Of a stretch of DNA of 64,000 bases, positions 1 to 64,000 are shown in pieces; position 1 is the stretch's first letter; the number at the start of each line of letters is the position of its first letter. The translations under genes were made by a program, and so were the position numbers. The notes under the pieces are model-generated. The model was not told the origin of the DNA. It did not search any database and worked only from the letters and a program-made list of their open reading frames with translations. The stretch comes from Deltaproteobacteria bacterium. GTDB taxonomy: Bacteria; Myxococcota_A; Polyangia; HGW-17. Location: the NCBI GenBank assembly GCA_016937155.1, contig JAFGWM010000040.1:149267-213266 (forward strand), read 5' to 3'.

Positions 1-95
1 CAATACGTGTTATTACAACTTAATCAGTAAGAAGAGATGATTTTTTTCAGTATTTTAAGGGTAAAGGAGAGATTTACTCGATGGAGGGAAAATAA

Positions 96-872
96 TTATT
101 CACCTGGTCGATAATCAGCCTTACATACGCCCAAGTCACAAAATTCTCCAAAGCCACATTCGCTATCATCAGCACAGGTAGCATGGCAGTATGTGTTTAT
201 GCAGACATGATCATCTCCACACTGAGATGAAAATACACATTCAGGATCTTCAGGACTGGGATCATCAATGCAGACTCCATCATTGCAAATCTGACCGGTT
301 GGACAAAGAGGATCTGTACCTTCACAGGTTTCAGCACATTTTTGATCAATGCTGCATACTTTTGTTCCACACTGCTCATCGGATTCACAAAAAACCTTGG
401 AATCTCCGCAAACAGGGTTTTCTTCAGGAACACATCTTCCGCATGATGCACAGACATAACCCTCTGAACATTCGTCATCGCTTTGACAACCGGGTACACA
501 GATCAGATAACCAAGTTCTTCACTCATTTCACAGATAGTGCCATTTCCACAATCGTCATCTACACTGCATTTAGTTTCGGGAGCTTCTGCAGGACCACAA
601 ACCCCGGTATCCATGCATTCTTCACCAAGATTGCAGTCTGCATCGAACTGACAAAGTGATGCACATCCAAAATCAGTGCAGATCTGATCTTCTGCACAGG
701 TTTCGGTTTCATTACAGGAGTTGTTTTCAATCGGCCAGCAATAATCACCATCGCACCCATAACAACCTGAATCATCACAGTATCCACATGAATCGTCGTT
801 ATTGGTTGGGTGACAGCCTGAGAATATTGAAAGTGAAAGAACAGAAGCGAGTAAAAGTAATTTGCGTATCAT
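96..872 (-). CDS. Cys-rich secreted lipoprotein with repeated C-x(2-3)-D-[DE]-C-x2-G-x2-C modules
   Basis: 258-aa ORF; N-terminal signal peptide with lipobox-like LSIFSGC; dozens of Cys in acidic repeats such as CQFDADCNLGEEC, CSVDDDCGNGTIC, CQSDDECSEGYVC. Confidence 0.6.
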   Translation of the reverse strand: MIRKLLLLASVLSLSIFSGCHPTNNDDSCGYCDDSGCYGCDGDYCWPIENNSCNETETCAEDQICTDFGCASLCQFDADCNLGEECMDTGVCGPAEAPETKCSVDDDCGNGTICEMSEELGYLICVPGCQSDDECSEGYVCASCGRCVPEENPVCGDSKVFCESDEQCGTKVCSIDQKCAETCEGTDPLCPTGQICNDGVCIDDPSPEDPECVFSSQCGDDHVCINTYCHATCADDSECGFGEFCDLGVCKADYRPGE

Positions 873-1100
873 AATAAACCTCCAGGTAAAAAACTTTCAG
901 GGAGATATACCGCAAGAAACATGCCATCAACACGATGAAGAAACTTCATAATAAAAGCACCGAATATCTTTGAGATATATCATTCCATACTGAAGTTTAG
1001 TGCATTTCAGATATTTTCCAATGGTAAATTATGAACAAAATGTCACACTGTCTGTAATTTTTCTGTACTTAGAAATTCACATGGGTTAAATCAGCAGATC

Positions 1101-2507
1101 ATGTTTAAAATATTTTTTCTGATTTCATTTATTTTTGTAGGCTGTAAAAATCCGGATCCCGTTTCAACTGTCAGAAAATCAGTTTCTTTATGGGATAAGG
1201 GTAAAAAAAAGAAAAGTTGTGAAGTTATTAAGGAACTTTCACCCCGATATGTTGAAAACTGGTCTGATGATACAGCTTTTTCCTATCTCAGAATGCTTTC
1301 GATGTGTCTTTATGAATCAGGTGGAGATACTCGAACATATCGTGCCCGTTTAAGTGAACCATGGAAGTCTTATTTTACTGCATTAAGTCAGTTCGGGTCA
1401 GGTAAGGATATAAATAAAAGTGTTGTAATTCTTCAGAAAATTATCAAAAAATATCCAGAAAAAAAAGAATTTGTATACAGGTTAGGTCTTCTGTATATGC
1501 TTGATGAGCGTTTTTCAGTTGCTTGTCCTCTTCTAGAATCAGTACATAAAAAAGGTGGTGATATCCGATTTACACTTTCTCTGGCCAGGTGTTATCTTGG
1601 TAATGGAAAGATTAAATCAATACATACACTTTTGTCTTCAATAGTCCGTGAAGGTGTTACATTGAAGCAGATCTCCATGGGTCGGAAAATTATGAATGGA
1701 GCCCGATCATATAAAAATTTGTTTAACAGGGAGATGCTTGAAGCAGTAACAAGTGCAAGAAAGGCATTGAAATCAGAAAATGCGGGGATTGCTCTGGATA
1801 AACTGGATAAAGTCGCAAGAAAATATCCCGGATATCCAGCAATACATTATCTGATGGCAGTGATTCATCTCAGACTGGGTAATCGTCCGGATGCAGCTGT
1901 TGAACTTGGCAGAGCATTGAGGATAGATCCTGTTGACTCGGATTCTCACATGCTTCTTGGTATTATTTTCAAGCAGAGTATGCAGTTTAACAAAGCTGAG
2001 AAACATCTTAAGACTGCCATCAGTTACAATCCATTTAATTTGAGGGCACATGCAGTGCTGCGGGATATTTTTGAAAAAAGGGGAAAATTCATGCAGGCTG
2101 CTAGTGAACAGAGAAAAATTGTTTATCTGCATGGAGAAAATGCTACCTCAGATTTAAAAATGACACTCGCTGCATATCTTGAAAAAAGTAATAATCTTGA
2201 TGAAGCAATTAAGGAAAATCTTGGTATCCTAAAAAAATTAGGGGATGAAGCCGGATATGTGTCGTTAGTGGCTCTGGCAAGAATTTATTTAAATTTGAGT
2301 GCTGAAAAGCCTGAAAATGCAGTTAGTTATAGAAAGAAAGCAAGAGGTTTTGCTGACAGAGCCTATGCCGTGAGACCAACTGACAGTGAGGTGTATGCCA
2401 TAAGAGTTCAATTAGGGGCTGAGAAGAAACCACAAAGTGATTTTGAAAAAAAGATAAAGATATCAGGCGCCCGAAAGCTGGATGAGAAAAATGAGTATTT
2501 TCATTGA
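1101..2507 (+). CDS. TPR-repeat lipoprotein
   Basis: 468-aa ORF; lipobox FIFVGCKN after hydrophobic leader; TPR-like helical repeats (e.g. AIHYLMAVIHLRLGNRPDAAVELGRALRIDP). Confidence 0.6.
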   Translation: MFKIFFLISFIFVGCKNPDPVSTVRKSVSLWDKGKKKKSCEVIKELSPRYVENWSDDTAFSYLRMLSMCLYESGGDTRTYRARLSEPWKSYFTALSQFGSGKDINKSVVILQKIIKKYPEKKEFVYRLGLLYMLDERFSVACPLLESVHKKGGDIRFTLSLARCYLGNGKIKSIHTLLSSIVREGVTLKQISMGRKIMNGARSYKNLFNREMLEAVTSARKALKSENAGIALDKLDKVARKYPGYPAIHYLMAVIHLRLGNRPDAAVELGRALRIDPVDSDSHMLLGIIFKQSMQFNKAEKHLKTAISYNPFNLRAHAVLRDIFEKRGKFMQAASEQRKIVYLHGENATSDLKMTLAAYLEKSNNLDEAIKENLGILKKLGDEAGYVSLVALARIYLNLSAEKPENAVSYRKKARGFADRAYAVRPTDSEVYAIRVQLGAEKKPQSDFEKKIKISGARKLDEKNEYFH

Positions 2508-2547
2508 TTAATTGATTATTAACACTTTTATCTTAATGGAGTTCGGT

Positions 2548-3324
2548 ATGAGAAAATTGATATTATTTGCTATCTTATCCATGTCCACACTAACTTTGGT
2601 TAGTTGTGATGATTCTTCAGGGGGATGTAAAAATGATCCCACATATCAGTCACATGAAATTGCGATAAGATGGTATATAAATGGTAGAACTGCTGATAAT
2701 TCAAGCAGTTTTGATACTTGTGGTGATGTGGATGCTCTTAGAGTCAGAATGATACTGACAGGTCCTGAAGAGGAAGAGTATATCTGGGAGGATCAGATTC
2801 TATGTAATGAAATGATGAAAATATTCAGAGATGAAAGTTGTGACCAGTTTCCTGATGGCAACTATACTCTTGAAGCCACTTTAGTTGACGCAAATGATGT
2901 TCCAGTAAGTGATACCCTTATTCTTTCTGAAAATCTGATTCATGGAACTGATACATTTTTTGACCTGGATTTCACGATGGATCATCTTTTGGGGGATTAC
3001 ATCGGGACTATATATCTGGACCCAACATGGGATGGTGATGTTTGCGCCAATGCTGATCCTGAGATTTCATCAGTGGAAATGACTTTTTTCGACGATGGTG
3101 AATATATTGATACACTCAACTGGTCAGGTAACTGTGTCAATGAGCTGGATCTTCATGATTATCCGGCAAAATTATATGAGATGCGTATTGCAGGCTATAC
3201 CGATAATCAGATTACTTACTGTGGAATTTTTGAACTGAAGGTTGGTATTGGTTATAACATACCTGTTGATATAAATGTTACTTATGATGCCACAGAATGT
3301 GCAAATTTCAGTCTGACGGAGTAA
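2548..3324 (+). CDS. hypothetical lipoprotein
   Basis: ORF 2512..3324; probable start at MRKLILFAILSMSTLTLVSCDD (GGAG about 9 nt upstream); lipobox LVSC. Confidence 0.5.
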   Translation: MRKLILFAILSMSTLTLVSCDDSSGGCKNDPTYQSHEIAIRWYINGRTADNSSSFDTCGDVDALRVRMILTGPEEEEYIWEDQILCNEMMKIFRDESCDQFPDGNYTLEATLVDANDVPVSDTLILSENLIHGTDTFFDLDFTMDHLLGDYIGTIYLDPTWDGDVCANADPEISSVEMTFFDDGEYIDTLNWSGNCVNELDLHDYPAKLYEMRIAGYTDNQITYCGIFELKVGIGYNIPVDINVTYDATECANFSLTE

Positions 3325-3326
3325 AA

Positions 3327-3746
3327 ATGTCTGTTCGCCATTTATTACTGATTTTGGTTTTCTTCATCGGATGTACTGATCTGGATAAGAAAAAGACTCT
3401 TCATACTCTGGAGGGAAATGTACTGCAGTTCTACGAACAGGCAAGATGGGGAAGGGGAAATCTCGCAAAGGAATATGTAGTTCCCAGCGGAAGAATCAAG
3501 TTTCTTGATGATCTGGATTTGCTTCTTAAAAAAATTAAAATCAGCGAGATAAATGTCATCCGAATCACACCATATAAAAAAAATTCGAAAGCTGCTGTAA
3601 GACTAAGAATAAAGTGGTTGAACGAGGATGAAGGTATTCTAAATGAAACTCTTGTTGAAGACACCTGGATTCAGATAAAAAATATTTGGCTTAGAGATAA
3701 GTGCAAAGTAATAGATGGAAAAAAACTGCCATCAATTTTCAAATAA
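3327..3746 (+). CDS. hypothetical lipoprotein
   Basis: ORF 3297..3746; internal start MSVRHLLLILVFFIGCTD avoids overlap with the upstream gene; lipobox FIGC. Confidence 0.5.
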   Translation: MSVRHLLLILVFFIGCTDLDKKKTLHTLEGNVLQFYEQARWGRGNLAKEYVVPSGRIKFLDDLDLLLKKIKISEINVIRITPYKKNSKAAVRLRIKWLNEDEGILNETLVEDTWIQIKNIWLRDKCKVIDGKKLPSIFK

Positions 3747-3860
3747 AATACTGGAAACTGGGTGAAATATTTTGTAATTGAATTTATGAAAATTATTTCC
3801 GTAGCTTTTAGGTAACCGGGAAAAGTCCCATTAACTAAAATTATTTTTTGGAGTTAAATT

Positions 3861-4559
3861 ATGCAAAGAGGATTTCTTATCATATCCATACTGATGTTTG
3901 CTGAAACTGGATATGCACAGACAAAAACTTCTGTTACACCAACAGGCTATAATTTACCGGATTCACAGTTTCTTTGTTTGAAAATTCAGACTTACTATAA
4001 CAAAATTAAAACATTTAAATCTGATTTCAAACAGGTTTTTTCAAAAAAATTCCACGGAGATCAGAAACCTGAATATGGAAAAGTGTATATAAAGAAACCG
4101 GGAAAAATGACCTGGGAATATACCAGACCGGAAAAAAAATTGTTTATTGTTGATGGGAAGAAAGTATGGGTATATGAACCTGTGCAAAAGCAGGCTTTAT
4201 GGAAAAATCTTGGTGACAGCGGACTCCCGGCGCCTGTGAAATTCCTTTGGGGGAAAGGAAATCTGATTAATGAGTTTAATGTTAAGATTATAAAAAATTC
4301 CAAATTTGCCGGTAAAAATGAATCTGTTTTAAAGTTACTTCCTAAAAAGAAATCGCCACATTTTAAATCAGTTCTCTTTGTTGTTGATGCATCCGGAGCT
4401 GTTAAACAGAGCATTGTCTATGACAGAGAAGGAAACAGGAATAGAATTTATTTCAACTCAATAATACTTGATAAGCCAATTCCTGATAAATTATTTAAGT
4501 TTATTCCCCCTAAGGGCATTCAGGTACTTGAGGCGGGAGTGGAAAAGAAGAAAAAATAG
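3861..4559 (+). CDS. LolA-like outer-membrane lipoprotein carrier family protein
   Basis: 232 aa; signal peptide; central motif KPGKMTWEYTRPEKKLFIVDGKKVWVYEP resembles the LolA/LppX fold signature. Confidence 0.5.
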   Translation: MQRGFLIISILMFAETGYAQTKTSVTPTGYNLPDSQFLCLKIQTYYNKIKTFKSDFKQVFSKKFHGDQKPEYGKVYIKKPGKMTWEYTRPEKKLFIVDGKKVWVYEPVQKQALWKNLGDSGLPAPVKFLWGKGNLINEFNVKIIKNSKFAGKNESVLKLLPKKKSPHFKSVLFVVDASGAVKQSIVYDREGNRNRIYFNSIILDKPIPDKLFKFIPPKGIQVLEAGVEKKKK

Positions 4560-6566
4560 TATCAGTAAAAGAAAAACTGAAGGCATGTTTTGACTGTTTT
4601 TTCCTGCTGCTGAGCATCCACAACCATTATCCTCTGTTTTTTCATTTTTACAGTCCTCACTGCAGCCGTCTCCGGAGAGGGTGTTTCCGTCATCACAGGT
4701 TTCGTTAATATCGACAATAGAGTTACCACAGACTTCAGTGCTTTTACAGTCTTCACTGCAGCCGTCGCCGGAGAGAGTGTTTCCGTCATCACAGGCTTCG
4801 TTAATATCGATAATAGAGTTACCACAGACTTCAGTGCTTTTACAGTCTTCACTGCAGCCGTCGCCGGAGAGAGTGTTTCCATCATCACAGATTTCGTTAA
4901 TATCGACAATAGAGTTACCACAGACTTCAGTGCTTTTACAATTCTCACTGCAGCCGTCTCCGGACAGGGTGTTTCCATCATCACAGATTTCAAGTCCTTC
5001 AAGAATACCATTTCCACATTCTGAATTTAGACTGGTTAAAGCAGTTTCTATATCTGGAAAAGGCCCTATGTTTTCTGATGTATCACCGGTTTGAGGAATT
5101 CCGGTTGAGATCAGTAAATCCCTTATTGTTAATGCATCAAAGGAAGTTGCAGAAATACAACGCGGAGGATCGAAATATATGTCATCACAGGTTTCTCCAT
5201 TAGTGCATTCTGTTGAAGAACAGTCTGCTCCTGAACCACTTGCCCTCAATATTCCTAATAAAACAGCAATAGTTCCCGTGACAATTGGTGATGCACTGCT
5301 TGTTCCACCAAATTCACTTGTGTAGTATTGATTTACATCACCTCCTCCCGTGAAAAGATCTCCATAACCTGTGGAATACACCTGACTACCCCATGCCTGA
5401 ACGTCCATTCTGGAACCATAATTACTGTACCATTCACGGGATCTTGCCTGAGGATTTGTTCCCGGGAGTCCAGCACCAACCATAATTGCCCCTGAATCCG
5501 AAATTTCTTTATCAAAAGCATTATTGTAAACAGGATCATCCAGATTTTCCCATCCGTTGGCTCCAGCTTCAACTATGATGTAACCATTAGATACAGCTGT
5601 TCGGATTGCATCATATGTTGCTGGAATCCATTCAACCGGAACAAGTCCAGCATAGGTGGAATCATCATAATTTGGACCATATTCCTGAGCTTCCAGAAGA
5701 AATATGGATCCTGTTGGAAAATTTTCCAGAGCATTGGTGATTCCTCTGGCGACGTTGTATCCATATTCATATGTGTAGTCTGGTGAAAAACCACACAGCC
5801 CGTTTGTAGCAGCTCCCGTGATTCCATAACCGTTATGGGACCCAAAAATAATACCAAGAACGGAGGTTCCGTGATCAACAAATGCCTGTTCAGCATATAA
5901 TGTTCCCGCGTCGGGAATAAGAGCATTTATGCAGTTTTCCAGATCCTCGTGATCCTTGTTCCAGTTATATTCAATGTCAACAATTGTAATACCTTCTCCC
6001 CTGGAACCAGGAATATCCCTGACTGATTCGATTCCGGTTCCAATTGGCGACTCACTGAAATACCCCTGAAATTCAGCATAAGAGGGAGTAACAGGAGGAA
6101 TATCCTCAGGGGGGGGTACAGGTATGGTAAGTGGATATGCCACCTCAATAAAGTCCAGTGAATTAATGATTTTTAATAAAGTTGAGAGAGGTTTTTTACT
6201 GTTTCTGAAATCAATTCGATAATATTTTGTAAGATCAGCTAAAGTGCATCTGCAGTTTATTTCTCCAGTTGTTTTAAGTGTTTTTAAAAAACTGTAGTTT
6301 CTGCCAAATGTCGGGCTGGAAGCTGTTGCTCCAAGACTCTCCAGTAAATAAATTTCTTTTCCATTACTGTCTTTTACCACTAACTCCTGAATTGAATAAT
6401 CCAGTTCCTCACTCAATTTTATCTCAATATAACCACTCCAGATATTTTCGCTTATATCAGTAAAGGACAGCCAATTCATTTCTCTTCTGGGGCCTATAGT
6501 TTGAGAAGCCCAGGATGCAGGAACTAAAAAAAACAGTATTAGTGCAGTAGTAAGAAGATTTTTCAT
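4491..6566 (-). CDS. secreted subtilisin-like (S8) serine peptidase with four C-terminal Myxococcus-type Cys-rich repeats and a C-terminal Cys/TM/basic anchor
   Basis: 691 aa; signal peptide; S8 triad contexts (ITIVDIEY Asp, HGTSVLGII His, GGTSSASP Ser); four repeats of CGNSIVDINExCDDGNTLSGDGCSEDCKSTEV; tail GCGCSAAG + hydrophobic helix + RLKYLNALRGNKLK. Confidence 0.85.
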   Translation of the reverse strand: MKNLLTTALILFFLVPASWASQTIGPRREMNWLSFTDISENIWSGYIEIKLSEELDYSIQELVVKDSNGKEIYLLESLGATASSPTFGRNYSFLKTLKTTGEINCRCTLADLTKYYRIDFRNSKKPLSTLLKIINSLDFIEVAYPLTIPVPPPEDIPPVTPSYAEFQGYFSESPIGTGIESVRDIPGSRGEGITIVDIEYNWNKDHEDLENCINALIPDAGTLYAEQAFVDHGTSVLGIIFGSHNGYGITGAATNGLCGFSPDYTYEYGYNVARGITNALENFPTGSIFLLEAQEYGPNYDDSTYAGLVPVEWIPATYDAIRTAVSNGYIIVEAGANGWENLDDPVYNNAFDKEISDSGAIMVGAGLPGTNPQARSREWYSNYGSRMDVQAWGSQVYSTGYGDLFTGGGDVNQYYTSEFGGTSSASPIVTGTIAVLLGILRASGSGADCSSTECTNGETCDDIYFDPPRCISATSFDALTIRDLLISTGIPQTGDTSENIGPFPDIETALTSLNSECGNGILEGLEICDDGNTLSGDGCSENCKSTEVCGNSIVDINEICDDGNTLSGDGCSEDCKSTEVCGNSIIDINEACDDGNTLSGDGCSEDCKSTEVCGNSIVDINETCDDGNTLSGDGCSEDCKNEKTEDNGCGCSAAGKNSQNMPSVFLLLILFFLLFHSRLKYLNALRGNKLK
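4645..5005. repeat. about three near-identical tandem 120-bp DNA repeats (coding, inside the subtilase gene)
   Basis: direct reading: unit ...ttttacagtcttcactgcagccgtcgccggagagagtgtttccgtcatcacaggcttcgttaatatcgataatagagttaccacagacttcagtgc... recurs with only a few substitutions. Confidence 0.85.
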
Positions 6567-6582
6567 TCAGTTATCCTTTCTT

Positions 6583-8145
6583 TTACCCTTTAAACAGATT
6601 CAGAAGATTATCAAATGATTCGGGAGACCAGAAAATTACGTTTGCCCCAGCACTCCTGATTTCTTTTATCAAGCCTTTCCATCTGTAATGGGCTTCTTTT
6701 TCAACGATGCTTCTTTTCAGTGTTTTATCTGTTTCGGGTGAATCATCAAGAATGAGGAAAAATACCTTTAAATTTCTTTTTAGTGCAATCCGCAGTCTTG
6801 GAATAATATCACCCGGTGCTGGAACCGGCTCCAATTCTGAAAAAATTATTATGTGCTGAGAATATTTTTTCAGGGCATCATCAAGGGCTTTTCCAAGACC
6901 GCTCTGATAATTATCTAAAACCGGTGGTTCGTATCCTGTAAGAATACTGATTTTTGTTAAAATTTCCTGAATCGGTTCAGAATGACTTACCAATAATTTC
7001 TCAATACCCCTGGGAGCAGCCAGTGAATTGTAGGCTGCTATCATAGTTTTTTTAAAATTATCCATCTGGTTTGGTGTTGTTGATTCTGGAGGATATATAC
7101 CGGTTCCAAAATTATAATTCAGATATCTCAGTAAATTCAGAATATTCAACTGATCAACATTTTCACAAAGCTCAAGTGTTTTATATCGGTATTCAGCCAG
7201 AGTATAAATCAACTTATTTACTTTTATCCGATTGAGTATGACCTCAATTTCTTTTCTGAAAACAGTAATACCAACCTCGTGTTCCATTTTTTGCAGTTTT
7301 TTTATTATTTGAGGTAGGACCGATACATAGTAATCAAAGGGAGATTCACCAGGTCTGCCTCTGAATACTGAAGGTGTGGTGTCAAAAAGTATCTGCCATT
7401 TTCCTTTTTTTTCCGGATAGGACAGTCTTATAACGGGTTTTTGACGTTTTAATGATGCTGTTCGAACTATAGCCTTTCGAGGATCACCTGTTTGGTAAAG
7501 TCTTAATTCTGCAAGATCTCCGTTATGTGTAGGTTGTGGAAATTTTTCATAAACTGGAATTTTTTCTAGTTTTTTAGTGAATACGGGATCAAGATTCTCT
7601 GGACTCACATTGAGACACATAGGTAAAACCAGATAAAACCTTCGAGGTCTGAAACCAAAAGGAGCAGAAATTATAATACTTAATCCATAAAAGAAAATAT
7701 TTCCGCTTCTGACTGGAACCAAAGTGATATTCATGGAAGTTTTGGAGTTTTTATTTAATTTTATAATGAAAGGATCTCTCTTTCTTATTCCACTGCATGT
7801 TCTTGTTTCAATACGTATTTTTCCAATACTTCTAGGTGTTGAATTTAGAAGATCGATTCTGACAGTAAATTCTTTTCCTGCTGCTATTGAAACCAAAGGA
7901 GGATAAGCCATTCCTTTCAGTGGTGATTTCTTAAAAAGGCTGTTTATTCTGTATTCCACAAGAATTACCCATGACATTATCAGGAAAGGGATTAGACCTA
8001 AAATGAAGAAATCTAACCTTAGGGTGACTGCTCCCAGTATCAAGAGTGCTGTTGGCGCAAGTGTAAAAAGATATGGAGAAGGATAATTGTAATTACTGGC
8101 TTTTACTTTTTCCGGGATCTGGATTATTTCAGAATGTTTGTCCAT
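6583..8145 (-). CDS. DUF58-family membrane protein (MoxR partner)
   Basis: 520 aa; N-terminal TM helices; DUF58-like motif GDLAELRLYQTGDPRKAI...LFDTTPS; immediately downstream of the MoxR ATPase gene on the same strand. Confidence 0.7.
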   Translation of the reverse strand: MDKHSEIIQIPEKVKASNYNYPSPYLFTLAPTALLILGAVTLRLDFFILGLIPFLIMSWVILVEYRINSLFKKSPLKGMAYPPLVSIAAGKEFTVRIDLLNSTPRSIGKIRIETRTCSGIRKRDPFIIKLNKNSKTSMNITLVPVRSGNIFFYGLSIIISAPFGFRPRRFYLVLPMCLNVSPENLDPVFTKKLEKIPVYEKFPQPTHNGDLAELRLYQTGDPRKAIVRTASLKRQKPVIRLSYPEKKGKWQILFDTTPSVFRGRPGESPFDYYVSVLPQIIKKLQKMEHEVGITVFRKEIEVILNRIKVNKLIYTLAEYRYKTLELCENVDQLNILNLLRYLNYNFGTGIYPPESTTPNQMDNFKKTMIAAYNSLAAPRGIEKLLVSHSEPIQEILTKISILTGYEPPVLDNYQSGLGKALDDALKKYSQHIIIFSELEPVPAPGDIIPRLRIALKRNLKVFFLILDDSPETDKTLKRSIVEKEAHYRWKGLIKEIRSAGANVIFWSPESFDNLLNLFKG

Positions 8146-8148
8146 TGT

Positions 8149-9147
8149 TTAAGCCAGAAGATTAAGTTTTTCCAAAGCATTATCTATTATTGAGGAGCTG
8201 GAGATTCCAGCCATTTCAGCCTCGTAAGAGAGTCTCAGTCTGTGGCTTAAGACATATGGTGCAAGGAACTTTACATCATCTGGTGTTCCATAATCCCTCC
8301 CGTACAAGGCGGCAATGGCTTTTGTAGCTCTTATAAGTGCAATACCTGCCCTTGGAGAGGCTCCAAGTTCGGTTTGAGGGTGGCGTCTGGTCCATCTGAT
8401 GATGGAAAGAATATATCTCATTAAAGATTCGCTAATAGTAACATTGTTGATAATATTTTGATATTCTACAATACTTTTACTTTCAAGAAGAGGCTGTGGA
8501 AGGGGTGGTTCAATCTGATGCTTTTTCATCATTTGAAATTCCTGTTCAGTATCCGGATACGAAAGTTTTATTCTGATTATGAATCGGTCAACAGCTGCTT
8601 CAGGAAGTGGAAAGGTACCTGCAAGTTCCTGAGGATTTTGTGTGGCGATAACAAAAAAAGGTTTTTCAAGGGAGAATGTATTGCCTTCTACAGTGACGGT
8701 TTTTTCCTCAAGTGCTTCAAGTAATGCAGCCTGTGTTTTTGCTGGAGAACGGTTAATTTCATCTCCCAGAAGAACCTGAGTAAAAACAGGTCCAGGAATA
8801 AACCGGCTTGATTGAAAATCCGCGCTTGGGACAACAGTTCCTGTAATATCAGTTGGCATGAGATCCGGAGTGAACTGAATTCTCTTGAAAGTACAACCTG
8901 TTAGGGCACTATAGAATTTTGCCAGAGTTGTTTTTGCAACCCCAGGAACACCTTCCAGCAGGATATGTCCCTGAGCAAGCAAAGCTGAACTCATTAAAAC
9001 AGGAATTTCACGAGGACCAAAAAAGTATTTATTAATATTTTCGTGTACCTCGTTGAATATTTCAGAAATTTTAGAAATATCAGTCATGATGAATACTTTA
9101 CTAACATATGATATCGAATTCAATGCAAAACCTTTTATATAGTTCAT
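8149..9147 (-). CDS. MoxR-family AAA+ ATPase
   Basis: Walker A GVPGVAKTT, Walker B region FVIATQNP; MoxR-like C-terminal region; true start may be the internal MTDISKISEIF (about 9087). Confidence 0.85.
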   Translation of the reverse strand: MNYIKGFALNSISYVSKVFIMTDISKISEIFNEVHENINKYFFGPREIPVLMSSALLAQGHILLEGVPGVAKTTLAKFYSALTGCTFKRIQFTPDLMPTDITGTVVPSADFQSSRFIPGPVFTQVLLGDEINRSPAKTQAALLEALEEKTVTVEGNTFSLEKPFFVIATQNPQELAGTFPLPEAAVDRFIIRIKLSYPDTEQEFQMMKKHQIEPPLPQPLLESKSIVEYQNIINNVTISESLMRYILSIIRWTRRHPQTELGASPRAGIALIRATKAIAALYGRDYGTPDDVKFLAPYVLSHRLRLSYEAEMAGISSSSIIDNALEKLNLLA

Positions 9148-9267
9148 TTAAGGTGTAGTCACTGATAACATGTGTGAAATTCCTGTAGCAGGAGGTAAAA
9201 GAATGATCTACAAGGCTTAGAAAGATGATTTTTTTTTGTTCAGGTTAAGTTACGAAGAGGTGATGTT

Positions 9268-9894
9268 TTGAAAGAAGATTCGATATTCAGTAGAAATCCA
9301 CGTGGGACAACCGAAGTGTTTAAAAAAGCAAAAATTGGTATTGCCGGATGTGGTGGTCTGGGTTCTAACGTTGCTGTGGCACTCACAAGAGCAGGTGTTG
9401 AAAAATTTGTTCTGGCAGACTTTGATGTGGTTGAAAAATCAAATCTTAATCGGCAGCATTTTTTTCTTAATCATATAGGTATTCCCAAGGTGGTTGCACT
9501 AAAGGAACAGTTGCTGAAAATTAATTCACATCTTATCTGTAAATCTATACATACAAAAATCTCGGAAAATAATATTGGTGAAGCTTTTGGAGATTGTGAT
9601 GTTTTGGTTGAGGCATTTGACAATGCTCAGGAGAAAGTGATGCTGATAAACTACTGGCGTAAAAATTTTCCTGATAAATTCATCATATGTGGAAACGGAA
9701 TGGGTGGATTTGGAAATATTGAAGATATTAAAATAAGAAAGCTTGGAAAACTGATTATCATAGGAGATGAAGTAAATGATATGGATAAAGGCCTCTTATC
9801 CACGAGAGTTGGAATAACGGCTCTTAAACAGGCAGACGAGGTACTTAGAGTTTTAATGGAAAATTCAATTCCTGAAGATCCCATTTTTTCCTAA
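9268..9894 (+). CDS. ThiF/MoeB/HesA-family E1-like adenylyltransferase (short form)
   Basis: 208 aa; TTG start; nucleotide-binding GIAGCGGLGSNVAVALTRAGV and DFDVVEKSNLNRQ motif typical of ThiF/MoeB; no C-terminal CxxC or rhodanese domain. Confidence 0.7.
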   Translation: MKEDSIFSRNPRGTTEVFKKAKIGIAGCGGLGSNVAVALTRAGVEKFVLADFDVVEKSNLNRQHFFLNHIGIPKVVALKEQLLKINSHLICKSIHTKISENNIGEAFGDCDVLVEAFDNAQEKVMLINYWRKNFPDKFIICGNGMGGFGNIEDIKIRKLGKLIIIGDEVNDMDKGLLSTRVGITALKQADEVLRVLMENSIPEDPIFS

Positions 9895-10117
9895 AACGCT
9901 TAAACGTAAAATATTTGTATCCAGATAAGTTGATGATTGTTAAAAAATATTCACATTGTAGTTTAAATCCGAAAAAAGATCGATATTATGGTTGTTTGAA
10001 AATGTTTTAAAAGTGATATAAAAACAGTTGGATAAGAAATATTTTACATCATAATTTAAAATTTACAGAATTGGCATTTTACTTGCGGTTTAGGGCAGCA
10101 GTTGTTTGGAGGTTATC

Positions 10118-10969
10118 ATGAAAAAATTATTTTTATTAACAGCAGCATTCTCAGTAATTACATTTCTCAATATATCAACAGCAAATTCACAGGTTCCATG
10201 TGGTGGAGGAATAATTGGAATAGGTCCTATAGGAATAGGCGTCATTGTTGACTGTCCCCCACCCCCACCCCCACCGAGGGTTGTTGTTGTAAAAAGACCA
10301 GCGGTTATTCGCTATGCTGTTTCCAGAAGGGTTGTGGAAGAAGATTCCTGCGACGAGAGTTCTTCATGTCAGAGAAGATCTGCACCTTTGCCCCCACCAC
10401 CTGCTTCAATTCCTGCTGCACCTGCAAATCTTGGTGTGACTGAAGAGATGCCAAGGCTATCACTGGGAGCATTTATGGATAGTTCATCATATGAAGATGG
10501 TGGATTAATGGGTGGTGGTGTGAATCTGAAATACATGCTCAGTGATAACTTTGGTTTTGAATTGAGTACAAGTATTCTTCAGAGTTGCACAAACTGTAAT
10601 GAGTATGCATCCAGAACTGATGCAAGAGTTGGTTTAAGTGCTCTGTACTATCTTGGTAATCCAAGACCCATCGGGTTCAATGTTTATCTCAAGGGTGGAT
10701 TTGTAGTGAATAGCATAACATTTACCGACGACAGGAACGGATCAAGTGAATCTGTTGAGCAGACAAATCTTGAAGTTGGTGGTGGCCTGGAGTATAGACT
10801 TACCAGAAATCTTTCTCTGAATATAGAAGCAACTGGTATGATTGCATCTGAAACTGATGATTCAATAGGTTATGGACCAATTCCTGAAGCTATATCAACA
10901 GGAATTCCCTCATCTGATGTTAATTCCGGAGCTTTCAATGTAAGAGGTGGAGTAAATATTCATTTCTAG
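10118..10969 (+). CDS. outer-membrane beta-barrel protein (OmpA/OmpW-like barrel) with proline-rich N-terminal segment
   Basis: signal peptide MKKLFLLTAAFSVITFLNISTANS; PPPPPPP stretch; alternating amphipathic strands; C-terminal aromatic ...GGVNIHF. Confidence 0.6.
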   Translation: MKKLFLLTAAFSVITFLNISTANSQVPCGGGIIGIGPIGIGVIVDCPPPPPPPRVVVVKRPAVIRYAVSRRVVEEDSCDESSSCQRRSAPLPPPPASIPAAPANLGVTEEMPRLSLGAFMDSSSYEDGGLMGGGVNLKYMLSDNFGFELSTSILQSCTNCNEYASRTDARVGLSALYYLGNPRPIGFNVYLKGGFVVNSITFTDDRNGSSESVEQTNLEVGGGLEYRLTRNLSLNIEATGMIASETDDSIGYGPIPEAISTGIPSSDVNSGAFNVRGGVNIHF

Positions 10970-11078
10970 AGTTTTATTTCCTGGTTCCTCTTCTTCATTT
11001 CCCAGTATTCTTAAGAAATTAAACAAACAGCCGAAAGAAAAAGAAATAAAGTAAACCCTCACGAATAAGGAGAATACA

Positions 11079-11951
11079 ATGAAGAAGGCTGTGTTACTGA
11101 TTTGTCTCATTTTATCAATATGTTTAACTCCAGGGTGTGATGGAGAATCAACAACCGGCTCGAATAACACCATAAATAATGTGACTAATAATGCCACCAA
11201 TAATCTCTCGGATGGATCGGAAAATCTGGTAGTTGAATCTACGTATAACTCCACTCTGAAAACTGTAGCTGTGATGAATGCGTTTATCACTGATTCATCA
11301 AAAAAATCTTCCATTGATGACATAATACTGGATATCAATTTGACAGGATCTGAAAATGTAGAACTGATTATTGGAGCGATTACTTCAAGTGTTAATGACA
11401 CCTGTCTTTCAATAGATACATCTCTGGATGAATTAACATTTACAGCTGATTTTTCTGAAAACTGTCCAATTGATGAAGCTGGAATTAGTGTAGAAGGATC
11501 TGTAAGTGTATCTGTGGCCATTGATCAGGGAATTATAACTGTAGAGTTTGTTTTTACTGATTTTTCCGTTGAAAATCTTCCTGTGGTTAATGGAAACGCT
11601 TCTATAGCATGGGATGGAAATGGAAATTATGAAATAGATTTAGCCTTATCAGTTGGCGAAGCAGATATTTCATTTACTGGAACTGTAGTTTTCGATACTG
11701 GAGTATTTTTACTCAATGGGAGTGCTTCTTATAAAAAAGGTGTCGTGGAATATGATCTTTCAATAAGTGATCTGGCCTGGAATATTGATGATTGTTATCC
11801 CAGTGGAGGGGAAGTGGTTCTGGAAAATGGTATTCTGGATAAAACAGTGGTTTTTGATTCCAGCACACCATCAACAGGAGAAGCAACTTTAACTGTAAGA
11901 AATAGTTCAGAAACACTAAACCTCCCAGCATATGGTTCCTGCCCTCCATAA
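11079..11951 (+). CDS. hypothetical lipoprotein with Asn-rich post-lipobox linker
   Basis: lipobox LTPGC; linker NNTINNVTNNATNN; no recognisable catalytic motif. Confidence 0.5.
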   Translation: MKKAVLLICLILSICLTPGCDGESTTGSNNTINNVTNNATNNLSDGSENLVVESTYNSTLKTVAVMNAFITDSSKKSSIDDIILDINLTGSENVELIIGAITSSVNDTCLSIDTSLDELTFTADFSENCPIDEAGISVEGSVSVSVAIDQGIITVEFVFTDFSVENLPVVNGNASIAWDGNGNYEIDLALSVGEADISFTGTVVFDTGVFLLNGSASYKKGVVEYDLSISDLAWNIDDCYPSGGEVVLENGILDKTVVFDSSTPSTGEATLTVRNSSETLNLPAYGSCPP

Positions 11952-11977
11952 AAAAAAAGGCTCCCTTAGGAGCCAGA
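11952..11977. terminator. bidirectional rho-independent terminator (A-run, GGCTCC-CTTA-GGAGCC hairpin)
   Basis: aaaaaaaaaGGCTCCcttaGGAGCC directly after the stop of the 11079..11951 gene; on the minus strand the same hairpin is followed by a T-run and lies downstream of the small ORF 12016..12195. Confidence 0.6.
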
Positions 11978-12015
11978 TGGATATGGAAATACAAGTTGCC
12001 TGACCTGTATTGGAA

Positions 12016-12195
12016 TTAATTTGATGCTACAGAAAAGTCATCAGAATTTTTTTCGACATTATCATCAGTTAGAATTTCAGAAATTCTTGATGCAAGATCT
12101 TCCCGGATTCTATTTGTGATAATATTGGAAAAGGATTCGATACCCCGGTCAAAATGAGGAAGATTTTTTTCAACTGGAGATTTTAAAGTTTTCAT
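12016..12195 (-). CDS. small hypothetical protein (59 aa), absent from the ORF track
   Basis: minus-strand ATG preceded by strong SD (GGAGGTAATC-ATG); translation MKTLKSPVEKNLPHFDRGIESFSNIITNRIREDLASRISEILTDDNVEKNSDDFSVASN; followed by the terminator hairpin. Confidence 0.45.
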   Translation of the reverse strand: MKTLKSPVEKNLPHFDRGIESFSNIITNRIREDLASRISEILTDDNVEKNSDDFSVASN

Positions 12196-12344
12196 GATTA
12201 CCTCCTACTACATTATACTACATTGGAATACAAATAGATCAAATAAAATAAAATATTTTTCTTAAGTAGTATGATTTTTCATATTTATTGTTATCTTTCC
12301 GGTTATCAGAACGCTGTTGTGTTTTTTAAAAACGGAGTTGTAAA

Positions 12345-13145
12345 ATGTGGCCATTTTTAATGGAAGGATTACCAACTTACGGAATAATGCTGATAACTGG
12401 TATTTTTTTCGCAATAATCACATTTCGTATTATGGGTAAAAGTCTTTTTACAGACCATGAAACTATGTTTGATTATGCTCTTATTATGCTTTTGTCTGGT
12501 CTTTTTGGGGCAAGAATTCTTCATGTGGTGGTGAAGGGGGGAATATATTTCCAAAATCCTCTGAACATTTTAAGAATAAACGATGGGGGATTTACATTTT
12601 TAGGCGGAATACTTGGAGGTGCAGTGGTTTTAATAGTATTCCGTAAGAAAATTCCTGTTATGAGATTTGCGGATATTTCAGCTGTATCCGTGGCAATTGC
12701 CCATTTTTTTGGAAGAATGGGATGCAATTTTGCAGGTTGCTGCTGGGGAAAAGCTACCAGTTGTAAATTGTGTTCATTAAAATTCACAAGTAAAAGTGCA
12801 GTGGAAGAATTCTATAAAGGTACAGGTAATATTAATGGAATCAATCAATTCAGGTTGCCGGTACAGTTAATGGAAGCTGCTCTGGTGCTTGGAATATTCA
12901 TATTTCTCATAATCTACAATACAAAAAAAAGATTTGATGGTCAGTTGCTTGCTATTTACATGATTATTTATGGAGGAGGAAGGTTTTTGCTGGAGATCAT
13001 CAGAGATGACCCAGGTAGAGGATATCTGTTCAGATTGAATTTGTCCGGTGGTGATATGCAGTGCTGTTTTACTTCGCAGATAATCGGTTTGATAATGCTT
13101 GTTGGGGGAATTTTTATTATTAGACGAAAACTCAGGAAGCTTTAG
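12345..13145 (+). CDS. lgt: prolipoprotein diacylglyceryl transferase
   Basis: polytopic membrane protein; Lgt-like motifs FGRMGCNF and YGGGRFLLEIIRDDPG (Y-x3-RF-x2-E-x2-R-D); contains an unusual Cys-rich insert. Confidence 0.7.
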   Translation: MWPFLMEGLPTYGIMLITGIFFAIITFRIMGKSLFTDHETMFDYALIMLLSGLFGARILHVVVKGGIYFQNPLNILRINDGGFTFLGGILGGAVVLIVFRKKIPVMRFADISAVSVAIAHFFGRMGCNFAGCCWGKATSCKLCSLKFTSKSAVEEFYKGTGNINGINQFRLPVQLMEAALVLGIFIFLIIYNTKKRFDGQLLAIYMIIYGGGRFLLEIIRDDPGRGYLFRLNLSGGDMQCCFTSQIIGLIMLVGGIFIIRRKLRKL

Positions 13146-14352
13146 CTCTGGTTTCTATGCGTGGCATGGATCTCTCTATTACAACATCGCGATCAATCAC
13201 GCATCTGGTAACGTTTTCCATTGATGGAATCTCGTACATTATATCAAGCATAATGTCTTCGATAATAGCTCTCAGCCCTCTTGCCCCCATTTTACGGTTA
13301 TAGCTCTCTTCTGCAATTGTTCTGAGGGAATCCGGTGTGAAGACAAGTTCAACATTTTCAAGTTCAAACAGTTTTTTGTACTGGGAAACCAGACTGTTTT
13401 TAGGTTTCCATAGAATCTGCTCAAGATCTTCGATGCTGAGATCATCAACTGTTACAATTATTGGTACACGTCCCATAAACTCAGGGATCATACCGTACTT
13501 GAAAAGATCTTCATTTCGTACCTGCTGTCTCAGTTTGTTTTTATCTTCTTCTTTCGGTTGAATATTGGCACCAAATCCCATGCCCTTGTCACCAAGTCGT
13601 CTTTTGATGTTCTCTTCTATGTTATTGAAAGCTCCTGAAAGTATAAAAAGAATATCTGTGGTATCAATCTGGACTGGATTTGAGGAGCGAACCTTACTGT
13701 TGTCAGGCTGGATAGTTATAAGTTTTCCTTCAAGTAATTTTAAAAGAGCCTGTTGAACTCCTTCCCCTGATACATCTCTCCCGCTTCCTGAACCGGTACC
13801 TCTTTTTGCAATTTTATCTATCTCGTCGATAAAAATGATTCCGCGGCCAGCTTTTTCAACATCGTTTCCTGCGCTACGATAAAGAGATTTGATAAGACTT
13901 TCCACATCCTCTCCAACATAACCAGCTTCAGTGAGGGTAGTGGCATCACCAATAGCGAGAGGAACATCAAGTTTTTTCGCAAGAGTTTCCACAAGCAGTG
14001 TTTTACCGGTTCCTGTAGGCCCAATGAGAAGAATATTGCCCTTGGTCAGTTCAACTTTTTTTGAAACACTTCTTTTTCTGCTGTCCAGACGTTTATAGTG
14101 ATTGTAAACAGCAACACTTAAAACTCTTTTTGCCATATCCTGGCCAATAATATATCTGTTAAGTTCATCAAAAATTAGCTTTGGGCGGTATTCAGAAACA
14201 GATTTGGCAAATTCCTCCCTCATGAGCAGATCATTACAGACATTAACACACTCATCGCATATGTAGACTTTAGGTCCACTGATAAGTTTTCTTACTTCAG
14301 ACCTCTTTTTTGAACAAAATGAACACTTTATTTCAGGACGCATATTTCTCAC
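13132..14352 (-). CDS. clpX: ATP-dependent Clp protease ATP-binding subunit ClpX
   Basis: N-terminal C4 zinc finger (CSFC...CDEC), Walker A GPTGTGKT, IGF-loop region; 406 aa. Confidence 0.95.
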   Translation of the reverse strand: MRNMRPEIKCSFCSKKRSEVRKLISGPKVYICDECVNVCNDLLMREEFAKSVSEYRPKLIFDELNRYIIGQDMAKRVLSVAVYNHYKRLDSRKRSVSKKVELTKGNILLIGPTGTGKTLLVETLAKKLDVPLAIGDATTLTEAGYVGEDVESLIKSLYRSAGNDVEKAGRGIIFIDEIDKIAKRGTGSGSGRDVSGEGVQQALLKLLEGKLITIQPDNSKVRSSNPVQIDTTDILFILSGAFNNIEENIKRRLGDKGMGFGANIQPKEEDKNKLRQQVRNEDLFKYGMIPEFMGRVPIIVTVDDLSIEDLEQILWKPKNSLVSQYKKLFELENVELVFTPDSLRTIAEESYNRKMGARGLRAIIEDIMLDIMYEIPSMENVTRCVIDRDVVIERSMPRIETRAKAS

Positions 14353-14679
14353 CTGCCATCAGTGAAACGTAGATGGCTTTTATAACATATATCTTAATTT
14401 CCCAGTTGCAAGGTTAGGGAAACCACTTTTAAAATTATCCCTTCTACATGAAAAGGATCACAAATGTCCAGTCAATAGGTAATTATCGAACAATTTTGAG
14501 TAAAATTTACCACTGCAGGGCAAAAATGTCATACTTTACGTCCATTTTATGTATCAGATGGTTAGCAACAGCCAAAAGTACAAATTTATTTCTTGTAATA
14601 TCATCAATGTAGGTACATATATAATTTACATGGCACAAAGAATGCACAATCCTATGGTTCATTCTGGAGGTTTGTTAAA

Positions 14680-16404
14680 ATGCGCAGAAAAATACTTATT
14701 GTTTCCTATCTTATTTTAGCTCTTTCAATTCTCGAAGGTTGTTCAGATGATGATTCTGCAAAGGATTCTTATTCCAATAATGTTGCTAATAATGCATACA
14801 ACAACACCGCAAACGGTGGTAATGTTAATGTTGGAGGCGTTCAGGATATTGGAGTTTTCAGGGAAATTATTGAAAGTGGAGGTATTCCTGCACCTTCAAC
14901 ATTTTCTGATAACGGCTTTTTCTCTGAGCATTATATAGAATATCCGTTCAGTGACTGTGGGGAAAATATCTGCCTCAACGGAATGATGGGAAGAGGAAAT
15001 TCGGTTATATCCAATGATTATATGAATGTAATTCAGATTGTTCTTAAGTCTTATCTTGATCCGGCAGATTTTTCACGGCCACCCACAGATTTCATACTTG
15101 TTATCGATGTTTCAGGATCCATGGCAGGTGATAAAATTACGAAGGTAAGAGAAGGTCTTCATCTCATGGTTGATTCTCTTAACTCAGATGACAGAATCTC
15201 TTTGATAGCGTTTTCTGATTTTATTCAGGAAAAACTGGATCTTACGTATGCCGATTCTCTGGAAAACAAAGAGTCAATGCATCTGGCTGTAAGTAATCTT
15301 GTTCCTGGGGGTTCGACTAATATTTACGGTGGATTGAGTGCTGGTTTTGCAAAAGCACAAATCGGTGTTGAACAGGAAAGACATGTAAGAGTTGTACTTC
15401 TTTCTGATGGAGTTCCAACTTCCGGTGAAGTGGATCCTAATGTCATTCAAAGTTTTGCTGAATCAAGAGCTACTGATAATGTTCAACTTACAAGTATAGG
15501 AGTCGGTTCAGATATTAACTATGATCTTATGAAAAATCTGGCTCTCGAAGGCGGAAATTTTTATTATATCGAGAACTATAGTGCCCTCAGTGATATTTTT
15601 GTTACAGAACTTGATTATTTTGCATTTCCTATAGCAAAAGATATTACCATAAGTGTTGTTTCATCCACTGGTATAAAAATAGGAGATTCTGTTGGATTTG
15701 GTGATGCCTGGATTCCCGAAGGTAATGGAGGAAGTGCACAATTCCCCAATCTGTATCTTGCTTCAAGAACAAGTAATGATATTGAAGATCCCTATTCCAG
15801 AAGAGGTGGTGGCAGTGCACTGTTTTTAAGGGTTACCCCAACAGGAGAGACAGTGGATCTTTCTAAGGCATATGTAAAATTGAGATATCTGGACCCGGAT
15901 ATGGATGATTATGTGGATCAACTTTTCACTCTCAGTGATCTGGGAATGGATGGCTCTATTCCAGTTGATGAATATTACAGTGAGTACGAAATGAAAAAGA
16001 GCTTTGCAATGCTGAATGCTTACCTCGCTTTTTATGAGACGGTTGTTTTAGCTGAGAACTGGATGATGGAGGAGAGTTTTGATTTGATAACAGGGGCTAT
16101 TGACTGGATGTACACAGTGAACATCGTTCTAGATGATGATGATATATCAGCAGATATAGTATTGATGGAACAACTTTCAAATAATATATATCCTTACACT
16201 TATAGCGGGGATGACTATTACTGCAACAATGGTGATTGTTATTATCCAGAGACAGATTATGAAAACGACAGAGAAGAAGTTCATTACGGATGTTCCCAGG
16301 GTAATGGAAACAGTTCACACTTCATTTCAATAATGCTTCTGACCCTGAGTTTTGCCTTATATTTCCGCAGAAAATATTCCTTCAAAAAAGTTAAAGATCT
16401 CTAA
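14680..16404 (+). CDS. von Willebrand factor A domain lipoprotein with C-terminal Cys/TM/basic anchor
   Basis: lipobox ILEGCSDD; Asn-rich linker NNVANNAYNNTANGGNVNVGG; vWA MIDAS context DFILVIDVSGSMAGDKI; C-terminus GCSQGNGNSS + hydrophobic helix + RRKYSFKKVKDL. Confidence 0.75.
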   Translation: MRRKILIVSYLILALSILEGCSDDDSAKDSYSNNVANNAYNNTANGGNVNVGGVQDIGVFREIIESGGIPAPSTFSDNGFFSEHYIEYPFSDCGENICLNGMMGRGNSVISNDYMNVIQIVLKSYLDPADFSRPPTDFILVIDVSGSMAGDKITKVREGLHLMVDSLNSDDRISLIAFSDFIQEKLDLTYADSLENKESMHLAVSNLVPGGSTNIYGGLSAGFAKAQIGVEQERHVRVVLLSDGVPTSGEVDPNVIQSFAESRATDNVQLTSIGVGSDINYDLMKNLALEGGNFYYIENYSALSDIFVTELDYFAFPIAKDITISVVSSTGIKIGDSVGFGDAWIPEGNGGSAQFPNLYLASRTSNDIEDPYSRRGGGSALFLRVTPTGETVDLSKAYVKLRYLDPDMDDYVDQLFTLSDLGMDGSIPVDEYYSEYEMKKSFAMLNAYLAFYETVVLAENWMMEESFDLITGAIDWMYTVNIVLDDDDISADIVLMEQLSNNIYPYTYSGDDYYCNNGDCYYPETDYENDREEVHYGCSQGNGNSSHFISIMLLTLSFALYFRRKYSFKKVKDL

Positions 16405-17657
16405 AGGGGAGATTTATTTATACCGGCAGCCCGGCATTCATTACAGATTTCTTCAGGATTTTCCCTTGTACCGAGTTTTATTCGCAGAAGATCTTCGGGT
16501 GACAAAGTAAGCATGAGTTTCGAACACTGGGAACATATGATCTGCTTTCCGCTGCTGTGCTCATGCATGAATTTTTCACAAACCGGACATGGTTTAACAG
16601 GTTCAACATCTGGCAGTGATCCAGTTTTTTTCAGTATCCTTAATTGTGTTTCTCTTTTCCATTTCCATTTTCCGGTACAACCGAACTTTTCATATTTACA
16701 ACTGATTTCTTTATCCTCGAAATCATTCAACTGGTCATAACAACTGTCACAAAGTCTTCGTGGAACACTCTGACCACTTTTTTTTCTGGCGAATATACTT
16801 CCCCGTTTTTCAGTCCAAGTTCCATTGCATTCAGGAATTCTACACTTGTGTGTTAAATCGGACAACTGTGAGTAAAGTTCACTGCACTCCGGACACATTC
16901 TTAGAGGGTATTTTTCTTCACTGTGACTTGTGAAAGAGTATTCCAGTTGTGAAAATCTTGTCCAAACCCAGGTGTTGCTGCACTCTTCGACCCTGCAGTT
17001 TAGTTCTATATCATTTAACTGATTCATTTTTTCACTACAGGAATCACAAAGTTTGCGAGGAGGGTTTTTCCTGCCCTTTTTTATATTTTCCAGTTGTGAA
17101 ATTCTTGTCCATGTCCATGTGTTATCACAACCCTTTATTTTGCATTTCTGGGCTTTATCCTCGAGTGTTTTAAAGGTGGCATAACAATCATTACACATTT
17201 TTTGAGGTGGAGTTGAAGAGTCACTCACCATCTGATCTCTTCCTGTCCAGATCCAGGTGTTTGAACAGCCGCTTATTTTGCAGGGAATATGTTGTGCTTC
17301 GATGGATTTTGAACTATCCATACAGGCTTGGCAGAGCCTTTTGGGAATTGACTTCCTTTTATTTATCTTATCAGCAACCTGTGCAATTCGGTTATATCTC
17401 CATGTGTTTGGACAATCGGAATTTGAACAGGGTTCTTCTCGATCCTGAAAATTCTGAAATAATTCAAAACAACGGTCACACATTTTAAGAGGAGGATCGC
17501 GATGTCCTTCACTCATTGCTTTGAGTTGATCCTCACCTGTCCATATCCAGGTATTATTGCATCCGCTTATTCTACAAGGAACTTTTTTATCCTTAAGTCC
17601 CTGCATCAGAGACCCAACATTTTTCATGACCAACTCTCCTTTATCCAGTTCTGACAT
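16401..17657 (-). CDS. cytoplasmic tandem zinc-ribbon repeat protein (7 repeats of C-x4-C-x-N-T-W-x-W ... C-x2-C)
   Basis: 418 aa, no signal peptide; repeated modules CRISGCNNTWIWT...CDRC, CSNSDCPNTWRY...CQAC, CKISGCSNTWIWT...CNDC, CKIKGCDNTWTWT...CDSC, CRVEECSNTWVWT...CPEC, CRIPECNGTWTEK...CDSC, CTGKWKWK...CPVC; no family I can name. Confidence 0.7.
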   Translation of the reverse strand: MSELDKGELVMKNVGSLMQGLKDKKVPCRISGCNNTWIWTGEDQLKAMSEGHRDPPLKMCDRCFELFQNFQDREEPCSNSDCPNTWRYNRIAQVADKINKRKSIPKRLCQACMDSSKSIEAQHIPCKISGCSNTWIWTGRDQMVSDSSTPPQKMCNDCYATFKTLEDKAQKCKIKGCDNTWTWTRISQLENIKKGRKNPPRKLCDSCSEKMNQLNDIELNCRVEECSNTWVWTRFSQLEYSFTSHSEEKYPLRMCPECSELYSQLSDLTHKCRIPECNGTWTEKRGSIFARKKSGQSVPRRLCDSCYDQLNDFEDKEISCKYEKFGCTGKWKWKRETQLRILKKTGSLPDVEPVKPCPVCEKFMHEHSSGKQIICSQCSKLMLTLSPEDLLRIKLGTRENPEEICNECRAAGINKSPL

Positions 17658-17745
17658 CAGGGTTTATTTCCCGGAACATGAAATCCTGAAAAGTAACAGT
17701 GTTGGTAAAAGTTAGCAGATGTTAAAACTGCGTCAATACAAATTA

Positions 17746-18819
17746 TCAGTACCCAATAAACCAGAGGGTGTATCCGAAAAGGAGAGCGGTAAACAGATTT
17801 ATCAATTTTACCATTATGAAATCTTTTCTTGAGTGTGCCAGAAGAGGAATGGCTCCATGACCATCCTGAGAAATGGATGAAGCAAGAAGAATACTGAAAG
17901 GAATCATTCCATTTGCAAACATTGTCACAAAAATCAGATGTGGCCCGGATTCGGGAATCAATCCTATTAATGCTGCCACCAGCATAATAAGAGCCGGATT
18001 GCCGGTTATCGTGGAATCAAGTCTATTGTGTAGAAGAATACTGATTACAACAAATGCTCCAAACGTCCAGAGAAAGATTTTTGGTGCGTGTTTTAAAATA
18101 AGATGTTCCCACAGGTGTTCTCTGATAAAATGTTCTTCGGCCATGGAAATTATAACGAAGGCCAGAGCAGGAACTACTGTGAAAATAGTACTTTGTATGC
18201 TCGGCGTCTCAGCAATGGATTTCCAGAGAAAATAAGATGATATAGCTGCGAGAGATGCCAGAATTATTAACAAGCGGATGTCTCCTGATTTTAAATTTGG
18301 AATAATTCTGGAGATTTTAAATTTTTTTTCCACAGTAGTCTGATGAATTTCAAAGTTATCTTCACACGGACAATCAGAAAATCTGTTTCCCATTACAAGG
18401 TCAGTGACAACGCCTGTGATGATACCAATAAGAAATAAAATGCCAGTGAGTAAAACTGCTTTTTCAGGAAACATTGCGAACATTACAAATGCTTCATCTC
18501 CGCTTGTGGCAATTGTTGCAGCAACAACCGCGCCCACTTTAAATATTTTATGTGAGTAGAGAGAAACAACTGCGAAAGTACCAAAGCATCCCGGAGTTGC
18601 ACCAAGTAGCGAACCGATAATGTGCTGTCCGAGGAGATATCTTTTAAGGGATGTCTGCCATTTTCCCATGGATGCCACATTAAGAAAATCAATAAAAAGC
18701 ATCATGGAAAGTACAAAAATACTAATTGCAAGTGCATGTACGAAAGAGTGTATAAAAGGATGAATCAAATTGTGAGACAAAAAACCCCCTTTCCGGGATT
18801 TTAGGTAATACCGATTCAT
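17746..18819 (-). CDS. polytopic integral membrane protein, internally duplicated transporter-like fold, unknown substrate
   Basis: 357 aa, about 10 predicted TM helices; paired motifs GATPGCFG...TSGDEAF and LIPESGPH...SQDGHG plus a DCPCED loop. Confidence 0.5.
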   Translation of the reverse strand: MNRYYLKSRKGGFLSHNLIHPFIHSFVHALAISIFVLSMMLFIDFLNVASMGKWQTSLKRYLLGQHIIGSLLGATPGCFGTFAVVSLYSHKIFKVGAVVAATIATSGDEAFVMFAMFPEKAVLLTGILFLIGIITGVVTDLVMGNRFSDCPCEDNFEIHQTTVEKKFKISRIIPNLKSGDIRLLIILASLAAISSYFLWKSIAETPSIQSTIFTVVPALAFVIISMAEEHFIREHLWEHLILKHAPKIFLWTFGAFVVISILLHNRLDSTITGNPALIMLVAALIGLIPESGPHLIFVTMFANGMIPFSILLASSISQDGHGAIPLLAHSRKDFIMVKLINLFTALLFGYTLWFIGY

Positions 18820-18928
18820 TTATGTAACCATCAATATGTATTTTAGCAAGACGCAGGTGTGAGTTTTTCAGATTTATCTAATTCAGTAAGATGCAAATTG
18901 TAAAAGAGAGATCTTTTTAAAATATTGT

Positions 18929-18983
18929 TTGACAAATTGTCACAGTATAACTCCTTGATTAATATCATGTTGACAAATTGTCA
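18929..18983. promoter_or_regulatory. two copies of perfect palindrome TTGACAAATTGTCA, 41 bp apart, upstream of the secretion operon
   Basis: direct reading at 18929..18942 and 18970..18983; each is TGACAA-A-TTGTCA; about 170 bp upstream of the gspC-like start; TTGACA also matches a -35 hexamer. Confidence 0.5.
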
Positions 18984-19151
18984 TGGTTATTTCCGATGGA
19001 GATTCATTTTTACAACGAAATAAAAATCGAAAGTAATGTGTATAGTATTGATATAACAGGCAAAAAACTTTTTTTAGTTACTGGAGAATTTCTTTTGATT
19101 TGGATCAGTTTTTGCTTAATATGGCGTCAGTTCTGACCTGAAGGTTTATAT

Positions 19152-20057
19152 ATGGAGAATTTATCTAAATATTATCCGTTGATTATCAATCTTGCCATGA
19201 TTGCGCTTGTTAATTCAGGAGCAGGAATAGCTGCTGCTGATATTACAGCATATTTTTTGTACAGTGCTCCTGTTTATGAGATGGCAGCAAAAGGCATTTC
19301 AAAAAAATCATCCAAAAGGAAGAATGAAAAACGACTGTCCGGGGATATAAGAGCAATTTTGAAAAGAAATATGTTTTGTAGTACCTGTGAGCCCATTTCT
19401 CTTGATGACATTAAGGATGCCGGTGGAAAACAGCCTGAAAAGAAAGTTGACTCCCTCGAAGGTGCAACACTCCTGAGTACAATGCTTGCGGAAAGAGAGA
19501 TTTTTTCTCTTGCTGCCATTGCAGTGGAGAAACCTGAAGTGCGTACTATTCTTGTTGGTATTAACGATGAAGTGGGTGGAGCAAAAGTGATTATGATTGA
19601 GGATAAAAAGGTTACATTCCTTAAGGATGGTAAGGAAAAAATTCTTACCCTTACCGGAGAACCTAAGACAATTGCTTCTAAATCTTCAACCCCTGGAAAA
19701 CCGAAAACCAAGGATGAAGAATGGGCAAGCAAGATAAAGCAGATTGGACCAAATAAATACGAAGTGGAAAGATCTGTCGTAATGGATTTAATGCAGACAA
19801 TGGCTCAAAGAGGTCGTGGTGCAATGGTAATTCCTGATCCTAAAGGTGGATTCAGAGTTTCCTTTATACGATCCTACAGTATTTTCTATAAACTGGGTAT
19901 TAGATCAGGAGATGTGATCAAATCGGTAAATAATATCCAGCTTGATTCTTTTGATAAAGCTCTATTGATGTATACAAAACTGAAAAATGCAAATCACCTG
20001 ACTATTTCAATTAATCGTCGGGGTAAAACCGAAAATATGGATTTTTCAATCAGGTAA
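19152..20057 (+). CDS. gspC: type II secretion system protein C-like (N-terminal TM anchor, C-terminal PDZ-like domain)
   Basis: 301 aa; N-terminal hydrophobic helix; C-terminal GIRSGDVIKSVNNIQLDSFDKAL resembles a PDZ domain; directly precedes the secretin gene. Confidence 0.55.
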   Translation: MENLSKYYPLIINLAMIALVNSGAGIAAADITAYFLYSAPVYEMAAKGISKKSSKRKNEKRLSGDIRAILKRNMFCSTCEPISLDDIKDAGGKQPEKKVDSLEGATLLSTMLAEREIFSLAAIAVEKPEVRTILVGINDEVGGAKVIMIEDKKVTFLKDGKEKILTLTGEPKTIASKSSTPGKPKTKDEEWASKIKQIGPNKYEVERSVVMDLMQTMAQRGRGAMVIPDPKGGFRVSFIRSYSIFYKLGIRSGDVIKSVNNIQLDSFDKALLMYTKLKNANHLTISINRRGKTENMDFSIR

Positions 20058-20072
20058 CGAGAGGGATATACC

Positions 20073-22661
20073 TTGAGACTACTTAATTATTTAACAGTGT
20101 TTGTGGTAATACTTTCAACGTCGACCGGTTCTCTGGCCCAGCGGAAAGCCAGAGATTATAAGTACCGGAGAAACAACAGGGGGAATCTTGGCAAGCCTCA
20201 GGGTGGTGGTGGCGGTTCGGCCACTGCTGTTGGAAGTGCAAAGGATGATCCTAATTTCAATGAATGCAAGAACGTTCCCCAGTACCGGAGAATGAAGGTT
20301 TCACTTAAACCTGAAGCTAAACTTACTGAGTTGATAGGATGGATCAGTTCTCTCACATGCCGTAAATTTATTCTTACTAAAAACATCAGAGCTCAGGAAG
20401 TTACTATTTATTCACCCACCAAGGTAACTCCCAGAGAGTCGTACAGGGCATTTCTAAGTGCTCTGGAGGCAATGGGTCTTACAGTTCAGAAAAGCGGTTC
20501 ATATTATAAAATAATGGAATCAGAAAAAGCAAAGGGTCTTGTTCATCCTCTGGTTACTCCAGGTGGATATGTAGGAACAGGTGAAACTCTGGTTACCGCA
20601 ATGCTTAGAGTCAGATATGCAGAGCTTCAGGATGTGGCAGATGCTCTTGGTAAGTTTAAAAGTAAATATGGTGAAATCACTATTTATAAACCTACAAACC
20701 TTATTATTATCACAGATCTTGCAGATAGTATTACCAGGTTGCAGAGAATACTGAGACATCTTGATGTGGAAGGTGTCAACAATGAGAAAATCTGGGTTGT
20801 GAAGATTAAAAATGGTGATGCAGAGGAAATAGCAAATAAACTGAAAGAAGTTTTTGATACAGCAGGTGGCTCCTCAACATCAAAAACTGCAAAACCGACG
20901 AATTCCTACAGTAACAGAAGAAGTTCCAGAAGAAAACTGTACAAACCCGCAACTAGTACCCCTGCCTCAAAAGTCAATTCAGTGGGGAGTAACTCTTCAA
21001 TATCTAAAATAATTGCAGACGAAAGAACTAATTCACTTATTATTAAAGCTGATGACAGTTCTTATCTGGAAATACTTTCTCTTCTTGGAAAACTGGATGT
21101 AAAACTACCAGGTGGAGAAGAAAAAATTCATATTATTTATCTTGAAAATGCAGATGCAGAAGAAATGGCAGGCCTGTTAGGTTCACTTACTGGTTCTGGT
21201 GGCGGAAGTTCTTATAATTCCAGGAGAAATTCTACCTCAAGACGAGGTTCAACTTCCCGGCGTGGTTCAAGCAGTTCATACAGAGGATACAGTGGCTACG
21301 GATCATCATACGGACGTTCAAACAGTCAGCAGATCCAGGGAATTTTCAAGGGTCCCGTTCAGGTACAGCCTGACAGAAGCACAAACTCTCTGGTAATTAT
21401 GGCTTCGTCAAAAGATTTTCTATCCCTGAGAAGGATTATCAAGGAACTTGATAAACCCAGAAGACAGGTTTTCGTTGAAGTTACAATTATGGAAGTTAGT
21501 CTGGATAAAACCAGAAATCTCGGGTTATCTTTCCATGGTGGAAATACAATAGGAACCGGCGATGAACAATCCATACTTTTCGGAGGATCAATTTCAAATC
21601 AGGCAACCAACTCGATTATTATGAATCCATTGTCTCTTATGGGTTTTGCTGTTGGTTTGAGGGGACCTGAAATTGCGGACGCAGAGTCTCTTCTTGGAAT
21701 TCCAGGTCTTACATTTCCTTCATTTGGTGTGTTCTTTCAGGCACTTCAGACTAATAATGCAGTAAATGTTATTTCATCCCCGCATCTTCTTACCACAAAT
21801 AACGAAGAGGCTGAAATTACAGTGGGGGAGAATGTTCCTTTTCAGGCCGGAATTTCATCAATTTCCTCTCTGGCAAGTTCCTATGGTTCTTCAAGTTCTC
21901 TTGTGATGCCCAGTGTAGCCCCTATTCAGAGACAGGATGTTGCACTGAAGTTAAAAATAGTTCCCCATGTCAATAAGAGTAATTTTGTTCGCATGGAAGT
22001 TGAGCAGGAAATAAATGAGGTTAAATCCATCGATCAGATAGTTGGTCCGACTACATCCAAGAGAAAAGCTTCCACAGTTGTTGTGGTAAAGGATCAGCAG
22101 ACAGTTGTTATTGGTGGTCTGATGACGGAGAAATTCAAAAGTGCTGTTACCAAGGTACCACTTTTGGGGGATATTCCGCTTTTCGGGTATCTTTTTAAAT
22201 CCACAGTTAAAAATGTTGAAAAAACAAATCTTCTTATCTTCATAACTCCTTATATAATAAGAGATGAAAGTGATCTCAGAAGAATTTTTCAGGAAAAGAT
22301 AAAACAAAGAAAAGAGTTTATTGAAAAATTTGCAGCGTTTAAGGATCACGACATAGATCGAACCATAAATTACAAGCATAAATGCGGGATGTTTGAGGAG
22401 ATAAATCGTGAAGCCAAAAAAATGGAGGATGAGATCGAATTAAAGCGTAAAGCTATGGAGGAATACAAGGAAATAGATAATTCCGGTCCGGTTATTGTAA
22501 AAAATGCTGATGTTCTTAAGTTGCAGAAGGCACTTAAAAAAGTCAGAGATGATGATGAAAAGGAAACTGAAAAATCCGGAAAATTGGATAAAAAGGACAA
22601 CAAGTCAGAGTTATCCTCAAAGAATTCTAAAAAACCAGTAAAGACGGGAGAAAAAAAATAG
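20073..22661 (+). CDS. gspD: type II secretion system secretin GspD
   Basis: 862 aa; signal peptide; N-domains; secretin C-domain (VVIGGLMTE...VPLLGDIPLFGYLFK...LLIFITPYII); unusual RS/G-rich insert and long K/E-rich C-terminal tail. Confidence 0.9.
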   Translation: MRLLNYLTVFVVILSTSTGSLAQRKARDYKYRRNNRGNLGKPQGGGGGSATAVGSAKDDPNFNECKNVPQYRRMKVSLKPEAKLTELIGWISSLTCRKFILTKNIRAQEVTIYSPTKVTPRESYRAFLSALEAMGLTVQKSGSYYKIMESEKAKGLVHPLVTPGGYVGTGETLVTAMLRVRYAELQDVADALGKFKSKYGEITIYKPTNLIIITDLADSITRLQRILRHLDVEGVNNEKIWVVKIKNGDAEEIANKLKEVFDTAGGSSTSKTAKPTNSYSNRRSSRRKLYKPATSTPASKVNSVGSNSSISKIIADERTNSLIIKADDSSYLEILSLLGKLDVKLPGGEEKIHIIYLENADAEEMAGLLGSLTGSGGGSSYNSRRNSTSRRGSTSRRGSSSSYRGYSGYGSSYGRSNSQQIQGIFKGPVQVQPDRSTNSLVIMASSKDFLSLRRIIKELDKPRRQVFVEVTIMEVSLDKTRNLGLSFHGGNTIGTGDEQSILFGGSISNQATNSIIMNPLSLMGFAVGLRGPEIADAESLLGIPGLTFPSFGVFFQALQTNNAVNVISSPHLLTTNNEEAEITVGENVPFQAGISSISSLASSYGSSSSLVMPSVAPIQRQDVALKLKIVPHVNKSNFVRMEVEQEINEVKSIDQIVGPTTSKRKASTVVVVKDQQTVVIGGLMTEKFKSAVTKVPLLGDIPLFGYLFKSTVKNVEKTNLLIFITPYIIRDESDLRRIFQEKIKQRKEFIEKFAAFKDHDIDRTINYKHKCGMFEEINREAKKMEDEIELKRKAMEEYKEIDNSGPVIVKNADVLKLQKALKKVRDDDEKETEKSGKLDKKDNKSELSSKNSKKPVKTGEKK

Positions 22662-24410
22662 ATGTCCACTCATCGTCTACTTGGTGAAATTCTGATTAAA
22701 AATATGGGGATAAGTGCGACTGATATTCATAATGCTCTTGAAAAACAGGTGGAAGAAGAATCCAGAATTGGAGAAATACTTGTTAAATCAAAGATTCTTA
22801 TGGAAAAAGATGTTCTGAAAGCACTTGCTATCCAGCAGCATATTTTATTCCGTGAAATGGATCCTAAACCTGAAGATGTGGAACTTGATCTTATTGAGCA
22901 GATACCACTGAATTATGCAAAACAAAACAGAATTACACCCCTCTGGCACAATGATGACGGAACAGTTGAAATTGCATTAAGTGATCCGGGTGTTTACTGG
23001 GCAATCGATGATGTGGCTTCAAAACTGCGGAAAAAATTAAGTATATCACTAATGGAATCTCAAAGGATTCTGGAACTTATCAACAAAGCTTATACAAGAA
23101 GAGCCACAAGTGTTGATCTTGGTGATGAAAACGAAGATTTTGCAGATGGTGATGTTGAGGATCTTGCTGATAATATAGATATTAAAGATGAAGCACCTAT
23201 CATCAGATGGGTAAATGCTATCATATACAATGCTGCAAAGGAGCGGGCTAGTGATATTCATATAGAGCCCGGTGACAGAGAAGTTGTAGTAAGGTACAGA
23301 ATTGATGGTGTGTTGTATGAAACAAAACATGCCAATAAAAATTATCTGAGTGCGATTATTGCGAGAGTTAAAATTATGTCTGGTCTTGATATTGCGGAAA
23401 AGCGCCTTCCTCAGGATGGTAGAATTCGCAGAAAAATAGCGGGCAGGGATATTGATTTTCGTGTTGCAACTATTCCAACAGCAAGAGGTGAACGTATAAC
23501 AATCCGACTGCTTGATCAAAGCAGTATTCTTCTCGGTCTTGGGGATATCGGTTTTGCTCCAAGAGAACTTGATCTTATGGAAGATCTTATTGAGAGACCC
23601 CATGGAATTATTCTTGTTACCGGGCCTACCGGTAGTGGTAAAACTACAACTCTTTACGCATCTCTGAATAAAATAAACTCACCGGAACTTAATATTCTAA
23701 CAATTGAAGATCCCGTGGAATATCAACTTGAGGGAATTTCTCAGGTTCAGGTTAATCCAAAAATTCATCTGACTTTTGCAGCTGGATTGAGATCTTTTTT
23801 ACGTCATGATCCTGATGTTATTATGGTTGGTGAGATTCGTGATCTTGAAACTGCAGAAATTGCTATTCAGGCATCACTGACAGGTCATCTTGTTTTGAGT
23901 ACTGTTCATACAAATGACAGCGCTGGGGCACTTACGAGGCTTGTGGACATGGGAGTTGAGCCGTTTCTTGTTGCATCCTCTCTAAATGGAATTCTTGCCC
24001 AGAGACTGGTAAGAAGACTCTGTCCGGTTTGTAAGGAAGAATATGAGCCAACTCCTGAGGAAATTGATGATGTTGGACTTAACCCTGATGAATTTTTCAG
24101 TGGGATGATAAAGGGTTATCCGGTAAAAGCTGGAACAAGAGTTCCTGGCCCGGGTAAACTGTTCAGAGCCAAGGGTTGTCCACAATGTCTTAATACAGGA
24201 TACCAGGGACGAACAGGGATATATGAGCTCCTCATGATGGATGATGACATTCGTGCCATGTCAATGAAGAAGATAGATGCGAACCAGATTAAAAAACTGG
24301 GTGTTTCCAAAGGTCTGAAAACATTGCGTCAGGATGGGGCTTACAAAGCAATAAGCGGGATTACAAGTCTCAGTGAAGTGATGCTTGTAACCGCGGAAGA
24401 TATAGCTTAG
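22662..24410 (+). CDS. gspE: type II secretion ATPase GspE
   Basis: Walker A GPTGSGKTTT, Asp box, His box, C-terminal tetracysteine CPVC...CPQC; 582 aa. Confidence 0.95.
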   Translation: MSTHRLLGEILIKNMGISATDIHNALEKQVEEESRIGEILVKSKILMEKDVLKALAIQQHILFREMDPKPEDVELDLIEQIPLNYAKQNRITPLWHNDDGTVEIALSDPGVYWAIDDVASKLRKKLSISLMESQRILELINKAYTRRATSVDLGDENEDFADGDVEDLADNIDIKDEAPIIRWVNAIIYNAAKERASDIHIEPGDREVVVRYRIDGVLYETKHANKNYLSAIIARVKIMSGLDIAEKRLPQDGRIRRKIAGRDIDFRVATIPTARGERITIRLLDQSSILLGLGDIGFAPRELDLMEDLIERPHGIILVTGPTGSGKTTTLYASLNKINSPELNILTIEDPVEYQLEGISQVQVNPKIHLTFAAGLRSFLRHDPDVIMVGEIRDLETAEIAIQASLTGHLVLSTVHTNDSAGALTRLVDMGVEPFLVASSLNGILAQRLVRRLCPVCKEEYEPTPEEIDDVGLNPDEFFSGMIKGYPVKAGTRVPGPGKLFRAKGCPQCLNTGYQGRTGIYELLMMDDDIRAMSMKKIDANQIKKLGVSKGLKTLRQDGAYKAISGITSLSEVMLVTAEDIA

Positions 24411-24418
24411 GTGTAAAG

Positions 24419-25651
24419 ATGCCTGTTTTTCAGTATAAATGCGTGGATACCGCCGGAAAACCCGTATCGGGATCCAAGGAAGCTGATTCTGAAAAGGCCC
24501 TCAGGGCTTCACTCAGGAAGGAAGGTCTTTTTTTACAGGAATATAAAAAATCCACCGAAAAAGGGAAAGGTCTCCAGAGAGAAATCGAGATTGGATTTCT
24601 CAATACTGTAAGTGTTGCCGATATCGCATTGATCACAAGGCAGCTTGCCACACTTCTTCGTGCCAGCGTTCCACTTACTGAGTCACTGGCTGCAATAAGT
24701 GAACAGCTTGCGAATGATAAAAAGCGCAGGAAACTGTCGAATATTATTTCTGAGGTAAAAAGAAGTGTAAATGAAGGTCTTTCTTTAGCTGAGTCATTAA
24801 GTAAACATCCTAAAGAATTTAATCAATTCTACGTAAGTATGGTGAGAAGTGGCGAGGCTGCAGGAAATCTGGATGAAGTTTTACGGACTCTTAGTGAATT
24901 TCTGGAAAAACAGAAAAAACTGAAGGATAAAATTCGCAGTGCTATGACGTATCCAATGGTTATGGGTGTGGTTACTGTAATTATTATCGGTATTTTAATG
25001 ACAAGTGTTGTTCCTAATGTGGTGAGTGTTTTTGAGGATACAGATCAGACACTGCCTATTTATACAAAAATTCTGATTGGAACCAGTGAATTTGTGAGTT
25101 CCTGGTGGCTTATGCTGATAGTTGCCTTTAGTCTTTATGTGTATATCTTCAGAAAATGGAAAGCATCAGTTTCCGGTCGGAGGAATTGGGATTCCTTTGT
25201 TTTAAAGGTTCCGGTGGTTGGTGAACTGGTGAGAAAAGTGGCTATTTCAAGGTTTACAGCCACCATGGGAACTATGCTCACCAGTGGAGTTCCCATTCTT
25301 AAGGCTTTGGAAATAGTTAAGGCTGTAATGGGTAATGTGATTCTTCAGGAAGTTGTGGATGATGTTGAATCTGCAATAAGAGAAGGTAAGGGTATAGGTA
25401 AAACTCTTGAACTTTCAGGTGAATTTCCTCCCCTTGTAACACATATGATTGCTATTGGTGAGAAAAGTGGACAGCTTGAAGAAATGTTGAAGAATGTAGC
25501 GATGGCTTATGAAGATGAGGTTGAAACTGCCATCACCAGGCTCACGAGTGTACTTGAGCCGTTAATGATTGTCACAATGGGTAGTGTGGTAGCATTTGTT
25601 GTATTTTCAATACTTATGCCAATCATGCAGATGAATAATATAGGACTTTAG
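24419..25651 (+). CDS. gspF: type II secretion inner-membrane platform protein GspF
   Basis: 410 aa; duplicated GspF/PilC domain with three TM helices. Confidence 0.9.
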   Translation: MPVFQYKCVDTAGKPVSGSKEADSEKALRASLRKEGLFLQEYKKSTEKGKGLQREIEIGFLNTVSVADIALITRQLATLLRASVPLTESLAAISEQLANDKKRRKLSNIISEVKRSVNEGLSLAESLSKHPKEFNQFYVSMVRSGEAAGNLDEVLRTLSEFLEKQKKLKDKIRSAMTYPMVMGVVTVIIIGILMTSVVPNVVSVFEDTDQTLPIYTKILIGTSEFVSSWWLMLIVAFSLYVYIFRKWKASVSGRRNWDSFVLKVPVVGELVRKVAISRFTATMGTMLTSGVPILKALEIVKAVMGNVILQEVVDDVESAIREGKGIGKTLELSGEFPPLVTHMIAIGEKSGQLEEMLKNVAMAYEDEVETAITRLTSVLEPLMIVTMGSVVAFVVFSILMPIMQMNNIGL

Positions 25652-25661
25652 GAGAGAAACC

Positions 25662-26084
25662 ATGAAACGTGAAAATGTTACAGCAAGAGCATTAAGAAAT
25701 CTGAAATCCCAGAGAGGTATGACCCTGATAGAGATTATGATCGTTATTGTTATTCTCGGTCTTATCATTGGTGCAATTACCTTTGGTGTGATGCCCAGAT
25801 TTAAAAAGGCAAAGAAAAAGACTACTCAACTCAAATTGAATAATATTGCAAGTATCCTTACAGAGAGTGCCGAAGAACCAGAGCACAGCGGAAAAGAAGG
25901 AAACCAGATCCTTGAAGCTCTGGTTACTGATGGAACAATTAAAAAGTCTGATCTTAAGGATGCCTGGGGACAGGAAGTCAAGGCTGAAAAAGCTGGAGAA
26001 GGTTTTTGTGTCAGAAGTGCCGGACCTGACAAGAGTTTTAACACAGCTGATGATGTTCTCAGCAATGACTGTAATGAGAACTGA
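25662..26084 (+). CDS. gspG: major pseudopilin GspG (type IV pilin-like N-terminus)
   Basis: prepilin signature ...QRG/MTLIEIMIVIVILGLIIGAI with Glu at +5; 140 aa; unusually long 19-aa leader. Confidence 0.85.
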   Translation: MKRENVTARALRNLKSQRGMTLIEIMIVIVILGLIIGAITFGVMPRFKKAKKKTTQLKLNNIASILTESAEEPEHSGKEGNQILEALVTDGTIKKSDLKDAWGQEVKAEKAGEGFCVRSAGPDKSFNTADDVLSNDCNEN

Positions 26085-26089
26085 TTAAA

Positions 26090-26830
26090 ATGAAGTATTT
26101 CCCCTGTAAATACCCTGATAGGGAAATAAATAAGGGGGAAGAGGGATTTACCCTCATTGAGATACTGATAGTTATTGTTATTATGGGATTAATAATAGGA
26201 AGCATTGCTTTTTATTTTAAAGTTATCCCTAAAATGAGAATGAAAGAAAGCTCCAGGAAGTTTGCCAATGCTATCCGGTTCACTTCCAATCATGCGCGTA
26301 CCACTAGATTGTTTCACCGGTTGATTCTGGATCTGGATGCAGAAAATCCCTCTCTTGAACTTGAGATAGTTCCTTCCGGGGAAACTGTTCCTGATCTTGA
26401 TCCCGAAATAACGGAAGATGAAGAGGATTCGATTACCTTCGAAGAGTGGCCGGAATTCGATCCTGCATCCCCCATAGGACCCACTGGAACAGATGATAAT
26501 TCTAAGCCTTTCAGACCAAGGCTTGGGGGGTGGAAAAAGCCTGATAAATCTTTTATGAAACCAGTTAAGCTTGAGGGAATACATATCAGGAGAGTATCGT
26601 TTCCCTGTATAGGAAAGGAATATGACAGCGGGAAGGTGGCATACTATTTTTTCCCGAATGGACAGAATTTTGGTGGTGTAATTGAACTTACAAGTGCTTC
26701 AGGTGCCAGAATGAAAATGCTGGTTCACGCTGCAACTGGCCTTGTTCAATTTGTGGATGCTGATTCGGATAACAGAAATCTCTGTTTTGATGATGATGGA
26801 AACAACGTTGAGAAACTGGATAATAACTGA
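26090..26830 (+). CDS. minor pseudopilin (GspH-like)
   Basis: prepilin N-terminus ...EEG/FTLIEILIVIVIMGLIIGSIAF; 246 aa. Confidence 0.7.
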   Translation: MKYFPCKYPDREINKGEEGFTLIEILIVIVIMGLIIGSIAFYFKVIPKMRMKESSRKFANAIRFTSNHARTTRLFHRLILDLDAENPSLELEIVPSGETVPDLDPEITEDEEDSITFEEWPEFDPASPIGPTGTDDNSKPFRPRLGGWKKPDKSFMKPVKLEGIHIRRVSFPCIGKEYDSGKVAYYFFPNGQNFGGVIELTSASGARMKMLVHAATGLVQFVDADSDNRNLCFDDDGNNVEKLDNN

Positions 26831-26831
26831 C

Positions 26832-27572
26832 ATGAGAACTACCATGAGCACACTAAAAAGAGGATTTACACTTCTGGAAGTTGTGTTGTCACTGGCTATC
26901 TTAAGTATGTCTCTCCTGTGGATTCTCAAAGGTCAGAGTGATTCGGTTTCAAGGAGTGTAAGAAGCCGGCTTCTTACTCAGGGTATGCATCTGGCTCAGG
27001 CTAAACTTCTGGAAACAGAATTTAACCTCAGAAGAGATGGTTTTGGTACATTCGAGGATGAAAATTGCGGTGATTTTGATCCTTCTGATTATGAGGGTTC
27101 CGAGAGATTCAGATACTGCGTGATTATTGAGAAGATTGAATTGCCGGATATGGCTATGCTACAGGAAAAAATTATGGGTGGTATGGGTACCTCTGATGAA
27201 TCCGCTGAGGGAACAAATACTTCGCCACTTACAGATCTTATTAGTCAGTTTCTCCCAGGGGCAGGTTCATCTTCGATGGATGAAGGTCTGGGAAAAATGG
27301 CTTCCTCTTTTATGGGACAGGCCATGAGTATGATTCAGAGTGTTTTGGAGGCTGCAGTAAGACGTGTTACTGTCAGGGTGATGTGGAGAGTAGCAAAAAA
27401 AGAAAGATATTTTGAGCTGGTGTCATACCTTACTGATCTTGATGAGCTGGATAGATCACTCATCAGTCCTTCAAACACTGGGACTTCAGGTACAACAGGA
27501 ACTTCTTCCACAGGAACCTCTTCCACAACCAGAACGACAGGGAGTTCTTCATCGGGGAGTACAACAAGATGA
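26832..27572 (+). CDS. minor pseudopilin (GspI-like) with Ser/Thr-rich C-terminal tail
   Basis: ORF 26742..27572; likely start MRTTMSTLKRG/FTLLEVVLSLAIL (or MSTLKRG at about 26844); C-terminal TGTSGTTGTSSTGTSSTTRTTGSSSSGSTTR. Confidence 0.65.
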   Translation: MRTTMSTLKRGFTLLEVVLSLAILSMSLLWILKGQSDSVSRSVRSRLLTQGMHLAQAKLLETEFNLRRDGFGTFEDENCGDFDPSDYEGSERFRYCVIIEKIELPDMAMLQEKIMGGMGTSDESAEGTNTSPLTDLISQFLPGAGSSSMDEGLGKMASSFMGQAMSMIQSVLEAAVRRVTVRVMWRVAKKERYFELVSYLTDLDELDRSLISPSNTGTSGTTGTSSTGTSSTTRTTGSSSSGSTTR

Positions 27573-28381
27573 GGTACCTGATTCTTCAACCGCATACATG
27601 TTCAAAGAAAGGCATGACCCTTATAGAGGTGCTTGTTTCACTGGTTATTATTTCAATAATGACAGCAAGTGTGTATGGAACAATTTATACATCCAGACAG
27701 GTACAAAAGGCAAATGAACAGAAATCCAAACAGTATCAGTTGATTAGAGGTTTTCTGTCAATGCTGGAAGATGATTTGAGTATGTCCTATCTGTCACTTG
27801 GGGAAGACACAAGTGCTCCTGAAAAGAGAACTTTTTTCAGGGCAAACTACGATGGTGCCGGCTTAAATCTGGTTTTTTCAACATTTTCACATATCAGAAG
27901 CAGTCGAAAAAATCATGAAGCTGATAATGCCATCGTGCAATATGCAATCATTGACGATCCCGAGATGCCATCAAGATATGCCATAAAGCGCAGAGAAACC
28001 CACAGGCTGGAACAGAAGTATTTCGAAGAAATTCCTGGGGAAAGCTGGCTTATTCTACCAAGAGTAGACTCGTTAAGAATGGAATTTTATGACAAAACCC
28101 GTGATGAATGGCTCGAGGAATGGGATACAACAACCATAGACGGACAGATCAATCGTCTTCCAAATCAGATAAAAATTCATCTGGTGGTTGAAGATGGAAG
28201 GGAGAATCTTATCCACTTCACAACATTTGTTCAGCCAAAACTAATTGATTCAATAAACCTTACACCTTCAGGAAATTCAAGCAGCAGTTCGAGTAGTACC
28301 AGCTCTTCAACGTCAGGAAGTTCATCCACCGGAAGAACAACTACCGGTTCTACAACTTCCAGCACCAGGGTGACAAGATGA
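27569..28381 (+). CDS. minor pseudopilin (GspJ-like) with Ser/Thr-rich C-terminal tail
   Basis: prepilin N-terminus ...KKG/MTLIEVLVSLVIISIM; 270 aa; C-terminal SSSSSSTSSSTSGSSSTGRTTTGSTTSSTRVTR. Confidence 0.65.
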   Translation: MRYLILQPHTCSKKGMTLIEVLVSLVIISIMTASVYGTIYTSRQVQKANEQKSKQYQLIRGFLSMLEDDLSMSYLSLGEDTSAPEKRTFFRANYDGAGLNLVFSTFSHIRSSRKNHEADNAIVQYAIIDDPEMPSRYAIKRRETHRLEQKYFEEIPGESWLILPRVDSLRMEFYDKTRDEWLEEWDTTTIDGQINRLPNQIKIHLVVEDGRENLIHFTTFVQPKLIDSINLTPSGNSSSSSSSTSSSTSGSSSTGRTTTGSTTSSTRVTR

Positions 28382-29604
28382 ACAAATCTTCTTCACGTTC
28401 CCAAAGAGGATATGCGCTGCTTATAGTTACCATGGCAATTGCTATTATTGGTGTTCTTGTACAAATGTTTATTCTTTCTTCACAGGCTGAACTCAGATCC
28501 GTCCGGGCAGAGGGAGATCGGATAAAAGCAAGATATATCAGTTATAGCGTACTGGAAGTAACGAAACTATTTCTTAAGGTTCAGGAAAAATTTCTTGATA
28601 ACAACGCAATGCTGTCACAAATGGGTCTTGATATGGGACAGTTTCTTCCGATGATACTTCCGCTTTTTTTTGGGGATGTGGATATGGTTGGCGCAATGAT
28701 TGGCACCGATGTTGTTGGTCTTGGTATGAAACCCGGTCAGGGAAGTGGTGGAATGATTTCTATGGATGCTGAAGATGGAAAAATCAATATAAACTGTGCA
28801 ATTTCAGATGCTAATATTCAGCAATTAAATCTTAATCTCACAGCACTTTTTTCCAGCAGGCGTTATGATGAACTCTTTGGAAGACTTCTTTCAGATTCCG
28901 ATTCGCTGGATAGAGTTCAGCAGGTGGGGGCCTTTATCGACTTCATTGATCTGGATCAGGGAGGTTATGCCGGGGGTGATGAGGATGGATACTATATGGG
29001 ACTGTCTGAACCCTATGTTTCAAAAAATAATTTGCTTGATTCCAATGAAGAAATCAGACTTATAAGGGGTGTTGATGACGTTTTCTGGACGAATTTTGGG
29101 AGTTCATTGACAGTATATGGTTCATGTAATCTGAATCTATGTGCTGTTGATTCAAATAACTGGCAACTGGTTGCAGGAATAATTGTTGCCAGTGCAAAGG
29201 ATCCCAATCATAAGGTTATAAATGATCCAGTTTTACTGAAAATGCTGGCGACTACTGTTGCACCACAAATTCCAGGGATTTGCAAAGACACAAGTACTTT
29301 TATACAGGCAGTGGCTAATCCTGGTGTTGCATCAAATGTAATGGCTGCGGCTCTTGGAATAAGTGCAGATGAAATGAGTGATCTTGGTAATGATGGGGTA
29401 AATGATGCAGAGGTTCAGGGGGTTGAACTTGATCAGAGTAAGCTTAGTAAAATAGTTACAAGTGCCTCCAAGCGTTTTTATCGTCTGAAGGTTTATGGTG
29501 TATCCGGAAAATCAAAACATATGGTTAATGCAGTTTGGGATCAAAAGCTGGTTTCAACTTCTTCCGGAAAAACCGGTGGTTTTGTTTACTGGAGGGAAGA
29601 ATAA
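28378..29604 (+). CDS. gspK: type II secretion minor pseudopilin GspK-like
   Basis: 408 aa; N-terminal RGYALLIVTMAIAIIGVL helix lacking Glu+5 as in GspK; operon position after the I/J-like genes. Confidence 0.65.
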   Translation: MNKSSSRSQRGYALLIVTMAIAIIGVLVQMFILSSQAELRSVRAEGDRIKARYISYSVLEVTKLFLKVQEKFLDNNAMLSQMGLDMGQFLPMILPLFFGDVDMVGAMIGTDVVGLGMKPGQGSGGMISMDAEDGKININCAISDANIQQLNLNLTALFSSRRYDELFGRLLSDSDSLDRVQQVGAFIDFIDLDQGGYAGGDEDGYYMGLSEPYVSKNNLLDSNEEIRLIRGVDDVFWTNFGSSLTVYGSCNLNLCAVDSNNWQLVAGIIVASAKDPNHKVINDPVLLKMLATTVAPQIPGICKDTSTFIQAVANPGVASNVMAAALGISADEMSDLGNDGVNDAEVQGVELDQSKLSKIVTSASKRFYRLKVYGVSGKSKHMVNAVWDQKLVSTSSGKTGGFVYWREE

Positions 29605-29651
29605 TATCCCTTAAAATTTGTTCACGTTTAGTGGACTGGACAGGATGAAAG

Positions 29652-31331
29652 ATGAGTGGCAGATATTTTGTCATTGATATTGGAAGCAGAAACATAAAAG
29701 GAGCTGTCTGTGATGTCAGAAAAAAGGAATTTACTGTAATCGACACCATCGCAGTCAAAAAACCTCTTTTAAAAATAGAATACAGTTCTGCGATTAAAAA
29801 TATCCTTGAAAAACTCGGTGGAAAATCTTCCCAGAATATAATTATTTCCATAGGAGATGGAGTATATCTGAGAAATATGACATTTCCATTCAGTGAAAGA
29901 TCTAAAATAGATCCTCTTGTTCTATATGAATTTGGAGATCAACTTCCTGAAGAAATAGATGATCTTACCACTACCTGGACAATTAATCCCAAGGGGCAGA
30001 GTTCTGAAAGTATTGTTTTGTGCGCAGCTACTTCCTCAGACAATGTTGTTCAGATGATAAACAATATAAATACACTAGGAGGGGATGTATGCCGATTTGT
30101 GATGAGTGGTGCAAGAGCAATGACATTCGGTATTCCTGGGGATAATTATGCCGCGGTTATTGATTTTGGTGCCGGTTTAACAGAAATATCCATTCTGCAC
30201 GGAGATACGGTTGTGATGTCCAGAATTATTTACTCAGGTGTGGAGGATATAATTGATTCTTTGGCTTCATTTACCGGTCAGGATGTGGATGTAATAAGAA
30301 ACTGGATTATTACTTCCGGTGGTGTGAGTATGGAACATCCTGATGAAGAAGAATTTGAAAAAATAATCAGAAATGAACTGGTAAAACAGACTGAAGAATG
30401 GAGAAAATTTATTGGCATATCTGAAAAGGAACTTGGTTTAACAATAGGTGATATAGTTCTTACCGGGGGAGGAAGTGCACTACAGGGACTTTTACCGTTT
30501 GTATCAAATGTTACCGGAAAAAAAGTTACTCATGCTTCGATACCCAATGTGATTATGCCTCAGGAGTGGATTTCAACTATTGCCCTGGTTTCCACAGCAA
30601 CAAAATACAGTAGTGATATGTGTGATTTCAGAAGAGGTGGTTTGGCCAGAGGGGCTTCTTTTTCACTGGTGAAGGACAGAGCTTTAATGGTGATGATGTC
30701 TTTGATGTTGTTTTTTGGATCTCTGGTTGTTTCAGGGGTGGTAAGCCTTAATAATCTTGAAAGACAGGAAAAGGATCTTCTTGGTTTGAGTGCTCTGTTA
30801 TCCAGAGAAGTTCTCGGAAAAAAATTCATGGATCCTGGTTCAATAAATCGAAGTATCAAGAAAAAATTTAAGAAAGGTAAAAAGGGAATAGATAAGTCCG
30901 AGTCTCCGATTCCCAGAATGAGCGCATATACGGTGCTTGGGCTGATATCGAGTAATCTGCCACCAGCTAAACCTTTGAAAAAGGATGGAGAGAAGGCAAC
31001 GGAAGAAAAGCCGGATGAAAAAGAAAAGACTTCTCCTCCTTCAGATAAAAAATCTGATGAAAAAGCAAAAAAACCATCAGATTCAAAACCCGAAGTTGTT
31101 GATGAAAAATTAAAAGAAATCGCTCTGGATATCACCAAAATACATATTAAAACCGGAAAAATTTCAATAACCGGAACTGTGGAAAGAGCCCAGGACGTTG
31201 ATGAAATATCAAAAGGTCTTAAAAGAATTGAATGTTTTCAGGAAATCAGACAGGGAAAAATGAAAACAGTTGGTTCCGGGGAAAATGAAAAAAGGGAATT
31301 TACCCTTGATATAACAATGAACTGTTTATAG
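29652..31331 (+). CDS. gspL: type II secretion protein GspL-like (cytoplasmic actin-like domain, single TM, periplasmic domain)
   Basis: N-terminus YFVIDIGSRNIKGAVCD (PilM/GspL actin-like fold); TM ALMVMMSLMLFFGSLVVSGVV; K/E-rich linker; 559 aa. Confidence 0.7.
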   Translation: MSGRYFVIDIGSRNIKGAVCDVRKKEFTVIDTIAVKKPLLKIEYSSAIKNILEKLGGKSSQNIIISIGDGVYLRNMTFPFSERSKIDPLVLYEFGDQLPEEIDDLTTTWTINPKGQSSESIVLCAATSSDNVVQMINNINTLGGDVCRFVMSGARAMTFGIPGDNYAAVIDFGAGLTEISILHGDTVVMSRIIYSGVEDIIDSLASFTGQDVDVIRNWIITSGGVSMEHPDEEEFEKIIRNELVKQTEEWRKFIGISEKELGLTIGDIVLTGGGSALQGLLPFVSNVTGKKVTHASIPNVIMPQEWISTIALVSTATKYSSDMCDFRRGGLARGASFSLVKDRALMVMMSLMLFFGSLVVSGVVSLNNLERQEKDLLGLSALLSREVLGKKFMDPGSINRSIKKKFKKGKKGIDKSESPIPRMSAYTVLGLISSNLPPAKPLKKDGEKATEEKPDEKEKTSPPSDKKSDEKAKKPSDSKPEVVDEKLKEIALDITKIHIKTGKISITGTVERAQDVDEISKGLKRIECFQEIRQGKMKTVGSGENEKREFTLDITMNCL

Positions 31332-31343
31332 GAAGTCTGACTG

Positions 31344-31967
31344 ATGAAGATTTTTAGTAAAATTGAAAATGGTTTTGATAATCTGAGCTCAAGAGAACAG
31401 AAAATGGTTGTGGCCACCATTATAAGTTCTATGTTTATGATTTGTGGGTTATTTATTTTTCTAATCAGTGATTCTTTTTCTGAACGGGAACAGAGAATAG
31501 ATGGACTCAAGGGAGCTATAAAAAATCTGTACAAAAACAGAGGAAAAGTGGCAAATGTCAAGGATATTCTCGCTTCCTACGAAATGAAAGCAATAAAAAA
31601 ACCTCCCATGCTTCAGGGTTTTATTGATACTGCCGCACAGGATTTTGAACTAAAGGGATTGAATTATAATCCTAAAAAACCAAAGGATCTTGGAGAACAC
31701 AAGGAATATCATGAAGAGAGCGTAGAAGTTAAACTTCATGATGTGGACCTTAAAAAATTTTCACAACTCATGGATAGAGTTGAAAACAACCAGTATCTTA
31801 TTATGGTTACTGAGTTGAAATCAACTTCAAGAAGAGGACATCACGACAGACTTGATTCCTCCATTATTGTTTCTTCATATTACAAAAGAAATGCAAAAGA
31901 GTTGAAAGAGTTAGCCACTGATAAAAAAGGTAAAAATGAAAAACGCAAGAAGAAGGGAGAAAAATAA
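31344..31967 (+). CDS. gspM: type II secretion protein GspM-like
   Basis: 207 aa bitopic protein, N-terminal TM (VVATIISSMFMICGLFIFLI); follows the gspL-like gene. Confidence 0.6.
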   Translation: MKIFSKIENGFDNLSSREQKMVVATIISSMFMICGLFIFLISDSFSEREQRIDGLKGAIKNLYKNRGKVANVKDILASYEMKAIKKPPMLQGFIDTAAQDFELKGLNYNPKKPKDLGEHKEYHEESVEVKLHDVDLKKFSQLMDRVENNQYLIMVTELKSTSRRGHHDRLDSSIIVSSYYKRNAKELKELATDKKGKNEKRKKKGEK

Positions 31968-33145
31968 TGAGAATAAGAACTCTGCTTATCAAAGGTCTTA
32001 AATATTTTTCTGTCTCCACCTTTGGAAGTATTATCTTTTTTCTTTCGTTCTGGATGTTTATGGATTGGTCGCTTATCAAGGATAGAATTGAAAAGGAATT
32101 GGGAAAAGCAACTGGATTTACAGTTAAAATAGGTGATTTCAGTCTGGGTTTTGGAAGTGTTTCTCTGACGGATATAGTGATGACAGGTGACAGTGACAAG
32201 GAAGGGGAGAAACCTACAAAATTTAAAATTTCCACTCTTAATCTGAAATCATCCCTTCTAAGTCTTGCAAGAGGAGAGGAGAATCTTTCCTTTTATATGG
32301 ATGCAATGGGTGGAAGTGTCGAAGGTTCTTATTATAATAGTGAAAATAAAAAGAAATTTTCTCTTGAAATAAAGGATATCAAGGTCAGTGCAATTCCATT
32401 AATGAAGAATTTTATGAGTCTTCCTATTGTTGGAAGAATTACCGGAAAAGGAGAAATGACAATTCCTGGAAAGGGTTTCAGGAAAGCCGATGGAAAACTG
32501 GAGATAGCATGTAATAAATGTATTATCGGAGATGGCAAAACCAAGGTTAAGGCAACTTTTTTAGCCCCTCCTAAAAACAAAGGTAGTCAGAAGTGGGCTC
32601 AGGAAGGTGTTACTCTTCCTCCGATGAATCTTGGTAAATTCGGTGGAAATATTGATATTAAAAATGGTGTGGCTGGCTTCAACGATTTCGTAGCAAAAAG
32701 TTCCGATGGAGAGGCAGAACTTGCAGGAAATATAAAGTTGAGGGATCCTTTAAAAACTTCTATTTCTGACCTTTATTTTAAATTTAAGTTTTCAGATGAA
32801 GCAAAAAAGAAAAATGAAAGTCTTGAGGCTATTGAATTTTCGATGGCTCGTCAGGGAAAAAGACCTGATGGTTTTTATGGCCTGGCTATAACAGGTGCTA
32901 TTTCTAAAATTAAATTCAAGCAGCGCAGACGTGGTATTGTTGATAACAAAAAGAAGCATGCAAACGGCGGAAAGCTTAAGAAACCCCATCGACCGAGGGA
33001 TAGAACTCCCCGAAATCCCAGAAAACCGGGTTTAAACAAAAAATTTGGGGGAAAAATAAAACCGGGACTTTCAAGAAAAATTATGGCACCAAAATTTAAC
33101 AGAGCAGGGAAAATGCCAGGAGCTGCCCCGGCAAAAAAAGACTGA
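31967..33145 (+). CDS. GspN-like bitopic protein with polybasic Pro-rich C-terminal tail
   Basis: 392 aa; N-terminal TM; last gene of the secretion operon; tail KPHRPRDRTPRNPRKPGLNKKFGGKIKPG. Confidence 0.5.
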   Translation: MRIRTLLIKGLKYFSVSTFGSIIFFLSFWMFMDWSLIKDRIEKELGKATGFTVKIGDFSLGFGSVSLTDIVMTGDSDKEGEKPTKFKISTLNLKSSLLSLARGEENLSFYMDAMGGSVEGSYYNSENKKKFSLEIKDIKVSAIPLMKNFMSLPIVGRITGKGEMTIPGKGFRKADGKLEIACNKCIIGDGKTKVKATFLAPPKNKGSQKWAQEGVTLPPMNLGKFGGNIDIKNGVAGFNDFVAKSSDGEAELAGNIKLRDPLKTSISDLYFKFKFSDEAKKKNESLEAIEFSMARQGKRPDGFYGLAITGAISKIKFKQRRRGIVDNKKKHANGGKLKKPHRPRDRTPRNPRKPGLNKKFGGKIKPGLSRKIMAPKFNRAGKMPGAAPAKKD

Positions 33146-33194
33146 TTCAGCATAATTCTGTAGGTAAAAAATCTGATCCTGTGAAAATCAGGTA

Positions 33195-34430
33195 TTATTC
33201 ACCGGTAATAGAAAGGGTAACGTAGTAGGTGTAAGTTCCACCGGCAGTGTTTTTTCTGCATACACCCACTCCAGCCTTTTTATACCCTGGAATTATAATA
33301 TTCATTCTGTGGGTTTTAGAGGAAAGCCATCCCTTGATAATTTCTTCAGGTGTATATCCTGATGCAACATTTTCTCCCAGAGTAGTTGCTTTAACCTGAT
33401 ATTTTTTTAATCGGTCCTCCGGTCTCCCGGAATTTGGTGATATATGAAGTACAGTTTCAAGAGAGCACATGTCTCTGGAATGATTTTCACTCACAGCAGT
33501 AAGTGTTTTATCTGATATAAATTCAGGAAGACCATTGTTTTTTCTGTAAGTGTTCAAAAGAGATGTGAGAATTTCAGAAAATCTGGTTTCTCCAAGTTCT
33601 TTTTCACTACCCAGATATATTTTTTCCGGAACTGATGGCCAGTTTTTTTTCCCACAAACCAGAGGAAAATCAGCTACCAGTGATGCCCCGTTGCTGTTTG
33701 ATGCCATGAACTGGAATCTGTAAGAGGAAATATCTTTTTTTTCACATACTGAAAGGGCAAGTTTAAAATAATTTTTCGATGAAAGATTGATTTCTCTTGT
33801 TATTGATTTACCAGTAGAGTCAGTAATTGCCACTTCAATACTTTTAAATTCACCTGAAACAATGCCTTCAATGGATGTTTTGGAGTGCATTGCATAAAAT
33901 TTAGAAATAAGAGAAAAATGAACACTTCGCTTTTGTGTAAGCAGGAGCAGAGTTTTACCCTTTTTGTTTTCTTTAACAGCAAGACCGAAATGAGTTATAT
34001 TATGATTTTTTACAAAATGAAGAATGGTTTCAACTACAGCTGTTGATTCGACATCCTTATCAAAATTCATCCACGACTGAAAAATCCAGGGAGCTGTTAT
34101 TCCAAAATGGGGACTCAGTTCGTACATGTAAAAAGGAGAGAGCGTTTTCATATCTCCAATAACAAAGTTTGCCAATTGAGACAGTGTCTGAGAGTAATCT
34201 GGTATGGAATCAGAAGATTTTAATGAAGACTGGATGGAATTAACCAGATAAATGTTATCAGAAACAGAAAATGAGCTGTCAGAGTAATAATTTTTATAGT
34301 CAACTGATGAATGCAGTGAGTTGACTGGTGCAGTTGCAGCAGTGGAACTGTCTGTGGAAGTACTGTTAAGTCCAGATGATGAGGAACAGCCGGATATAAT
34401 CAGAAGAACTGTGAGTAAACACAACATCAT
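33195..34430 (-). CDS. lipoprotein with C-terminal CAP/SCP (PR-1-like) domain
   Basis: lipobox IISGCSSS; C-terminal ...GENVASGYTPEEIIKGWLSSKTHRMNIIIPGYKKAGVG resembles the CAP superfamily. Confidence 0.5.
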   Translation of the reverse strand: MMLCLLTVLLIISGCSSSSGLNSTSTDSSTAATAPVNSLHSSVDYKNYYSDSSFSVSDNIYLVNSIQSSLKSSDSIPDYSQTLSQLANFVIGDMKTLSPFYMYELSPHFGITAPWIFQSWMNFDKDVESTAVVETILHFVKNHNITHFGLAVKENKKGKTLLLLTQKRSVHFSLISKFYAMHSKTSIEGIVSGEFKSIEVAITDSTGKSITREINLSSKNYFKLALSVCEKKDISSYRFQFMASNSNGASLVADFPLVCGKKNWPSVPEKIYLGSEKELGETRFSEILTSLLNTYRKNNGLPEFISDKTLTAVSENHSRDMCSLETVLHISPNSGRPEDRLKKYQVKATTLGENVASGYTPEEIIKGWLSSKTHRMNIIIPGYKKAGVGVCRKNTAGGTYTYYVTLSITGE

Positions 34431-34433
34431 GAC

Positions 34434-34934
34434 TCAGGGCAATTCTCCAGGACCGCAAAATTTCACTGTGGATACAGTGGCATAATTTTCATTCTCCCCA
34501 GGTACCTTCTGTGATCCGTAAGTATTGGTTTCCCTGCATTCATAACCACCTCTGCAGTCATCCTGTGATGAACATTTTTTCATACAGAATCTGGTTTCAT
34601 AATCTGTGCTGGCACAATATCCTGATGACAGACAGACTTCTCCAGCAAGGCAGTCATCAGTGGGAGTAAGCGAACTGATTGAATCTTCAGTTTGAGGATT
34701 ACACTCATAGATGAGGCTTTGAACAGGATAAAACGCAATACACCTGGAACCTTCAGGACATGAAGACTCTGTGCAGTTGGCGATTGTACAGTAGCCATTG
34801 GGAGAAGCCGTATCGCAAATTAAATCACCAGTAGTTGAGCAGTCAATGTTCTGCGAGCAGCTGTCTCCGATTTCCGGATCACACCCCGCAAATAAGAGAG
34901 AAAATACAAATAAAACAGCAAATAAATTTTTCAA
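34434..34934 (-). CDS. Cys-rich secreted lipoprotein (paralogous to 96..872)
   Basis: 166 aa; lipobox LFAGCDPE; Cys-rich modules CSQNIDCSTTGDLIC, CSSQDDCRGGYEC. Confidence 0.55.
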   Translation of the reverse strand: MKNLFAVLFVFSLLFAGCDPEIGDSCSQNIDCSTTGDLICDTASPNGYCTIANCTESSCPEGSRCIAFYPVQSLIYECNPQTEDSISSLTPTDDCLAGEVCLSSGYCASTDYETRFCMKKCSSQDDCRGGYECRETNTYGSQKVPGENENYATVSTVKFCGPGELP

Positions 34935-35324
34935 CTGAAAATCCTTGGGTTAATCATGTAAATTGCAACCGGTCAGGGTGGCATTTTATTCTCTGTAAAC
35001 ATAGATAAAAACAAAAAAAGGGCAACAATATTATTGTCAGATTTAGTATGATAATTATCCATTCTTTATTGTGCAAAAAGAAACGTTAAAAAATTAAAAA
35101 ATATTCATTTAGGCTGTTGTCAATCCCTCATGATTGGTTATAAAGGCATGACATGGGATTTTTTTAACTTTTACTACTTTCGCGCGGATGCTTTCTGATT
35201 TTCAGAAAGGAACCTGACCCAAAAGGGCCATGGGCGAACAAAACTACTTACTGACTAATACAGACACCAAAAAAGTCTGTTCAGAAAATAAAAACCCGTA
35301 TTACAAACCATACAGGAGGAAAGA

Positions 35325-37241
35325 ATGGGTCTAACTGTAACTGAAAAAGTATTATCTACTCATGTGGGAGATGGAAAACTTGAAAAAGGGAGTGTAATTG
35401 GTCTTAGGATAGATCAATGCCTAACTCAGGATTCAACTGGTACTATGGCCTGGCTTCAATTTGAATCTCTGGGTATTCCAAGAGTTAAATGTGAAACAGC
35501 TGTTTCCTATGTTGACCACACATCACTCAGTTTCAAGGGAGAATCCAGTGATGATCACCTTTTTCTGAAAACAAGTGCTCAGAAATTTGGAGCTTTTTAT
35601 TCTAAAGCCGGAAATGGTGTATGTCATCAGGTGCATTATGAGCGTTTTGCCGCTCCGGGGAAAACTCTTCTTGGTAGTGATTCTCACACCCCAACTTCTT
35701 CATCACTTGGTATGATTGCTATTGGAGCAGGTGGAGCGGATGTAGCAGTTGCGATGGGAGGTGGTTACTTCTATATGAGAGTTCCGAAAGTAATGAAAAT
35801 AAATCTTGAGGGATTTCTCCGCAAAGGTGTAAGTGCCAAAGATGTAATTCTTGAGGTGTTAAGAAGAATCAGTGTAAAGGGAGGGGTAGGATATATTCTT
35901 GAATATACAGGGCCTGGAGTTGAGACACTTTCCATACCTGAGCGTGCAACAATAACAAATATGGGAGCTGAAACAGGTGCCACAACATCGATTTTCCCAT
36001 CTGATGAAATCACAAGAGATTTTCTTAGAATGCAGGGGAGAGAAAGAGAGTGGGTGAAACTTGCTGCAGATGAAGATGCTGTATATGACAGTGAAATGAC
36101 CATAGATCTTTCAATACTTGAACCACTGGTGGCTATGCCTGGAAGTCCTGATAACATCAAACCTGTAAAAGAAGTTGAAGGGTTTGAAATTCAGCAGGTT
36201 TACATTGGAAGTTGTACAAATGGTTCATACCGAGATCTTTCAGCAGGTGCTCTTATGCTTGAGGGAAGACGGGTGAGTAAGGATATTGAGGTTATTTTGA
36301 GTCCAGGATCCAGACAGGTTGAACAGCTTCTTTTAGATGATGGAAGTTACAACACATATGTTAAAGCTGGTGTGAGAATTGTAGAACCTGGATGTCATGC
36401 TTGTATTGGCATGGGCTATGTGCCGGGATACGGCCATCACAGTGTGAGAACAGTAAACCGTAACTGGTTTGGAAGAGGGGGATCTAATGATGCCCGTTTA
36501 ATACTTTCAAGTGTTGAAACTGCAATAGCCAGCGCAATAGCCGGAAAGCTTGCTGATCCCACCAAAGTTGATTTTGATGATTTCGATGATTTTTACTATG
36601 AAGATGGATACATAGTTGATGATTCAATGCTGCTGCCACCTGTAGCTCAGGCTGATAGTGCAAAAATAGAAATATCCAGAGCTCCCAACATTAAACCAAT
36701 CAAACCTCAACTTCCACCTGAAAAGATCCTCAAGGGTAAAGTTCTGCTTAAGGTTGGTGATGGAATTTCTACGGATGATATTCTTCCTGCAGGATCATTA
36801 ACACAGCATCTTCGTTCAAATCTTCCGGAGATTGCTAAATATACTTACTACTACATTGATAAAACTTTCGCTTCCAGAGCACTTGAGGCCAATGGTGGAT
36901 TTATAGTCGGTGGTGAAAATTATGGACAGGGTTCCAGCCGTGAACACGCAGCCCTGGCCCCCTGGCAGTTGAATATCAAAGCTGTAATAGCAAAAAGTTA
37001 TGCAAGAATTCATAAAGCCAATCTAATAAACGCTGGAGTAATACCATTTGTCTGTAAAGATGATTTCGATTTTGAAGATGAAATAAGTATAAATCTTGAT
37101 ACGTTAGCTTCTGGAAAAGTTAAAGCCCAGAATGTTACAAAAAACAGTGAAATGGTTCTGGAAGTTGAACTTGGTGAAAGAGATTATGATATCATTATGG
37201 CTGGTGGACTTTTAGCCTATACCAGACAGAAACACTCATAA
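35325..37241 (+). CDS. aconitase-family hydratase (fused catalytic plus swivel domains; probable aconitate hydratase)
   Basis: 638 aa; Fe-S ligand contexts IGSCTNGSY and EPGCHACIGMG; substrate motifs GSDSHT and GENYGQGSSREHAALA; sits directly upstream of aclB-aclA. Confidence 0.8.
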   Translation: MGLTVTEKVLSTHVGDGKLEKGSVIGLRIDQCLTQDSTGTMAWLQFESLGIPRVKCETAVSYVDHTSLSFKGESSDDHLFLKTSAQKFGAFYSKAGNGVCHQVHYERFAAPGKTLLGSDSHTPTSSSLGMIAIGAGGADVAVAMGGGYFYMRVPKVMKINLEGFLRKGVSAKDVILEVLRRISVKGGVGYILEYTGPGVETLSIPERATITNMGAETGATTSIFPSDEITRDFLRMQGREREWVKLAADEDAVYDSEMTIDLSILEPLVAMPGSPDNIKPVKEVEGFEIQQVYIGSCTNGSYRDLSAGALMLEGRRVSKDIEVILSPGSRQVEQLLLDDGSYNTYVKAGVRIVEPGCHACIGMGYVPGYGHHSVRTVNRNWFGRGGSNDARLILSSVETAIASAIAGKLADPTKVDFDDFDDFYYEDGYIVDDSMLLPPVAQADSAKIEISRAPNIKPIKPQLPPEKILKGKVLLKVGDGISTDDILPAGSLTQHLRSNLPEIAKYTYYYIDKTFASRALEANGGFIVGGENYGQGSSREHAALAPWQLNIKAVIAKSYARIHKANLINAGVIPFVCKDDFDFEDEISINLDTLASGKVKAQNVTKNSEMVLEVELGERDYDIIMAGGLLAYTRQKHS

Positions 37242-37277
37242 ATTATATAGTGTTACACTACAAGGAGAAAACACAAA

Positions 37278-38564
37278 ATGGCAGTTAGAGGAATTAGAGA
37301 ATACGATGGGAAAAAGTTAATGGCTTCTCTTCTCCGAAGGTATTCAGATGATAAAGTTTCCATGCGTGGCGATTTTGTTCTGGTGGATCCCCAAACGGAT
37401 TTTGAAGCTCTTTTAAATGAAAATCCCTGGCTTGGTAAAGACAAACTGGTTGCAAAACCAGATATGCTCTTCGGAAAAAGAGGAAAGAATAATCTTCTTA
37501 AACTTAACGCTACATGGGAAGAAGCTGTTTCCTGGATCAGGGGAAAAATGGCAGAAGACACTGTATTAAGCGGGGTAACCGGAAAACTGACTCATTTTCT
37601 TGTGGAGCCTTTTATCCCTCACGAAGATGAATATTATATTGCTATCAGAAGTTTCAGAGACCATGATGTAATATATTTTTCAACAGAAGGTGGTGTAAAC
37701 GTCGAGGAAAACTGGGAAAAAGTTAAAGAAATAACCATTCCTGTAATGACTGATGGTAAAATTTCTGCAGCAGATGATTTTGATGCATTTAAAACACTTC
37801 CTCTTTCCGGAGAGGAACTGGCCAGTGTTGCACCGTTTGTTAATGCTCTTTATAAGTTTTATTTTGAACAGGGATTTGCTTATCTGGAAATTAATCCCTT
37901 TGCTATTAAGGATGGTGTTGTTGTTCCACTGGATCTGGTTGCAAAACTTGATGATACAGCAGCCTTTGAAAATCTTGACTCATGGGGAAGAACTTTGGAT
38001 TTTCCCGCTCCTTTTGGCAGAACTCCTACGAAGGAAGAAGCTTTTGTTAAAGAACTGGATTCGAAAACCGGTGCTTCACTTAAACTTACAGTACTGAATC
38101 CTGCTGGTCGTATATGGCCAATGATAGCTGGTGGTGGTGCAAGTGTTATCTATGCTGATACCGTGAGTGATCTGGGATATATTGATGAACTTGGAATGTA
38201 TGGAGAATACAGTGGTGATCCCAATGAGGAATTAACTTATCAGTATGCATGTACAGTTCTGGATCTTATTACCCGTAATCCTGATGGACGTGGTAAAGCT
38301 CTGCTTATTGGTGGAGGTATTGCAAACTTCACAGATGTTGCAAAAACATTTACCGGAATTATTCGGGCGGTTGAAAAATATCGTCAGCAGATCATGGATG
38401 CAAAAGTTAAAATTTTTGTACGTCGTGGTGGTCCTAATTATAAAGTTGGCCTTGAGAAAATGAGAAATCTTGGTGACAACCTTGGAGTTCCAATTGAGGT
38501 TTACGGACCCGAAACCCATATGTCAAAAATTGTACCCATGGCCATAGACTATATTAATGGATAA
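37278..38564 (+). CDS. aclB: ATP-citrate lyase beta subunit (ATP-grasp domain)
   Basis: 428 aa; N-terminus closely parallels human ACLY (IREYDGKKLM..., DWARLL-type region NPWLGKDKLVAKPDMLFGKRGK, FLVEPFIPH). Confidence 0.85.
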   Translation: MAVRGIREYDGKKLMASLLRRYSDDKVSMRGDFVLVDPQTDFEALLNENPWLGKDKLVAKPDMLFGKRGKNNLLKLNATWEEAVSWIRGKMAEDTVLSGVTGKLTHFLVEPFIPHEDEYYIAIRSFRDHDVIYFSTEGGVNVEENWEKVKEITIPVMTDGKISAADDFDAFKTLPLSGEELASVAPFVNALYKFYFEQGFAYLEINPFAIKDGVVVPLDLVAKLDDTAAFENLDSWGRTLDFPAPFGRTPTKEEAFVKELDSKTGASLKLTVLNPAGRIWPMIAGGGASVIYADTVSDLGYIDELGMYGEYSGDPNEELTYQYACTVLDLITRNPDGRGKALLIGGGIANFTDVAKTFTGIIRAVEKYRQQIMDAKVKIFVRRGGPNYKVGLEKMRNLGDNLGVPIEVYGPETHMSKIVPMAIDYING

Positions 38565-38586
38565 TGGAATATAAGGAGCATACCAA

Positions 38587-40452
38587 ATGAGTAGATCTGA
38601 TTACCAGTTATTTACCCGTGAAACACGGGCTATTATTTTTAATCTGCAGGCAAATGCAATCCAGAGAATGCTTGATTTCGATCATGTCTGCAAAAGAGAA
38701 AAGCCTTCGGTTGCGGCTGTTGTAAATCCAAATGCCAAGCAGGGCGGGTTTCATAAAGTATTTTGGGGTACAAAAGAGATTCTGATTCCTGTTTACAACA
38801 CAATTGATCAGGCTGTTACCAAACACAATGATGCTGATGTTATGATAAACTTTGCATCATTCAGAAGTGCTTTTCAGACAAGTGTTGATGCACTGCATGC
38901 TGACACCATTAAAACTGTGGTTATCATAGCTGAGGGAGTTCCTGAAAGAAGAGCAAGGGAGCTTGCTGCTATGGCACAGAAAATGGGAAAAATAATTATT
39001 GGACCTGCAACCGTCGGGGGAATTCTGGCTGGTGGTTTTAAAATTGGTAACACCGGGGGAACGATTGAAAATATCATTGAATCAAAACTTCATCTTCAGG
39101 GCAGCGTTGGTTTTGTATCAAAGTCCGGTGGGATGAGTAATGAGGCTTACAATATCATTTCTCACAACAGTGATGGTCTTTATGAGGGTATAGCTATAGG
39201 TGGAGATTCGTATCCCGGAAGTACACTTTTGGATCATCTTTTGAGATATGAAGCTAATCCTGATGTAAAAATGATGGTTTGTCTTGGTGAAGTCGGTGGA
39301 ACAGAAGAATACAGAATAGTCGAGGCACTCAAGGAAAAACGCATTACCAAGCCCCTGGTGTGCTGGGTCACAGGAACTATTGCTTCCAGAATGAAGGGAG
39401 AAGTTCAGTTTGGTCATGCGGGAGCCAAAGCCGGGGCTTCTAATGAGACAGCAGAAGCAAAAAATAAAGCTCTAGCTGAAGCAGGAGCAATTGTTCCGGT
39501 TTCTTTTGATGATTATGGTGAAAAGATAAATCAGGAGTTTAAAAAACTTGAAGCTGCTGGAAAAATCGGCTCCCGTGAAGAGACAGAGGTTCCTTTTGTT
39601 CCTGTTGATTTCAAGACTGTTGCTAATAAGGTGAGAAAACCCACTGGTTTTATATGTACAATTACTGATGACAGTGGTGATGAACCTCTTTACTCTGGCG
39701 TTCCCATGAGTAAGGTTGTCGAGAACAATATGCCTCTTGGGGAAATGATTGGTCTTTTATGGTTCAAGAAAAAATTACCTGAATTTGCTGCAAGATACAT
39801 TGAACTTGTTCTAAGGCTTACTGCTGATCACGGACCATGTGTTAGTGGTGCCCATAACACAATAGTTACAGCAAGAGCAGGTCGGGATCTTATGAGCAGT
39901 GTTGCCGCTGGTATTCTCACCATAGGTCCAAGATTCGGTGGAGCTGTGAGCGGAGCAGCAAAACATTTCAGCAGTGCTCTTAAAAGCGGACTTTCCCCTC
40001 TTGAGTTTGTGAATGATATGAAAAAGAAGGGAATTAATATTCCCGGTATCGGTCACAGAATCAAAAGCGCTACTAATCCTGATATTCGTGTGACACTTAT
40101 CAAAGCTTTCGCAAAAGAGAATTTTGTTTCAACTCCCCATCTGGATTATGCACTGGAAGTTGAAAAAATTACACTAACTAAAAGAAATAATCTGATTCTC
40201 AATGTTGATGGTGCTATTGGAGTAATTTTCCTTGATTTAATGGAAAGCTGCGGAGAAATTTTCTCTGATCAGGAAAAATCAGAAATTGTAGAATTTGAAA
40301 TACTTAATGGTCTTTTCATGCTTGGAAGAACAATAGGAATGATAGGTCACTACTTTGATCAGAAGAGACTCAGAAGTGCTCTGTATCGTCATCCAATGGA
40401 TGATGTTCTCTACGACCTTCCTGATTCATCGGATCTGGGTTACGACTTCTAA
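38587..40452 (+). CDS. aclA: ATP-citrate lyase alpha subunit (CoA-binding, phospho-His and citryl-CoA lyase domains)
   Basis: 621 aa; CoA-ligase motif GFVSKSGGMSNE; phosphohistidine loop QFGHAGAKAG; citrate-synthase-like C-terminal domain. Confidence 0.85.
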   Translation: MSRSDYQLFTRETRAIIFNLQANAIQRMLDFDHVCKREKPSVAAVVNPNAKQGGFHKVFWGTKEILIPVYNTIDQAVTKHNDADVMINFASFRSAFQTSVDALHADTIKTVVIIAEGVPERRARELAAMAQKMGKIIIGPATVGGILAGGFKIGNTGGTIENIIESKLHLQGSVGFVSKSGGMSNEAYNIISHNSDGLYEGIAIGGDSYPGSTLLDHLLRYEANPDVKMMVCLGEVGGTEEYRIVEALKEKRITKPLVCWVTGTIASRMKGEVQFGHAGAKAGASNETAEAKNKALAEAGAIVPVSFDDYGEKINQEFKKLEAAGKIGSREETEVPFVPVDFKTVANKVRKPTGFICTITDDSGDEPLYSGVPMSKVVENNMPLGEMIGLLWFKKKLPEFAARYIELVLRLTADHGPCVSGAHNTIVTARAGRDLMSSVAAGILTIGPRFGGAVSGAAKHFSSALKSGLSPLEFVNDMKKKGINIPGIGHRIKSATNPDIRVTLIKAFAKENFVSTPHLDYALEVEKITLTKRNNLILNVDGAIGVIFLDLMESCGEIFSDQEKSEIVEFEILNGLFMLGRTIGMIGHYFDQKRLRSALYRHPMDDVLYDLPDSSDLGYDF

Positions 40453-40530
40453 TATACTGTTTCGATTTAAATCTTCTATCTCTAATAAATATACCTTGAA
40501 AACTGATATTCAGATGATAAATATCAAGGT

Positions 40531-42186
40531 ATGAATTTCAAAAAATATTACTTACTTTACATTATTTTTCTGTTTGTAGGCTGTGATTCCGATGAGAACC
40601 CGCTTAATAACAACGTTTTCAATAATAACAATGTTCAGGTCTATAATCTGGAGGTAGTTTACCCACCTGCTGGAGAAATAAATATAGCGGCGGGTGAAAC
40701 CGATGTTTTAGAATTAAAGCTTAGTGATGAAAAAGGAAATCCTGTTAAAGAAGAGCGCATAGATTTTATGATTGTTGGTACTGCTGGAGGTAGTTCACTG
40801 GGGACTACTTCAGGAATTACAGATAGTCAGGGAAGTGTTTCAATTGTACTTCGGACTGGGACCATGAGTGCTCATTTTACTATTACGGGGGAGCATACCA
40901 ATGCTGCACCAGTATCAATAGATGTGACAGTATCAGAAGAGGGTTCAGTAGATTTTCATGCCACAATCGATTATTCCGGGAAGTATGATTTGGAAGAGAT
41001 AGACGAGATAGAGGTTGGGGTTTCTTTTAACAGTAACTGTGAAAAATCACTTGAATCAATGATTATTTCAAGAAAAAGATATCTTGATGATTTTAATGGT
41101 GTCGCTGTTTTTGAAGATCTACCGGTTGATCTTCCATTTGTTCTTCTATCACTTTTTCGCAGTTCTGATGATAATCTTCTTGCATGGGGTTGTGTTGAGC
41201 CGGATCCAATGACACTTGTTCCAGGAAATACAGTTGATATTTCTATACCTACTGATGATTATGAAATGCTTATGACAGAGCCATTTCCTGTTACATACAC
41301 AGTTTATACAGGCTTATATGGAGAATTTCTTGATGAGTATCTTCAGGACTGGTTTACAGTTGGGGAATGTAACTATGCTTTAGCTGCGAGGTTCTTTGAT
41401 TGTCTGGTATCCTGGCTTGAGGGAAATCCTTCAGATGCATGTGAAAGAGGTGAAGAAACACCTCTTAGTGCAGAGATTACTCATCTAAGAGGAACCTTTA
41501 ATATTGATGGGTGTAGAGGTCCCTATAATTCGGAAGGTGATATTAGTCTGGAATATATTTTTCAAAATATGGCTGAAGGAATAGATGATATTCAGTACAG
41601 TCTTATCAGGACAGTTGATGAGTTGAATATAAAACCGTTCCAGATAATTGAACTTAATTCTCAGCTTCTTTACACTGATCAAATGCTTTCAAATAATGTT
41701 GAAAGTATTTCATTCCCAAGACTTGATACAGATAAATGGTTAATAATGCAGGGCTATGAGGAAACATGCAGATGGTCAGCATCTGTTCCGGTACTTACCC
41801 AAAATATCAGTATTTTTGGGGAATATATGAAGTGCAACGTTTTAAAGACGATTTTAAGTGTAATTTCCTCCTGGGATTTTGATGGTCTTGGAATATCCAT
41901 GACGGGTGATTCGATAAAAAATCTTATTCTTGAATATGTTGATGAAGAGTATGGTGGCAATCCGTATGAGGTAATGGCTGAGATTTTCCACGAAAATCTG
42001 GTTTCTGACGATATTATCAATGCTTTTCAATTGTTTGTTGACAGTCTCAGACTTGAATCAATTGGAATTACTACTGGAGATCTCGTTTATTCAGGTGAAT
42101 TTTCGTTTTATGATCAGGATATGGATGGAAATGTTGAGTCGGTGGATTATTCCATAGATGTTGATTTGTATCCCCAGGGATTTTAA
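40531..42186 (+). CDS. hypothetical lipoprotein with Asn-rich linker
   Basis: lipobox LFVGCDSDEN; linker NPLNNNVFNNNNVQ; 551 aa, no recognisable catalytic motif. Confidence 0.5.
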   Translation: MNFKKYYLLYIIFLFVGCDSDENPLNNNVFNNNNVQVYNLEVVYPPAGEINIAAGETDVLELKLSDEKGNPVKEERIDFMIVGTAGGSSLGTTSGITDSQGSVSIVLRTGTMSAHFTITGEHTNAAPVSIDVTVSEEGSVDFHATIDYSGKYDLEEIDEIEVGVSFNSNCEKSLESMIISRKRYLDDFNGVAVFEDLPVDLPFVLLSLFRSSDDNLLAWGCVEPDPMTLVPGNTVDISIPTDDYEMLMTEPFPVTYTVYTGLYGEFLDEYLQDWFTVGECNYALAARFFDCLVSWLEGNPSDACERGEETPLSAEITHLRGTFNIDGCRGPYNSEGDISLEYIFQNMAEGIDDIQYSLIRTVDELNIKPFQIIELNSQLLYTDQMLSNNVESISFPRLDTDKWLIMQGYEETCRWSASVPVLTQNISIFGEYMKCNVLKTILSVISSWDFDGLGISMTGDSIKNLILEYVDEEYGGNPYEVMAEIFHENLVSDDIINAFQLFVDSLRLESIGITTGDLVYSGEFSFYDQDMDGNVESVDYSIDVDLYPQGF

Positions 42187-42431
42187 AATTATATAGAATG
42201 TTAAATTATTGTGTTAAAACAGAATGTTATAAAGTTATTCGGAAAAAAAGAAGAATCAAAAAAAATTTAGTATGTCTGTGATATTCACAATGTTTTTTTG
42301 AACTAATTGAAATAGCTCTTGACACAGGGCTAAAAATCATTATCAATACCGTGTCTTATTTTGCTTTCGGTGGTTGAATAAAAACATCGAATGATTGGTT
42401 TTGAACATCAGAAGGTTTTAAAGGTAGAATT

Positions 42432-43046
42432 ATGGCAAGATATTTAGGCCCCAGAGTTAAAGTATTAAGATCATTGGGATTAGATCTCCCAGGACTTACT
42501 TCCAAATCAATGCAGCGCAGGCCCGCAAGACCTGGACAGCATGGTGCAAAGAGAAAAGGTAGAAAGTCCGATTTCGGTCGTCAGTTGTCTGAGAAGCAGA
42601 AAATCAGATATAATTACGGAATTGGTGAAAAACAGCTTCGTCGTCTTATGAAAGAAGCCAGAAGATCAAAACAGGCAACTGGTGAAAAACTGGGTGAACT
42701 TCTTGAAAGAAGACTTGATAATGTGGTATTTCGTGCAGGTTACGCAAGAACTATTCCTCAGGCAAGACAGCTTGTAAACCATGCTCACTTTACTGTCAAC
42801 GGCCGTAAAGTTGATGTTCCTTCCTTCCGTGTAAAAGAAGGTGACACAATTACTCTCAGGACAAAAAGTGAAAATCTTGGTGTTGTGGCTGAGTCACTTG
42901 AATCACCGACTCTTTCAAGACCTGACTGGATTGATGTGGATAATGGGAAAAAACTGACTCAGGTTAAAAGTCTCCCCACAGTTGAATCAATTCCCTTTGA
43001 GCTGGATCTTCAGGCAGTTGTTGAATACTACTCCAAGAGAATGTAA
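42432..43046 (+). CDS. rpsD: 30S ribosomal protein S4
   Basis: MARYLGPRVKVLRSLG... N-terminus and S4 domain (RRLDNVVFRAGYARTIPQARQLVNHAHFTVNGRKVDVPSF). Confidence 0.95.
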   Translation: MARYLGPRVKVLRSLGLDLPGLTSKSMQRRPARPGQHGAKRKGRKSDFGRQLSEKQKIRYNYGIGEKQLRRLMKEARRSKQATGEKLGELLERRLDNVVFRAGYARTIPQARQLVNHAHFTVNGRKVDVPSFRVKEGDTITLRTKSENLGVVAESLESPTLSRPDWIDVDNGKKLTQVKSLPTVESIPFELDLQAVVEYYSKRM

Positions 43047-43118
43047 TTCATCCTGTTAGTTTGAAACTTTCTGATATTATAAATATTTTGGGGAATAATG
43101 AAGGGTGTTGTGGCTTCT

Positions 43119-43541
43119 TTATTTCTCTAGAATTTCTGCAATGGTGGACTCAGTATATGGTCCTAGTAGAACATCCTGAATAATTTTATCCTTGATTATA
43201 ATTGTTGTTGGAGTTGCAAGAACTCCAAAGCTTCTTGCAGTGTTCAGATCCGAACTGAGATCAATAACAAAGACATTTTCTTTGTCTTTTTCAAACTGTT
43301 TCATCCATGGAGTCATTTTTGCACATGCGTTGCATCTGGGTGCATAAAAATAAAAAAGGGATTTTTCTCCACTTTCAATAATTTTCCCCATTTTCCCCAT
43401 TAAAGCAGGCGCTGGTTTTCCCTTCTGTCCTTTTATTTTCATTACAGTCATGATCTGAATGATCATAAACAGGGCAAAGATACCAAGAAGAATATAAACA
43501 ATAATCATAGTGTGTTTCGTCCTTTCAGGATAGTCTTTCAA
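43119..43541 (-). CDS. membrane-anchored thioredoxin-fold protein (CxxC = CNAC)
   Basis: 140 aa; N-terminal TM helix; YFYAPRCNACAKMTP active-site context. Confidence 0.65.
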   Translation of the reverse strand: MKDYPERTKHTMIIVYILLGIFALFMIIQIMTVMKIKGQKGKPAPALMGKMGKIIESGEKSLFYFYAPRCNACAKMTPWMKQFEKDKENVFVIDLSSDLNTARSFGVLATPTTIIIKDKIIQDVLLGPYTESTIAEILEK

Positions 43542-43737
43542 AAGAGAAGACGGTAATAAAATATCCTCATTTACATGATGAAAATAGTAACGATTTTATC
43601 AATGTCAATTTCACAGTTATCAACTCATTGCCAAATTCCAATTAACTGCTTGAATGTATTGAAATGGTATCTTCATTCTGATATGTTTGCCATCTGAAGT
43701 TTCGGAAATTAATTTTCAAGCAGGATTAGGTGATTGA

Positions 43738-44778
43738 ATGGATAAAATTGTTGAATGTGTTCCAAATTTTTCAGATGGGGTGAATCCTGAAGTTCACGCT
43801 GCAATTGGAAAGGCTATTTCCTCTGTAAAGGGAGTTAGACTTCTGGATATAGATCCCGATGCTTCATATAACCGTGTTGTTGTGACTTTTGTTGGGGAGC
43901 CTCAGCCCTGTGTAGAAGCTGCACTAAGAGCGACCAGGGTAGCCGTCGATATGATCGATATGCGAACACAAAAAGGTGAACATCCAAGATTTGGCGCAAT
44001 TGATGTCTGTCCCTTTGTTCCTGTCAGAGGTGTTACGATGGCAGACTGCGTGGAGTTATCAAAACAGTATGGGAAAAGAGCATCTGAAGATTTTGGAGTT
44101 CCTGTTTTTCTGTATGAACAGAGTGCATCAAGACCGGACAGAAAAAACCTTGCCACAGTAAGGGCCGGGGAATATGAAGGTCTTGAAGAAAAATTTAAAA
44201 ATCCTGACTGGGCTCCTGATTTTGGTCCCGCCAAATTCGTTCCGCATTTCGGTGCAGTTGCAACAGGAGCAAGATTTTTTCTTGTCGCCTATAATGTTAA
44301 TATGGGAACAAGTGATGTTTCGATAACACATGATATTGCACTGACAATCAGACAAATGGGAAAACCACGCAAAAAGGATGGAAAATTTGTTCTTAATGCT
44401 GCCGGGAAGAAGATTTTTGATCCCGGAAAATTGAGAATGGTAAAGGCAATGGGTGTTCCACTTGAGAATGATCCGAGAACTCAGATTTCAATGAATTTGA
44501 ACAACTATCTTATTACTCCTCCTCATGTTGCTTTTGAAGAAGCCAGATTTGAGGCTGAAAAAAGAAATATAAAAGTAACTGGAAGTGAAATTGTGGGTCT
44601 TGTCCCCCTTGCCCCCGTTATTATGGCGGCTCACTACTACCTTCATACTCAGGGTGAAAGTGGGCTAAAAATGACAGAAGAGGAACTTGTGGGTGTAGCT
44701 CATGATTATCTCGGATTGTCGGATTACAAGAAATTTGAAAGTTCCAAAAAAATAATTGAAATGGCCGTAAGGTCATAA
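43738..44778 (+). CDS. glutamate formimidoyltransferase (FtcD transferase domain, stand-alone)
   Basis: N-terminus MDKIVECVPNFSDG matches the formiminotransferase domain; 346 aa. Confidence 0.8.
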   Translation: MDKIVECVPNFSDGVNPEVHAAIGKAISSVKGVRLLDIDPDASYNRVVVTFVGEPQPCVEAALRATRVAVDMIDMRTQKGEHPRFGAIDVCPFVPVRGVTMADCVELSKQYGKRASEDFGVPVFLYEQSASRPDRKNLATVRAGEYEGLEEKFKNPDWAPDFGPAKFVPHFGAVATGARFFLVAYNVNMGTSDVSITHDIALTIRQMGKPRKKDGKFVLNAAGKKIFDPGKLRMVKAMGVPLENDPRTQISMNLNNYLITPPHVAFEEARFEAEKRNIKVTGSEIVGLVPLAPVIMAAHYYLHTQGESGLKMTEEELVGVAHDYLGLSDYKKFESSKKIIEMAVRS

Positions 44779-44793
44779 TTCAGGAGGAAAAAA

Positions 44794-45444
44794 ATGGCCG
44801 ATAAATCACAGGCTTCATTACTCGCGTATCTACCATTAGCCAGTTTCATTCAGAATGTTTCATCCCGTTCACCGGCTCCAGGTGGTGGAAGTGTAGCCGC
44901 CCTCAGTGGATCTCTTGGTGCTTCACTGGGAGCGATGGTATGCCGATTGACCATTGGTAAGAAAAAATACAAGGAAGTTGAAGATTTGATGAGAAATACA
45001 GAAAAACTTCTGTTACCTCTAAGAGATAAATTGCGTGATCTTATTGATGATGATACTCAGGCATTTGACAGTGTTATGGAAGCTTTTGGCCTTCCTGATG
45101 GAACTCCTGAAGAGAAGAAGATTAAGGATGAACAGATTATGCTTGCTTCACAGAAGGCTGCTATGGTTCCACTTCATGTTATGAAGAAGTGTCTGGAGGC
45201 GGTTGAACTCCTTAAAGATGTTGCTCATTATGGAAATGTGAACTCCATTTCGGATGCTGGTGTCGCAAATTACTGCCTTAAAACTGGTTTTGAAGGTGCA
45301 AAATTAAATGTTCTGATAAATACAAAGGATATGGAAGATTCTCAGTGGAAAAGTGAAGTTATGAACGAGGTTAAAGAATTATCTGTAGTTTTTGAAGATG
45401 CATATAATATAAATGACAGGTTTGTTCTTGAGAGACTTGGTTGA
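44794..45444 (+). CDS. formimidoyltetrahydrofolate cyclodeaminase (FtcD cyclodeaminase domain, stand-alone)
   Basis: motif SPAPGGGSVAALSGSLGASLGAMVCRLTIGKKKY; 216 aa; adjacent to the formiminotransferase gene. Confidence 0.8.
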   Translation: MADKSQASLLAYLPLASFIQNVSSRSPAPGGGSVAALSGSLGASLGAMVCRLTIGKKKYKEVEDLMRNTEKLLLPLRDKLRDLIDDDTQAFDSVMEAFGLPDGTPEEKKIKDEQIMLASQKAAMVPLHVMKKCLEAVELLKDVAHYGNVNSISDAGVANYCLKTGFEGAKLNVLINTKDMEDSQWKSEVMNEVKELSVVFEDAYNINDRFVLERLG

Positions 45445-46295
45445 TGACGAGTGATTGGTTTACAACCAGCGATGGTGTAAAACTCAAATACCAGATAACG
45501 GGCACAGGTCCTGCTTTTGTTCTTGCAAACGGGCTTGGTGGGTCATTTCCCGCATGGCACTATATTATTGATTACTTCAGCGATCATTTTACTTTCTATA
45601 CATGGGATTACAGGGGACTTTTCGAAAGTACCGGTCCGGAAGATCCTGATAGTATAACAGTTCATTCTCAAAGCAGGGATCTTGATGAACTCATGGCTTT
45701 TTGGGGAATAGAAAAAGCTGTTTTTGCAGGATGGAGCTATGGTGGGCAGGTACTTGTGGATTATTATTCAAAAAGGCCCGAAAAATTCAAAGCTCTTATA
45801 CTTTTGAATGCCATGGTTGGAAGTGCCGGGGATTCTCAGAGTATTCCCACTGTTTTACTTCCTCTTTATAAAAGAATTCTTGGTTTATGGTCTATGGGGT
45901 GGCATATGTTGAAACCTCTTGCCGGAAAAGCTGTTTCAAGTGGTGTTTTTCTCAATTTTATAAAGGGGACCGGTCTTATTTCATCATCTCTTGATGATTT
46001 ACTTTTTGAAGAAATGGCTCTCAACTTTGTAAATCTTGATCATAAAGCATTTCAGGCTACTCTTGAAAGTGCTCAGAATTTTAATGGAATGGATGTACTT
46101 GATACAATTACTATTCCGGCTCTTGTAATTGCTGGAAGCCGGGATTTTATCGTAATGCCATCATCTTCCAGAACCATAGCTTCCAGAATTCCTAATTGTA
46201 ATTTGAAAATAATAAAAAATACTTCCCACTACAGTGCTGTGGAAAAACCTGCTGAAGTAATAACTTCCATGGAAAACTTCATATCCAGACTGTGA
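45441..46295 (+). CDS. alpha/beta-hydrolase fold protein
   Basis: nucleophile elbow GWSYG; 284 aa; specificity unknown. Confidence 0.65.
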   Translation: MMTSDWFTTSDGVKLKYQITGTGPAFVLANGLGGSFPAWHYIIDYFSDHFTFYTWDYRGLFESTGPEDPDSITVHSQSRDLDELMAFWGIEKAVFAGWSYGGQVLVDYYSKRPEKFKALILLNAMVGSAGDSQSIPTVLLPLYKRILGLWSMGWHMLKPLAGKAVSSGVFLNFIKGTGLISSSLDDLLFEEMALNFVNLDHKAFQATLESAQNFNGMDVLDTITIPALVIAGSRDFIVMPSSSRTIASRIPNCNLKIIKNTSHYSAVEKPAEVITSMENFISRL

Positions 46296-46308
46296 GACCG
46301 GATTCAAA

Positions 46309-47088
46309 ATGATTAATGTACTTATTACCAATGATGATGGAATTTTTTCCAAAGGTATTGGAATACTTTCAGAAACTCTTGGAAAGCAGGGGTATAATGT
46401 TTGGGTCGTAGCACCGGATAGAGAAAGAAGTGCTGTTTCTCATACGATTACATTAAGAGATCCTTTAAGGATTAATGAAATCGCAAAACAGACATTTGCA
46501 GTTTCAGGGACACCGGCTGATTGTGCATATATGGGTATGTTTTATGTGATGCCTGAAATTCCGGATATTGTTATTTCAGGAATAAATAATGGATACAATC
46601 TTGGAAATGATATTTTTTACAGTGGAACGATTGCAGGAGCATTCGAAGCTGCTCTAAGGGGTATAAGCAGTATCAGTGCAAGTTCAGATAGAGGTTCAAC
46701 AGAAAATCAGTTAAAAGATTTTTCAGAAAAAATAGGAAATATTATTCCTTCTGTGTGTGAAAAATCAGGAAAATCAATTCTTTATAATATGAATTATCCA
46801 CCTGTTGAAGAGTGTAAAGGATACATGTTTACAAGTGTTGGACACAGGAATTACAGTAATGTGGTTGATATCCGCAAGGATCCTAAAGGTGCTGAATACT
46901 TCTGGATTGGAGGACCTGTCTCAAAGGGTTATGAAAATCTTCAGGGAGGGGAAAGATCTGCACTTGATTCGGGATGCATAAGTATTTCTCCAATAGATCC
47001 ATTTATTTATTCCAAAGATGACTCTTCAATGTACAACATGATCAAGTCTGATGATCTTTCAGCACTAAAGGCAATGTTTAACGATTAA
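46309..47088 (+). CDS. surE: 5'/3'-nucleotidase SurE
   Basis: N-terminal MINVLITNDDGIFSKGI signature. Confidence 0.85.
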   Translation: MINVLITNDDGIFSKGIGILSETLGKQGYNVWVVAPDRERSAVSHTITLRDPLRINEIAKQTFAVSGTPADCAYMGMFYVMPEIPDIVISGINNGYNLGNDIFYSGTIAGAFEAALRGISSISASSDRGSTENQLKDFSEKIGNIIPSVCEKSGKSILYNMNYPPVEECKGYMFTSVGHRNYSNVVDIRKDPKGAEYFWIGGPVSKGYENLQGGERSALDSGCISISPIDPFIYSKDDSSMYNMIKSDDLSALKAMFND

Positions 47089-47103
47089 TTCTGGAAGTTA
47101 TTA

Positions 47104-48045
47104 ATGAAAATTTCAAAACAAGATTCAAAAAAATATGGATTTCTATTTTTCAAAGGAACTATGATGGGTGCTGCAGATGTTGTTCCCGGTGTCAGTGGGG
47201 GAACCATAGCATTCATTATGGGTATTTATGATCAGTTTGTAGCTGCCATAAACAGTATAAATATTGATGCATTCAGATTGCTTTTCAAAGGAAAAATAAG
47301 AGAAGCTTTTTCCCGGGTTCATTTATCCTTTTTAATTCCACTGGGTCTCGGAATATCCTTTTCAATAATTTCTCTGGCAAAGCTTGTTACATGGTTAATT
47401 ACAAAATATCCGGTCTATGTCTGGTCTTTCTTTTTTGGTCTTATAATAGCTTCAAGCTGGTTTGTGGTTAAAGAAATAGGCAGAATTAAAATACCTGTAA
47501 TTATTTCCCTTGCTCTTGGGTTTATCTTCGCCTGGTTGATTGTTGGTATTATTCCAGTAAGTTCTCCGGATAACTGGTATTTTACAGTTTTTGCAGGGGC
47601 TATTTCCATTATTGCCATGGTACTACCGGGAATAAGCGGTTCCTTTATACTTCTTTTGATAGGGCAATATGAAAGAATAATGACAGCAGTAAAAAGTCTT
47701 CAACTGAGTACTATGGCAACATTTTCACTGGGAAGTGCTCTTGGAATATTATCCTTCAGCAGACTTTTGGGATATCTCCTCAATAAGCATAGAGAAGTAA
47801 CAATGGCTATGCTGGCGGGATTTATGATGGGATCGTTGAGAAAGGTTTGGCCATATAAGGAAATTCTTGAAATAAAAATTGTGGGAGGAAAAGAAATTCC
47901 CATCAAATCAATAAATGTGCTTCCTGGAAATATGGACGGTTCATTTTTCTTTGCTCTTATGTGTGCCATTTCTGGGATTGTACTTGTTTTTGTGTTAGAA
48001 GGAATTTCTGGAAGTATGAAAGGAGATCAAGATGAAACTGCTTGA
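47104..48045 (+). CDS. DUF368-family membrane protein
   Basis: motif GVSGGTIAFIMGIYD and polytopic topology typical of DUF368. Confidence 0.7.
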   Translation: MKISKQDSKKYGFLFFKGTMMGAADVVPGVSGGTIAFIMGIYDQFVAAINSINIDAFRLLFKGKIREAFSRVHLSFLIPLGLGISFSIISLAKLVTWLITKYPVYVWSFFFGLIIASSWFVVKEIGRIKIPVIISLALGFIFAWLIVGIIPVSSPDNWYFTVFAGAISIIAMVLPGISGSFILLLIGQYERIMTAVKSLQLSTMATFSLGSALGILSFSRLLGYLLNKHREVTMAMLAGFMMGSLRKVWPYKEILEIKIVGGKEIPIKSINVLPGNMDGSFFFALMCAISGIVLVFVLEGISGSMKGDQDETA

Positions 48046-48559
48046 AAAAACAATTAGGGCAATTCCTGATTTTCCTCAAAAAGGGATTATTTTTAGGGAT
48101 ATTACACCTGTTCTGGCAGAACCTTCAGTCTTTAAACATACTGTGGAATCATTATGTGAAAAAGCAGCTGCCACAAACTGTAATTCCATTGTTGCTATTG
48201 AAAGCAGGGGATTTCTTTTTGCAAGCGCAATGGCATACAAAATGAATCTTCCTCTGATAATTGTCAGAAAACCGGGAAAACTCCCATGGAAAGTGGAAAA
48301 AGAGGAATATTCTCTGGAGTATGGAACTGATACTCTGGAAATTCATAAAGATTCAATTACAAAAACTGACAAAATTGTCATAGTGGATGACCTTCTGGCT
48401 ACAGGTGGTACAGCCGCCGCCGCAGCGAGATTAGTAAAAAAACTAGGTGGATCTGTTGTAGGTTATCTTTTTGTTGTTGAACTTGACGGTCTTGGGGGCA
48501 GAGTTAAACTGAGTGAAGCACCGGTTGAATCATTGATAACATATAAGGAAGAAGGATAA
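48032..48559 (+). CDS. apt: adenine phosphoribosyltransferase
   Basis: PRPP-binding motif VIVDDLLATGGTA; 175 aa. Confidence 0.9.
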   Translation: MKLLEKTIRAIPDFPQKGIIFRDITPVLAEPSVFKHTVESLCEKAAATNCNSIVAIESRGFLFASAMAYKMNLPLIIVRKPGKLPWKVEKEEYSLEYGTDTLEIHKDSITKTDKIVIVDDLLATGGTAAAAARLVKKLGGSVVGYLFVVELDGLGGRVKLSEAPVESLITYKEEG

Positions 48560-48560
48560 G

Positions 48561-48842
48561 ATGGACGAAATAACTTATGATTATGAAGAAGATGGCGTTT
48601 TGGTTAGAAAGGAAATATCCAAGGAGTTTCTTTCAAAGGGTGCCTGGTCGACTGTGATGTTTAAATATCAGGAAATGGATGGAAAAACTAAAGAATATAA
48701 AGCTCCCAAGGTGGCTCTGGTGAGATATAAGAAAGCTAATGGTCGCTTCATGAAACAATCCAGTTTTAACATTTCCAGTAAAAAACAGGCTATGCAAATT
48801 TCTGATATTCTTCAGAAATGGTTTTCTGAGGAAGATGAATAA
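48561..48842 (+). CDS. hypothetical small protein
   Basis: 93-aa ORF tightly following apt; no recognisable motif. Confidence 0.4.
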   Translation: MDEITYDYEEDGVLVRKEISKEFLSKGAWSTVMFKYQEMDGKTKEYKAPKVALVRYKKANGRFMKQSSFNISSKKQAMQISDILQKWFSEEDE

Positions 48843-49320
48843 ACAAAGATCTTCAATTGAATCAGCAGTCTTAAAATGTGAAAAAGACAAGGGGTATATT
48901 TTATCCAGAGTTGGGGAAATCTTAAATGAGATAAATGAGTGCGCTGAAAAAGTATCTTTAATTAAATCTGAAATCACTAGTCTTGAAAGCAAATATGAGT
49001 GTATTTCGTTAAAACTGGTAAACAGTATTATAAAAAAGTCTTCAGAACTTCTACTCTATAAAAACAATATAAGAGTACTTAAAGATAAAATTACGGTTAA
49101 ATTTAAAGAGCTTGAAGAATATATTAAAAAACAGAATCATCTTGAATCTGAAAAAGCAAATCTTTTTGTGGAGATGGAAAGGGTATCTGAAAAGATAAAA
49201 CTTCTTGAGGAAAAACAGAGAAATCTAGGAATAATTGAACACAGGAAACTGGAAGAAAAACAACTCGATGAAGTGTCTGAAATGGTTATACAATTCAAAA
49301 ATAAAATCAGTCAAGATTAA
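48835..49320 (+). CDS. hypothetical coiled-coil protein
   Basis: 161 aa, heptad-rich (LEEYIKKQNHLESEKANLFVEMERVSEKIKLLEEKQRNL). Confidence 0.4.
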   Translation: MNKQRSSIESAVLKCEKDKGYILSRVGEILNEINECAEKVSLIKSEITSLESKYECISLKLVNSIIKKSSELLLYKNNIRVLKDKITVKFKELEEYIKKQNHLESEKANLFVEMERVSEKIKLLEEKQRNLGIIEHRKLEEKQLDEVSEMVIQFKNKISQD

Positions 49321-49636
49321 TAAGAATATCTTCAAAGTTCAGCGAGAGTTCTACCATTGAATCAAATATATTTGCCTGAGAGTGATTTTCATCAAGAAGA
49401 TCGTAAATAATTGCTCTTAATGCAAGATTCAGAGATCTCATTCTTTCAATTTTAGATATCCAGTTATTGTGAATCAAATCAAGGAATAAACGGTCAACTC
49501 CCTGTTTTACTGCCTCTATCTCCCATCGTTCTATTCTTGATGTGGGTCTTATTGTTTCTGTTATTGAATTGAGTTCTCTCAGAATGAAGAGTAACTGATT
49601 TCTGTTGTCTTCGCGTGTTTTAACCAGAGTAACCAT
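49307..49636 (-). CDS. hypothetical small protein
   Basis: 109-aa ORF downstream of and co-directional with 49714..50087. Confidence 0.4.
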   Translation of the reverse strand: MVTLVKTREDNRNQLLFILRELNSITETIRPTSRIERWEIEAVKQGVDRLFLDLIHNNWISKIERMRSLNLALRAIIYDLLDENHSQANIFDSMVELSLNFEDILINLD

Positions 49637-49713
49637 AACAAACCTCCAAATTAGTAATCCTGTGTGTTAACATCGGCAATTTTTATGCCATAATTAAAAT
49701 TTTTTTTAATTTT

Positions 49714-50087
49714 TTATGCTCGGATATTGTTTATTGCACTCTTTGCAGTATCATGTTTTGCTTTTGAAATATTTGATAGTGTAGTGAATTTTCTGTTTTC
49801 TATCTGCATTTCATTCTGAAGTTTTAAAAATTCCATATTAAAATCCTGTCCCTGTTTTTGCAGTTCACTCATTGATGATATACCAGAAGAAGAGGATGAA
49901 CTGTTCACAGTTGCACTGGCGATTGTCAAAATCGGATTACCAGTTAGTGCAGCAGCAGCATTTGTGGTAGTTAATGCTGCAGATTTCGCTTTGTCTACAT
50001 ACTTTTTAAACTGTTCCACTCTGTTTCTCTTGTAATTCAGGCTTTCTGTGGATTTAACAACTGAGTAAGAAGAATTGATTTTCATTT
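49714..50087 (-). CDS. hypothetical small helical protein with Ser-rich linker
   Basis: ORF 49714..50304 trimmed to internal ATG with AAGGA SD (MKINSSYSVV...); C-terminal helix ...LSNISKAKHDTAKSAINNIRA. Confidence 0.45.
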
Positions 50088-50197
50088 TTTTTCCTTTCGT
50101 TCTGGATGATATTTCCAGCGGTGTTGATATCTTTTTCGCCGTTGAATCCAAAATGTTGCAAAAAAAATGCAATTTGGTTAATTTCACATTGAAATGG

Positions 50198-50533
50198 ATG
50201 AGTAAAGACATGAATGAAACTAAAAAGCCGGAAAATAATCCAACCTGGTTTGAATACCTTCTGGTGTGGCTGATAATGGGCGGTATTTTATTTGCTGTAT
50301 ACAAAACCGTTTTAAAACCAAGTGGTTATACTCCGGGATATGTATATAGTCTTGTTACTGGTAAAGGAAAAAAAGCATCTGGAAGTATGAAATCAGATAG
50401 TAAAAACTCTCAGTCTATGAAGGCTGGTCCTGAAAAGAAATCAGACACTGAACAGTCAGTGAAAAAAAGACCCTCCGCAAAACCTCAGACCGGTACAATG
50501 AAAAGTATGGAACTCAGCGAGGATGATGATTAA
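50198..50533 (+). CDS. small single-pass membrane protein with basic low-complexity tail
   Basis: ORF 50075..50533 trimmed to MSKDMNETKK...; TM helix WFEYLLVWLIMGGILFAVY. Confidence 0.4.
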   Translation: MSKDMNETKKPENNPTWFEYLLVWLIMGGILFAVYKTVLKPSGYTPGYVYSLVTGKGKKASGSMKSDSKNSQSMKAGPEKKSDTEQSVKKRPSAKPQTGTMKSMELSEDDD

Positions 50534-51676
50534 TTATCTGAATTTTCTTTTGTGCAGTTTCATGTGTCCATGTTGAATTCCAGAAGTGGCAATAGCAAAA
50601 AGAGCGGAAAAATTGTTTGCAAGTCCTGCACTGGCAGCCATCATATTTGCGGTTTCTGAATTGTTTATGCGAAGCTTTGTTTTAAGGAGAGATACTTCAG
50701 GATGGTGAGAAGTCATACCGCCCACTGTGGCTACTGCCAATGGAAAGTCAGCTTCACCATGAAGAAAATCTCCTGAAACACTCCACCTGGAAAGCGGCTG
50801 ATAAATTCCATTTGATGCAGCCCGGAAATGCAATCCACTTTCTATTGCTCTGGTATCATTTCCCAGCGCCATGGCTACACCGGATATCCCATTTATAATT
50901 CCTTTGTTATGTGTTACTGCCCTCGAAGGATCAATTTTCGCCCATTCGTAAATCCGTAGGAAATTTTCAACACTTCCAGGAAAAATATTTTCGAGAATTT
51001 TTTTTGAATAATTAACACTGACAGAGGTTGTTCTTTGAGGAAATGAATTTGTTACAATAGCACCATGAACAGTTGTATCACAGTTTGCTGTCAGAATATT
51101 TCCAAGTTTTTCTCCGGCAGAATTAACAATATTTGCCCCCATTGCATCAACAGTAATGATGTCAAGTCGGATTTTCAGGTATTTTATGTCTGAAGAATTG
51201 GGGAGATCCATATAATGAATATCAGTTACTTTACCACCAGACTGAACCAGATCTGTATTTTCACAAATCAGATTTTCCTTTAAAAACTCAACACTGGATT
51301 TTATGTACTCCTTTACAATGGTAATATTTTCTGACACCAAGAGTTCACAACTGGTGACAGAAGCTTCAGGTTTGACCTTAAAACCTCCTGTATCCCGGCA
51401 CAGCTTTGCTGCATTTGATGCGGCGGCAACGATGCTGGGCTCTTCTGTAACCATTGGAAGGATGTATTCCTCATCATTTATCAGAAAGTTAGGAACAACA
51501 CTTAAAGGGAGGGCAAAGATACCAATTACATTTTCAGTTATTGTGTCTGCTTTTGAGTTTGAAAGACCTCCAGTATTGAGGATACCGAGTTCTTCAGGAT
51601 CAAGATCCCCAAGTGACAACAACCGTCGTTCCTCAATGGATTTATTGTGAAGACCTTTTATTCTGCTGCTTTTCAT
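50534..51676 (-). CDS. mvaA: class II HMG-CoA reductase
   Basis: 380 aa; motifs EEPSIVAAASNAAK, DAMGANIVN, THNKGIINGI, GIQHGHMKLH parallel Pseudomonas mevalonii-type HMGR. Confidence 0.85.
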   Translation of the reverse strand: MKSSRIKGLHNKSIEERRLLSLGDLDPEELGILNTGGLSNSKADTITENVIGIFALPLSVVPNFLINDEEYILPMVTEEPSIVAAASNAAKLCRDTGGFKVKPEASVTSCELLVSENITIVKEYIKSSVEFLKENLICENTDLVQSGGKVTDIHYMDLPNSSDIKYLKIRLDIITVDAMGANIVNSAGEKLGNILTANCDTTVHGAIVTNSFPQRTTSVSVNYSKKILENIFPGSVENFLRIYEWAKIDPSRAVTHNKGIINGISGVAMALGNDTRAIESGLHFRAASNGIYQPLSRWSVSGDFLHGEADFPLAVATVGGMTSHHPEVSLLKTKLRINNSETANMMAASAGLANNFSALFAIATSGIQHGHMKLHKRKFR

Positions 51677-51703
51677 TACTTTTCTCTTTATGTGAAGTTT
51701 ATA

Positions 51704-53164
51704 TTATTGAATTTTATAATTAGGGGCTTCTTTTGTAATAATTACATCATGTACATGACTTTCTCTCAGGCCGCTTGAACTGATTCTTAAAAATCTGACA
51801 TTTTCTTTCAGTTCCGCCAGATTTGAGCTTCCGGTATAACCCATTCCGGACCTCAGACCACCGGCCAACTGAGCGAGAGTTGCATGCACGGGGCCTTTTG
51901 ATGGAACTCTACCTTCAATTCCTTCGGGAACAAGTTTGCCAGGATTTGTTTCACTTTGAAAATACCTGTCAGCACTGCCCTGTTTCATTGCACCCAGACT
52001 TCCCATGCCTCTGTACTGTTTATATGATCTTCCCTGATAGAGGATAATTTCTCCGGGAGTTTCATCAGTACCCGCCAGAAGTGAGCCCATCATAACAGTA
52101 TCAGCACCCGCTGCAAGAGCCTTAACTATATCTCCACTGAACTTGATTCCTCCATCTGCAATTAAAGGAATATTAAATTTGGATGTTTCTTCGTAAACAT
52201 CCATTATTGCGGTCAACTGAGGTACACCAATTCCGCTTACAATGCGGGTAGTACATATGCTCCCCGGTCCGATTCCCACCTTAACTGCATCAGCACCAGC
52301 TTCTATGAGGAAAGCAGCCCCCTGGGCGGTGGCAATATTTCCAGCAATTATATCTATCTCTGGATAATTGGCTTTTATCCATTTCACCATATCACCAACA
52401 CTTTTAGTGTGCCCATGAGCGGTATCTACACAGATTACATCGACCTGTTCCTGAGCCAGAAGTCTTACTCTAATTTTATCCTTTTCTCCTGCTCCAACAG
52501 CCGCTCCAACAATCAGTCTTCCCATTGAATCCTTTGCACTGTGGGAAAATTTTTCACAACTGAGAATATCTTTCAGAGTCAGTAATCCACCGAGAGTACC
52601 ATCGGTATTTAGAAGAATAAGTTTTTCAATTCGATGACGATGCATTATATCCAGAGCATCAGTTGTATTGATATCCAGTGGTGCAGTGATGAGATCACTT
52701 GTCATTACATCTCTGATGTATACTGACAGATTCTTTTCGAATCTTACATCTCTGGCAGTTACTATACCAATTGGTCTTGAATTAGAGTCAACAACAGGTA
52801 ATCCGCTTATGGAGTTTTCACCCATAAGTCCAACTGCTACTCTGAGTTGATCCCCTGGAGATATTACGACGGGATTTGAAATGATCGAACTCTCGCTTCT
52901 TTTTACTTTTTTTACCAGTAATGCCTGATTTTCAGGAGTGAGATTCTTATGAATAATGCCACATCCACCTTCTCTGGCCATGGAAAGAGCCATTTCAGAT
53001 TCGGTGACCGTATCCATTGCGGCACTTAAAAACGGAATTTTCAGTTTTATATTTTTTGTCAGATTAGTTTCTATTACAGTTTCTGATGGAAGAACACAGG
53101 AATATCCTGGTGAAATAAGAACATCATCAAAAGTTAAAGCTTCTATGAAATCAATATGTTTCAT
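51704..53164 (-). CDS. guaB: inosine-5'-monophosphate dehydrogenase
   Basis: catalytic loop [13 protein letters not shown] pair, GGIKFSGD; ORF extends to 53203 but the conserved start is [16 protein letters not shown] (about 53164). Confidence 0.9.
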
Positions 53165-53928
53165 ATCCCTGATTTTCCTTTCATAGTTATCGCAATGTTG
53201 CAAAGTTCATCATGTTTTTTATACCATCGTCTGGTTTTATAACTCATTAATGATAGGATATCTTTATATGTTTTTCCCAAAGACCACATTCCTGTCCGGG
53301 ATTTTCGTGCCTGAAACTCACTTTTGCAGTAAAGAGAACGATTGTGACTTGGGTATTTTGTAAAAGAAAATGCATTTCCACTTTCAACAAGAATATTATT
53401 AATGTTGGTCTTATTGATGAAAACCGTTATGAGAGAGCGGCCATAATTTCCGGTAATGCAGTTTTTGTCTTTATCTGAGTCACATTCTATGGATACTTTT
53501 TTCCCCTCCATAAGATCTTTAGCTTTCAGATAGGCTTTAAAACCCCATGCTTCATCATCGCTTCGGCATTTGGAACTACGTCTTCCATCGATTGTAACTG
53601 CTTTTTTCTTATGACATTCAGGACTATTGATTCCGTCAAGGCGGCATTTCATGATTTTGCCACCGTCAGTTAAAATGTGTATAGTGTCAGCATCAACTAC
53701 ATGTACAACCCGGCCGCTTATTCTGATTTTCCCAAAAGAAACACTTTTCTTTTTATGATTTTTTCGCTTAAGTTTTTTCCTTTTTTTATGGCTTTTTTTA
53801 ATTCTTTTTTTTGCAAATTTATTTTTCTTCTTAATGTGGTTTGTATCAGGGGAATCTTTTTCATTGTGACAACCACTTGCAAACTGAGACAGGAAAAGGA
53901 AAGATAAAAACAGAAAAAAATATTTCAT
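53161..53928 (-). CDS. secreted thermonuclease (staphylococcal nuclease-like) lipoprotein with polybasic linker
   Basis: ORF 53161..54048; likely start MKYFFLFLSFLFLSQFASGC; SNase motifs VVHVVDADTIHIL...CRLDGINSPE...GNYGRSLITVF; linker KKKNKFAKKRIKKSHKKRKKLKRKNHKKK. Confidence 0.7.
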   Translation of the reverse strand: MKYFFLFLSFLFLSQFASGCHNEKDSPDTNHIKKKNKFAKKRIKKSHKKRKKLKRKNHKKKSVSFGKIRISGRVVHVVDADTIHILTDGGKIMKCRLDGINSPECHKKKAVTIDGRRSSKCRSDDEAWGFKAYLKAKDLMEGKKVSIECDSDKDKNCITGNYGRSLITVFINKTNINNILVESGNAFSFTKYPSHNRSLYCKSEFQARKSRTGMWSLGKTYKDILSLMSYKTRRWYKKHDELCNIAITMKGKSGI

Positions 53929-54126
53929 TTTATTCTCCAGTCGACAAAATGGTTTTGCGATTAATACCATGTTATATGTCCACATAGAAACATTTTTGTT
54001 AAAACAGTATCTGCGATTTGGTTTAAATAGAGGTTTAGTGATAAACACTCAGAAACATCCGTATTTTTTATAGGTTATCTGATTAAATAAATATAAAAAA
54101 TCCGGTGTCTAAAAGGAGAACTAAAA

Positions 54127-55095
54127 GTGTATTTAAAAAAACAGTCACCTGGTGGGGTAAGTTTAATTTATATCATAATATCAGTTGTTTTTTTCTGGGG
54201 ATGTTCTGGAAAAAGTAAATCTGAAATTGAAAAAAAAGTATCTGAATCCAAAAACAGATCTGAGAAAAAAGAAAACTCCAAAAAATCCGAAAATCTGTAC
54301 ACTGAGGTACCTCAATCAAATAAAAAATCTGAACTTTCAGGCAGCGGGACTTTTTATGGAAAAATTAATCTGGAAAATATATTAAAAGTGAGTTCATTCA
54401 GAAAAAAAACAGGGGAGCTCCTTTCAAAAGGTGGAGGAGGATTGAATAAACTGTTTATGGAGTGTGGTATAAATCCAACAAAAAATCTGAAGGAACTGGA
54501 AGTATTTTCAAAAACTGAAAAAACAGAAATGAAAAAAGGACTTGTTGCAATTAGTGGAGATTTTGAAAAAACTAAAGCATCAGAGTGTCTTAAAGAAAAA
54601 TTATCCGTTCTATCCACCGGAATTTTTAATTCAGGAACAAAAATCAAAGTTTTCGGAAACAAGATTATTATTAATAATGGAAAAGAAAAACTTTCATCAG
54701 CAATTTCATCATTGGAAAAAACAGGATTCAAAAATGAAACCGACGATCAACTGTTCTTTTTGATAATTAATCCTAGATTTAACCTTCCGGCAAACCCGGA
54801 GTATATGATTATATCAGGCTTATTGAAGGAATTTGATCTTCGAATTAATGTAATGCTTTACTTTAAAAATAAAAGAGAATCAGCCCTTATCGAATTGCTG
54901 GTTAAAAAAATAATTACAACCGCCTCTTCAGGGAGTAATTCTGTTCTTAAGGAGGTAAGCTCCCTTGTTAAAGTGACATCCAGTGATAAGTTAGTGAAAA
55001 CTGTAATTCCGATGACCTGGATTCAGGTGTTAAAGTTGATGAAAATGTTTCGTTTGAATGTGGTAAATGGAAGAGTCCTGAGTGTACCTCACTGA
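54127..55095 (+). CDS. hypothetical Lys-rich lipoprotein
   Basis: lipobox FFWGCSGK; 322 aa; no recognisable domain. Confidence 0.45.
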   Translation: MYLKKQSPGGVSLIYIIISVVFFWGCSGKSKSEIEKKVSESKNRSEKKENSKKSENLYTEVPQSNKKSELSGSGTFYGKINLENILKVSSFRKKTGELLSKGGGGLNKLFMECGINPTKNLKELEVFSKTEKTEMKKGLVAISGDFEKTKASECLKEKLSVLSTGIFNSGTKIKVFGNKIIINNGKEKLSSAISSLEKTGFKNETDDQLFFLIINPRFNLPANPEYMIISGLLKEFDLRINVMLYFKNKRESALIELLVKKIITTASSGSNSVLKEVSSLVKVTSSDKLVKTVIPMTWIQVLKLMKMFRLNVVNGRVLSVPH

Positions 55096-55179
55096 TTTTA
55101 TACTTGACTATATTCGGGATCTCCAATATGTAGAAACTGCTTAACTGTTTTAAATTATTTCATGATTAACATTTAAAAT

Positions 55180-55548
55180 TTGATTGCAAGGAAGTTCGTA
55201 ATGACACAGAAAAAACAGAAAAGACGTTCAATTTCCGTTAGAGGAGATATTTATGACAGAGTTCACGCTTATTGTCAGGACAAAGATGTAAGTATGAGTT
55301 CCTTTGTGGAAGACAGAATTCTCAATTATCTTGATGGTACTGAGGTTATTCCCCAGAGAACTGAAAAAAATATGGATACAAAACCAACTGTGGATATTAT
55401 AGAAGATTCCCAACCGCCCAAAATCGAAGTTGAAGATGTGCTTCCTCAGCCTTCTCCAACACCACCACCTCCGGTGAGAAAAGAAAATTTCAGTAACATG
55501 GATGATAGTCAGATCAGGGATGAGATAAGGCAGCATTTCACTTTCTGA
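55180..55548 (+). CDS. hypothetical protein, possible ribbon-helix-helix DNA-binding N-terminus
   Basis: N-terminal RRSISVRGDIYDRVHAYCQDKDVSMSSFVEDRI resembles an RHH (CopG/Arc-like) strand-helix-helix; Pro-rich tail. Confidence 0.35.
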   Translation: MIARKFVMTQKKQKRRSISVRGDIYDRVHAYCQDKDVSMSSFVEDRILNYLDGTEVIPQRTEKNMDTKPTVDIIEDSQPPKIEVEDVLPQPSPTPPPPVRKENFSNMDDSQIRDEIRQHFTF

Positions 55549-55561
55549 GAGGGTTTGTAAA

Positions 55562-56632
55562 TTGAAAAAGAAATATTCCAGATTAGCCATATGGGTGTTG
55601 ATGGTGGCGGTGTTTTATTCGGGATGTAAACAAAAGGATCCTGCAGAACTGGATATGAAGGAATGGGTCGACAGGAATGACAGCTGTGCTGTTCAGGCAA
55701 TAAAGGATATCCATGAACGTCTTCGTAAGAAAATCGCAGATGCTGAGGAGTTGACTAAACAGCTTCAGGCCGAGTTACTGAAGGGAAATTGTCCGTTAGC
55801 TAAAAATCCTGAGTGTATTCCGGAAGTTGGTGTTCAGGCTATGGCTACATATATCAGTTATGCCGCCAACAGGATAATTAAAAAAACTTCAAACGATTCC
55901 ATAGTTGATAATGCTGATAATGAATCTATTGCTGATGCCCTAGCCGGTCTCAAGAAAAAAGGGGGAGGAAGGGAGTTAAAAACTTCAGGAAAAATTCCTG
56001 AGAAGAAAGAATCTCCTAAAGTGGAAGTTCGTACGGAAGCTATTCAGAATGAGCTTTCTCCTGAAGTTCTTGAAAAAAAGAGTATGTGCGCAATGAAGGT
56101 TTCCGAAAAATGCAGTTTTGAAACCCTTGATAAAATCGTTGCTAAACTCATTGTGTTTGCTGATCAGGTACGTAATTTTGAAAAGGAAATAAAAAGTATT
56201 CTTTCCACAACCTCGTCACATATATCCCAGGATAGTGTTTTGGGTATGTATAAAATACTTAAAACAATTGAAAGTAATGTTTCAGATCTGGTTTTAAGGG
56301 AAGAAGCCAGCAGAAAGAACCCTAAAATGTACGGACAGCGGTATAACGCCATTAATCCTCTTAAAATTAAAGGAATAATGGTGAATATGACCGGGGCTAT
56401 TCCATCTACAATCACGTCTATACTTAAAAAATATTCTCCAGCCTTAAAGAAATCAAAGGAAATGTATATCGCTAACCGTGACGGCTTTAAAAGTCGTCTC
56501 AGAGCTCAGAGTAAGAATTTTTTCAGGGATAAACGTATGCATGCGAATAACTGTCTTGAAAAAAAAGGCTGCTGGAATTTTCGAACATGCATAAAACGAT
56601 TTTCTCTTCCAGGAATTTTGATGTTTAAATAG
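55562..56632 (+). CDS. hypothetical lipoprotein
   Basis: TTG/ATG start region; lipobox VFYSGCKQ; 356 aa. Confidence 0.45.
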   Translation: MKKKYSRLAIWVLMVAVFYSGCKQKDPAELDMKEWVDRNDSCAVQAIKDIHERLRKKIADAEELTKQLQAELLKGNCPLAKNPECIPEVGVQAMATYISYAANRIIKKTSNDSIVDNADNESIADALAGLKKKGGGRELKTSGKIPEKKESPKVEVRTEAIQNELSPEVLEKKSMCAMKVSEKCSFETLDKIVAKLIVFADQVRNFEKEIKSILSTTSSHISQDSVLGMYKILKTIESNVSDLVLREEASRKNPKMYGQRYNAINPLKIKGIMVNMTGAIPSTITSILKKYSPALKKSKEMYIANRDGFKSRLRAQSKNFFRDKRMHANNCLEKKGCWNFRTCIKRFSLPGILMFK

Positions 56633-56656
56633 TCAATGGAATAAGTGTGATAAATT

Positions 56657-57394
56657 TTGAATATTGTTGAATCAAACATAAATCGCAAGTTTGTAGGTGA
56701 GTTCACCAAGGGGATGGAAGTTCAGAAGGCTGTTTCAAGAATTCTTCTGGATAAAGGAATACGTACCGGACTAATCAGAATTTTCGGTCATATAGAAAAT
56801 GTTGTACTACTTTCTGATAAGGATGGTGGTATTCTCAATGAAAAAAGAGTACTTAACCGCGCCGGCCAGCTTTTGAGATGTGAAGGTATAATATCAGAGA
56901 TGGATGGGAAATTTGATCCTGTTCTTTATACAACCATCGGGATAGAAACAGAGGGTGGTATGATGGTTCTTGGAGGAGTTCTTCAGGAAGCCAGAGTACT
57001 TCAGTGTGAGTTTGTACTGGAATCCTTTGATGATATTTTCATAAGAAAAACCATGAACCAGACGGGGCTCCCTTCCTGGACAGATGTATTTACTCCTGGT
57101 GAATCAGGAGAGCTTACAGTTGATGAAAGTATTGTTTCCACAACCAGTGTGGAAGTGGAGGAAACTGAAGAGGATGAGGATGATTCAACAGTACCTTCAC
57201 CGGGTGACATTCTGAATCACTTTAAGTTTGGAAAATGTCTTGTTCAAAAGGTGGACGTGACAACTGATATCATTCAGGTTAAATTACCAAGTGACAGATC
57301 CGCCAGACTGGGTATGCAGTATCTGACCTTTTTGCTGATTGATGAGTCGGAAGATGGAATCAGAGTATTTGATGTGAAGGGGAAGAAAAGTTAA
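56657..57394 (+). CDS. hypothetical protein (possible PPC/DUF296-like N-terminal domain) with acidic linker
   Basis: 245 aa; N-terminal beta-rich region with GG motifs; acidic stretch VEETEEDEDD. Confidence 0.3.
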   Translation: MNIVESNINRKFVGEFTKGMEVQKAVSRILLDKGIRTGLIRIFGHIENVVLLSDKDGGILNEKRVLNRAGQLLRCEGIISEMDGKFDPVLYTTIGIETEGGMMVLGGVLQEARVLQCEFVLESFDDIFIRKTMNQTGLPSWTDVFTPGESGELTVDESIVSTTSVEVEETEEDEDDSTVPSPGDILNHFKFGKCLVQKVDVTTDIIQVKLPSDRSARLGMQYLTFLLIDESEDGIRVFDVKGKKS

Positions 57395-57426
57395 ATATCC
57401 AGAATTCTTGTTTCAGAGGTTTTATT

Positions 57427-58080
57427 GTGTTTTCAAATGAAGAGAATTTGGAATTAATTGAAAAATATCGTCTGATGGTTTTTAAACTGGCAACCGATAT
57501 AAAGAGCAAATCAACAATACCTCTTGAACTTGAAGATCTTATTTCATATGGAATAACGGGGCTTTTAGAAAGTAAAAGCAGATTTGATCCTCTAAAAGGA
57601 TCTAAATTTTCCACTTTTGCATGGTACAGAATTAGAGGGGCAATTTATGATGGAATAAGGGAACACGGGAATTTTGGTCGAAGTGGTCTTAGGGCAATGG
57701 AGCGGTTTAATGAGTATATGTCCATAAAATCAGAAGAGAAAAATATTGATATTTCTCTGGAAGGCAGCATGTCTGGACTTGCTCAGGGTATCGAAGCAAT
57801 TCTAGTAATGAAAAGTCTGGATGATTCAATTAACATAGCATCAGATGATGCAGTGGAAGAAAATGTTGAGCGAAACCAGTTGATAGATATGGTTAGAGCC
57901 AATGTTGACAGCCTTCCTGAGCCTGAAAAAAATGTTTTAAAGGAATACTACTTTGCTGACAAGACTCTTACGGAAATTGGGAATGAAAGGAATAGGTCGA
58001 AGAGCTGGGCCACAAGGATGCATGCAAGAGCAATAGATAAAATTAGAAAGAAAATGGCTAAACAACTTCCAGCATTTTAA
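57427..58080 (+). CDS. sigma-70 family RNA polymerase sigma factor (FliA/sigma-28-like)
   Basis: region 2 motif FSTFAWYRIRGAIYDGIRE; region 4 HTH LKEYYFADKTLTEIGNERNRSKSWATRMHARAIDKIRK. Confidence 0.75.
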   Translation: MFSNEENLELIEKYRLMVFKLATDIKSKSTIPLELEDLISYGITGLLESKSRFDPLKGSKFSTFAWYRIRGAIYDGIREHGNFGRSGLRAMERFNEYMSIKSEEKNIDISLEGSMSGLAQGIEAILVMKSLDDSINIASDDAVEENVERNQLIDMVRANVDSLPEPEKNVLKEYYFADKTLTEIGNERNRSKSWATRMHARAIDKIRKKMAKQLPAF

Positions 58081-58993
58081 GAATAGCTTTTTTAGCTTTC
58101 ACTGCAGTTTTTTCATCCACTGTTATTACGTGCTGATTGAATTTTAGAGCATCGTGAACATGGCTGAGTCTGGTTTTTTTCATGTTTGAACACACAGTAT
58201 CCGGACTTGCACTGATGTAGATGATATCAGGTCTTTCTTTACGGAGCCTGTTAATCATTCCGGATTCAGTTCCAACTATAATTTGAGATCCCTCAGGCAA
58301 ATTTCTGACATATTTTACCATTCCACCTGTACTTTCAACAACATCAGCAAGTTTTAGAACATCAAGAGGAGCTTCAGGATGGATCATAACCTGAGCATTG
58401 GGAAACTGTTTCTTCTTCTCCAGAATTTCCCATGGTTCAAGTCGGTGATGAACAGGACAGTAACCAGGCCACAGAATATCATGTCCCGATCTTTTTCTGG
58501 TGACCCATGCACCAAGATTCATATCAGGAGTAAAAATTATTTTCTGACCTTCGGGAAGAGAATCCGTGATTTTTTGTGCATTGGCACTGGTACAGCAGTA
58601 ATCACTGAACGCCTTGGTTGCAGCACTACTGTTGATGTAAGTGACAACAACAGCATCAGGGTGCTTTATTCGTGCTTCAATCAACTGTTCAGGGGTAATC
58701 ATATCCGCCATTGGACATCCTGCATCAGCCACAGGCAGTAGCACTGTTTTTTCCGGGGATAAAATAGATGCGGTTTCTGCCATAAAATGAACTCCGCAGA
58801 AAACTATTATTTCAGCATCAGTTTCAGCTGCTTTTCGAGAAAGCTCGAGTGAATCTCCCAGAAAATCCGCAATCGACTGAACTTCATCAAGTTGGTAGTT
58901 ATGAACAAGAATAACAGCATTTTTTTCTTCTGCCATTGAACGGATTTCAGTGGTCAGTTGTTTTCTGGAAAGTGGAATATTTGAAGTATTCAT
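58058..58993 (-). CDS. nadA: quinolinate synthase
   Basis: 311 aa; NadA motifs ILVHNYQ, FCGVHFMAET, three conserved Cys contexts. Confidence 0.9.
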   Translation of the reverse strand: MNTSNIPLSRKQLTTEIRSMAEEKNAVILVHNYQLDEVQSIADFLGDSLELSRKAAETDAEIIVFCGVHFMAETASILSPEKTVLLPVADAGCPMADMITPEQLIEARIKHPDAVVVTYINSSAATKAFSDYCCTSANAQKITDSLPEGQKIIFTPDMNLGAWVTRKRSGHDILWPGYCPVHHRLEPWEILEKKKQFPNAQVMIHPEAPLDVLKLADVVESTGGMVKYVRNLPEGSQIIVGTESGMINRLRKERPDIIYISASPDTVCSNMKKTRLSHVHDALKFNQHVITVDEKTAVKAKKAILKMLEVV

Positions 58994-59051
58994 TTAAATC
59001 TCCTGAAGGATGAACTTAAATGATTCTGAAAGTTTTGCAAGAGGGAGAAAA

Positions 59052-59387
59052 TTAAGGAGTCTGTGTTAGTTGAATAATTTCAAGAACTACCTGTGAATAA
59101 TAGTCGTATGATTTTTTTCCGTTTTTAGTTAGGGATAATGTAGTGAGTGGTTTGTTATTACGAAATTCTTTATGAACTTTAATAAATTCAGCATCCTGTA
59201 GCTTTTTAAGATGAAAACTTAGATTTCCCTGAGTCAGTCCGGAGTTTCTTAAAAGCTCCATAAATTCTGCACTTTTAAATTTATAAAGATAAGTCAGTAT
59301 TACAAATCTGGCTGGTTCATTGATATAACGATCCAGTTTATCAATATTGTGAAATGGAAATACTTCTCTCTCCTTTTTGCTCATCAT
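59052..59387 (-). CDS. winged-helix transcriptional regulator (ArsR/PadR-like)
   Basis: 111 aa; RFVILTYLYKFKSAEFMELLRNSGLTQGNLSFHLKKLQDAEFIKV is a typical wHTH. Confidence 0.6.
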   Translation of the reverse strand: MMSKKEREVFPFHNIDKLDRYINEPARFVILTYLYKFKSAEFMELLRNSGLTQGNLSFHLKKLQDAEFIKVHKEFRNNKPLTTLSLTKNGKKSYDYYSQVVLEIIQLTQTP

Positions 59388-59643
59388 ATGTTTCCTTTCA
59401 TTTTTTTGTTCAGGTATGCTGTACCATTGAGTACATCGGCAGTCAGAACCCTCAGTTTAACAAAATCGTCTGTAATAGTAATAAATCACAATAACTACAG
59501 ACGTCTTTCCACCGAAAATACCTCTGGATATGGAACACCATGAAAATATCAGACAACAAACCTGTATGATTTTTTTCCCTCAGAAATAATTCATTGGTGT
59601 TATTTTCAATAATCAAACATAAAATACAAGTTTTTCCTGAATT

Positions 59644-60306
59644 TTAGTTATTTTTTTTATCATCAGAATATCCTGTTTTATTGTCAGTTTTATTATTTGT
59701 ATTAACTTCAGACCCGGTTATCAGTTTGTTCCACGGAACTTTATTAGATTCATAGCACGTATATTTTAAATAATTTTCATCTCCAAGAGTCTCCAGGAGT
59801 TCAGTGGAAAAAATTCTTATTATCTCCTGACTTCTTTTTAGGGTTTCATTGAGTCTGGCATTTCCTGCAATCCATTTGTTTTTGTTTTCAAACATTGAAA
59901 TTCCAGCTTTAATGGCTGCTCTGATTATCTTCTGTTTGACGTTCTCAGAGAGATCTTCTCCAAATTTGTTTTTTAAACGCTTTTTATGAAACATTATAAT
60001 TTTACGGATTATTTGTGATTTTTGAATCTGTAACAGTTTGTAATTCAGCGGTAAAACAACTGTGTTTGAGGTGTTATTTACTTTGATATCAGTTATTTCA
60101 AGCAACTGTCTTCGCGAAAGCGGGTTTTTATCATGAGGATAATTTAACTGTTTTGCAGCGTGAGAGGTAACTCTGGATGTGTCTGAGTTATTAAATGATT
60201 TATTCGAAAAGTTTATGATCATTACAAATATGACAACAGCTCCAGTGATGGAAACAGCTCCAACAACCATGTTTCTGGAATTTTCAGTATCACGCTTTTC
60301 AGACAT
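59644..60306 (-). CDS. hypothetical membrane-anchored protein
   Basis: 220 aa; N-terminal TM helix (VVGAVSITGAVVIFVMII); no recognisable domain. Confidence 0.4.
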   Translation of the reverse strand: MSEKRDTENSRNMVVGAVSITGAVVIFVMIINFSNKSFNNSDTSRVTSHAAKQLNYPHDKNPLSRRQLLEITDIKVNNTSNTVVLPLNYKLLQIQKSQIIRKIIMFHKKRLKNKFGEDLSENVKQKIIRAAIKAGISMFENKNKWIAGNARLNETLKRSQEIIRIFSTELLETLGDENYLKYTCYESNKVPWNKLITGSEVNTNNKTDNKTGYSDDKKNN

Positions 60307-60540
60307 CCGTGTCCTCTGGTTGAAAGAGATTAGCTAGGAACAGTCCTTATTACATATAGTTTTTTCACATACATAAAAATCATGGAGGAACTCTGGCTAA
60401 ATTTTTTGGTATTATGTAAAAAAAATGTTTCATGGCTCTTTCCATTCAGATAGTAAATACAGCTCATTTGTTATACTAAGCAAAAACCCTGCCAAGAACT
60501 GATGTTTATTGATAACTATTTGAAAGCAAACACCAGATAG

Positions 60541-60730
60541 AAATACTTTTTAAAGAAAAAAAAAAACACTGGATTGTATAAAATATATACATAAAAATTT
60601 TAAAAATTTGAAAGTTTGAAAATATGTACATAATAAATTAATAAAAACAAATACTTTAAAATATATTTTGAGTTTTTAACTAAATGTATAAAAAATTAAC
60701 ATATATGTAAAAAATATATACTGTTTTAGG
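60541..60730. promoter_or_regulatory. AT-rich divergent intergenic region with repeated TATGTACATA-like palindromic motifs
   Basis: direct reading: aaatatatacataaaaa, aaatatgtacataataaa, aaatgtataaaaaa, catatatgtaaaaaatatatac within a 606-bp gap between divergent genes. Confidence 0.4.
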
Positions 60731-60936
60731 GCTATGGGATTTTGTACTGAAATTTTTAAGATCCTAAAAAATTCTGGGATAAAAGTTTTGAGCATATGTC
60801 TGATATGATGTGGGAATGGAAAAATTAATTATTATATTTCAATTGGATAGAACAGATGGTCTTGTGGGGTTGAAACATTTTAAAATGAGTGTATTAAGGA
60901 AAAATCTGCTTTTTGCAGTTTTTAAGGAGTATAAAT

Positions 60937-61725
60937 ATGTCTGATTTATCTGGAGTTAAAAATCGAATAATTGTTTTATCAGGTAAGGGTGGAGTTGGAA
61001 AAAGTACTGTAAGTGTAAATATCGCCGCCGGACTTGCTGCAAAAGGATTTAAAACAGGCCTTATGGATGTAGACTTTCATGGTCCAAGTATTCCTACAAT
61101 GCTGGGAATCAAGGATGGTTCAGCAGTTGGAGGCGAAAACGGAATTATTCCGGTTGAGAGTCATGGAATTAAGGTTATCAGTATTTCCTTTTTTGTGGAT
61201 AATCGTGATGAAGCTGTTATCTGGAGAGGACCGATGAAGGCAGGAGCAATCAAACAGTTTCTTGGTGATGTGGACTGGGGTGATCTTGATTATCTGATTA
61301 TTGATGCGCCTCCAGGGACAGGTGATGAACCTTTAAGTGTAGTGCAGGAAATTAAAACATCTCTGACTTCAGTTATTGTCACAACGCCACAGCTTGTAAG
61401 TGAAACTGATGTCAGAAAATCCTTGAATTTCTGTAGAAAGTTAAATATTCCAGTGGCTGGAGTAATCGAAAATATGAGTGGTTTTGTCTGTCCTCACTGT
61501 GGTGAGACAACACCAATTTTCCGTTCCGGTGCAGGCTCCCGTCTTAGTGATGAGTTTCATGTTCCTTTTCTGGGTACAATTCCTGTTGAACCTGTTATTG
61601 GAGAAGCCTGTGACACGGGAGTTCCATATATTACTGCCCATCCTGAAAGTGTAAGTTCAAAATCCATGTCTGCAATGCTGGACAGTATTACTTCATTCAT
61701 AAACAGTAATTCCACCGGGGAATAG
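60937..61725 (+). CDS. apbC: Mrp/ApbC/NBP35-family Fe-S cluster carrier ATPase
   Basis: ORF 60913..61725; start MSDLSGVKNRIIVLSGKGGVGKST (deviant Walker A); CPHC motif. Confidence 0.9.
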   Translation: MSDLSGVKNRIIVLSGKGGVGKSTVSVNIAAGLAAKGFKTGLMDVDFHGPSIPTMLGIKDGSAVGGENGIIPVESHGIKVISISFFVDNRDEAVIWRGPMKAGAIKQFLGDVDWGDLDYLIIDAPPGTGDEPLSVVQEIKTSLTSVIVTTPQLVSETDVRKSLNFCRKLNIPVAGVIENMSGFVCPHCGETTPIFRSGAGSRLSDEFHVPFLGTIPVEPVIGEACDTGVPYITAHPESVSSKSMSAMLDSITSFINSNSTGE

Positions 61726-61789
61726 TTGTTCTTTATCCCAAAAGGCAATTTATTTGAGTCAATTTTCATAAAGTGGGGTATAACTCCCT

Positions 61790-63532
61790 TTGTATATGCT
61801 TTTGCAAAGGAGCTGCATTATGTTCAGGAACCTGTTTTATTTTACGATGATGCTTTTATTGTCAATGGGATGCAAGTCAATCGATGATAGCAACAAAACT
61901 GATTCCGGAATTGATTCGGGATTTGACAGTGGAGTAGACAGCTCTGAAGATGCAGATAGCAGCTTTGATACAGTAGAGGATGATATAACGGACATTATTG
62001 ATCCCGCCTGGTATGAAGATGATCCTGAGGGATTTGTAACACCTGACAATCTCATACAAAACTCGGTTCATGGATCCTTGGTGATAATCACCGGGTCTTC
62101 ACTTAAAACCCGGTGGGAGTATTTTGCAGGAATTAAAAATTCTGAAGGAATTTCAACTGAGGTTGTAACTATGGACGAAATATCATCCGCATATCAGGGG
62201 GTGGATGATGCAGAAAAACTGCGAAATTTTTTAAAGGAAAGATATAACGAGGGTACCTTGCGTTTTGCTCTTATGGGTGGTGATTCTCAGATTGTTCCAT
62301 TCAGGAGGGTTGAAAATTATATTATGGTAACTGAGGAATATACTTCCAATGGTCCAAGTCAGTTATATTTTTCAAATCTCTCAGTTGATTTTGATGCAGA
62401 CAGTGATGGTGTTTTTGGTGAGAAGGATGAAGATTTTTCTCTTGAGGCTGCAAGAAATACAGATATTGCTGTTGGAAGAGTGAGTGTGTCAACCGAAGAG
62501 GAACTTTCAAATTATATTGCAAAATATCTCAAATATTCCAGTGGTAACTCAGGAAAGAATTATTATCCACTTCTTTTATCGGATATAGCTTCAACACTCC
62601 CAATAATAGGGGCTGTAGATGCAGCTGAAGGTGTTGAATCAACTTTCGATGCGTTTTTCCCTGAAATTTATACTGAAAATGTGAAAAAACTTTATGCCAC
62701 AGAGAGTGCTGCAGGCTTATATGGTGGTGAAGTGATAACTGTGGAGAAAGTGAGAGAAGCTCTCTCCGACGGATATGGAATGATTTTTCATAACGGACAT
62801 GGATCCCATGGCTGGCTTACTGATATTTTAAACGCCGCCTTTGTGGATTCACTTACAAATACTGTTCCTCCTGTTATGCTGTCATGCGCCTGTCTCACGG
62901 GAAATTTTGCAGATGTTGCGGTATCATCCACTTTTGATGGGTGGTCTGTTCAAACTGAAGATCAGGACAGTGCAGGTGAAAAATTTATTAATAATCCGGA
63001 AGGTGGTGTTGCTTATGTTGGCAACACTGGTACAGGGCTTGGTCCCATAGGTGGTAGTCAGTTTCTCCATGCAATGTATGAGGGTCTTTTCGTAATGGGA
63101 TACCAATATATAGGTGAAGCATTCAATTATGGCAGAACAAGAGCCAGAAGTATTGAATACAGTCTTGCCATGCTACCGGTATCCATGACAGATGACAGCG
63201 AATGGTGGACTTCTCATGCGATAATTCTTCTTGGAGATCCTTCACTCCGGATTCCTGTTAATGATATGAATTATTTTTCAATAGAAACTCCTGTGGTTTA
63301 TGGTCCGGGAATTAATGATCTGTCGCTGATTGTAAAAAATTCTGGAGGAGAGGCTTTGTCAGGGGCAAAAGTTTCACTTTTTAAAGAGGGTGATTTTCGT
63401 ATTGAAGGTATATCAGATAATCAGGGTCACGTAACTTTCAATTTTATACCCCGTGGTCCTGGTGAGATTAATGTGATCGCACAAATGGACGGTTATTTCT
63501 TTTTTCATACTGTAATTCTTCCGGATATTTAG
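61790..63532 (+). CDS. clan CD (gingipain/C25-like) cysteine peptidase-like lipoprotein
   Basis: 580 aa; lipobox LSMGCKS; His-Gly and Cys contexts MIFHNGHGSHG and VMLSCACLTGNF as in caspase-like peptidases. Confidence 0.5.
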   Translation: MYMLLQRSCIMFRNLFYFTMMLLLSMGCKSIDDSNKTDSGIDSGFDSGVDSSEDADSSFDTVEDDITDIIDPAWYEDDPEGFVTPDNLIQNSVHGSLVIITGSSLKTRWEYFAGIKNSEGISTEVVTMDEISSAYQGVDDAEKLRNFLKERYNEGTLRFALMGGDSQIVPFRRVENYIMVTEEYTSNGPSQLYFSNLSVDFDADSDGVFGEKDEDFSLEAARNTDIAVGRVSVSTEEELSNYIAKYLKYSSGNSGKNYYPLLLSDIASTLPIIGAVDAAEGVESTFDAFFPEIYTENVKKLYATESAAGLYGGEVITVEKVREALSDGYGMIFHNGHGSHGWLTDILNAAFVDSLTNTVPPVMLSCACLTGNFADVAVSSTFDGWSVQTEDQDSAGEKFINNPEGGVAYVGNTGTGLGPIGGSQFLHAMYEGLFVMGYQYIGEAFNYGRTRARSIEYSLAMLPVSMTDDSEWWTSHAIILLGDPSLRIPVNDMNYFSIETPVVYGPGINDLSLIVKNSGGEALSGAKVSLFKEGDFRIEGISDNQGHVTFNFIPRGPGEINVIAQMDGYFFFHTVILPDI

Positions 63533-63601
63533 TCTGACCTTCTTTAAATCCTCCCATATGTGATATTGAGAACCATATTTTAATGTGGTATCATCCCTCC
63601 C

Positions 63602-64000
63602 ATGGCAAAACAGAAAAAAGAAACTCAGAAAACTCATAAAAGAATGAGGATCTTTATTGATGCCAATTCAGGTGTCGAAACTGTTGAAATTGATATACCT
63701 CAGATTCAGGATACAATACGTACTGAAGCAGGCAGAGCACTTTCAGAGGGTGACAAAAATCTTCTTCCTGATGTTGATACGGAAAGATATCACTTCAGAA
63801 ATGAGCTTGGTAAGGGTGGTATAGGAAGAGTATGGGTGGCTCTTGATAAGAATCTTATGAGGAAGGTTGCAATAAAAGAACTTCTGATTCCCACAAGGGA
63901 TGATGCTGAGGATACTTATATTCCATCCGAAGAGAGTGAACAGAGATTTCTTTATGAAGCCAGACTCACAGGAATTCTTGAACATCCGGGGATTGTACCG
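63602..64000 (+). CDS. Hanks-type Ser/Thr protein kinase, N-terminal fragment (truncated by window end)
   Basis: not in ORF track (no stop in window); ATG at 63602; Gly-rich loop LGKGGIGRVW, ATP lysine VAIKEL, EQRFLYEARLTGILEHPGIV. Confidence 0.75.
   Translation, partial: MAKQKKETQKTHKRMRIFIDANSGVETVEIDIPQIQDTIRTEAGRALSEGDKNLLPDVDTERYHFRNELGKGGIGRVWVALDKNLMRKVAIKELLIPTRDDAEDTYIPSEESEQRFLYEARLTGILEHPGIVP

What the first reader, a model, noticed from the sequence alone, without database searches (positions are those of the whole stretch)
19152..33145. Complete 12-gene secretion locus with atypical low-complexity extensions on several components
Gene order matches a gspC-D-E-F-G-H-I-J-K-L-M-N operon, but several parts deviate from textbook T2SS. 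The secretin has an RS/G-rich insert (SGGGSSYNSRRNSTSRRGSTSRRGSSSSYRGYSGYGSSYGRSNSQQ) and a ~150-aa K/E-rich C-terminal tail. Two minor pseudopilins end in 30-40 residue Ser/Thr-rich tails, which could be O-glycosylation sites. The GspL-like protein has a K/E-rich periplasmic linker and the GspN-like protein a polybasic Pro-rich tail. The major pseudopilin also has an unusually long 19-aa leader. These may mark a divergent subtype.
Basis: partly seen in the sequence, partly recalled or inferred. Interest (0 to 1): 0.45.

Follow-up and report, generated by a model that had tools for sequence, protein, structure and literature searches.

The report
Myxobacterial-type type II secretion operon
This is an ordinary type II protein-secretion gene cluster of the kind found across myxobacteria, and its odd low-complexity loops and tails are floppy segments shared by the whole lineage, not marks of a new system.

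Summary

The locus is a Myxococcota-type T2SS. GspC (GspC_delta), GspD, GspE, GspF and GspN (Leptospira-type) pass NCBIfam equivalog cut-offs, while the T4aP models PilB and PilQ fail theirs. The window is a GenBank MAG (JXR95_08670-08725), already partly annotated as T2SS.

Thirteen related Myxococcota MAG loci carry the same operon in the same order. They have loops, linkers or tails at the same positions, but the composition turns over:
- The GspI/GspJ tails (27-51 aa) are S/T-rich here and G/T-, G/Q- or N/G/P/K-rich in relatives.
- The GspD "RS/G insert" is an enlarged alpha1-beta2 loop of the N3 domain. That loop is short in XcpQ/E. coli GspD and unresolved in PulD.
- The GspD "K/E tail" is mostly a conserved three-helix C-terminal domain followed by about 30 disordered residues.

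The 17-28 aa GspG leader with Met at +1 is also clade-wide.

I read the segments as inherited intrinsically disordered spacers. The O-glycosylation idea has no support: the S/T content is not conserved and no oligosaccharyltransferase gene is in the window.

Verdict: a new member of a known kind, of low to moderate interest.

The parts
19152..20057 (+). gspC (301 aa): N-terminal membrane anchor, HR region and C-terminal PDZ domain
   Evidence: NCBIfam GspC_delta NF041515 scores 190.9 bits against a cut-off of 150, over the full length. Pfam PDZ_2 hit is weak. GenBank names it 'hypothetical protein'.
20073..22661 (+). gspD secretin (862 aa, TTG start): signal peptide, low-complexity N-terminus, N0, N1, N2, N3, secretin domain and C-terminal helical domain
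   Evidence: TIGR02517 scores 497.5 against a cut-off of 351, while PilQ TIGR02515 scores 200.6 against 284. Pfam finds N0, Secretin_N and Secretin. The AF2 model gives PulD 6hcg as the best PDB match at E = 8.7e-34.
20862..20993 (+).
   Evidence: pLDDT is below 50 across 264-307. An insert is present in all 121 aligned sequences (query plus 120 homologues): median 43 aa, median net charge +3.
21195..21332 (+). GspD N3-domain disordered insert (residues 375-420), RS/G-rich followed by G/Y-rich, in the alpha1-beta2 loop
   Evidence: pLDDT is below 50 across 375-422. It maps to the short loop of XcpQ (269-277) and E. coli GspD (281-288), and to the unresolved PulD loop 288-303. Across the 121 aligned sequences the median length is 36 aa, median net charge +4 and median D+E 0.
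22263..22571 (+). GspD conserved C-terminal helical domain (residues 731-833), in the position of an S domain
   Evidence: Three predicted helices. The first ~90 residues (to about 820) are conserved across Myxococcota GspD, including Myxococcaceae and Sandaracinaceae sequences.
22572..22658 (+). GspD variable K-rich disordered C-terminus (residues 834-862)
   Evidence: pLDDT is below 50. Homologues have K-, PA- or DE-rich termini of different lengths.
22662..24410 (+). gspE assembly ATPase (582 aa), with an N-terminal MshEN-like segment
   Evidence: TIGR02533 scores 663.3 against a cut-off of 630, while PilB TIGR02538 scores 581.9 against 675.65. The c-di-GMP motif domain NF053729 scores 39.1 against 38, which is borderline.
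24419..25651 (+). gspF inner-membrane platform protein (410 aa)
   Evidence: TIGR02120 scores 464.6 against a cut-off of 424.
25662..26084 (+). gspG major pseudopilin (140 aa): 19-aa leader, G(-1), M(+1), E(+5)
   Evidence: N_methyl motif found. GspG TIGR01710 scores 40.3, below its cut-off of 88.85. Orthologues have leaders of 17-28 aa with Met at +1.
26090..26830 (+). gspH-like minor pseudopilin (246 aa), 19-aa leader
   Evidence: N_methyl motif found. The best NCBIfam hit is GspH, below cut-off.
26829..27572 (+). gspI-like minor pseudopilin. GenBank starts it at 26844 (242 aa). The last 35 aa (27465-27569) form the S/T/G tail.
   Evidence: N_methyl motif and a weak GspI hit. The 242-aa form is in GenBank. 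All 13 orthologues have a 27-44 aa tail.
27569..28381 (+). gspJ minor pseudopilin (270 aa). The last 38 aa (28265-28378) form the S/T tail.
   Evidence: Pfam T2SSJ scores 31.7 against a cut-off of 28. All 13 close orthologues have a tail. Of 149 family representatives, 22 have a tail of 20 aa or more.
28378..29604 (+). gspK minor pseudopilin (408 aa), which lacks Glu at +5
   Evidence: Pfam T2SSK_1st scores 39.5 against a cut-off of 26.2. The sequence after the cleavage site is G|YALLI. GenBank names it GspK.
29652..31331 (+). gspL (559 aa): PilM-like actin-fold cytoplasmic domain, TM helix (~338-360), helix, K/E/P-rich linker (residues 396-488, nt 30837-31115) and a C-terminal beta-alpha-beta domain
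   Evidence: The orthologue profile hits M. xanthus PilM 3jc8 at 3e-15 and classical GspL at 0.013-0.18. Among 12 orthologues, 10 hit PilM_2, 10 hit PilN and 7 hit T2SSL. The linker is variable and its flanks are conserved.
31344..31967 (+). gspM (207 aa), with a K-rich C-terminal tail (residues 185-207)
   Evidence: The Pfam T2SSM hit is weak for the window protein (E = 0.0046), but all 12 orthologues hit it, best E = 9.6e-10. A charged K/E/D-rich tail is present in every orthologue recovered, lysine-rich in the closest ones.
31967..33145 (+). gspN (392 aa), with a basic, Pro-rich tail (residues 317-392, nt 32915-33142)
   Evidence: TIGR04411 T2SS_GspN_Lepto scores 153.6 against a cut-off of 50. 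Orthologues also have a low-complexity tail with basic and Pro-rich stretches.

Best explanation
The locus is a single operon encoding a type II secretion system of the Myxococcota (formerly 'deltaproteobacterial'/Leptospira-like) type.

From established T2SS knowledge, I infer it works as follows:
- The GspE hexamer on the GspF/GspL/GspM(/GspN) inner-membrane platform uses ATP to polymerise GspG into a short periplasmic pseudopilus. The pseudopilus is capped by GspK-GspI-GspJ, with GspH.
- GspC links the platform to the N0 ring of the GspD secretin.
- The growing pseudopilus pushes folded periplasmic cargo out through the secretin.
- A prepilin peptidase encoded elsewhere must remove the long leaders.

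The low-complexity segments are intrinsically disordered loops, linkers and tails that the whole clade inherited. Their position and approximate length are kept while their sequence and composition drift, partly following genomic GC. They most likely act as flexible spacers or charged fringes:
- basic loops on the N2 and N3 rings of the secretin;
- a long periplasmic tether in GspL;
- basic tails on GspM and GspN;
- flexible tails on the two tip pseudopilins.
I do not think they are sequence-specific modules or glycosylation sites.

Shown here: gene identities, order, conservation pattern and predicted disorder. Inferred: secretion activity and any role of the disordered segments.
For: Identity:
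- Equivalog cut-offs are passed for GspC_delta, GspD, GspE, GspF and GspN_Lepto.
- Pfam T2SSJ and T2SSK pass their cut-offs.
- T2SSM hits all 12 orthologues and T2SSL hits 7 of 12.
- All five pseudopilins carry the prepilin motif, and GspK lacks E+5.
- The GspD model matches PulD/GspD structures best.

Lineage:
- 723 GspD homologues; those that carry a source name are almost all Myxococcota or 'Deltaproteobacteria' MAGs. The best 120 listed are 755-1006 aa long.
- The same C-to-N order is found in 13 Myxococcota MAG loci spanning 38-66% GC.
- M. xanthus GspD is 863 aa and has been studied experimentally.

Disorder and conservation pattern:
- pLDDT is below 50 exactly at the N2 and N3 inserts and at the last ~30 residues of GspD.
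- The N3 loop is present in all 121 aligned sequences and is basic, with almost no acidic residues.
- GspI/GspJ tails are present in all 13 relatives, with S/T, G/T, G/Q or N/G/P/K composition.
- The GspL linker varies from 40 to 90 aa between conserved flanks.
- The GspM and GspN tails and the long GspG leaders are clade-wide.

Precedent: the same N3 loop is unresolved in PulD, and D. radiodurans GspD has a 59-aa unresolved gap in N3.
Against: - No experiment exists on this organism, which is an uncultured MAG.
- GspG, GspH and GspI score below their NCBIfam cut-offs, so their individual names rest on motif, size and gene order.
- No prepilin peptidase or pilotin is in the window.
- Persistence of tail presence and length across 38-66% GC genomes hints at some selected function that 'spacer' does not specify.
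- The consistently positive charge of the N2/N3 loops (median +3 and +4, D+E about 0) also suggests more than neutral filler.
Confidence: 0.8

Rival explanations
1. The Ser/Thr-rich C-terminal tails of GspI and GspJ are O-glycosylation sites, making this a glycosylated-pseudopilus T2SS.
For: In this genome the tails are 71-74% Ser+Thr, and they are C-terminal. From my own knowledge, untested here, some type IV pilins (Pseudomonas group I PilA, Acinetobacter PilA) are O-glycosylated at or near the C-terminus.
Against: Orthologous tails in close relatives are (GGT)n, (GGQ)n, GGQS repeats or N/G/P/K-rich. L017's GspI tail is 56% G and 23% Q with almost no S/T. No Wzy_C/PglL/TfpO-type gene is among window ORFs of 150 aa or more. 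A full-text search found no paper reporting T2SS pseudopilin glycosylation.
Confidence: 0.08
2. The extensions have no function. They are neutral low-complexity expansions, from replication slippage and relaxed constraint at loop and terminus positions, and the machine simply tolerates them.
For: Composition turns over freely and follows GC. A 15-nt tandem repeat lies inside the GspI tail coding region. Other secreted proteins and lipoproteins in the window also carry low-complexity linkers. The last codons of the GspI and GspJ tails contain the Shine-Dalgarno of the next gene, so part of the terminal conservation is at the nucleotide level.
Against: Tails of 27-51 aa persist in all 13 orthologous loci across a wide GC range, and none has lost them. 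N2/N3 loop charge is consistently positive across the 121 aligned sequences. Low complexity is about twice as frequent in the T2SS genes as in the rest of the window.
Confidence: 0.2
3. The locus is not a secretion system. It is a type IVa pilus-like or other type IV filament machine: long leaders, Met+1 pilin, PilM/PilN-like 'GspL'.
For: The GspL profile is closer to PilM than to classical GspL in the PDB. The GspG leader is long with Met at +1, which from my own knowledge is type IVb-like. GspE scores 582 bits on the PilB model.
Against: The PilB and PilQ models are below their cut-offs while GspE and GspD are above theirs. GspC with a PDZ domain, GspK, GspM and GspN are T2SS-specific and present. 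There is no PilT-type retraction ATPase and there are no separate PilN/O/P genes in the operon. T2SSL hits 7 of 12 orthologues.
Confidence: 0.03

Closest known systems
Myxococcus xanthus Gsp type II secretion system (GspD = 'slime nozzle' secretin)
   Same: Same phylum-level family. GspD is the same length (863 vs 862 aa). The post-secretin helical domain is conserved in Myxococcaceae-type sequences. GspC_delta and Leptospira-type GspN models apply.
   Different: The closest Myxococcaceae-type GspD among the hits (P0078) is only about 35% identical. This genome is low-GC (about 39%) and has longer, more Arg/Ser-rich N3 loops. In a distant Myxococcales locus (L013), GspJ has no tail and the GspI tail is poly-Gly. 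The M. xanthus data (essentiality, slime and gliding, MYXO-CTERM cargo; PMC12475490) cannot be transferred without testing, and no MYXO-CTERM protein was found among the ten window proteins I scanned.
Classical gammaproteobacterial T2SS (Klebsiella Pul, Vibrio Eps, Pseudomonas Xcp, E. coli Gsp)
   Same: Same component set and order C-N. Same secretin domain architecture N0-N3 plus secretin. Same ATPase and platform families.
   Different: - The N3 alpha1-beta2 loop is 8-20 aa there and about 46 aa here.
- There is an additional N2 insert here.
- The C-terminal domain is three helices plus a disordered tail, rather than a pilotin-binding S domain, and no pilotin gene is present.
- From my own knowledge, classical pseudopilin leaders are about 6-8 aa, against 19 aa here.
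- GspL retains PilM/PilN-like sequence.
- GspN is of the Leptospira type.
Type IVa pilus machine (PilB/C/M/N/O/P/Q)
   Same: Homologous ATPase, platform, secretin and prepilin-type subunits. The GspL N-domain resembles PilM.
   Different: The PilB and PilQ equivalog models fail their cut-offs. The operon has no PilT. GspC, GspK and GspN are present.
Deinococcus radiodurans T2SS secretin (PMC10828601)
   Same: It also has a long (59-aa) unresolved, presumably disordered, insert in the N3 domain and lacks a canonical S domain and pilotin.
   Different: It belongs to an unrelated lineage, has extra GspP belt and GspT cap proteins and a flange domain, and shows no evidence of similar tails on its pseudopilins.

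Membership tests
Type II secretion system (T2SS) | GspD-type secretin with N0-N3 plus a secretin domain | tested here: met
   TIGR02517 scores 497.5 against 351.35. Pfam finds N0, Secretin_N and Secretin. The AF2 model's best PDB hits are PulD and GspD.
Type II secretion system (T2SS) | GspE-type assembly ATPase and GspF platform protein | tested here: met
   TIGR02533 scores 663.3 against 630.25. TIGR02120 scores 464.6 against 424.
Type II secretion system (T2SS) | GspC linking the inner-membrane platform to the secretin (HR plus PDZ) | tested here: met
   NF041515 GspC_delta scores 190.9 against 150 over the full length.
Type II secretion system (T2SS) | Major pseudopilin GspG plus minor pseudopilins H, I, J and K with a prepilin (G|F/M-x-x-x-E) signal, GspK lacking E+5 | tested here: met
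   N_methyl motif in G, H, I and J. T2SSJ and T2SSK_1st are above the Pfam cut-offs. GspK has G|YALLI. GspG, GspH and GspI are below their NCBIfam equivalog cut-offs, so those three names are positional.
Type II secretion system (T2SS) | GspL and GspM bitopic platform proteins | tested here: met
   T2SSM hits 12 of 12 orthologues, best 9.6e-10. T2SSL hits 7 of 12, PilM_2 10 of 12 and PilN 10 of 12. The window proteins alone are below the cut-offs.
Type II secretion system (T2SS) | Prepilin peptidase (GspO/PilD) | tested here: not met
   No Peptidase_A24 hit among window ORFs of 150 aa or more. It is often encoded elsewhere, and the rest of the genome was not available.
Type II secretion system (T2SS) | Secretion of folded periplasmic proteins across the outer membrane | not testable with these tools
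   Uncultured MAG. The function is inferred by homology.
Myxococcota/Leptospira-type T2SS subtype | GspC_delta and Leptospira-type GspN | tested here: met
   NF041515 and TIGR04411 (153.6 against 50). The same operon is in 13 Myxococcota MAG loci.
Type IVa pilus system | PilB- and PilQ-type ATPase and secretin, and a PilT retraction ATPase | tested here: not met
   PilB scores 581.9 against 675.65. PilQ scores 200.6 against 284.35. The operon has no second ATPase.
O-glycosylated type IV pilin systems | Conserved Ser/Thr acceptor region and a linked O-oligosaccharyltransferase (PglL/TfpO, Wzy_C) | tested here: not met
   S/T content is not conserved in the orthologous tails. No Wzy_C hit in the window. 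Actual glycosylation cannot be tested here.
c-di-GMP-binding MshEN ATPases | Tandem 24-residue RLGxx(L/V/I)(L/V/I)xxG... motifs at the N-terminus | tested here: inconclusive
   NF053729 scores 39.1 against a cut-off of 38 at GspE residues 7-58. By eye, both motif copies deviate at the central Gly.

The most novel reading that the evidence does not exclude
If GspD forms the usual 15-mer, the two basic, acid-free disordered loops of the secretin could act as a functional element. These are the N2 insert (about 44 aa) and the N3 insert (about 46 aa: an Arg/Ser-rich half followed by a G/Y-, FGG- or PWG-type aromatic half). Fifteen subunits would contribute about 1,300 disordered residues in total. 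If the loops face the lumen they could form a charged, cohesive mesh in the periplasmic vestibule. Such a mesh might gate the channel like a nucleoporin-style plug, or grip an anionic polymer, which would fit the reported need for GspD in myxobacterial slime export. The orientation of the loops was not determined here.
Probability: 0.08. Interest if true: 0.65.

Novelty: new member of a known kind. Interest (0 to 1): 0.25.

Why it matters
The main value is negative: the locus is a standard Myxococcota T2SS, and a scan should not flag it as a new secretion subtype.

Three smaller points may interest specialists:
- Disordered basic loops in the secretin N2/N3 rings, disordered tails on the tip pseudopilins GspI and GspJ, and a long GspL tether are conserved in position across a clade spanning 38-66% GC. 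This gives testable handles on how T2SS periplasmic geometry is tuned in myxobacteria. M. xanthus gspD is essential and a depletion strain exists.
- This lineage's GspL keeps recognisable PilM and PilN sequence signatures, which illustrates the T4aP-T2SS relationship.
- GenBank still calls GspC, GspL and GspM of this MAG 'hypothetical', so the annotation can be improved.

Tried and rejected
- The first related-loci run failed with a server error and the repeat worked.
- The search for homologous proteins with GspJ and with the GspL N-terminal part returned only 6 and 2 hits. The word index was swamped or too insensitive. I replaced it with locus-derived orthologues and the exhaustive phmmer search.
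- AlphaFold2 of GspL with a 2-sequence alignment gave mean pLDDT 38. I did not use it for fold search. Only its secondary-structure order is mentioned, at low confidence.
- The GspM profile against PDB sequences found nothing.
- Promoter and terminator consensus scans over the operon were at chance level (38 found against 36.7 expected; 11 against 11.6). They were not used to define the operon ends.
- No MYXO-CTERM tags were found among ten candidate secreted proteins of the window.
- The papers I could read mention an N3-level constriction and an unresolved loop, but none states whether the N3 alpha1-beta2 loop points into the lumen.
- I considered the tails as a translational-coupling by-product. 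Only the last few codons carry the next gene's Shine-Dalgarno, which cannot explain 35-50 codons.
Full report
**Observation**

Window 19152-33145 (+) holds twelve co-directional ORFs. They are separated by 0-47 nt or overlap by 1-4 nt, which fits a single operon. Consensus promoter and terminator scans were at chance level and add nothing.

Against the amino-acid background of the other 41 window ORFs (segments chosen after looking):
- The GspD N3 insert (residues 375-420) is 74% R+S+G (P = 6e-15).
- The GspI and GspJ tails are 71% and 74% S+T (P = 1e-14 and 9e-17).
- The GspL linker (396-488) is 34% K+E.
- The GspN tail (317-392) is 47% K+R+P.

A crude entropy mask marks 7.1% of T2SS residues as low complexity, against 3.9% elsewhere in the window.

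The GspG leader of 19 residues is firm. The ATG at 25662 follows an AGGAG Shine-Dalgarno and no other in-frame start precedes the G|MTLIE cleavage site.

**Identity**

NCBIfam equivalog cut-offs are passed by:
- GspC (GspC_delta NF041515, 190.9 against 150);
- GspD (TIGR02517, 497.5 against 351);
- GspE (TIGR02533, 663.3 against 630);
- GspF (TIGR02120, 464.6 against 424);
- GspN (Leptospira-type TIGR04411, 153.6 against 50).

The type IVa pilus models PilB (581.9 against 675.65) and PilQ (200.6 against 284.35) fail theirs.

Pfam T2SSJ and T2SSK_1st pass for GspJ and GspK, and all five pseudopilins carry the N-methylation motif. GspK lacks Glu+5, as GspK proteins do. GspG, GspH and GspI are below their equivalog cut-offs, so their names rest on motif, size and order.

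GspM is weak on its own (T2SSM E = 0.0046), but all 12 orthologues hit T2SSM, best 9.6e-10.

GspL is the most divergent component:
- A profile of 12 orthologues finds M. xanthus PilM (3jc8, 3e-15) and T. thermophilus PilM (2ych, 1e-12) well ahead of classical GspL/EpsL cytoplasmic domains (0.013-0.18).
- Individually, 10 of 12 orthologues hit PilM_2, 10 of 12 hit PilN and 7 of 12 hit T2SSL.
- The protein is therefore a GspL that still reads like a PilM-PilN fusion. Invariant D9, G11, G173, T177, G272 and G274 sit where, by my reading, actin-fold nucleotide-binding motifs lie.

**Source**

Nine of the ten proteins looked up are exact GenBank entries: MBN2724127 and MBN2724131-38, locus tags within JXR95_08670-08725, from a 'Deltaproteobacteria bacterium' MAG on a 254-kb contig. 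GspD as I called it (TTG start) is not an exact match in the collection. In GenBank GspC, GspL and GspM are 'hypothetical', G-J are 'prepilin-type', and GspK and GspN are named.

No prepilin peptidase, pilotin or Wzy_C-type oligosaccharyltransferase is among the other window ORFs of 150 aa or more.

**Relatives**

GspD has 723 homologues at E <= 1e-20. The best 120 are 755-1006 aa long, and those that carry a source name are almost all Myxococcota or 'Deltaproteobacteria' MAGs.

A genome scan with GspF returned 30 loci. Thirteen Myxococcota MAG loci (L001-L012 and L017; GspF 63-79% identical; 38-66% GC) carry the same genes in the same C-to-N order wherever the contig extends far enough. A more distant Myxococcales locus (L013) has C through L.

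M. xanthus GspD is 863 aa and essential. It forms the outer-membrane 'nozzles', is required for slime secretion and gliding, and is reported to export MYXO-CTERM proteins (PMC12475490). So the 'long' architecture is the norm for the phylum, and the system has been studied experimentally.

**The extensions, one by one**

1. **GspD N3 insert.**
   - AlphaFold2 (60-sequence alignment, mean pLDDT 67) resolves N0, N1, N2, N3 and the secretin domain. It gives pLDDT below 50 exactly at 264-307 (inside N2) and 375-422 (inside N3). Both fall in the loop between the first helix and the second strand of the domain.
   - The model's best PDB matches are PulD, GspD, EpsD and XcpQ, ahead of InvG and PilQ.
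   - In HMMER alignments the N3 insert replaces an 8-aa stretch of XcpQ (269-277) and a similarly short stretch of E. coli K-12 GspD. It abuts position 307 of the 6hcg chain, next to the PulD loop reported as unresolved (288-303, numbering as in the paper). D. radiodurans GspD has a 59-aa unresolved gap in N3.
   - Across the 121 aligned sequences (query plus 120 homologues) the N3 loop has a median of 36 aa (21-55), a median net charge of +4 and a median of 0 acidic residues. The N2 insert has a median of 43 aa and a median charge of +3.
   - Shorter low-complexity loops sit at the same sites in Bacteriovoracaceae and Planctomycetota GspD.
   - The insert is therefore an enlarged version of a known variable, flexible loop. 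It is largest and most Arg/Ser-rich in this sub-clade, where the second half is G/Y-, FGG- or PWG-rich.

2. **GspD C-terminus.** The 132 residues after the secretin domain are not one disordered tail. Three helices are predicted (732-754, 773-798, 811-831), followed by a disordered 834-862. The first ~90 residues are conserved across Myxococcota, including Myxococcaceae- and Sandaracinaceae-type sequences. The last 30-60 residues vary: K-rich, PA-rich or DE-rich.

3. **GspI and GspJ tails.**
   - All 13 close loci have 27-51 aa tails at the same place. The composition is S/T here and in L012 and L002, (GGT)n in L006 and L008-L010, (GGQ)n or GGQS in L011 and L017, and N/G/P/K in L003 and L004.
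   - In L013 the GspI tail is poly-Gly and GspJ has no tail.
   - An exhaustive phmmer search with the GspJ core found 844 relatives. Of the 149 best representatives with a complete C-terminal match, 22 carry tails of 20 aa or more, including all 7 closest. These tails are again G/T/S/Q/P/A-rich.
   - The final codons of both tails contain the Shine-Dalgarno of the next gene, and a 15-nt tandem repeat lies in the GspI tail.

4. **GspL linker.** It is 40-90 aa and K/E/P/A/D-rich in every orthologue. It sits between a conserved membrane-proximal helix and a conserved C-terminal domain.

5. **GspM and GspN tails.** The charged GspM tail (lysine-rich in the closest loci) and the basic, Pro-rich GspN tail are present in every orthologue recovered.

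6. **GspG leader.** GspG leaders of 17-28 aa with Met at +1 are found in all relatives.

**Interpretation**

The pattern is position and approximate length kept, sequence and composition free and partly tracking GC, and low predicted confidence. That is what is expected of intrinsically disordered loops, linkers and tails inherited by a lineage.

The machine itself should work as any T2SS does. This is inferred from family membership and was not tested.

I commit to the disordered segments being flexible spacers or charged fringes. The consistent positive charge of the secretin loops and the universal retention of the pseudopilin tails suggest weak selection on charge and length.

The O-glycosylation idea is not supported. 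The S/T content is specific to a few genomes, no transferase gene is nearby, and a literature search found no paper reporting T2SS pseudopilin glycosylation.

A purely neutral origin cannot be excluded (about 0.2).

One more novel reading remains open: that the 15-fold arrays of basic, aromatic-containing N2/N3 loops form a functional mesh in the secretin vestibule. This would be interesting given the reported slime-export role of myxobacterial GspD. I could not determine which way the loops face.

**Verdict**

But it is the ordinary, already modelled Myxococcota type, and the extensions are lineage traits. I rate it a new member of a known kind, with an interest score of 0.25.

Noticed in passing
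window 35325-40452 (+): An aconitase (35325-37241) is followed directly by a two-subunit ATP-citrate lyase: 37278-38564 (Citrate_synth_N/Citrate_bind) and 38587-40452 (CoA_binding/Ligase_CoA/Citrate_synt). These are reverse-TCA-type genes, which is unexpected in a Myxococcota-like genome.
   Followed up: no
window 22662-22840 (+), GspE residues 1-60: The GspE N-terminus matches the MshEN c-di-GMP-binding motif domain, just above cut-off (NF053729, 39.1 against 38). This T2SS ATPase might therefore be c-di-GMP regulated. By eye, both 24-residue motif copies are imperfect.
   Followed up: partly
window 29652-31331 (+): The 'GspL' of this clade is closer in sequence to PilM (3jc8, 3e-15) than to solved classical GspL cytoplasmic domains. 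Orthologues also hit PilN. By my reading it keeps actin-fold nucleotide-binding-type motifs. It looks like a T4aP-like PilM-PilN fusion form of GspL.
   Followed up: partly
window 20862-20993 (+), GspD residues 264-307: A second disordered, basic, S/T-rich insert sits in the N2 domain at the equivalent loop to the N3 insert. It is conserved across the 121 aligned sequences.
   Followed up: yes
window 25990-26084 (+), GspG C-terminus: GspG has a conserved Cys pair (FCV...SNDC) bracketing an SAGxDxxFxTxDD loop in all orthologues. From memory, that loop resembles the classical GspG calcium-binding loop. A disulfide-clamped loop would be more pilin-like than classical GspG.
   Followed up: no
loci L001-L012 and L017 vs the window: This one T2SS clade spans genomes from about 38% to 66% GC. 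The composition of the low-complexity tails shifts from S/T/N/K-rich at low GC to G/Q/P/A-rich at high GC.
   Followed up: partly
window 16401-17657 (-): A 418-aa protein built from about seven repeats of paired CxxC zinc-ribbon-like units, with only a marginal FYVE hit (28.1 bits against a 27.8 cut-off) and no NCBIfam family. It lies upstream of the operon, beyond the divergent ArsP-like permease gene (17746-18819, -).
   Followed up: no
window 4491-6566 (-) and 61790-63532 (+): Two candidate secreted proteases. One is a subtilase with four myxobacterial Cys-rich acidic repeats (TIGR02232/DUF4215). The other is a C25 gingipain-family peptidase with a weak PorU-like match far below cut-off. 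Both are plausible T2SS cargo, but neither has a MYXO-CTERM tag.
   Followed up: partly
window 50534-51676 (-): HMG-CoA reductase, a mevalonate-pathway marker. From my own knowledge this is consistent with a myxobacterial affiliation.
   Followed up: no
window 53161-54048 (-), residues 69-107: A staphylococcal-nuclease-domain protein with a 39-aa poly-Lys/Arg/His segment (TNHIKKKNKFAKKRIKKSHKKRKKLKRKNHKKK...). Strongly basic low-complexity segments are therefore not confined to the T2SS genes.
   Followed up: no

What the first reader, a model, noticed from the sequence alone, without database searches (positions are those of the whole stretch)
35325..40452. Aconitase-family gene directly coupled to ATP-citrate lyase aclB-aclA
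ATP-citrate lyase is the signature enzyme of the reductive TCA cycle and is otherwise rare in bacteria. Here it sits in an apparent three-gene operon after a 638-aa aconitase-family hydratase, in a genome whose other genes (mevalonate pathway HMG-CoA reductase, abundant secreted hydrolases) look heterotrophic. The cluster could indicate reductive TCA CO2 fixation, or a citrate-to-acetyl-CoA shunt feeding lipid and isoprenoid synthesis as in eukaryotes.
Basis: partly seen in the sequence, partly recalled or inferred. Interest (0 to 1): 0.5.

Follow-up and report, generated by a model that had tools for sequence, protein, structure and literature searches.

The report
Aconitase–ATP-citrate lyase operon in a Myxococcota MAG
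An uncultured, apparently heterotrophic myxobacterium-like organism carries an intact aconitase plus two-subunit ATP-citrate lyase operon of the archaeal/eukaryote-like type, which most likely links citrate to acetyl-CoA in ordinary heterotrophic metabolism and should not be read as evidence of CO2 fixation.

Summary
Three tightly spaced + strand genes encode a canonical short aconitase (35325-37241), AclB (37278-38564) and AclA (38587-40452). Each has its own Shine-Dalgarno site, and a promoter-like box conserved in a relative lies upstream. All catalytic residues of ACL and aconitase are present.

The ACL is genuine, not CCS/CCL or SCS. It belongs to the Methanothrix/Asgard/Thermoplasmata "eukaryote-like" lineage (855 bits to M. 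concilii ACLY, 755 to human, 396 to Chlorobium).

The acn-aclB-aclA block is conserved in every relative of a 100%-supported Myxococcota clade, with variable flanks. Related lineages insert an NADP-isocitrate dehydrogenase (acn-icd-aclBA), which defines a citrate/isocitrate/2-oxoglutarate module.

No rTCA partner gene (OGOR, PFOR, fumarate reductase) lies in about 74 kb of this genome or near the operon in six relatives. The surrounding genes look like those of a protein-degrading heterotroph.

I favour a heterotrophic, near-equilibrium citrate node run mainly towards acetyl-CoA plus oxaloacetate. An ATP-conserving citrate synthase role is the main rival, and rTCA autotrophy is unlikely. The direction of flux is inferred, not shown.

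The genes are already auto-annotated in public MAGs, so this is a new member of a known kind and of modest interest.

The parts
35117..35144 (+). Candidate sigma-70-type promoter of the operon, TTGTCA-N16-TATAAA. It implies a leader of about 175 nt before acn.
   Evidence: This is the only well-conserved block when the 390-nt upstream region is aligned with the syntenic region of the related MAG locus L003, where it reads TTGTCA-N16-TATAAG. The consensus scan missed it because the -10 hexamer ends in A. Its function is inferred, not shown.
35325..37241 (+). acn: short (638 aa) aconitate hydratase of the Aquifex/TIGR01342 type
   Evidence: NF005558 815 bits (cut-off 612); TIGR01342 794 bits (cut-off 719). 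Best solved relative is pig mitochondrial aconitase at 268 bits. Fe-S ligand cysteines lie in GSCTN (295-299) and CHAC (361-364), and the catalytic GSSREH is at 540-545 (motif hits at 536-549 including flanks). DSHTP, NMGAE and NRNWFGR are present. A 100% identical protein, P0301, is annotated 'aconitate hydratase [Deltaproteobacteria bacterium]'.
37278..38564 (+). aclB: ATP-citrate lyase beta (small) subunit, with an ATP-grasp domain and a citrate-binding domain
   Evidence: Pfam Citrate_synth_N plus Citrate_bind. Scores 538 bits to M. concilii ACLY subunit 6hxi_A, 382 to the human ACLY N-terminal part, 155 to Chlorobium AclB and 45 to CCS large subunit. The citrate-site residues are conserved: G313 (human G309), N350/T352 in IANFT (human N346/T348) and R384 in VRRGGPNY (human R379).
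38587..40452 (+). aclA: ATP-citrate lyase alpha (large) subunit, with a CoA-binding domain, a phospho-histidine domain and a fused citryl-CoA lyase module
   Evidence: Pfam CoA_binding + Ligase_CoA + Citrate_synt. Scores 855 bits to M. concilii 6hxi_B, about 755 to human ACLY, 396 to Chlorobium 6hxj_B, 85 to CCS small subunit and 51 to CCL. Conserved residues: E116 (human E599), H277 in GHAGA (H760), H415 (H900), H490/R491 (H975/R976) and D541 (D1026; the residue mutated in PDB 6znw).

Best explanation
SHOWN: the three genes form one conserved operon. It encodes a catalytically intact [4Fe-4S] aconitase and a genuine heteromeric ATP-citrate lyase of the archaeal/eukaryote-like lineage, in an uncultured low-GC member of a Myxococcota clade.

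FROM ESTABLISHED ENZYMOLOGY of the solved homologues: AclB binds ATP and citrate. His277 of AclA is phosphorylated and passes the phosphate to citrate. CoA then attacks to give citryl-CoA, and the C-terminal citrate-synthase-like module of AclA (H415, H490/R491, D541) cleaves it to acetyl-CoA plus oxaloacetate. Aconitase equilibrates citrate with isocitrate.

INFERRED: the pair is a near-equilibrium 'citrate node' of a heterotroph, not a CO2-fixation marker. Related lineages add NADP-isocitrate dehydrogenase to the same operon, so the module connects 2-oxoglutarate, isocitrate and citrate with acetyl-CoA plus oxaloacetate.

My favoured direction is cleavage. Carbon from protein and amino-acid breakdown (the Glu/His/Pro/Arg family, via 2-oxoglutarate) or from citrate itself would be turned into acetyl-CoA for lipids, mevalonate-pathway isoprenoids or acetate-linked ATP formation, plus oxaloacetate. 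This route avoids the succinate-oxidation step, which is blocked when electron acceptors are scarce.
For: Enzyme identity:
- Family and domain scores above curated cut-offs.
- Ranking against solved structures: ACL far above CCS/CCL/SCS.
- All catalytic residues conserved.

Operon:
- Spacers of 36 and 22 nt, each with a Shine-Dalgarno site.
- A conserved promoter-like box upstream.
- acn-aclB-aclA synteny in all examined members of the 100%-supported clade, with otherwise unrelated flanks.

Module logic:
- acn-icd-aclB-aclA in L011 and L024, icd-aclB-aclA in Thermoplasmata L006, and aclB-aclA-icd with acn adjacent in Asgard L019.

Heterotrophic setting:
- Type II secretion operon, C25 and S8 peptidases, a nuclease, FtcD plus cyclodeaminase (the last steps of His to Glu, 3.3 kb downstream) and a class II HMG-CoA reductase.
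- HMG-CoA synthase lies about 6 kb from the operon in the Kofleriaceae relative.

No rTCA partner genes in about 74 kb of this genome or in six relatives' neighbourhoods.

Cleavage direction:
- Cleavage is the physiological direction of the eukaryotic members of this ACL lineage (established knowledge).
- The reaction is near equilibrium and slightly favours cleavage (-8.0 kJ/mol at 1 mM; PMC13147460, Table 1).
- A CitA/DcuS-type sensor kinase sits next to aclBA in a Syntrophomonadaceae locus, which suggests citrate-induced catabolic use there.
Against: - The direction of flux cannot be read from sequence.
- The whole genome could not be inspected, so the presence or absence of citrate synthase, OGOR, PFOR, IDH, acetate-forming enzymes and terminal oxidases is unknown.
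- A bacterium has no compartment barrier, so the eukaryotic rationale for ACL (exporting acetyl units) does not apply directly.
- Cleavage costs one ATP.
- The mevalonate link rests on loose proximity in 2 of about 7 genomes.
- In some clade members the aconitase partner has lost catalytic residues while aclBA stays conserved. ACL function therefore does not strictly need this aconitase copy.
- The Asgard cluster, with ACL in the citrate-synthase position of a full TCA gene set, fits the reverse direction equally well.
Confidence: 0.45

Rival explanations
1. ACL runs 'backwards' as an ATP-conserving citrate synthase. Acetyl-CoA + oxaloacetate + ADP + Pi give citrate + CoA + ATP, and aconitase (plus IDH elsewhere in the genome) pulls citrate onward. 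The operon would then encode the first two steps of an oxidative TCA cycle, or of the oxidative branch to 2-oxoglutarate, in an energy-limited organism living at low oxygen.
For: - The reaction is near equilibrium (PMC13147460, Table 1).
- There is a biochemical precedent in Desulfobacter postgatei (Moller et al. 1987, Arch Microbiol 148:202, as cited in PMC9560492 and PMC12137691).
- In Asgard locus L019, aclBA sits with icd, acn, SDH, fumarase and SCS, where a citrate synthase would be expected.
- acn-icd-aclBA operons encode exactly the oxidative branch.
- Clade members come from groundwater MAGs (HGW-Deltaproteobacteria-17/-22).
- L024 places the operon beside NADH dehydrogenase genes.
Against: - Citrate formation through ACL needs unusually high acetyl-CoA/CoA and oxaloacetate, and a low ATP/ADP ratio.
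- It has been shown in only one organism, whose ACL lineage was not examined here.
- Absence of a conventional citrate synthase in this genome is untested.
- The oxygen relationship of the organism is unknown.
Confidence: 0.3
2. The operon marks an autotrophic reductive TCA cycle, and the organism fixes CO2, at least facultatively.
For: ACL is the accepted signature enzyme of the rTCA cycle and is used as such in MAG surveys (PMC12930757, Methods). Aconitase and ACL catalyse two consecutive rTCA steps. The rest of the genome was not visible.
Against: - The enzyme scores only 396/155 bits against the Chlorobium rTCA ACL, versus 855/538 against Methanothrix ACLY, and it branches far from Chlorobiaceae.
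- No OGOR, PFOR, fumarate reductase, hydrogenase or sulfur-oxidation genes lie in about 74 kb here or beside the operon in six relatives.
- The context is that of a secreting, protein-degrading heterotroph.
- Other carriers of this ACL lineage seen here include acetoclastic Methanothrix, Asgard archaea and Syntrophomonadaceae. By my own general knowledge, none of these is known for rTCA autotrophy.
Confidence: 0.1
3. The proteins are not a true ACL but a citryl-CoA synthetase/lyase or succinyl-CoA synthetase relative, or the aconitase-family gene acts on another substrate (homoaconitate, isopropylmalate or methylcitrate).
For: All these families are homologous. Weak sub-threshold hits to SCS, CCL, IPMI and homoaconitase models are listed.
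Against: - CCS/CCL/SCS score 45-96 bits against 538-855 bits for ACL.
- The ACL-specific Citrate_bind domain and the fused CCL module are present.
- All ACL catalytic residues are conserved.
- The aconitase passes two aconitate hydratase models above their cut-offs, while every IPMI and homoaconitase model is below its cut-off.
Confidence: 0.02

Closest known systems
Methanothrix (Methanosaeta) concilii/soehngenii two-subunit ACLY (PDB 6HXI, 6ZNW)
   Same: Same two-gene aclB-aclA architecture and subunit lengths. It is the best solved match (855 and 538 bits; Methanothrix sequences are 61-62% identical to AclA). Catalytic residues are identical, including D541.
   Different: The host is archaeal. 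In Methanothrix the aclBA pair stands alone, with no adjacent aconitase. The window's enzyme belongs to a separate, 100%-supported bacterial clade.
Eukaryotic ACLY (human, PDB 6O0H/6POE; fungal P0121)
   Same: About 755 bits. E599, H760, H900, H975/R976 and D1026 are all matched. The reaction chemistry is the same. The eukaryotic cytosol also pairs ACLY with an aconitase and an NADP-IDH (established knowledge).
   Different: In animals and some fungi, eukaryotic ACLY is a single fused chain with a regulatory linker; here there are two genes. The window clade never groups with the fused sequences (0 of 500 bootstraps; the prokaryote/fused split has 98% support). The eukaryotic rationale, exporting acetyl units across the mitochondrial membrane, does not apply to a bacterium.
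Chlorobium limicola AclBA (PDB 6HXJ), the classical rTCA ACL
   Same: Same subunit organisation and same reaction.
   Different: Only 396 and 155 bits, and a distant branch in the tree. It works in an autotrophic cycle together with OGOR and PFOR, which were not found near this operon.
Desulfobacter postgatei ACL used as an ATP-forming citrate synthase (Moller et al. 1987)
   Same: It shows that ACL can serve a heterotrophic, oxidative TCA cycle. This is the basis of the main rival explanation.
   Different: It is known from enzyme assays in a sulfate reducer.
Hydrogenobacter citryl-CoA synthetase + citryl-CoA lyase (PDB 6HXQ, 6HXP)
   Same: Homologous domains, and the same overall conversion carried out in two steps.
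   Different: They are separate enzymes, and they score only 45-85 and 51 bits. Here the lyase module is fused to AclA.

Membership tests
Heteromeric ATP-citrate lyase (EC 2.3.3.8, AclB/AclA) | Small subunit with an ATP-grasp fold plus the ACL-specific citrate-binding domain and its citrate-contact residues | tested here: met
   Pfam Citrate_synth_N (E 2e-72) and Citrate_bind (E 1e-83). G313, N350/T352 and R384 align with human G309, N346/T348 and R379.
Heteromeric ATP-citrate lyase (EC 2.3.3.8, AclB/AclA) | Large subunit with a CoA-binding domain and a catalytic phospho-histidine in a GHAGA loop | tested here: met
   CoA_binding plus Ligase_CoA. H277 in evqfGHAGAka aligns with human H760, and E116 with E599.
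Heteromeric ATP-citrate lyase (EC 2.3.3.8, AclB/AclA) | Citryl-CoA lyase (citrate-synthase-homology) module fused to the C-terminus of AclA, with its catalytic His/His-Arg/Asp | tested here: met
   Citrate_synt domain at residues 385-600. H415, H490/R491 and D541 align with human H900, H975/R976 and D1026.
Heteromeric ATP-citrate lyase (EC 2.3.3.8, AclB/AclA) | Closer to characterised ACLs than to CCS/CCL or succinyl-CoA synthetase | tested here: met
   855/538 bits to M. concilii ACLY, against 85/45 (CCS), 51 (CCL) and at most 96 (SCS).
Heteromeric ATP-citrate lyase (EC 2.3.3.8, AclB/AclA) | ATP- and CoA-dependent cleavage of citrate to acetyl-CoA plus oxaloacetate | not testable with these tools
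   Needs an enzyme assay of the expressed AclAB.
Aconitate hydratase, short Aquifex-type (NCBIfam NF005558 / TIGR01342) | Score above the curated equivalog cut-offs, with IPMI and homoaconitase models below theirs | tested here: met
   815 bits against 612, and 794 against 719. All LeuC, HacA and IPMI models are below their cut-offs.
Aconitate hydratase, short Aquifex-type (NCBIfam NF005558 / TIGR01342) | Three Cys ligands of the [4Fe-4S] cluster, plus the catalytic Asp-Ser-His, Asn-Arg-Asn...Arg and Ser-Ser-Arg motifs | tested here: met
   GSCTN, CHAC, DSHTP, NMGAE, NRNWFGR and GSSREH are all present. The equivalent of pig Arg580 was not checked.
Reductive TCA cycle (autotrophic CO2 fixation) | Citrate-cleaving enzyme present | tested here: met
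   An intact ACL.
Reductive TCA cycle (autotrophic CO2 fixation) | 2-oxoglutarate:ferredoxin oxidoreductase, pyruvate:ferredoxin oxidoreductase and fumarate reductase in the same genome | tested here: inconclusive
   None is found in the 64-kb window, in 10 kb beyond its left end, or within 10 kb of the operon in six relatives. The rest of the genome could not be searched.
Reductive TCA cycle (autotrophic CO2 fixation) | Autotrophic growth or 13C-bicarbonate assimilation | not testable with these tools
   The organism is uncultured and known only as a MAG.
Eukaryote-type fused ACLY | AclB-like and AclA-like parts in one polypeptide of about 1100 aa | tested here: not met
   Two separate genes with a 22-nt spacer. 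The clade branches outside the fused sequences (98% split).

The most novel reading that the evidence does not exclude
In this anaerobic or low-oxygen, protein-feeding Myxococcota lineage, the acn-aclBA module does something not described for bacteria. There are two possibilities:
(i) It replaces citrate synthase as an ATP-conserving entry into the TCA cycle.
(ii) It forms the core of a glutamate-family fermentation route: 2-oxoglutarate is reductively carboxylated to isocitrate, converted to citrate, and cleaved by ACL to acetyl-CoA plus oxaloacetate. By my own arithmetic, not by any tool result, this route yields as much energy as the methylaspartate pathway.

A further strand is that the operon was exchanged between Asgard archaea and Myxococcota. 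The nearest subgroup, with 83% support, contains Promethearchaeota.
Probability: 0.25. Interest if true: 0.55.

Novelty: new member of a known kind. Interest (0 to 1): 0.3.

Why it matters
ACL is widely used as the single diagnostic gene for calling rTCA autotrophy in metagenome-assembled genomes (for example PMC12930757, Methods). This case shows a well-conserved ACL operon in a lineage whose visible gene content is heterotrophic. Its enzyme belongs to the archaeal/eukaryote-like branch, not to the Chlorobium-type autotroph branch it was compared with. Such genomes could therefore be miscalled as autotrophs.

The case also adds a bacterial clade, and a recurrent acn-(icd)-aclBA module, to the prokaryotic relatives of eukaryotic ACLY. 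That is relevant to the debate on where the eukaryotic cytosolic acetyl-CoA system came from, although the trees here do not place Myxococcota next to eukaryotes. If ACL proves to run as an ATP-forming citrate synthase in these organisms, a curiosity known from one sulfate reducer would become a wider energy-saving strategy.

Tried and rejected
1. CCS/CCL or SCS identity: rejected on scores, domains and catalytic residues.
2. Myxococcota as sister or donor of eukaryotic ACLY: rejected. Support was 0 of 500 bootstraps in the concatenated AclB+AclA NJ tree, and the prokaryote/fused split has 98% support. In the 159-sequence AclA tree the fungal sequence falls outside the prokaryotic group.
3. 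A specific Asgard sister relationship: unresolved, at 44% and 25%. These are NJ trees only; no ML software was available.
4. Riboswitch or other known RNA in the leader or operon: no Rfam match at E<=1.
5. Consensus promoter and terminator scan: promoter-like sites were no more frequent than in shuffles, and there is no terminator directly after aclA. The conserved promoter box was found only by comparison with a relative.
6. Search for TCA or rTCA neighbours, using an Asgard-derived panel (SCS, fumarase, SDH, IDH) by tblastn against the window and all loci: nothing in the Myxococcota clade.
7. Extending the view of the source contig: 10 kb gained on the left, with no TCA genes. The right-end protein was not on record.
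8. Literature: no paper found on ACL in Myxococcota or on the physiology of Methanothrix ACL.
9. A whole-genome check for citrate synthase, OGOR and PFOR was not possible with the tools and caps available.


Full report
OBSERVATION. Pfam and NCBIfam assign the first to aconitate hydratase. NF005558 scores 815 bits against a cut-off of 612, and TIGR01342 scores 794 against 719. Every isopropylmalate or homoaconitate model is below its cut-off. The second ORF carries the ACL ATP-grasp domain and the ACL-specific citrate-binding domain. The third carries CoA-binding, CoA-ligase and citrate-synthase-like domains. The spacers are 36 and 22 nt, and each start codon is preceded by AGGAGG or AAGGAG.

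ARE THESE REAL, ACTIVE ENZYMES? Against all solved structures, AclA scores 855 bits to the Methanosaeta (Methanothrix) concilii ACLY large subunit and about 755 to human ACLY. It scores 396 to Chlorobium limicola AclA, 85 to citryl-CoA synthetase, 51 to citryl-CoA lyase and at most 96 to succinyl-CoA synthetase. AclB gives 538, 382, 155 and 45 bits in the same order.

Aligned to native human numbering, the key AclA residues are all present:
- phospho-histidine: H277 = H760, in GHAGA
- E116 = E599
- lyase-module residues: H415 = H900, H490/R491 = H975/R976, D541 = D1026 (the residue mutated in PDB 6ZNW)

The AclB citrate-site residues are also present (G313, N350/T352, R384). The aconitase keeps its three cluster cysteines and the DSHTP, NMGAE, NRNWFGR and GSSREH motifs. 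This is a genuine, apparently functional ACL with a canonical aconitase.

WHOSE GENES, AND WHICH KIND OF ACL? A protein 100% identical to the window's aconitase is public as 'MAG: aconitate hydratase [Deltaproteobacteria bacterium]' on a 254-kb contig, and in the assembly of run SRR13394436. The nearest AclA relatives (75-85% identity) are annotated 'ATP citrate synthase [Myxococcota bacterium]', HGW-Deltaproteobacteria-17/-22, Kofleriaceae and Polyangia MAGs.

In a 159-sequence NJ tree these form a 12-member clade with 100% bootstrap support. The clade is nested in a mostly archaeal group (Methanothrix, Asgard, Thermoplasmata) with scattered bacteria (Riflebacteria, Beggiatoa, Anaerolineae, Syntrophomonadaceae). 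The Chlorobiaceae representative is far away.

A concatenated AclB+AclA tree (19 taxa, 1008 columns, 500 replicates) gave:
- the clade: 100%
- prokaryotes versus fused eukaryote-type sequences: 98%
- Myxococcota plus eukaryotes: 0%
- Myxococcota plus Promethearchaeota: only 25%
- a wider subgroup holding the clade, two other deltaproteobacterial/Myxococcales MAGs, Riflebacteria, locus L024 and Promethearchaeota: 83%

Relatives at 40% GC and at 63% GC both carry the operon, with about 78% AclA identity. The operon therefore looks old in this lineage and not a recent import.

CONSERVED MODULE. acn-aclB-aclA is present in every member of the clade for which DNA was obtained: the window, L003, L013/14, L015/16, L017 (= L001) and L021. 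L002 is truncated. Except for the two closest relatives, the flanks are unrelated.

Upstream, the only block conserved between the window and L003 is TTGTCA-N16-TATAA(A/G), at window 35117-35144. I read it as the operon's promoter. No Rfam element is present.

Outside the clade, the same ACL lineage is repeatedly joined to an NADP-isocitrate dehydrogenase:
- acn-icd-aclB-aclA in L011 and L024
- icd-aclB-aclA in a Thermoplasmata locus
- aclB-aclA-icd with an adjacent short aconitase, inside a full SDH/fumarase/SCS cluster, in a Promethearchaeota genome

Methanothrix and Riflebacteria have aclBA alone. A Syntrophomonadaceae locus places a CitA/DcuS-type sensor kinase beside aclBA. So the recurring functional unit is the three-step link between acetyl-CoA plus oxaloacetate and 2-oxoglutarate. 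The window's clade keeps two of the three steps in one operon.

WHAT IT IS PROBABLY FOR. No 2-oxoglutarate:ferredoxin oxidoreductase, pyruvate:ferredoxin oxidoreductase, fumarate reductase, citrate synthase or IDH gene occurs in the window, in 10 kb beyond its left end, or within 10 kb of the operon in six relatives. The visible genome is that of a secreting, protein-degrading heterotroph:
- a full type II secretion operon
- C25 and S8 peptidases and a nuclease
- FtcD plus cyclodeaminase (histidine to glutamate) 3.3 kb downstream
- a class II HMG-CoA reductase

Combined with the enzyme's distance from the Chlorobium rTCA ACL, this makes rTCA autotrophy unlikely (about 0.1). It is not excluded, because the rest of the genome was out of reach.

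The ACL reaction is near equilibrium (-8 kJ/mol for cleavage at 1 mM; PMC13147460, Table 1), so two heterotrophic readings remain.

I favour cleavage (0.45). Citrate or isocitrate, fed by 2-oxoglutarate from amino-acid breakdown through a reversible NADP-IDH, is split into acetyl-CoA and oxaloacetate. This route to acetyl-CoA avoids succinate oxidation when electron acceptors are scarce, and it can feed lipid and mevalonate-pathway synthesis or acetate-linked ATP formation.

The main rival (0.3) is the Desulfobacter postgatei solution, in which ACL runs as an ATP-forming citrate synthase (Moller et al. 1987, cited in PMC9560492 and PMC12137691). The Asgard TCA cluster would suit that reading well. 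Which one holds turns on whether these genomes have a conventional citrate synthase and on flux measurements. Both are listed as next steps.

COMPARISON WITH THE KNOWN. The closest characterised enzyme is the Methanothrix two-subunit ACLY used as the structural model for human ACLY. The window's enzyme shares its architecture and catalytic set, but sits in bacteria and is operon-linked to aconitase. It works like eukaryotic ACLY chemically, but it is not a member of the fused eukaryotic form. It is only distantly related to the Chlorobium rTCA enzyme.

ACL homologues in Asgard archaea and in 'various bacterial clades' have been reported (bioRxiv 10.1101/2022.10.25.513756). The origin of eukaryotic ACL among archaeal groups is debated (PMC11976288). 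I found no paper on the Myxococcota clade or on the acn-aclBA operon.

VERDICT. The finding is real and the gene calls are right. The rTCA reading is not supported, and the 'citrate to acetyl-CoA shunt' reading is plausible but unproven. The genes are already named correctly in public annotation, and the enzymes belong to well-understood families. It is therefore a new member of a known kind and of modest interest (0.3). Its main value is as a caution against using ACL alone to call autotrophy, and as a lead on a possibly ATP-saving or fermentative use of ACL in anaerobic heterotrophs.

Noticed in passing
L013:6860-8680 (= L014); L017:6704-8668; L021:6715-8664: In some clade members the aconitase gene upstream of aclBA is degenerating while aclBA stays about 78% identical. 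In L013 it is an intact 606-aa ORF that has lost DSHTP, NMGAE, one cluster Cys, NRNWFGR and GSSREH, and it scores only 323 bits against a cut-off of 612. In L017 and L021, GSSREH has become GVLREH or GVVREH, so the catalytic serine is lost. These may be pseudo-enzymes with a new role.
   Followed up: partly
proteins P0002-P0016, P0024, P0025, P0045 (about 1000-1040 aa): These are AclA homologues with a partial internal duplication, in which residues ~147-613 are repeated. In P0002 the second copy lacks the GHAGA histidine, and the first copy has TADRDP in place of TADHGP. In the NJ tree they group with the fungal ACLY at 76%. Their source organisms are unknown.
   Followed up: partly
L019:1-15135 (Promethearchaeota, GCA_048938105.1): An Asgard TCA gene cluster holds SCS, fumarase and SDH ABCD, then aclB-aclA-icd and a convergent short aconitase. 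ACL sits in the position where a citrate synthase would be expected.
   Followed up: no
L007:6608-8263 (-): A DcuS/CitA (DpiB)-family sensor histidine kinase lies divergent from aclBA in a Syntrophomonadaceae MAG, with a TIGR00529 membrane protein downstream. This hints at citrate- or dicarboxylate-induced ACL expression there.
   Followed up: no
window 43738-45444 (+): Glutamate formimidoyltransferase (FtcD, 358 bits) is followed by a formimino-THF cyclodeaminase/cyclohydrolase. These are the last steps of histidine breakdown to glutamate, 3.3 kb downstream of aclA.
   Followed up: no
window 50534-51676 (-); L017:1-1064: A class II HMG-CoA reductase lies 10 kb downstream of the operon (257 bits, just under the 260 cut-off of the 'degradative' model). 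In the Kofleriaceae relative, an HMG-CoA synthase lies about 6 kb upstream of acn. This is loose proximity of mevalonate genes to ACL in 2 of about 7 genomes.
   Followed up: partly
window 20073-33145 (+): A complete type II secretion operon is present: secretin GspD, ATPase GspE, GspF, pseudopilins, GspK, a PilM-like GspL, and a GspN of the Leptospira type (TIGR04411, 154 bits).
   Followed up: no
window 4491-6566 (-); 16401-17657 (-); 61790-63532 (+): A subtilisin-like protease carries four myxobacterial cysteine-rich acidic repeats (TIGR02232). A 418-aa protein has a FYVE-type zinc-finger match (28.1 bits, E 2e-6, marginally above the 27.8 gathering cut-off). There is also a C25 (gingipain-family) peptidase.
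   Followed up: no
window 35295-35316 and 34300-42600: Terminator-like hairpins are more frequent than in shuffles (15 against 5.9 +/- 2.6). One hairpin, stronger on the - strand, abuts the acn Shine-Dalgarno site. It is not conserved in L003.
   Followed up: partly
window 38587-40452: The protein database returned a 100% identical entry for the window's aconitase (P0301) but nothing above 85% for its AclA, although the Logan contig clearly encodes the same 621-aa product. This is probably a quirk of the word-index candidate cap.
   Followed up: no
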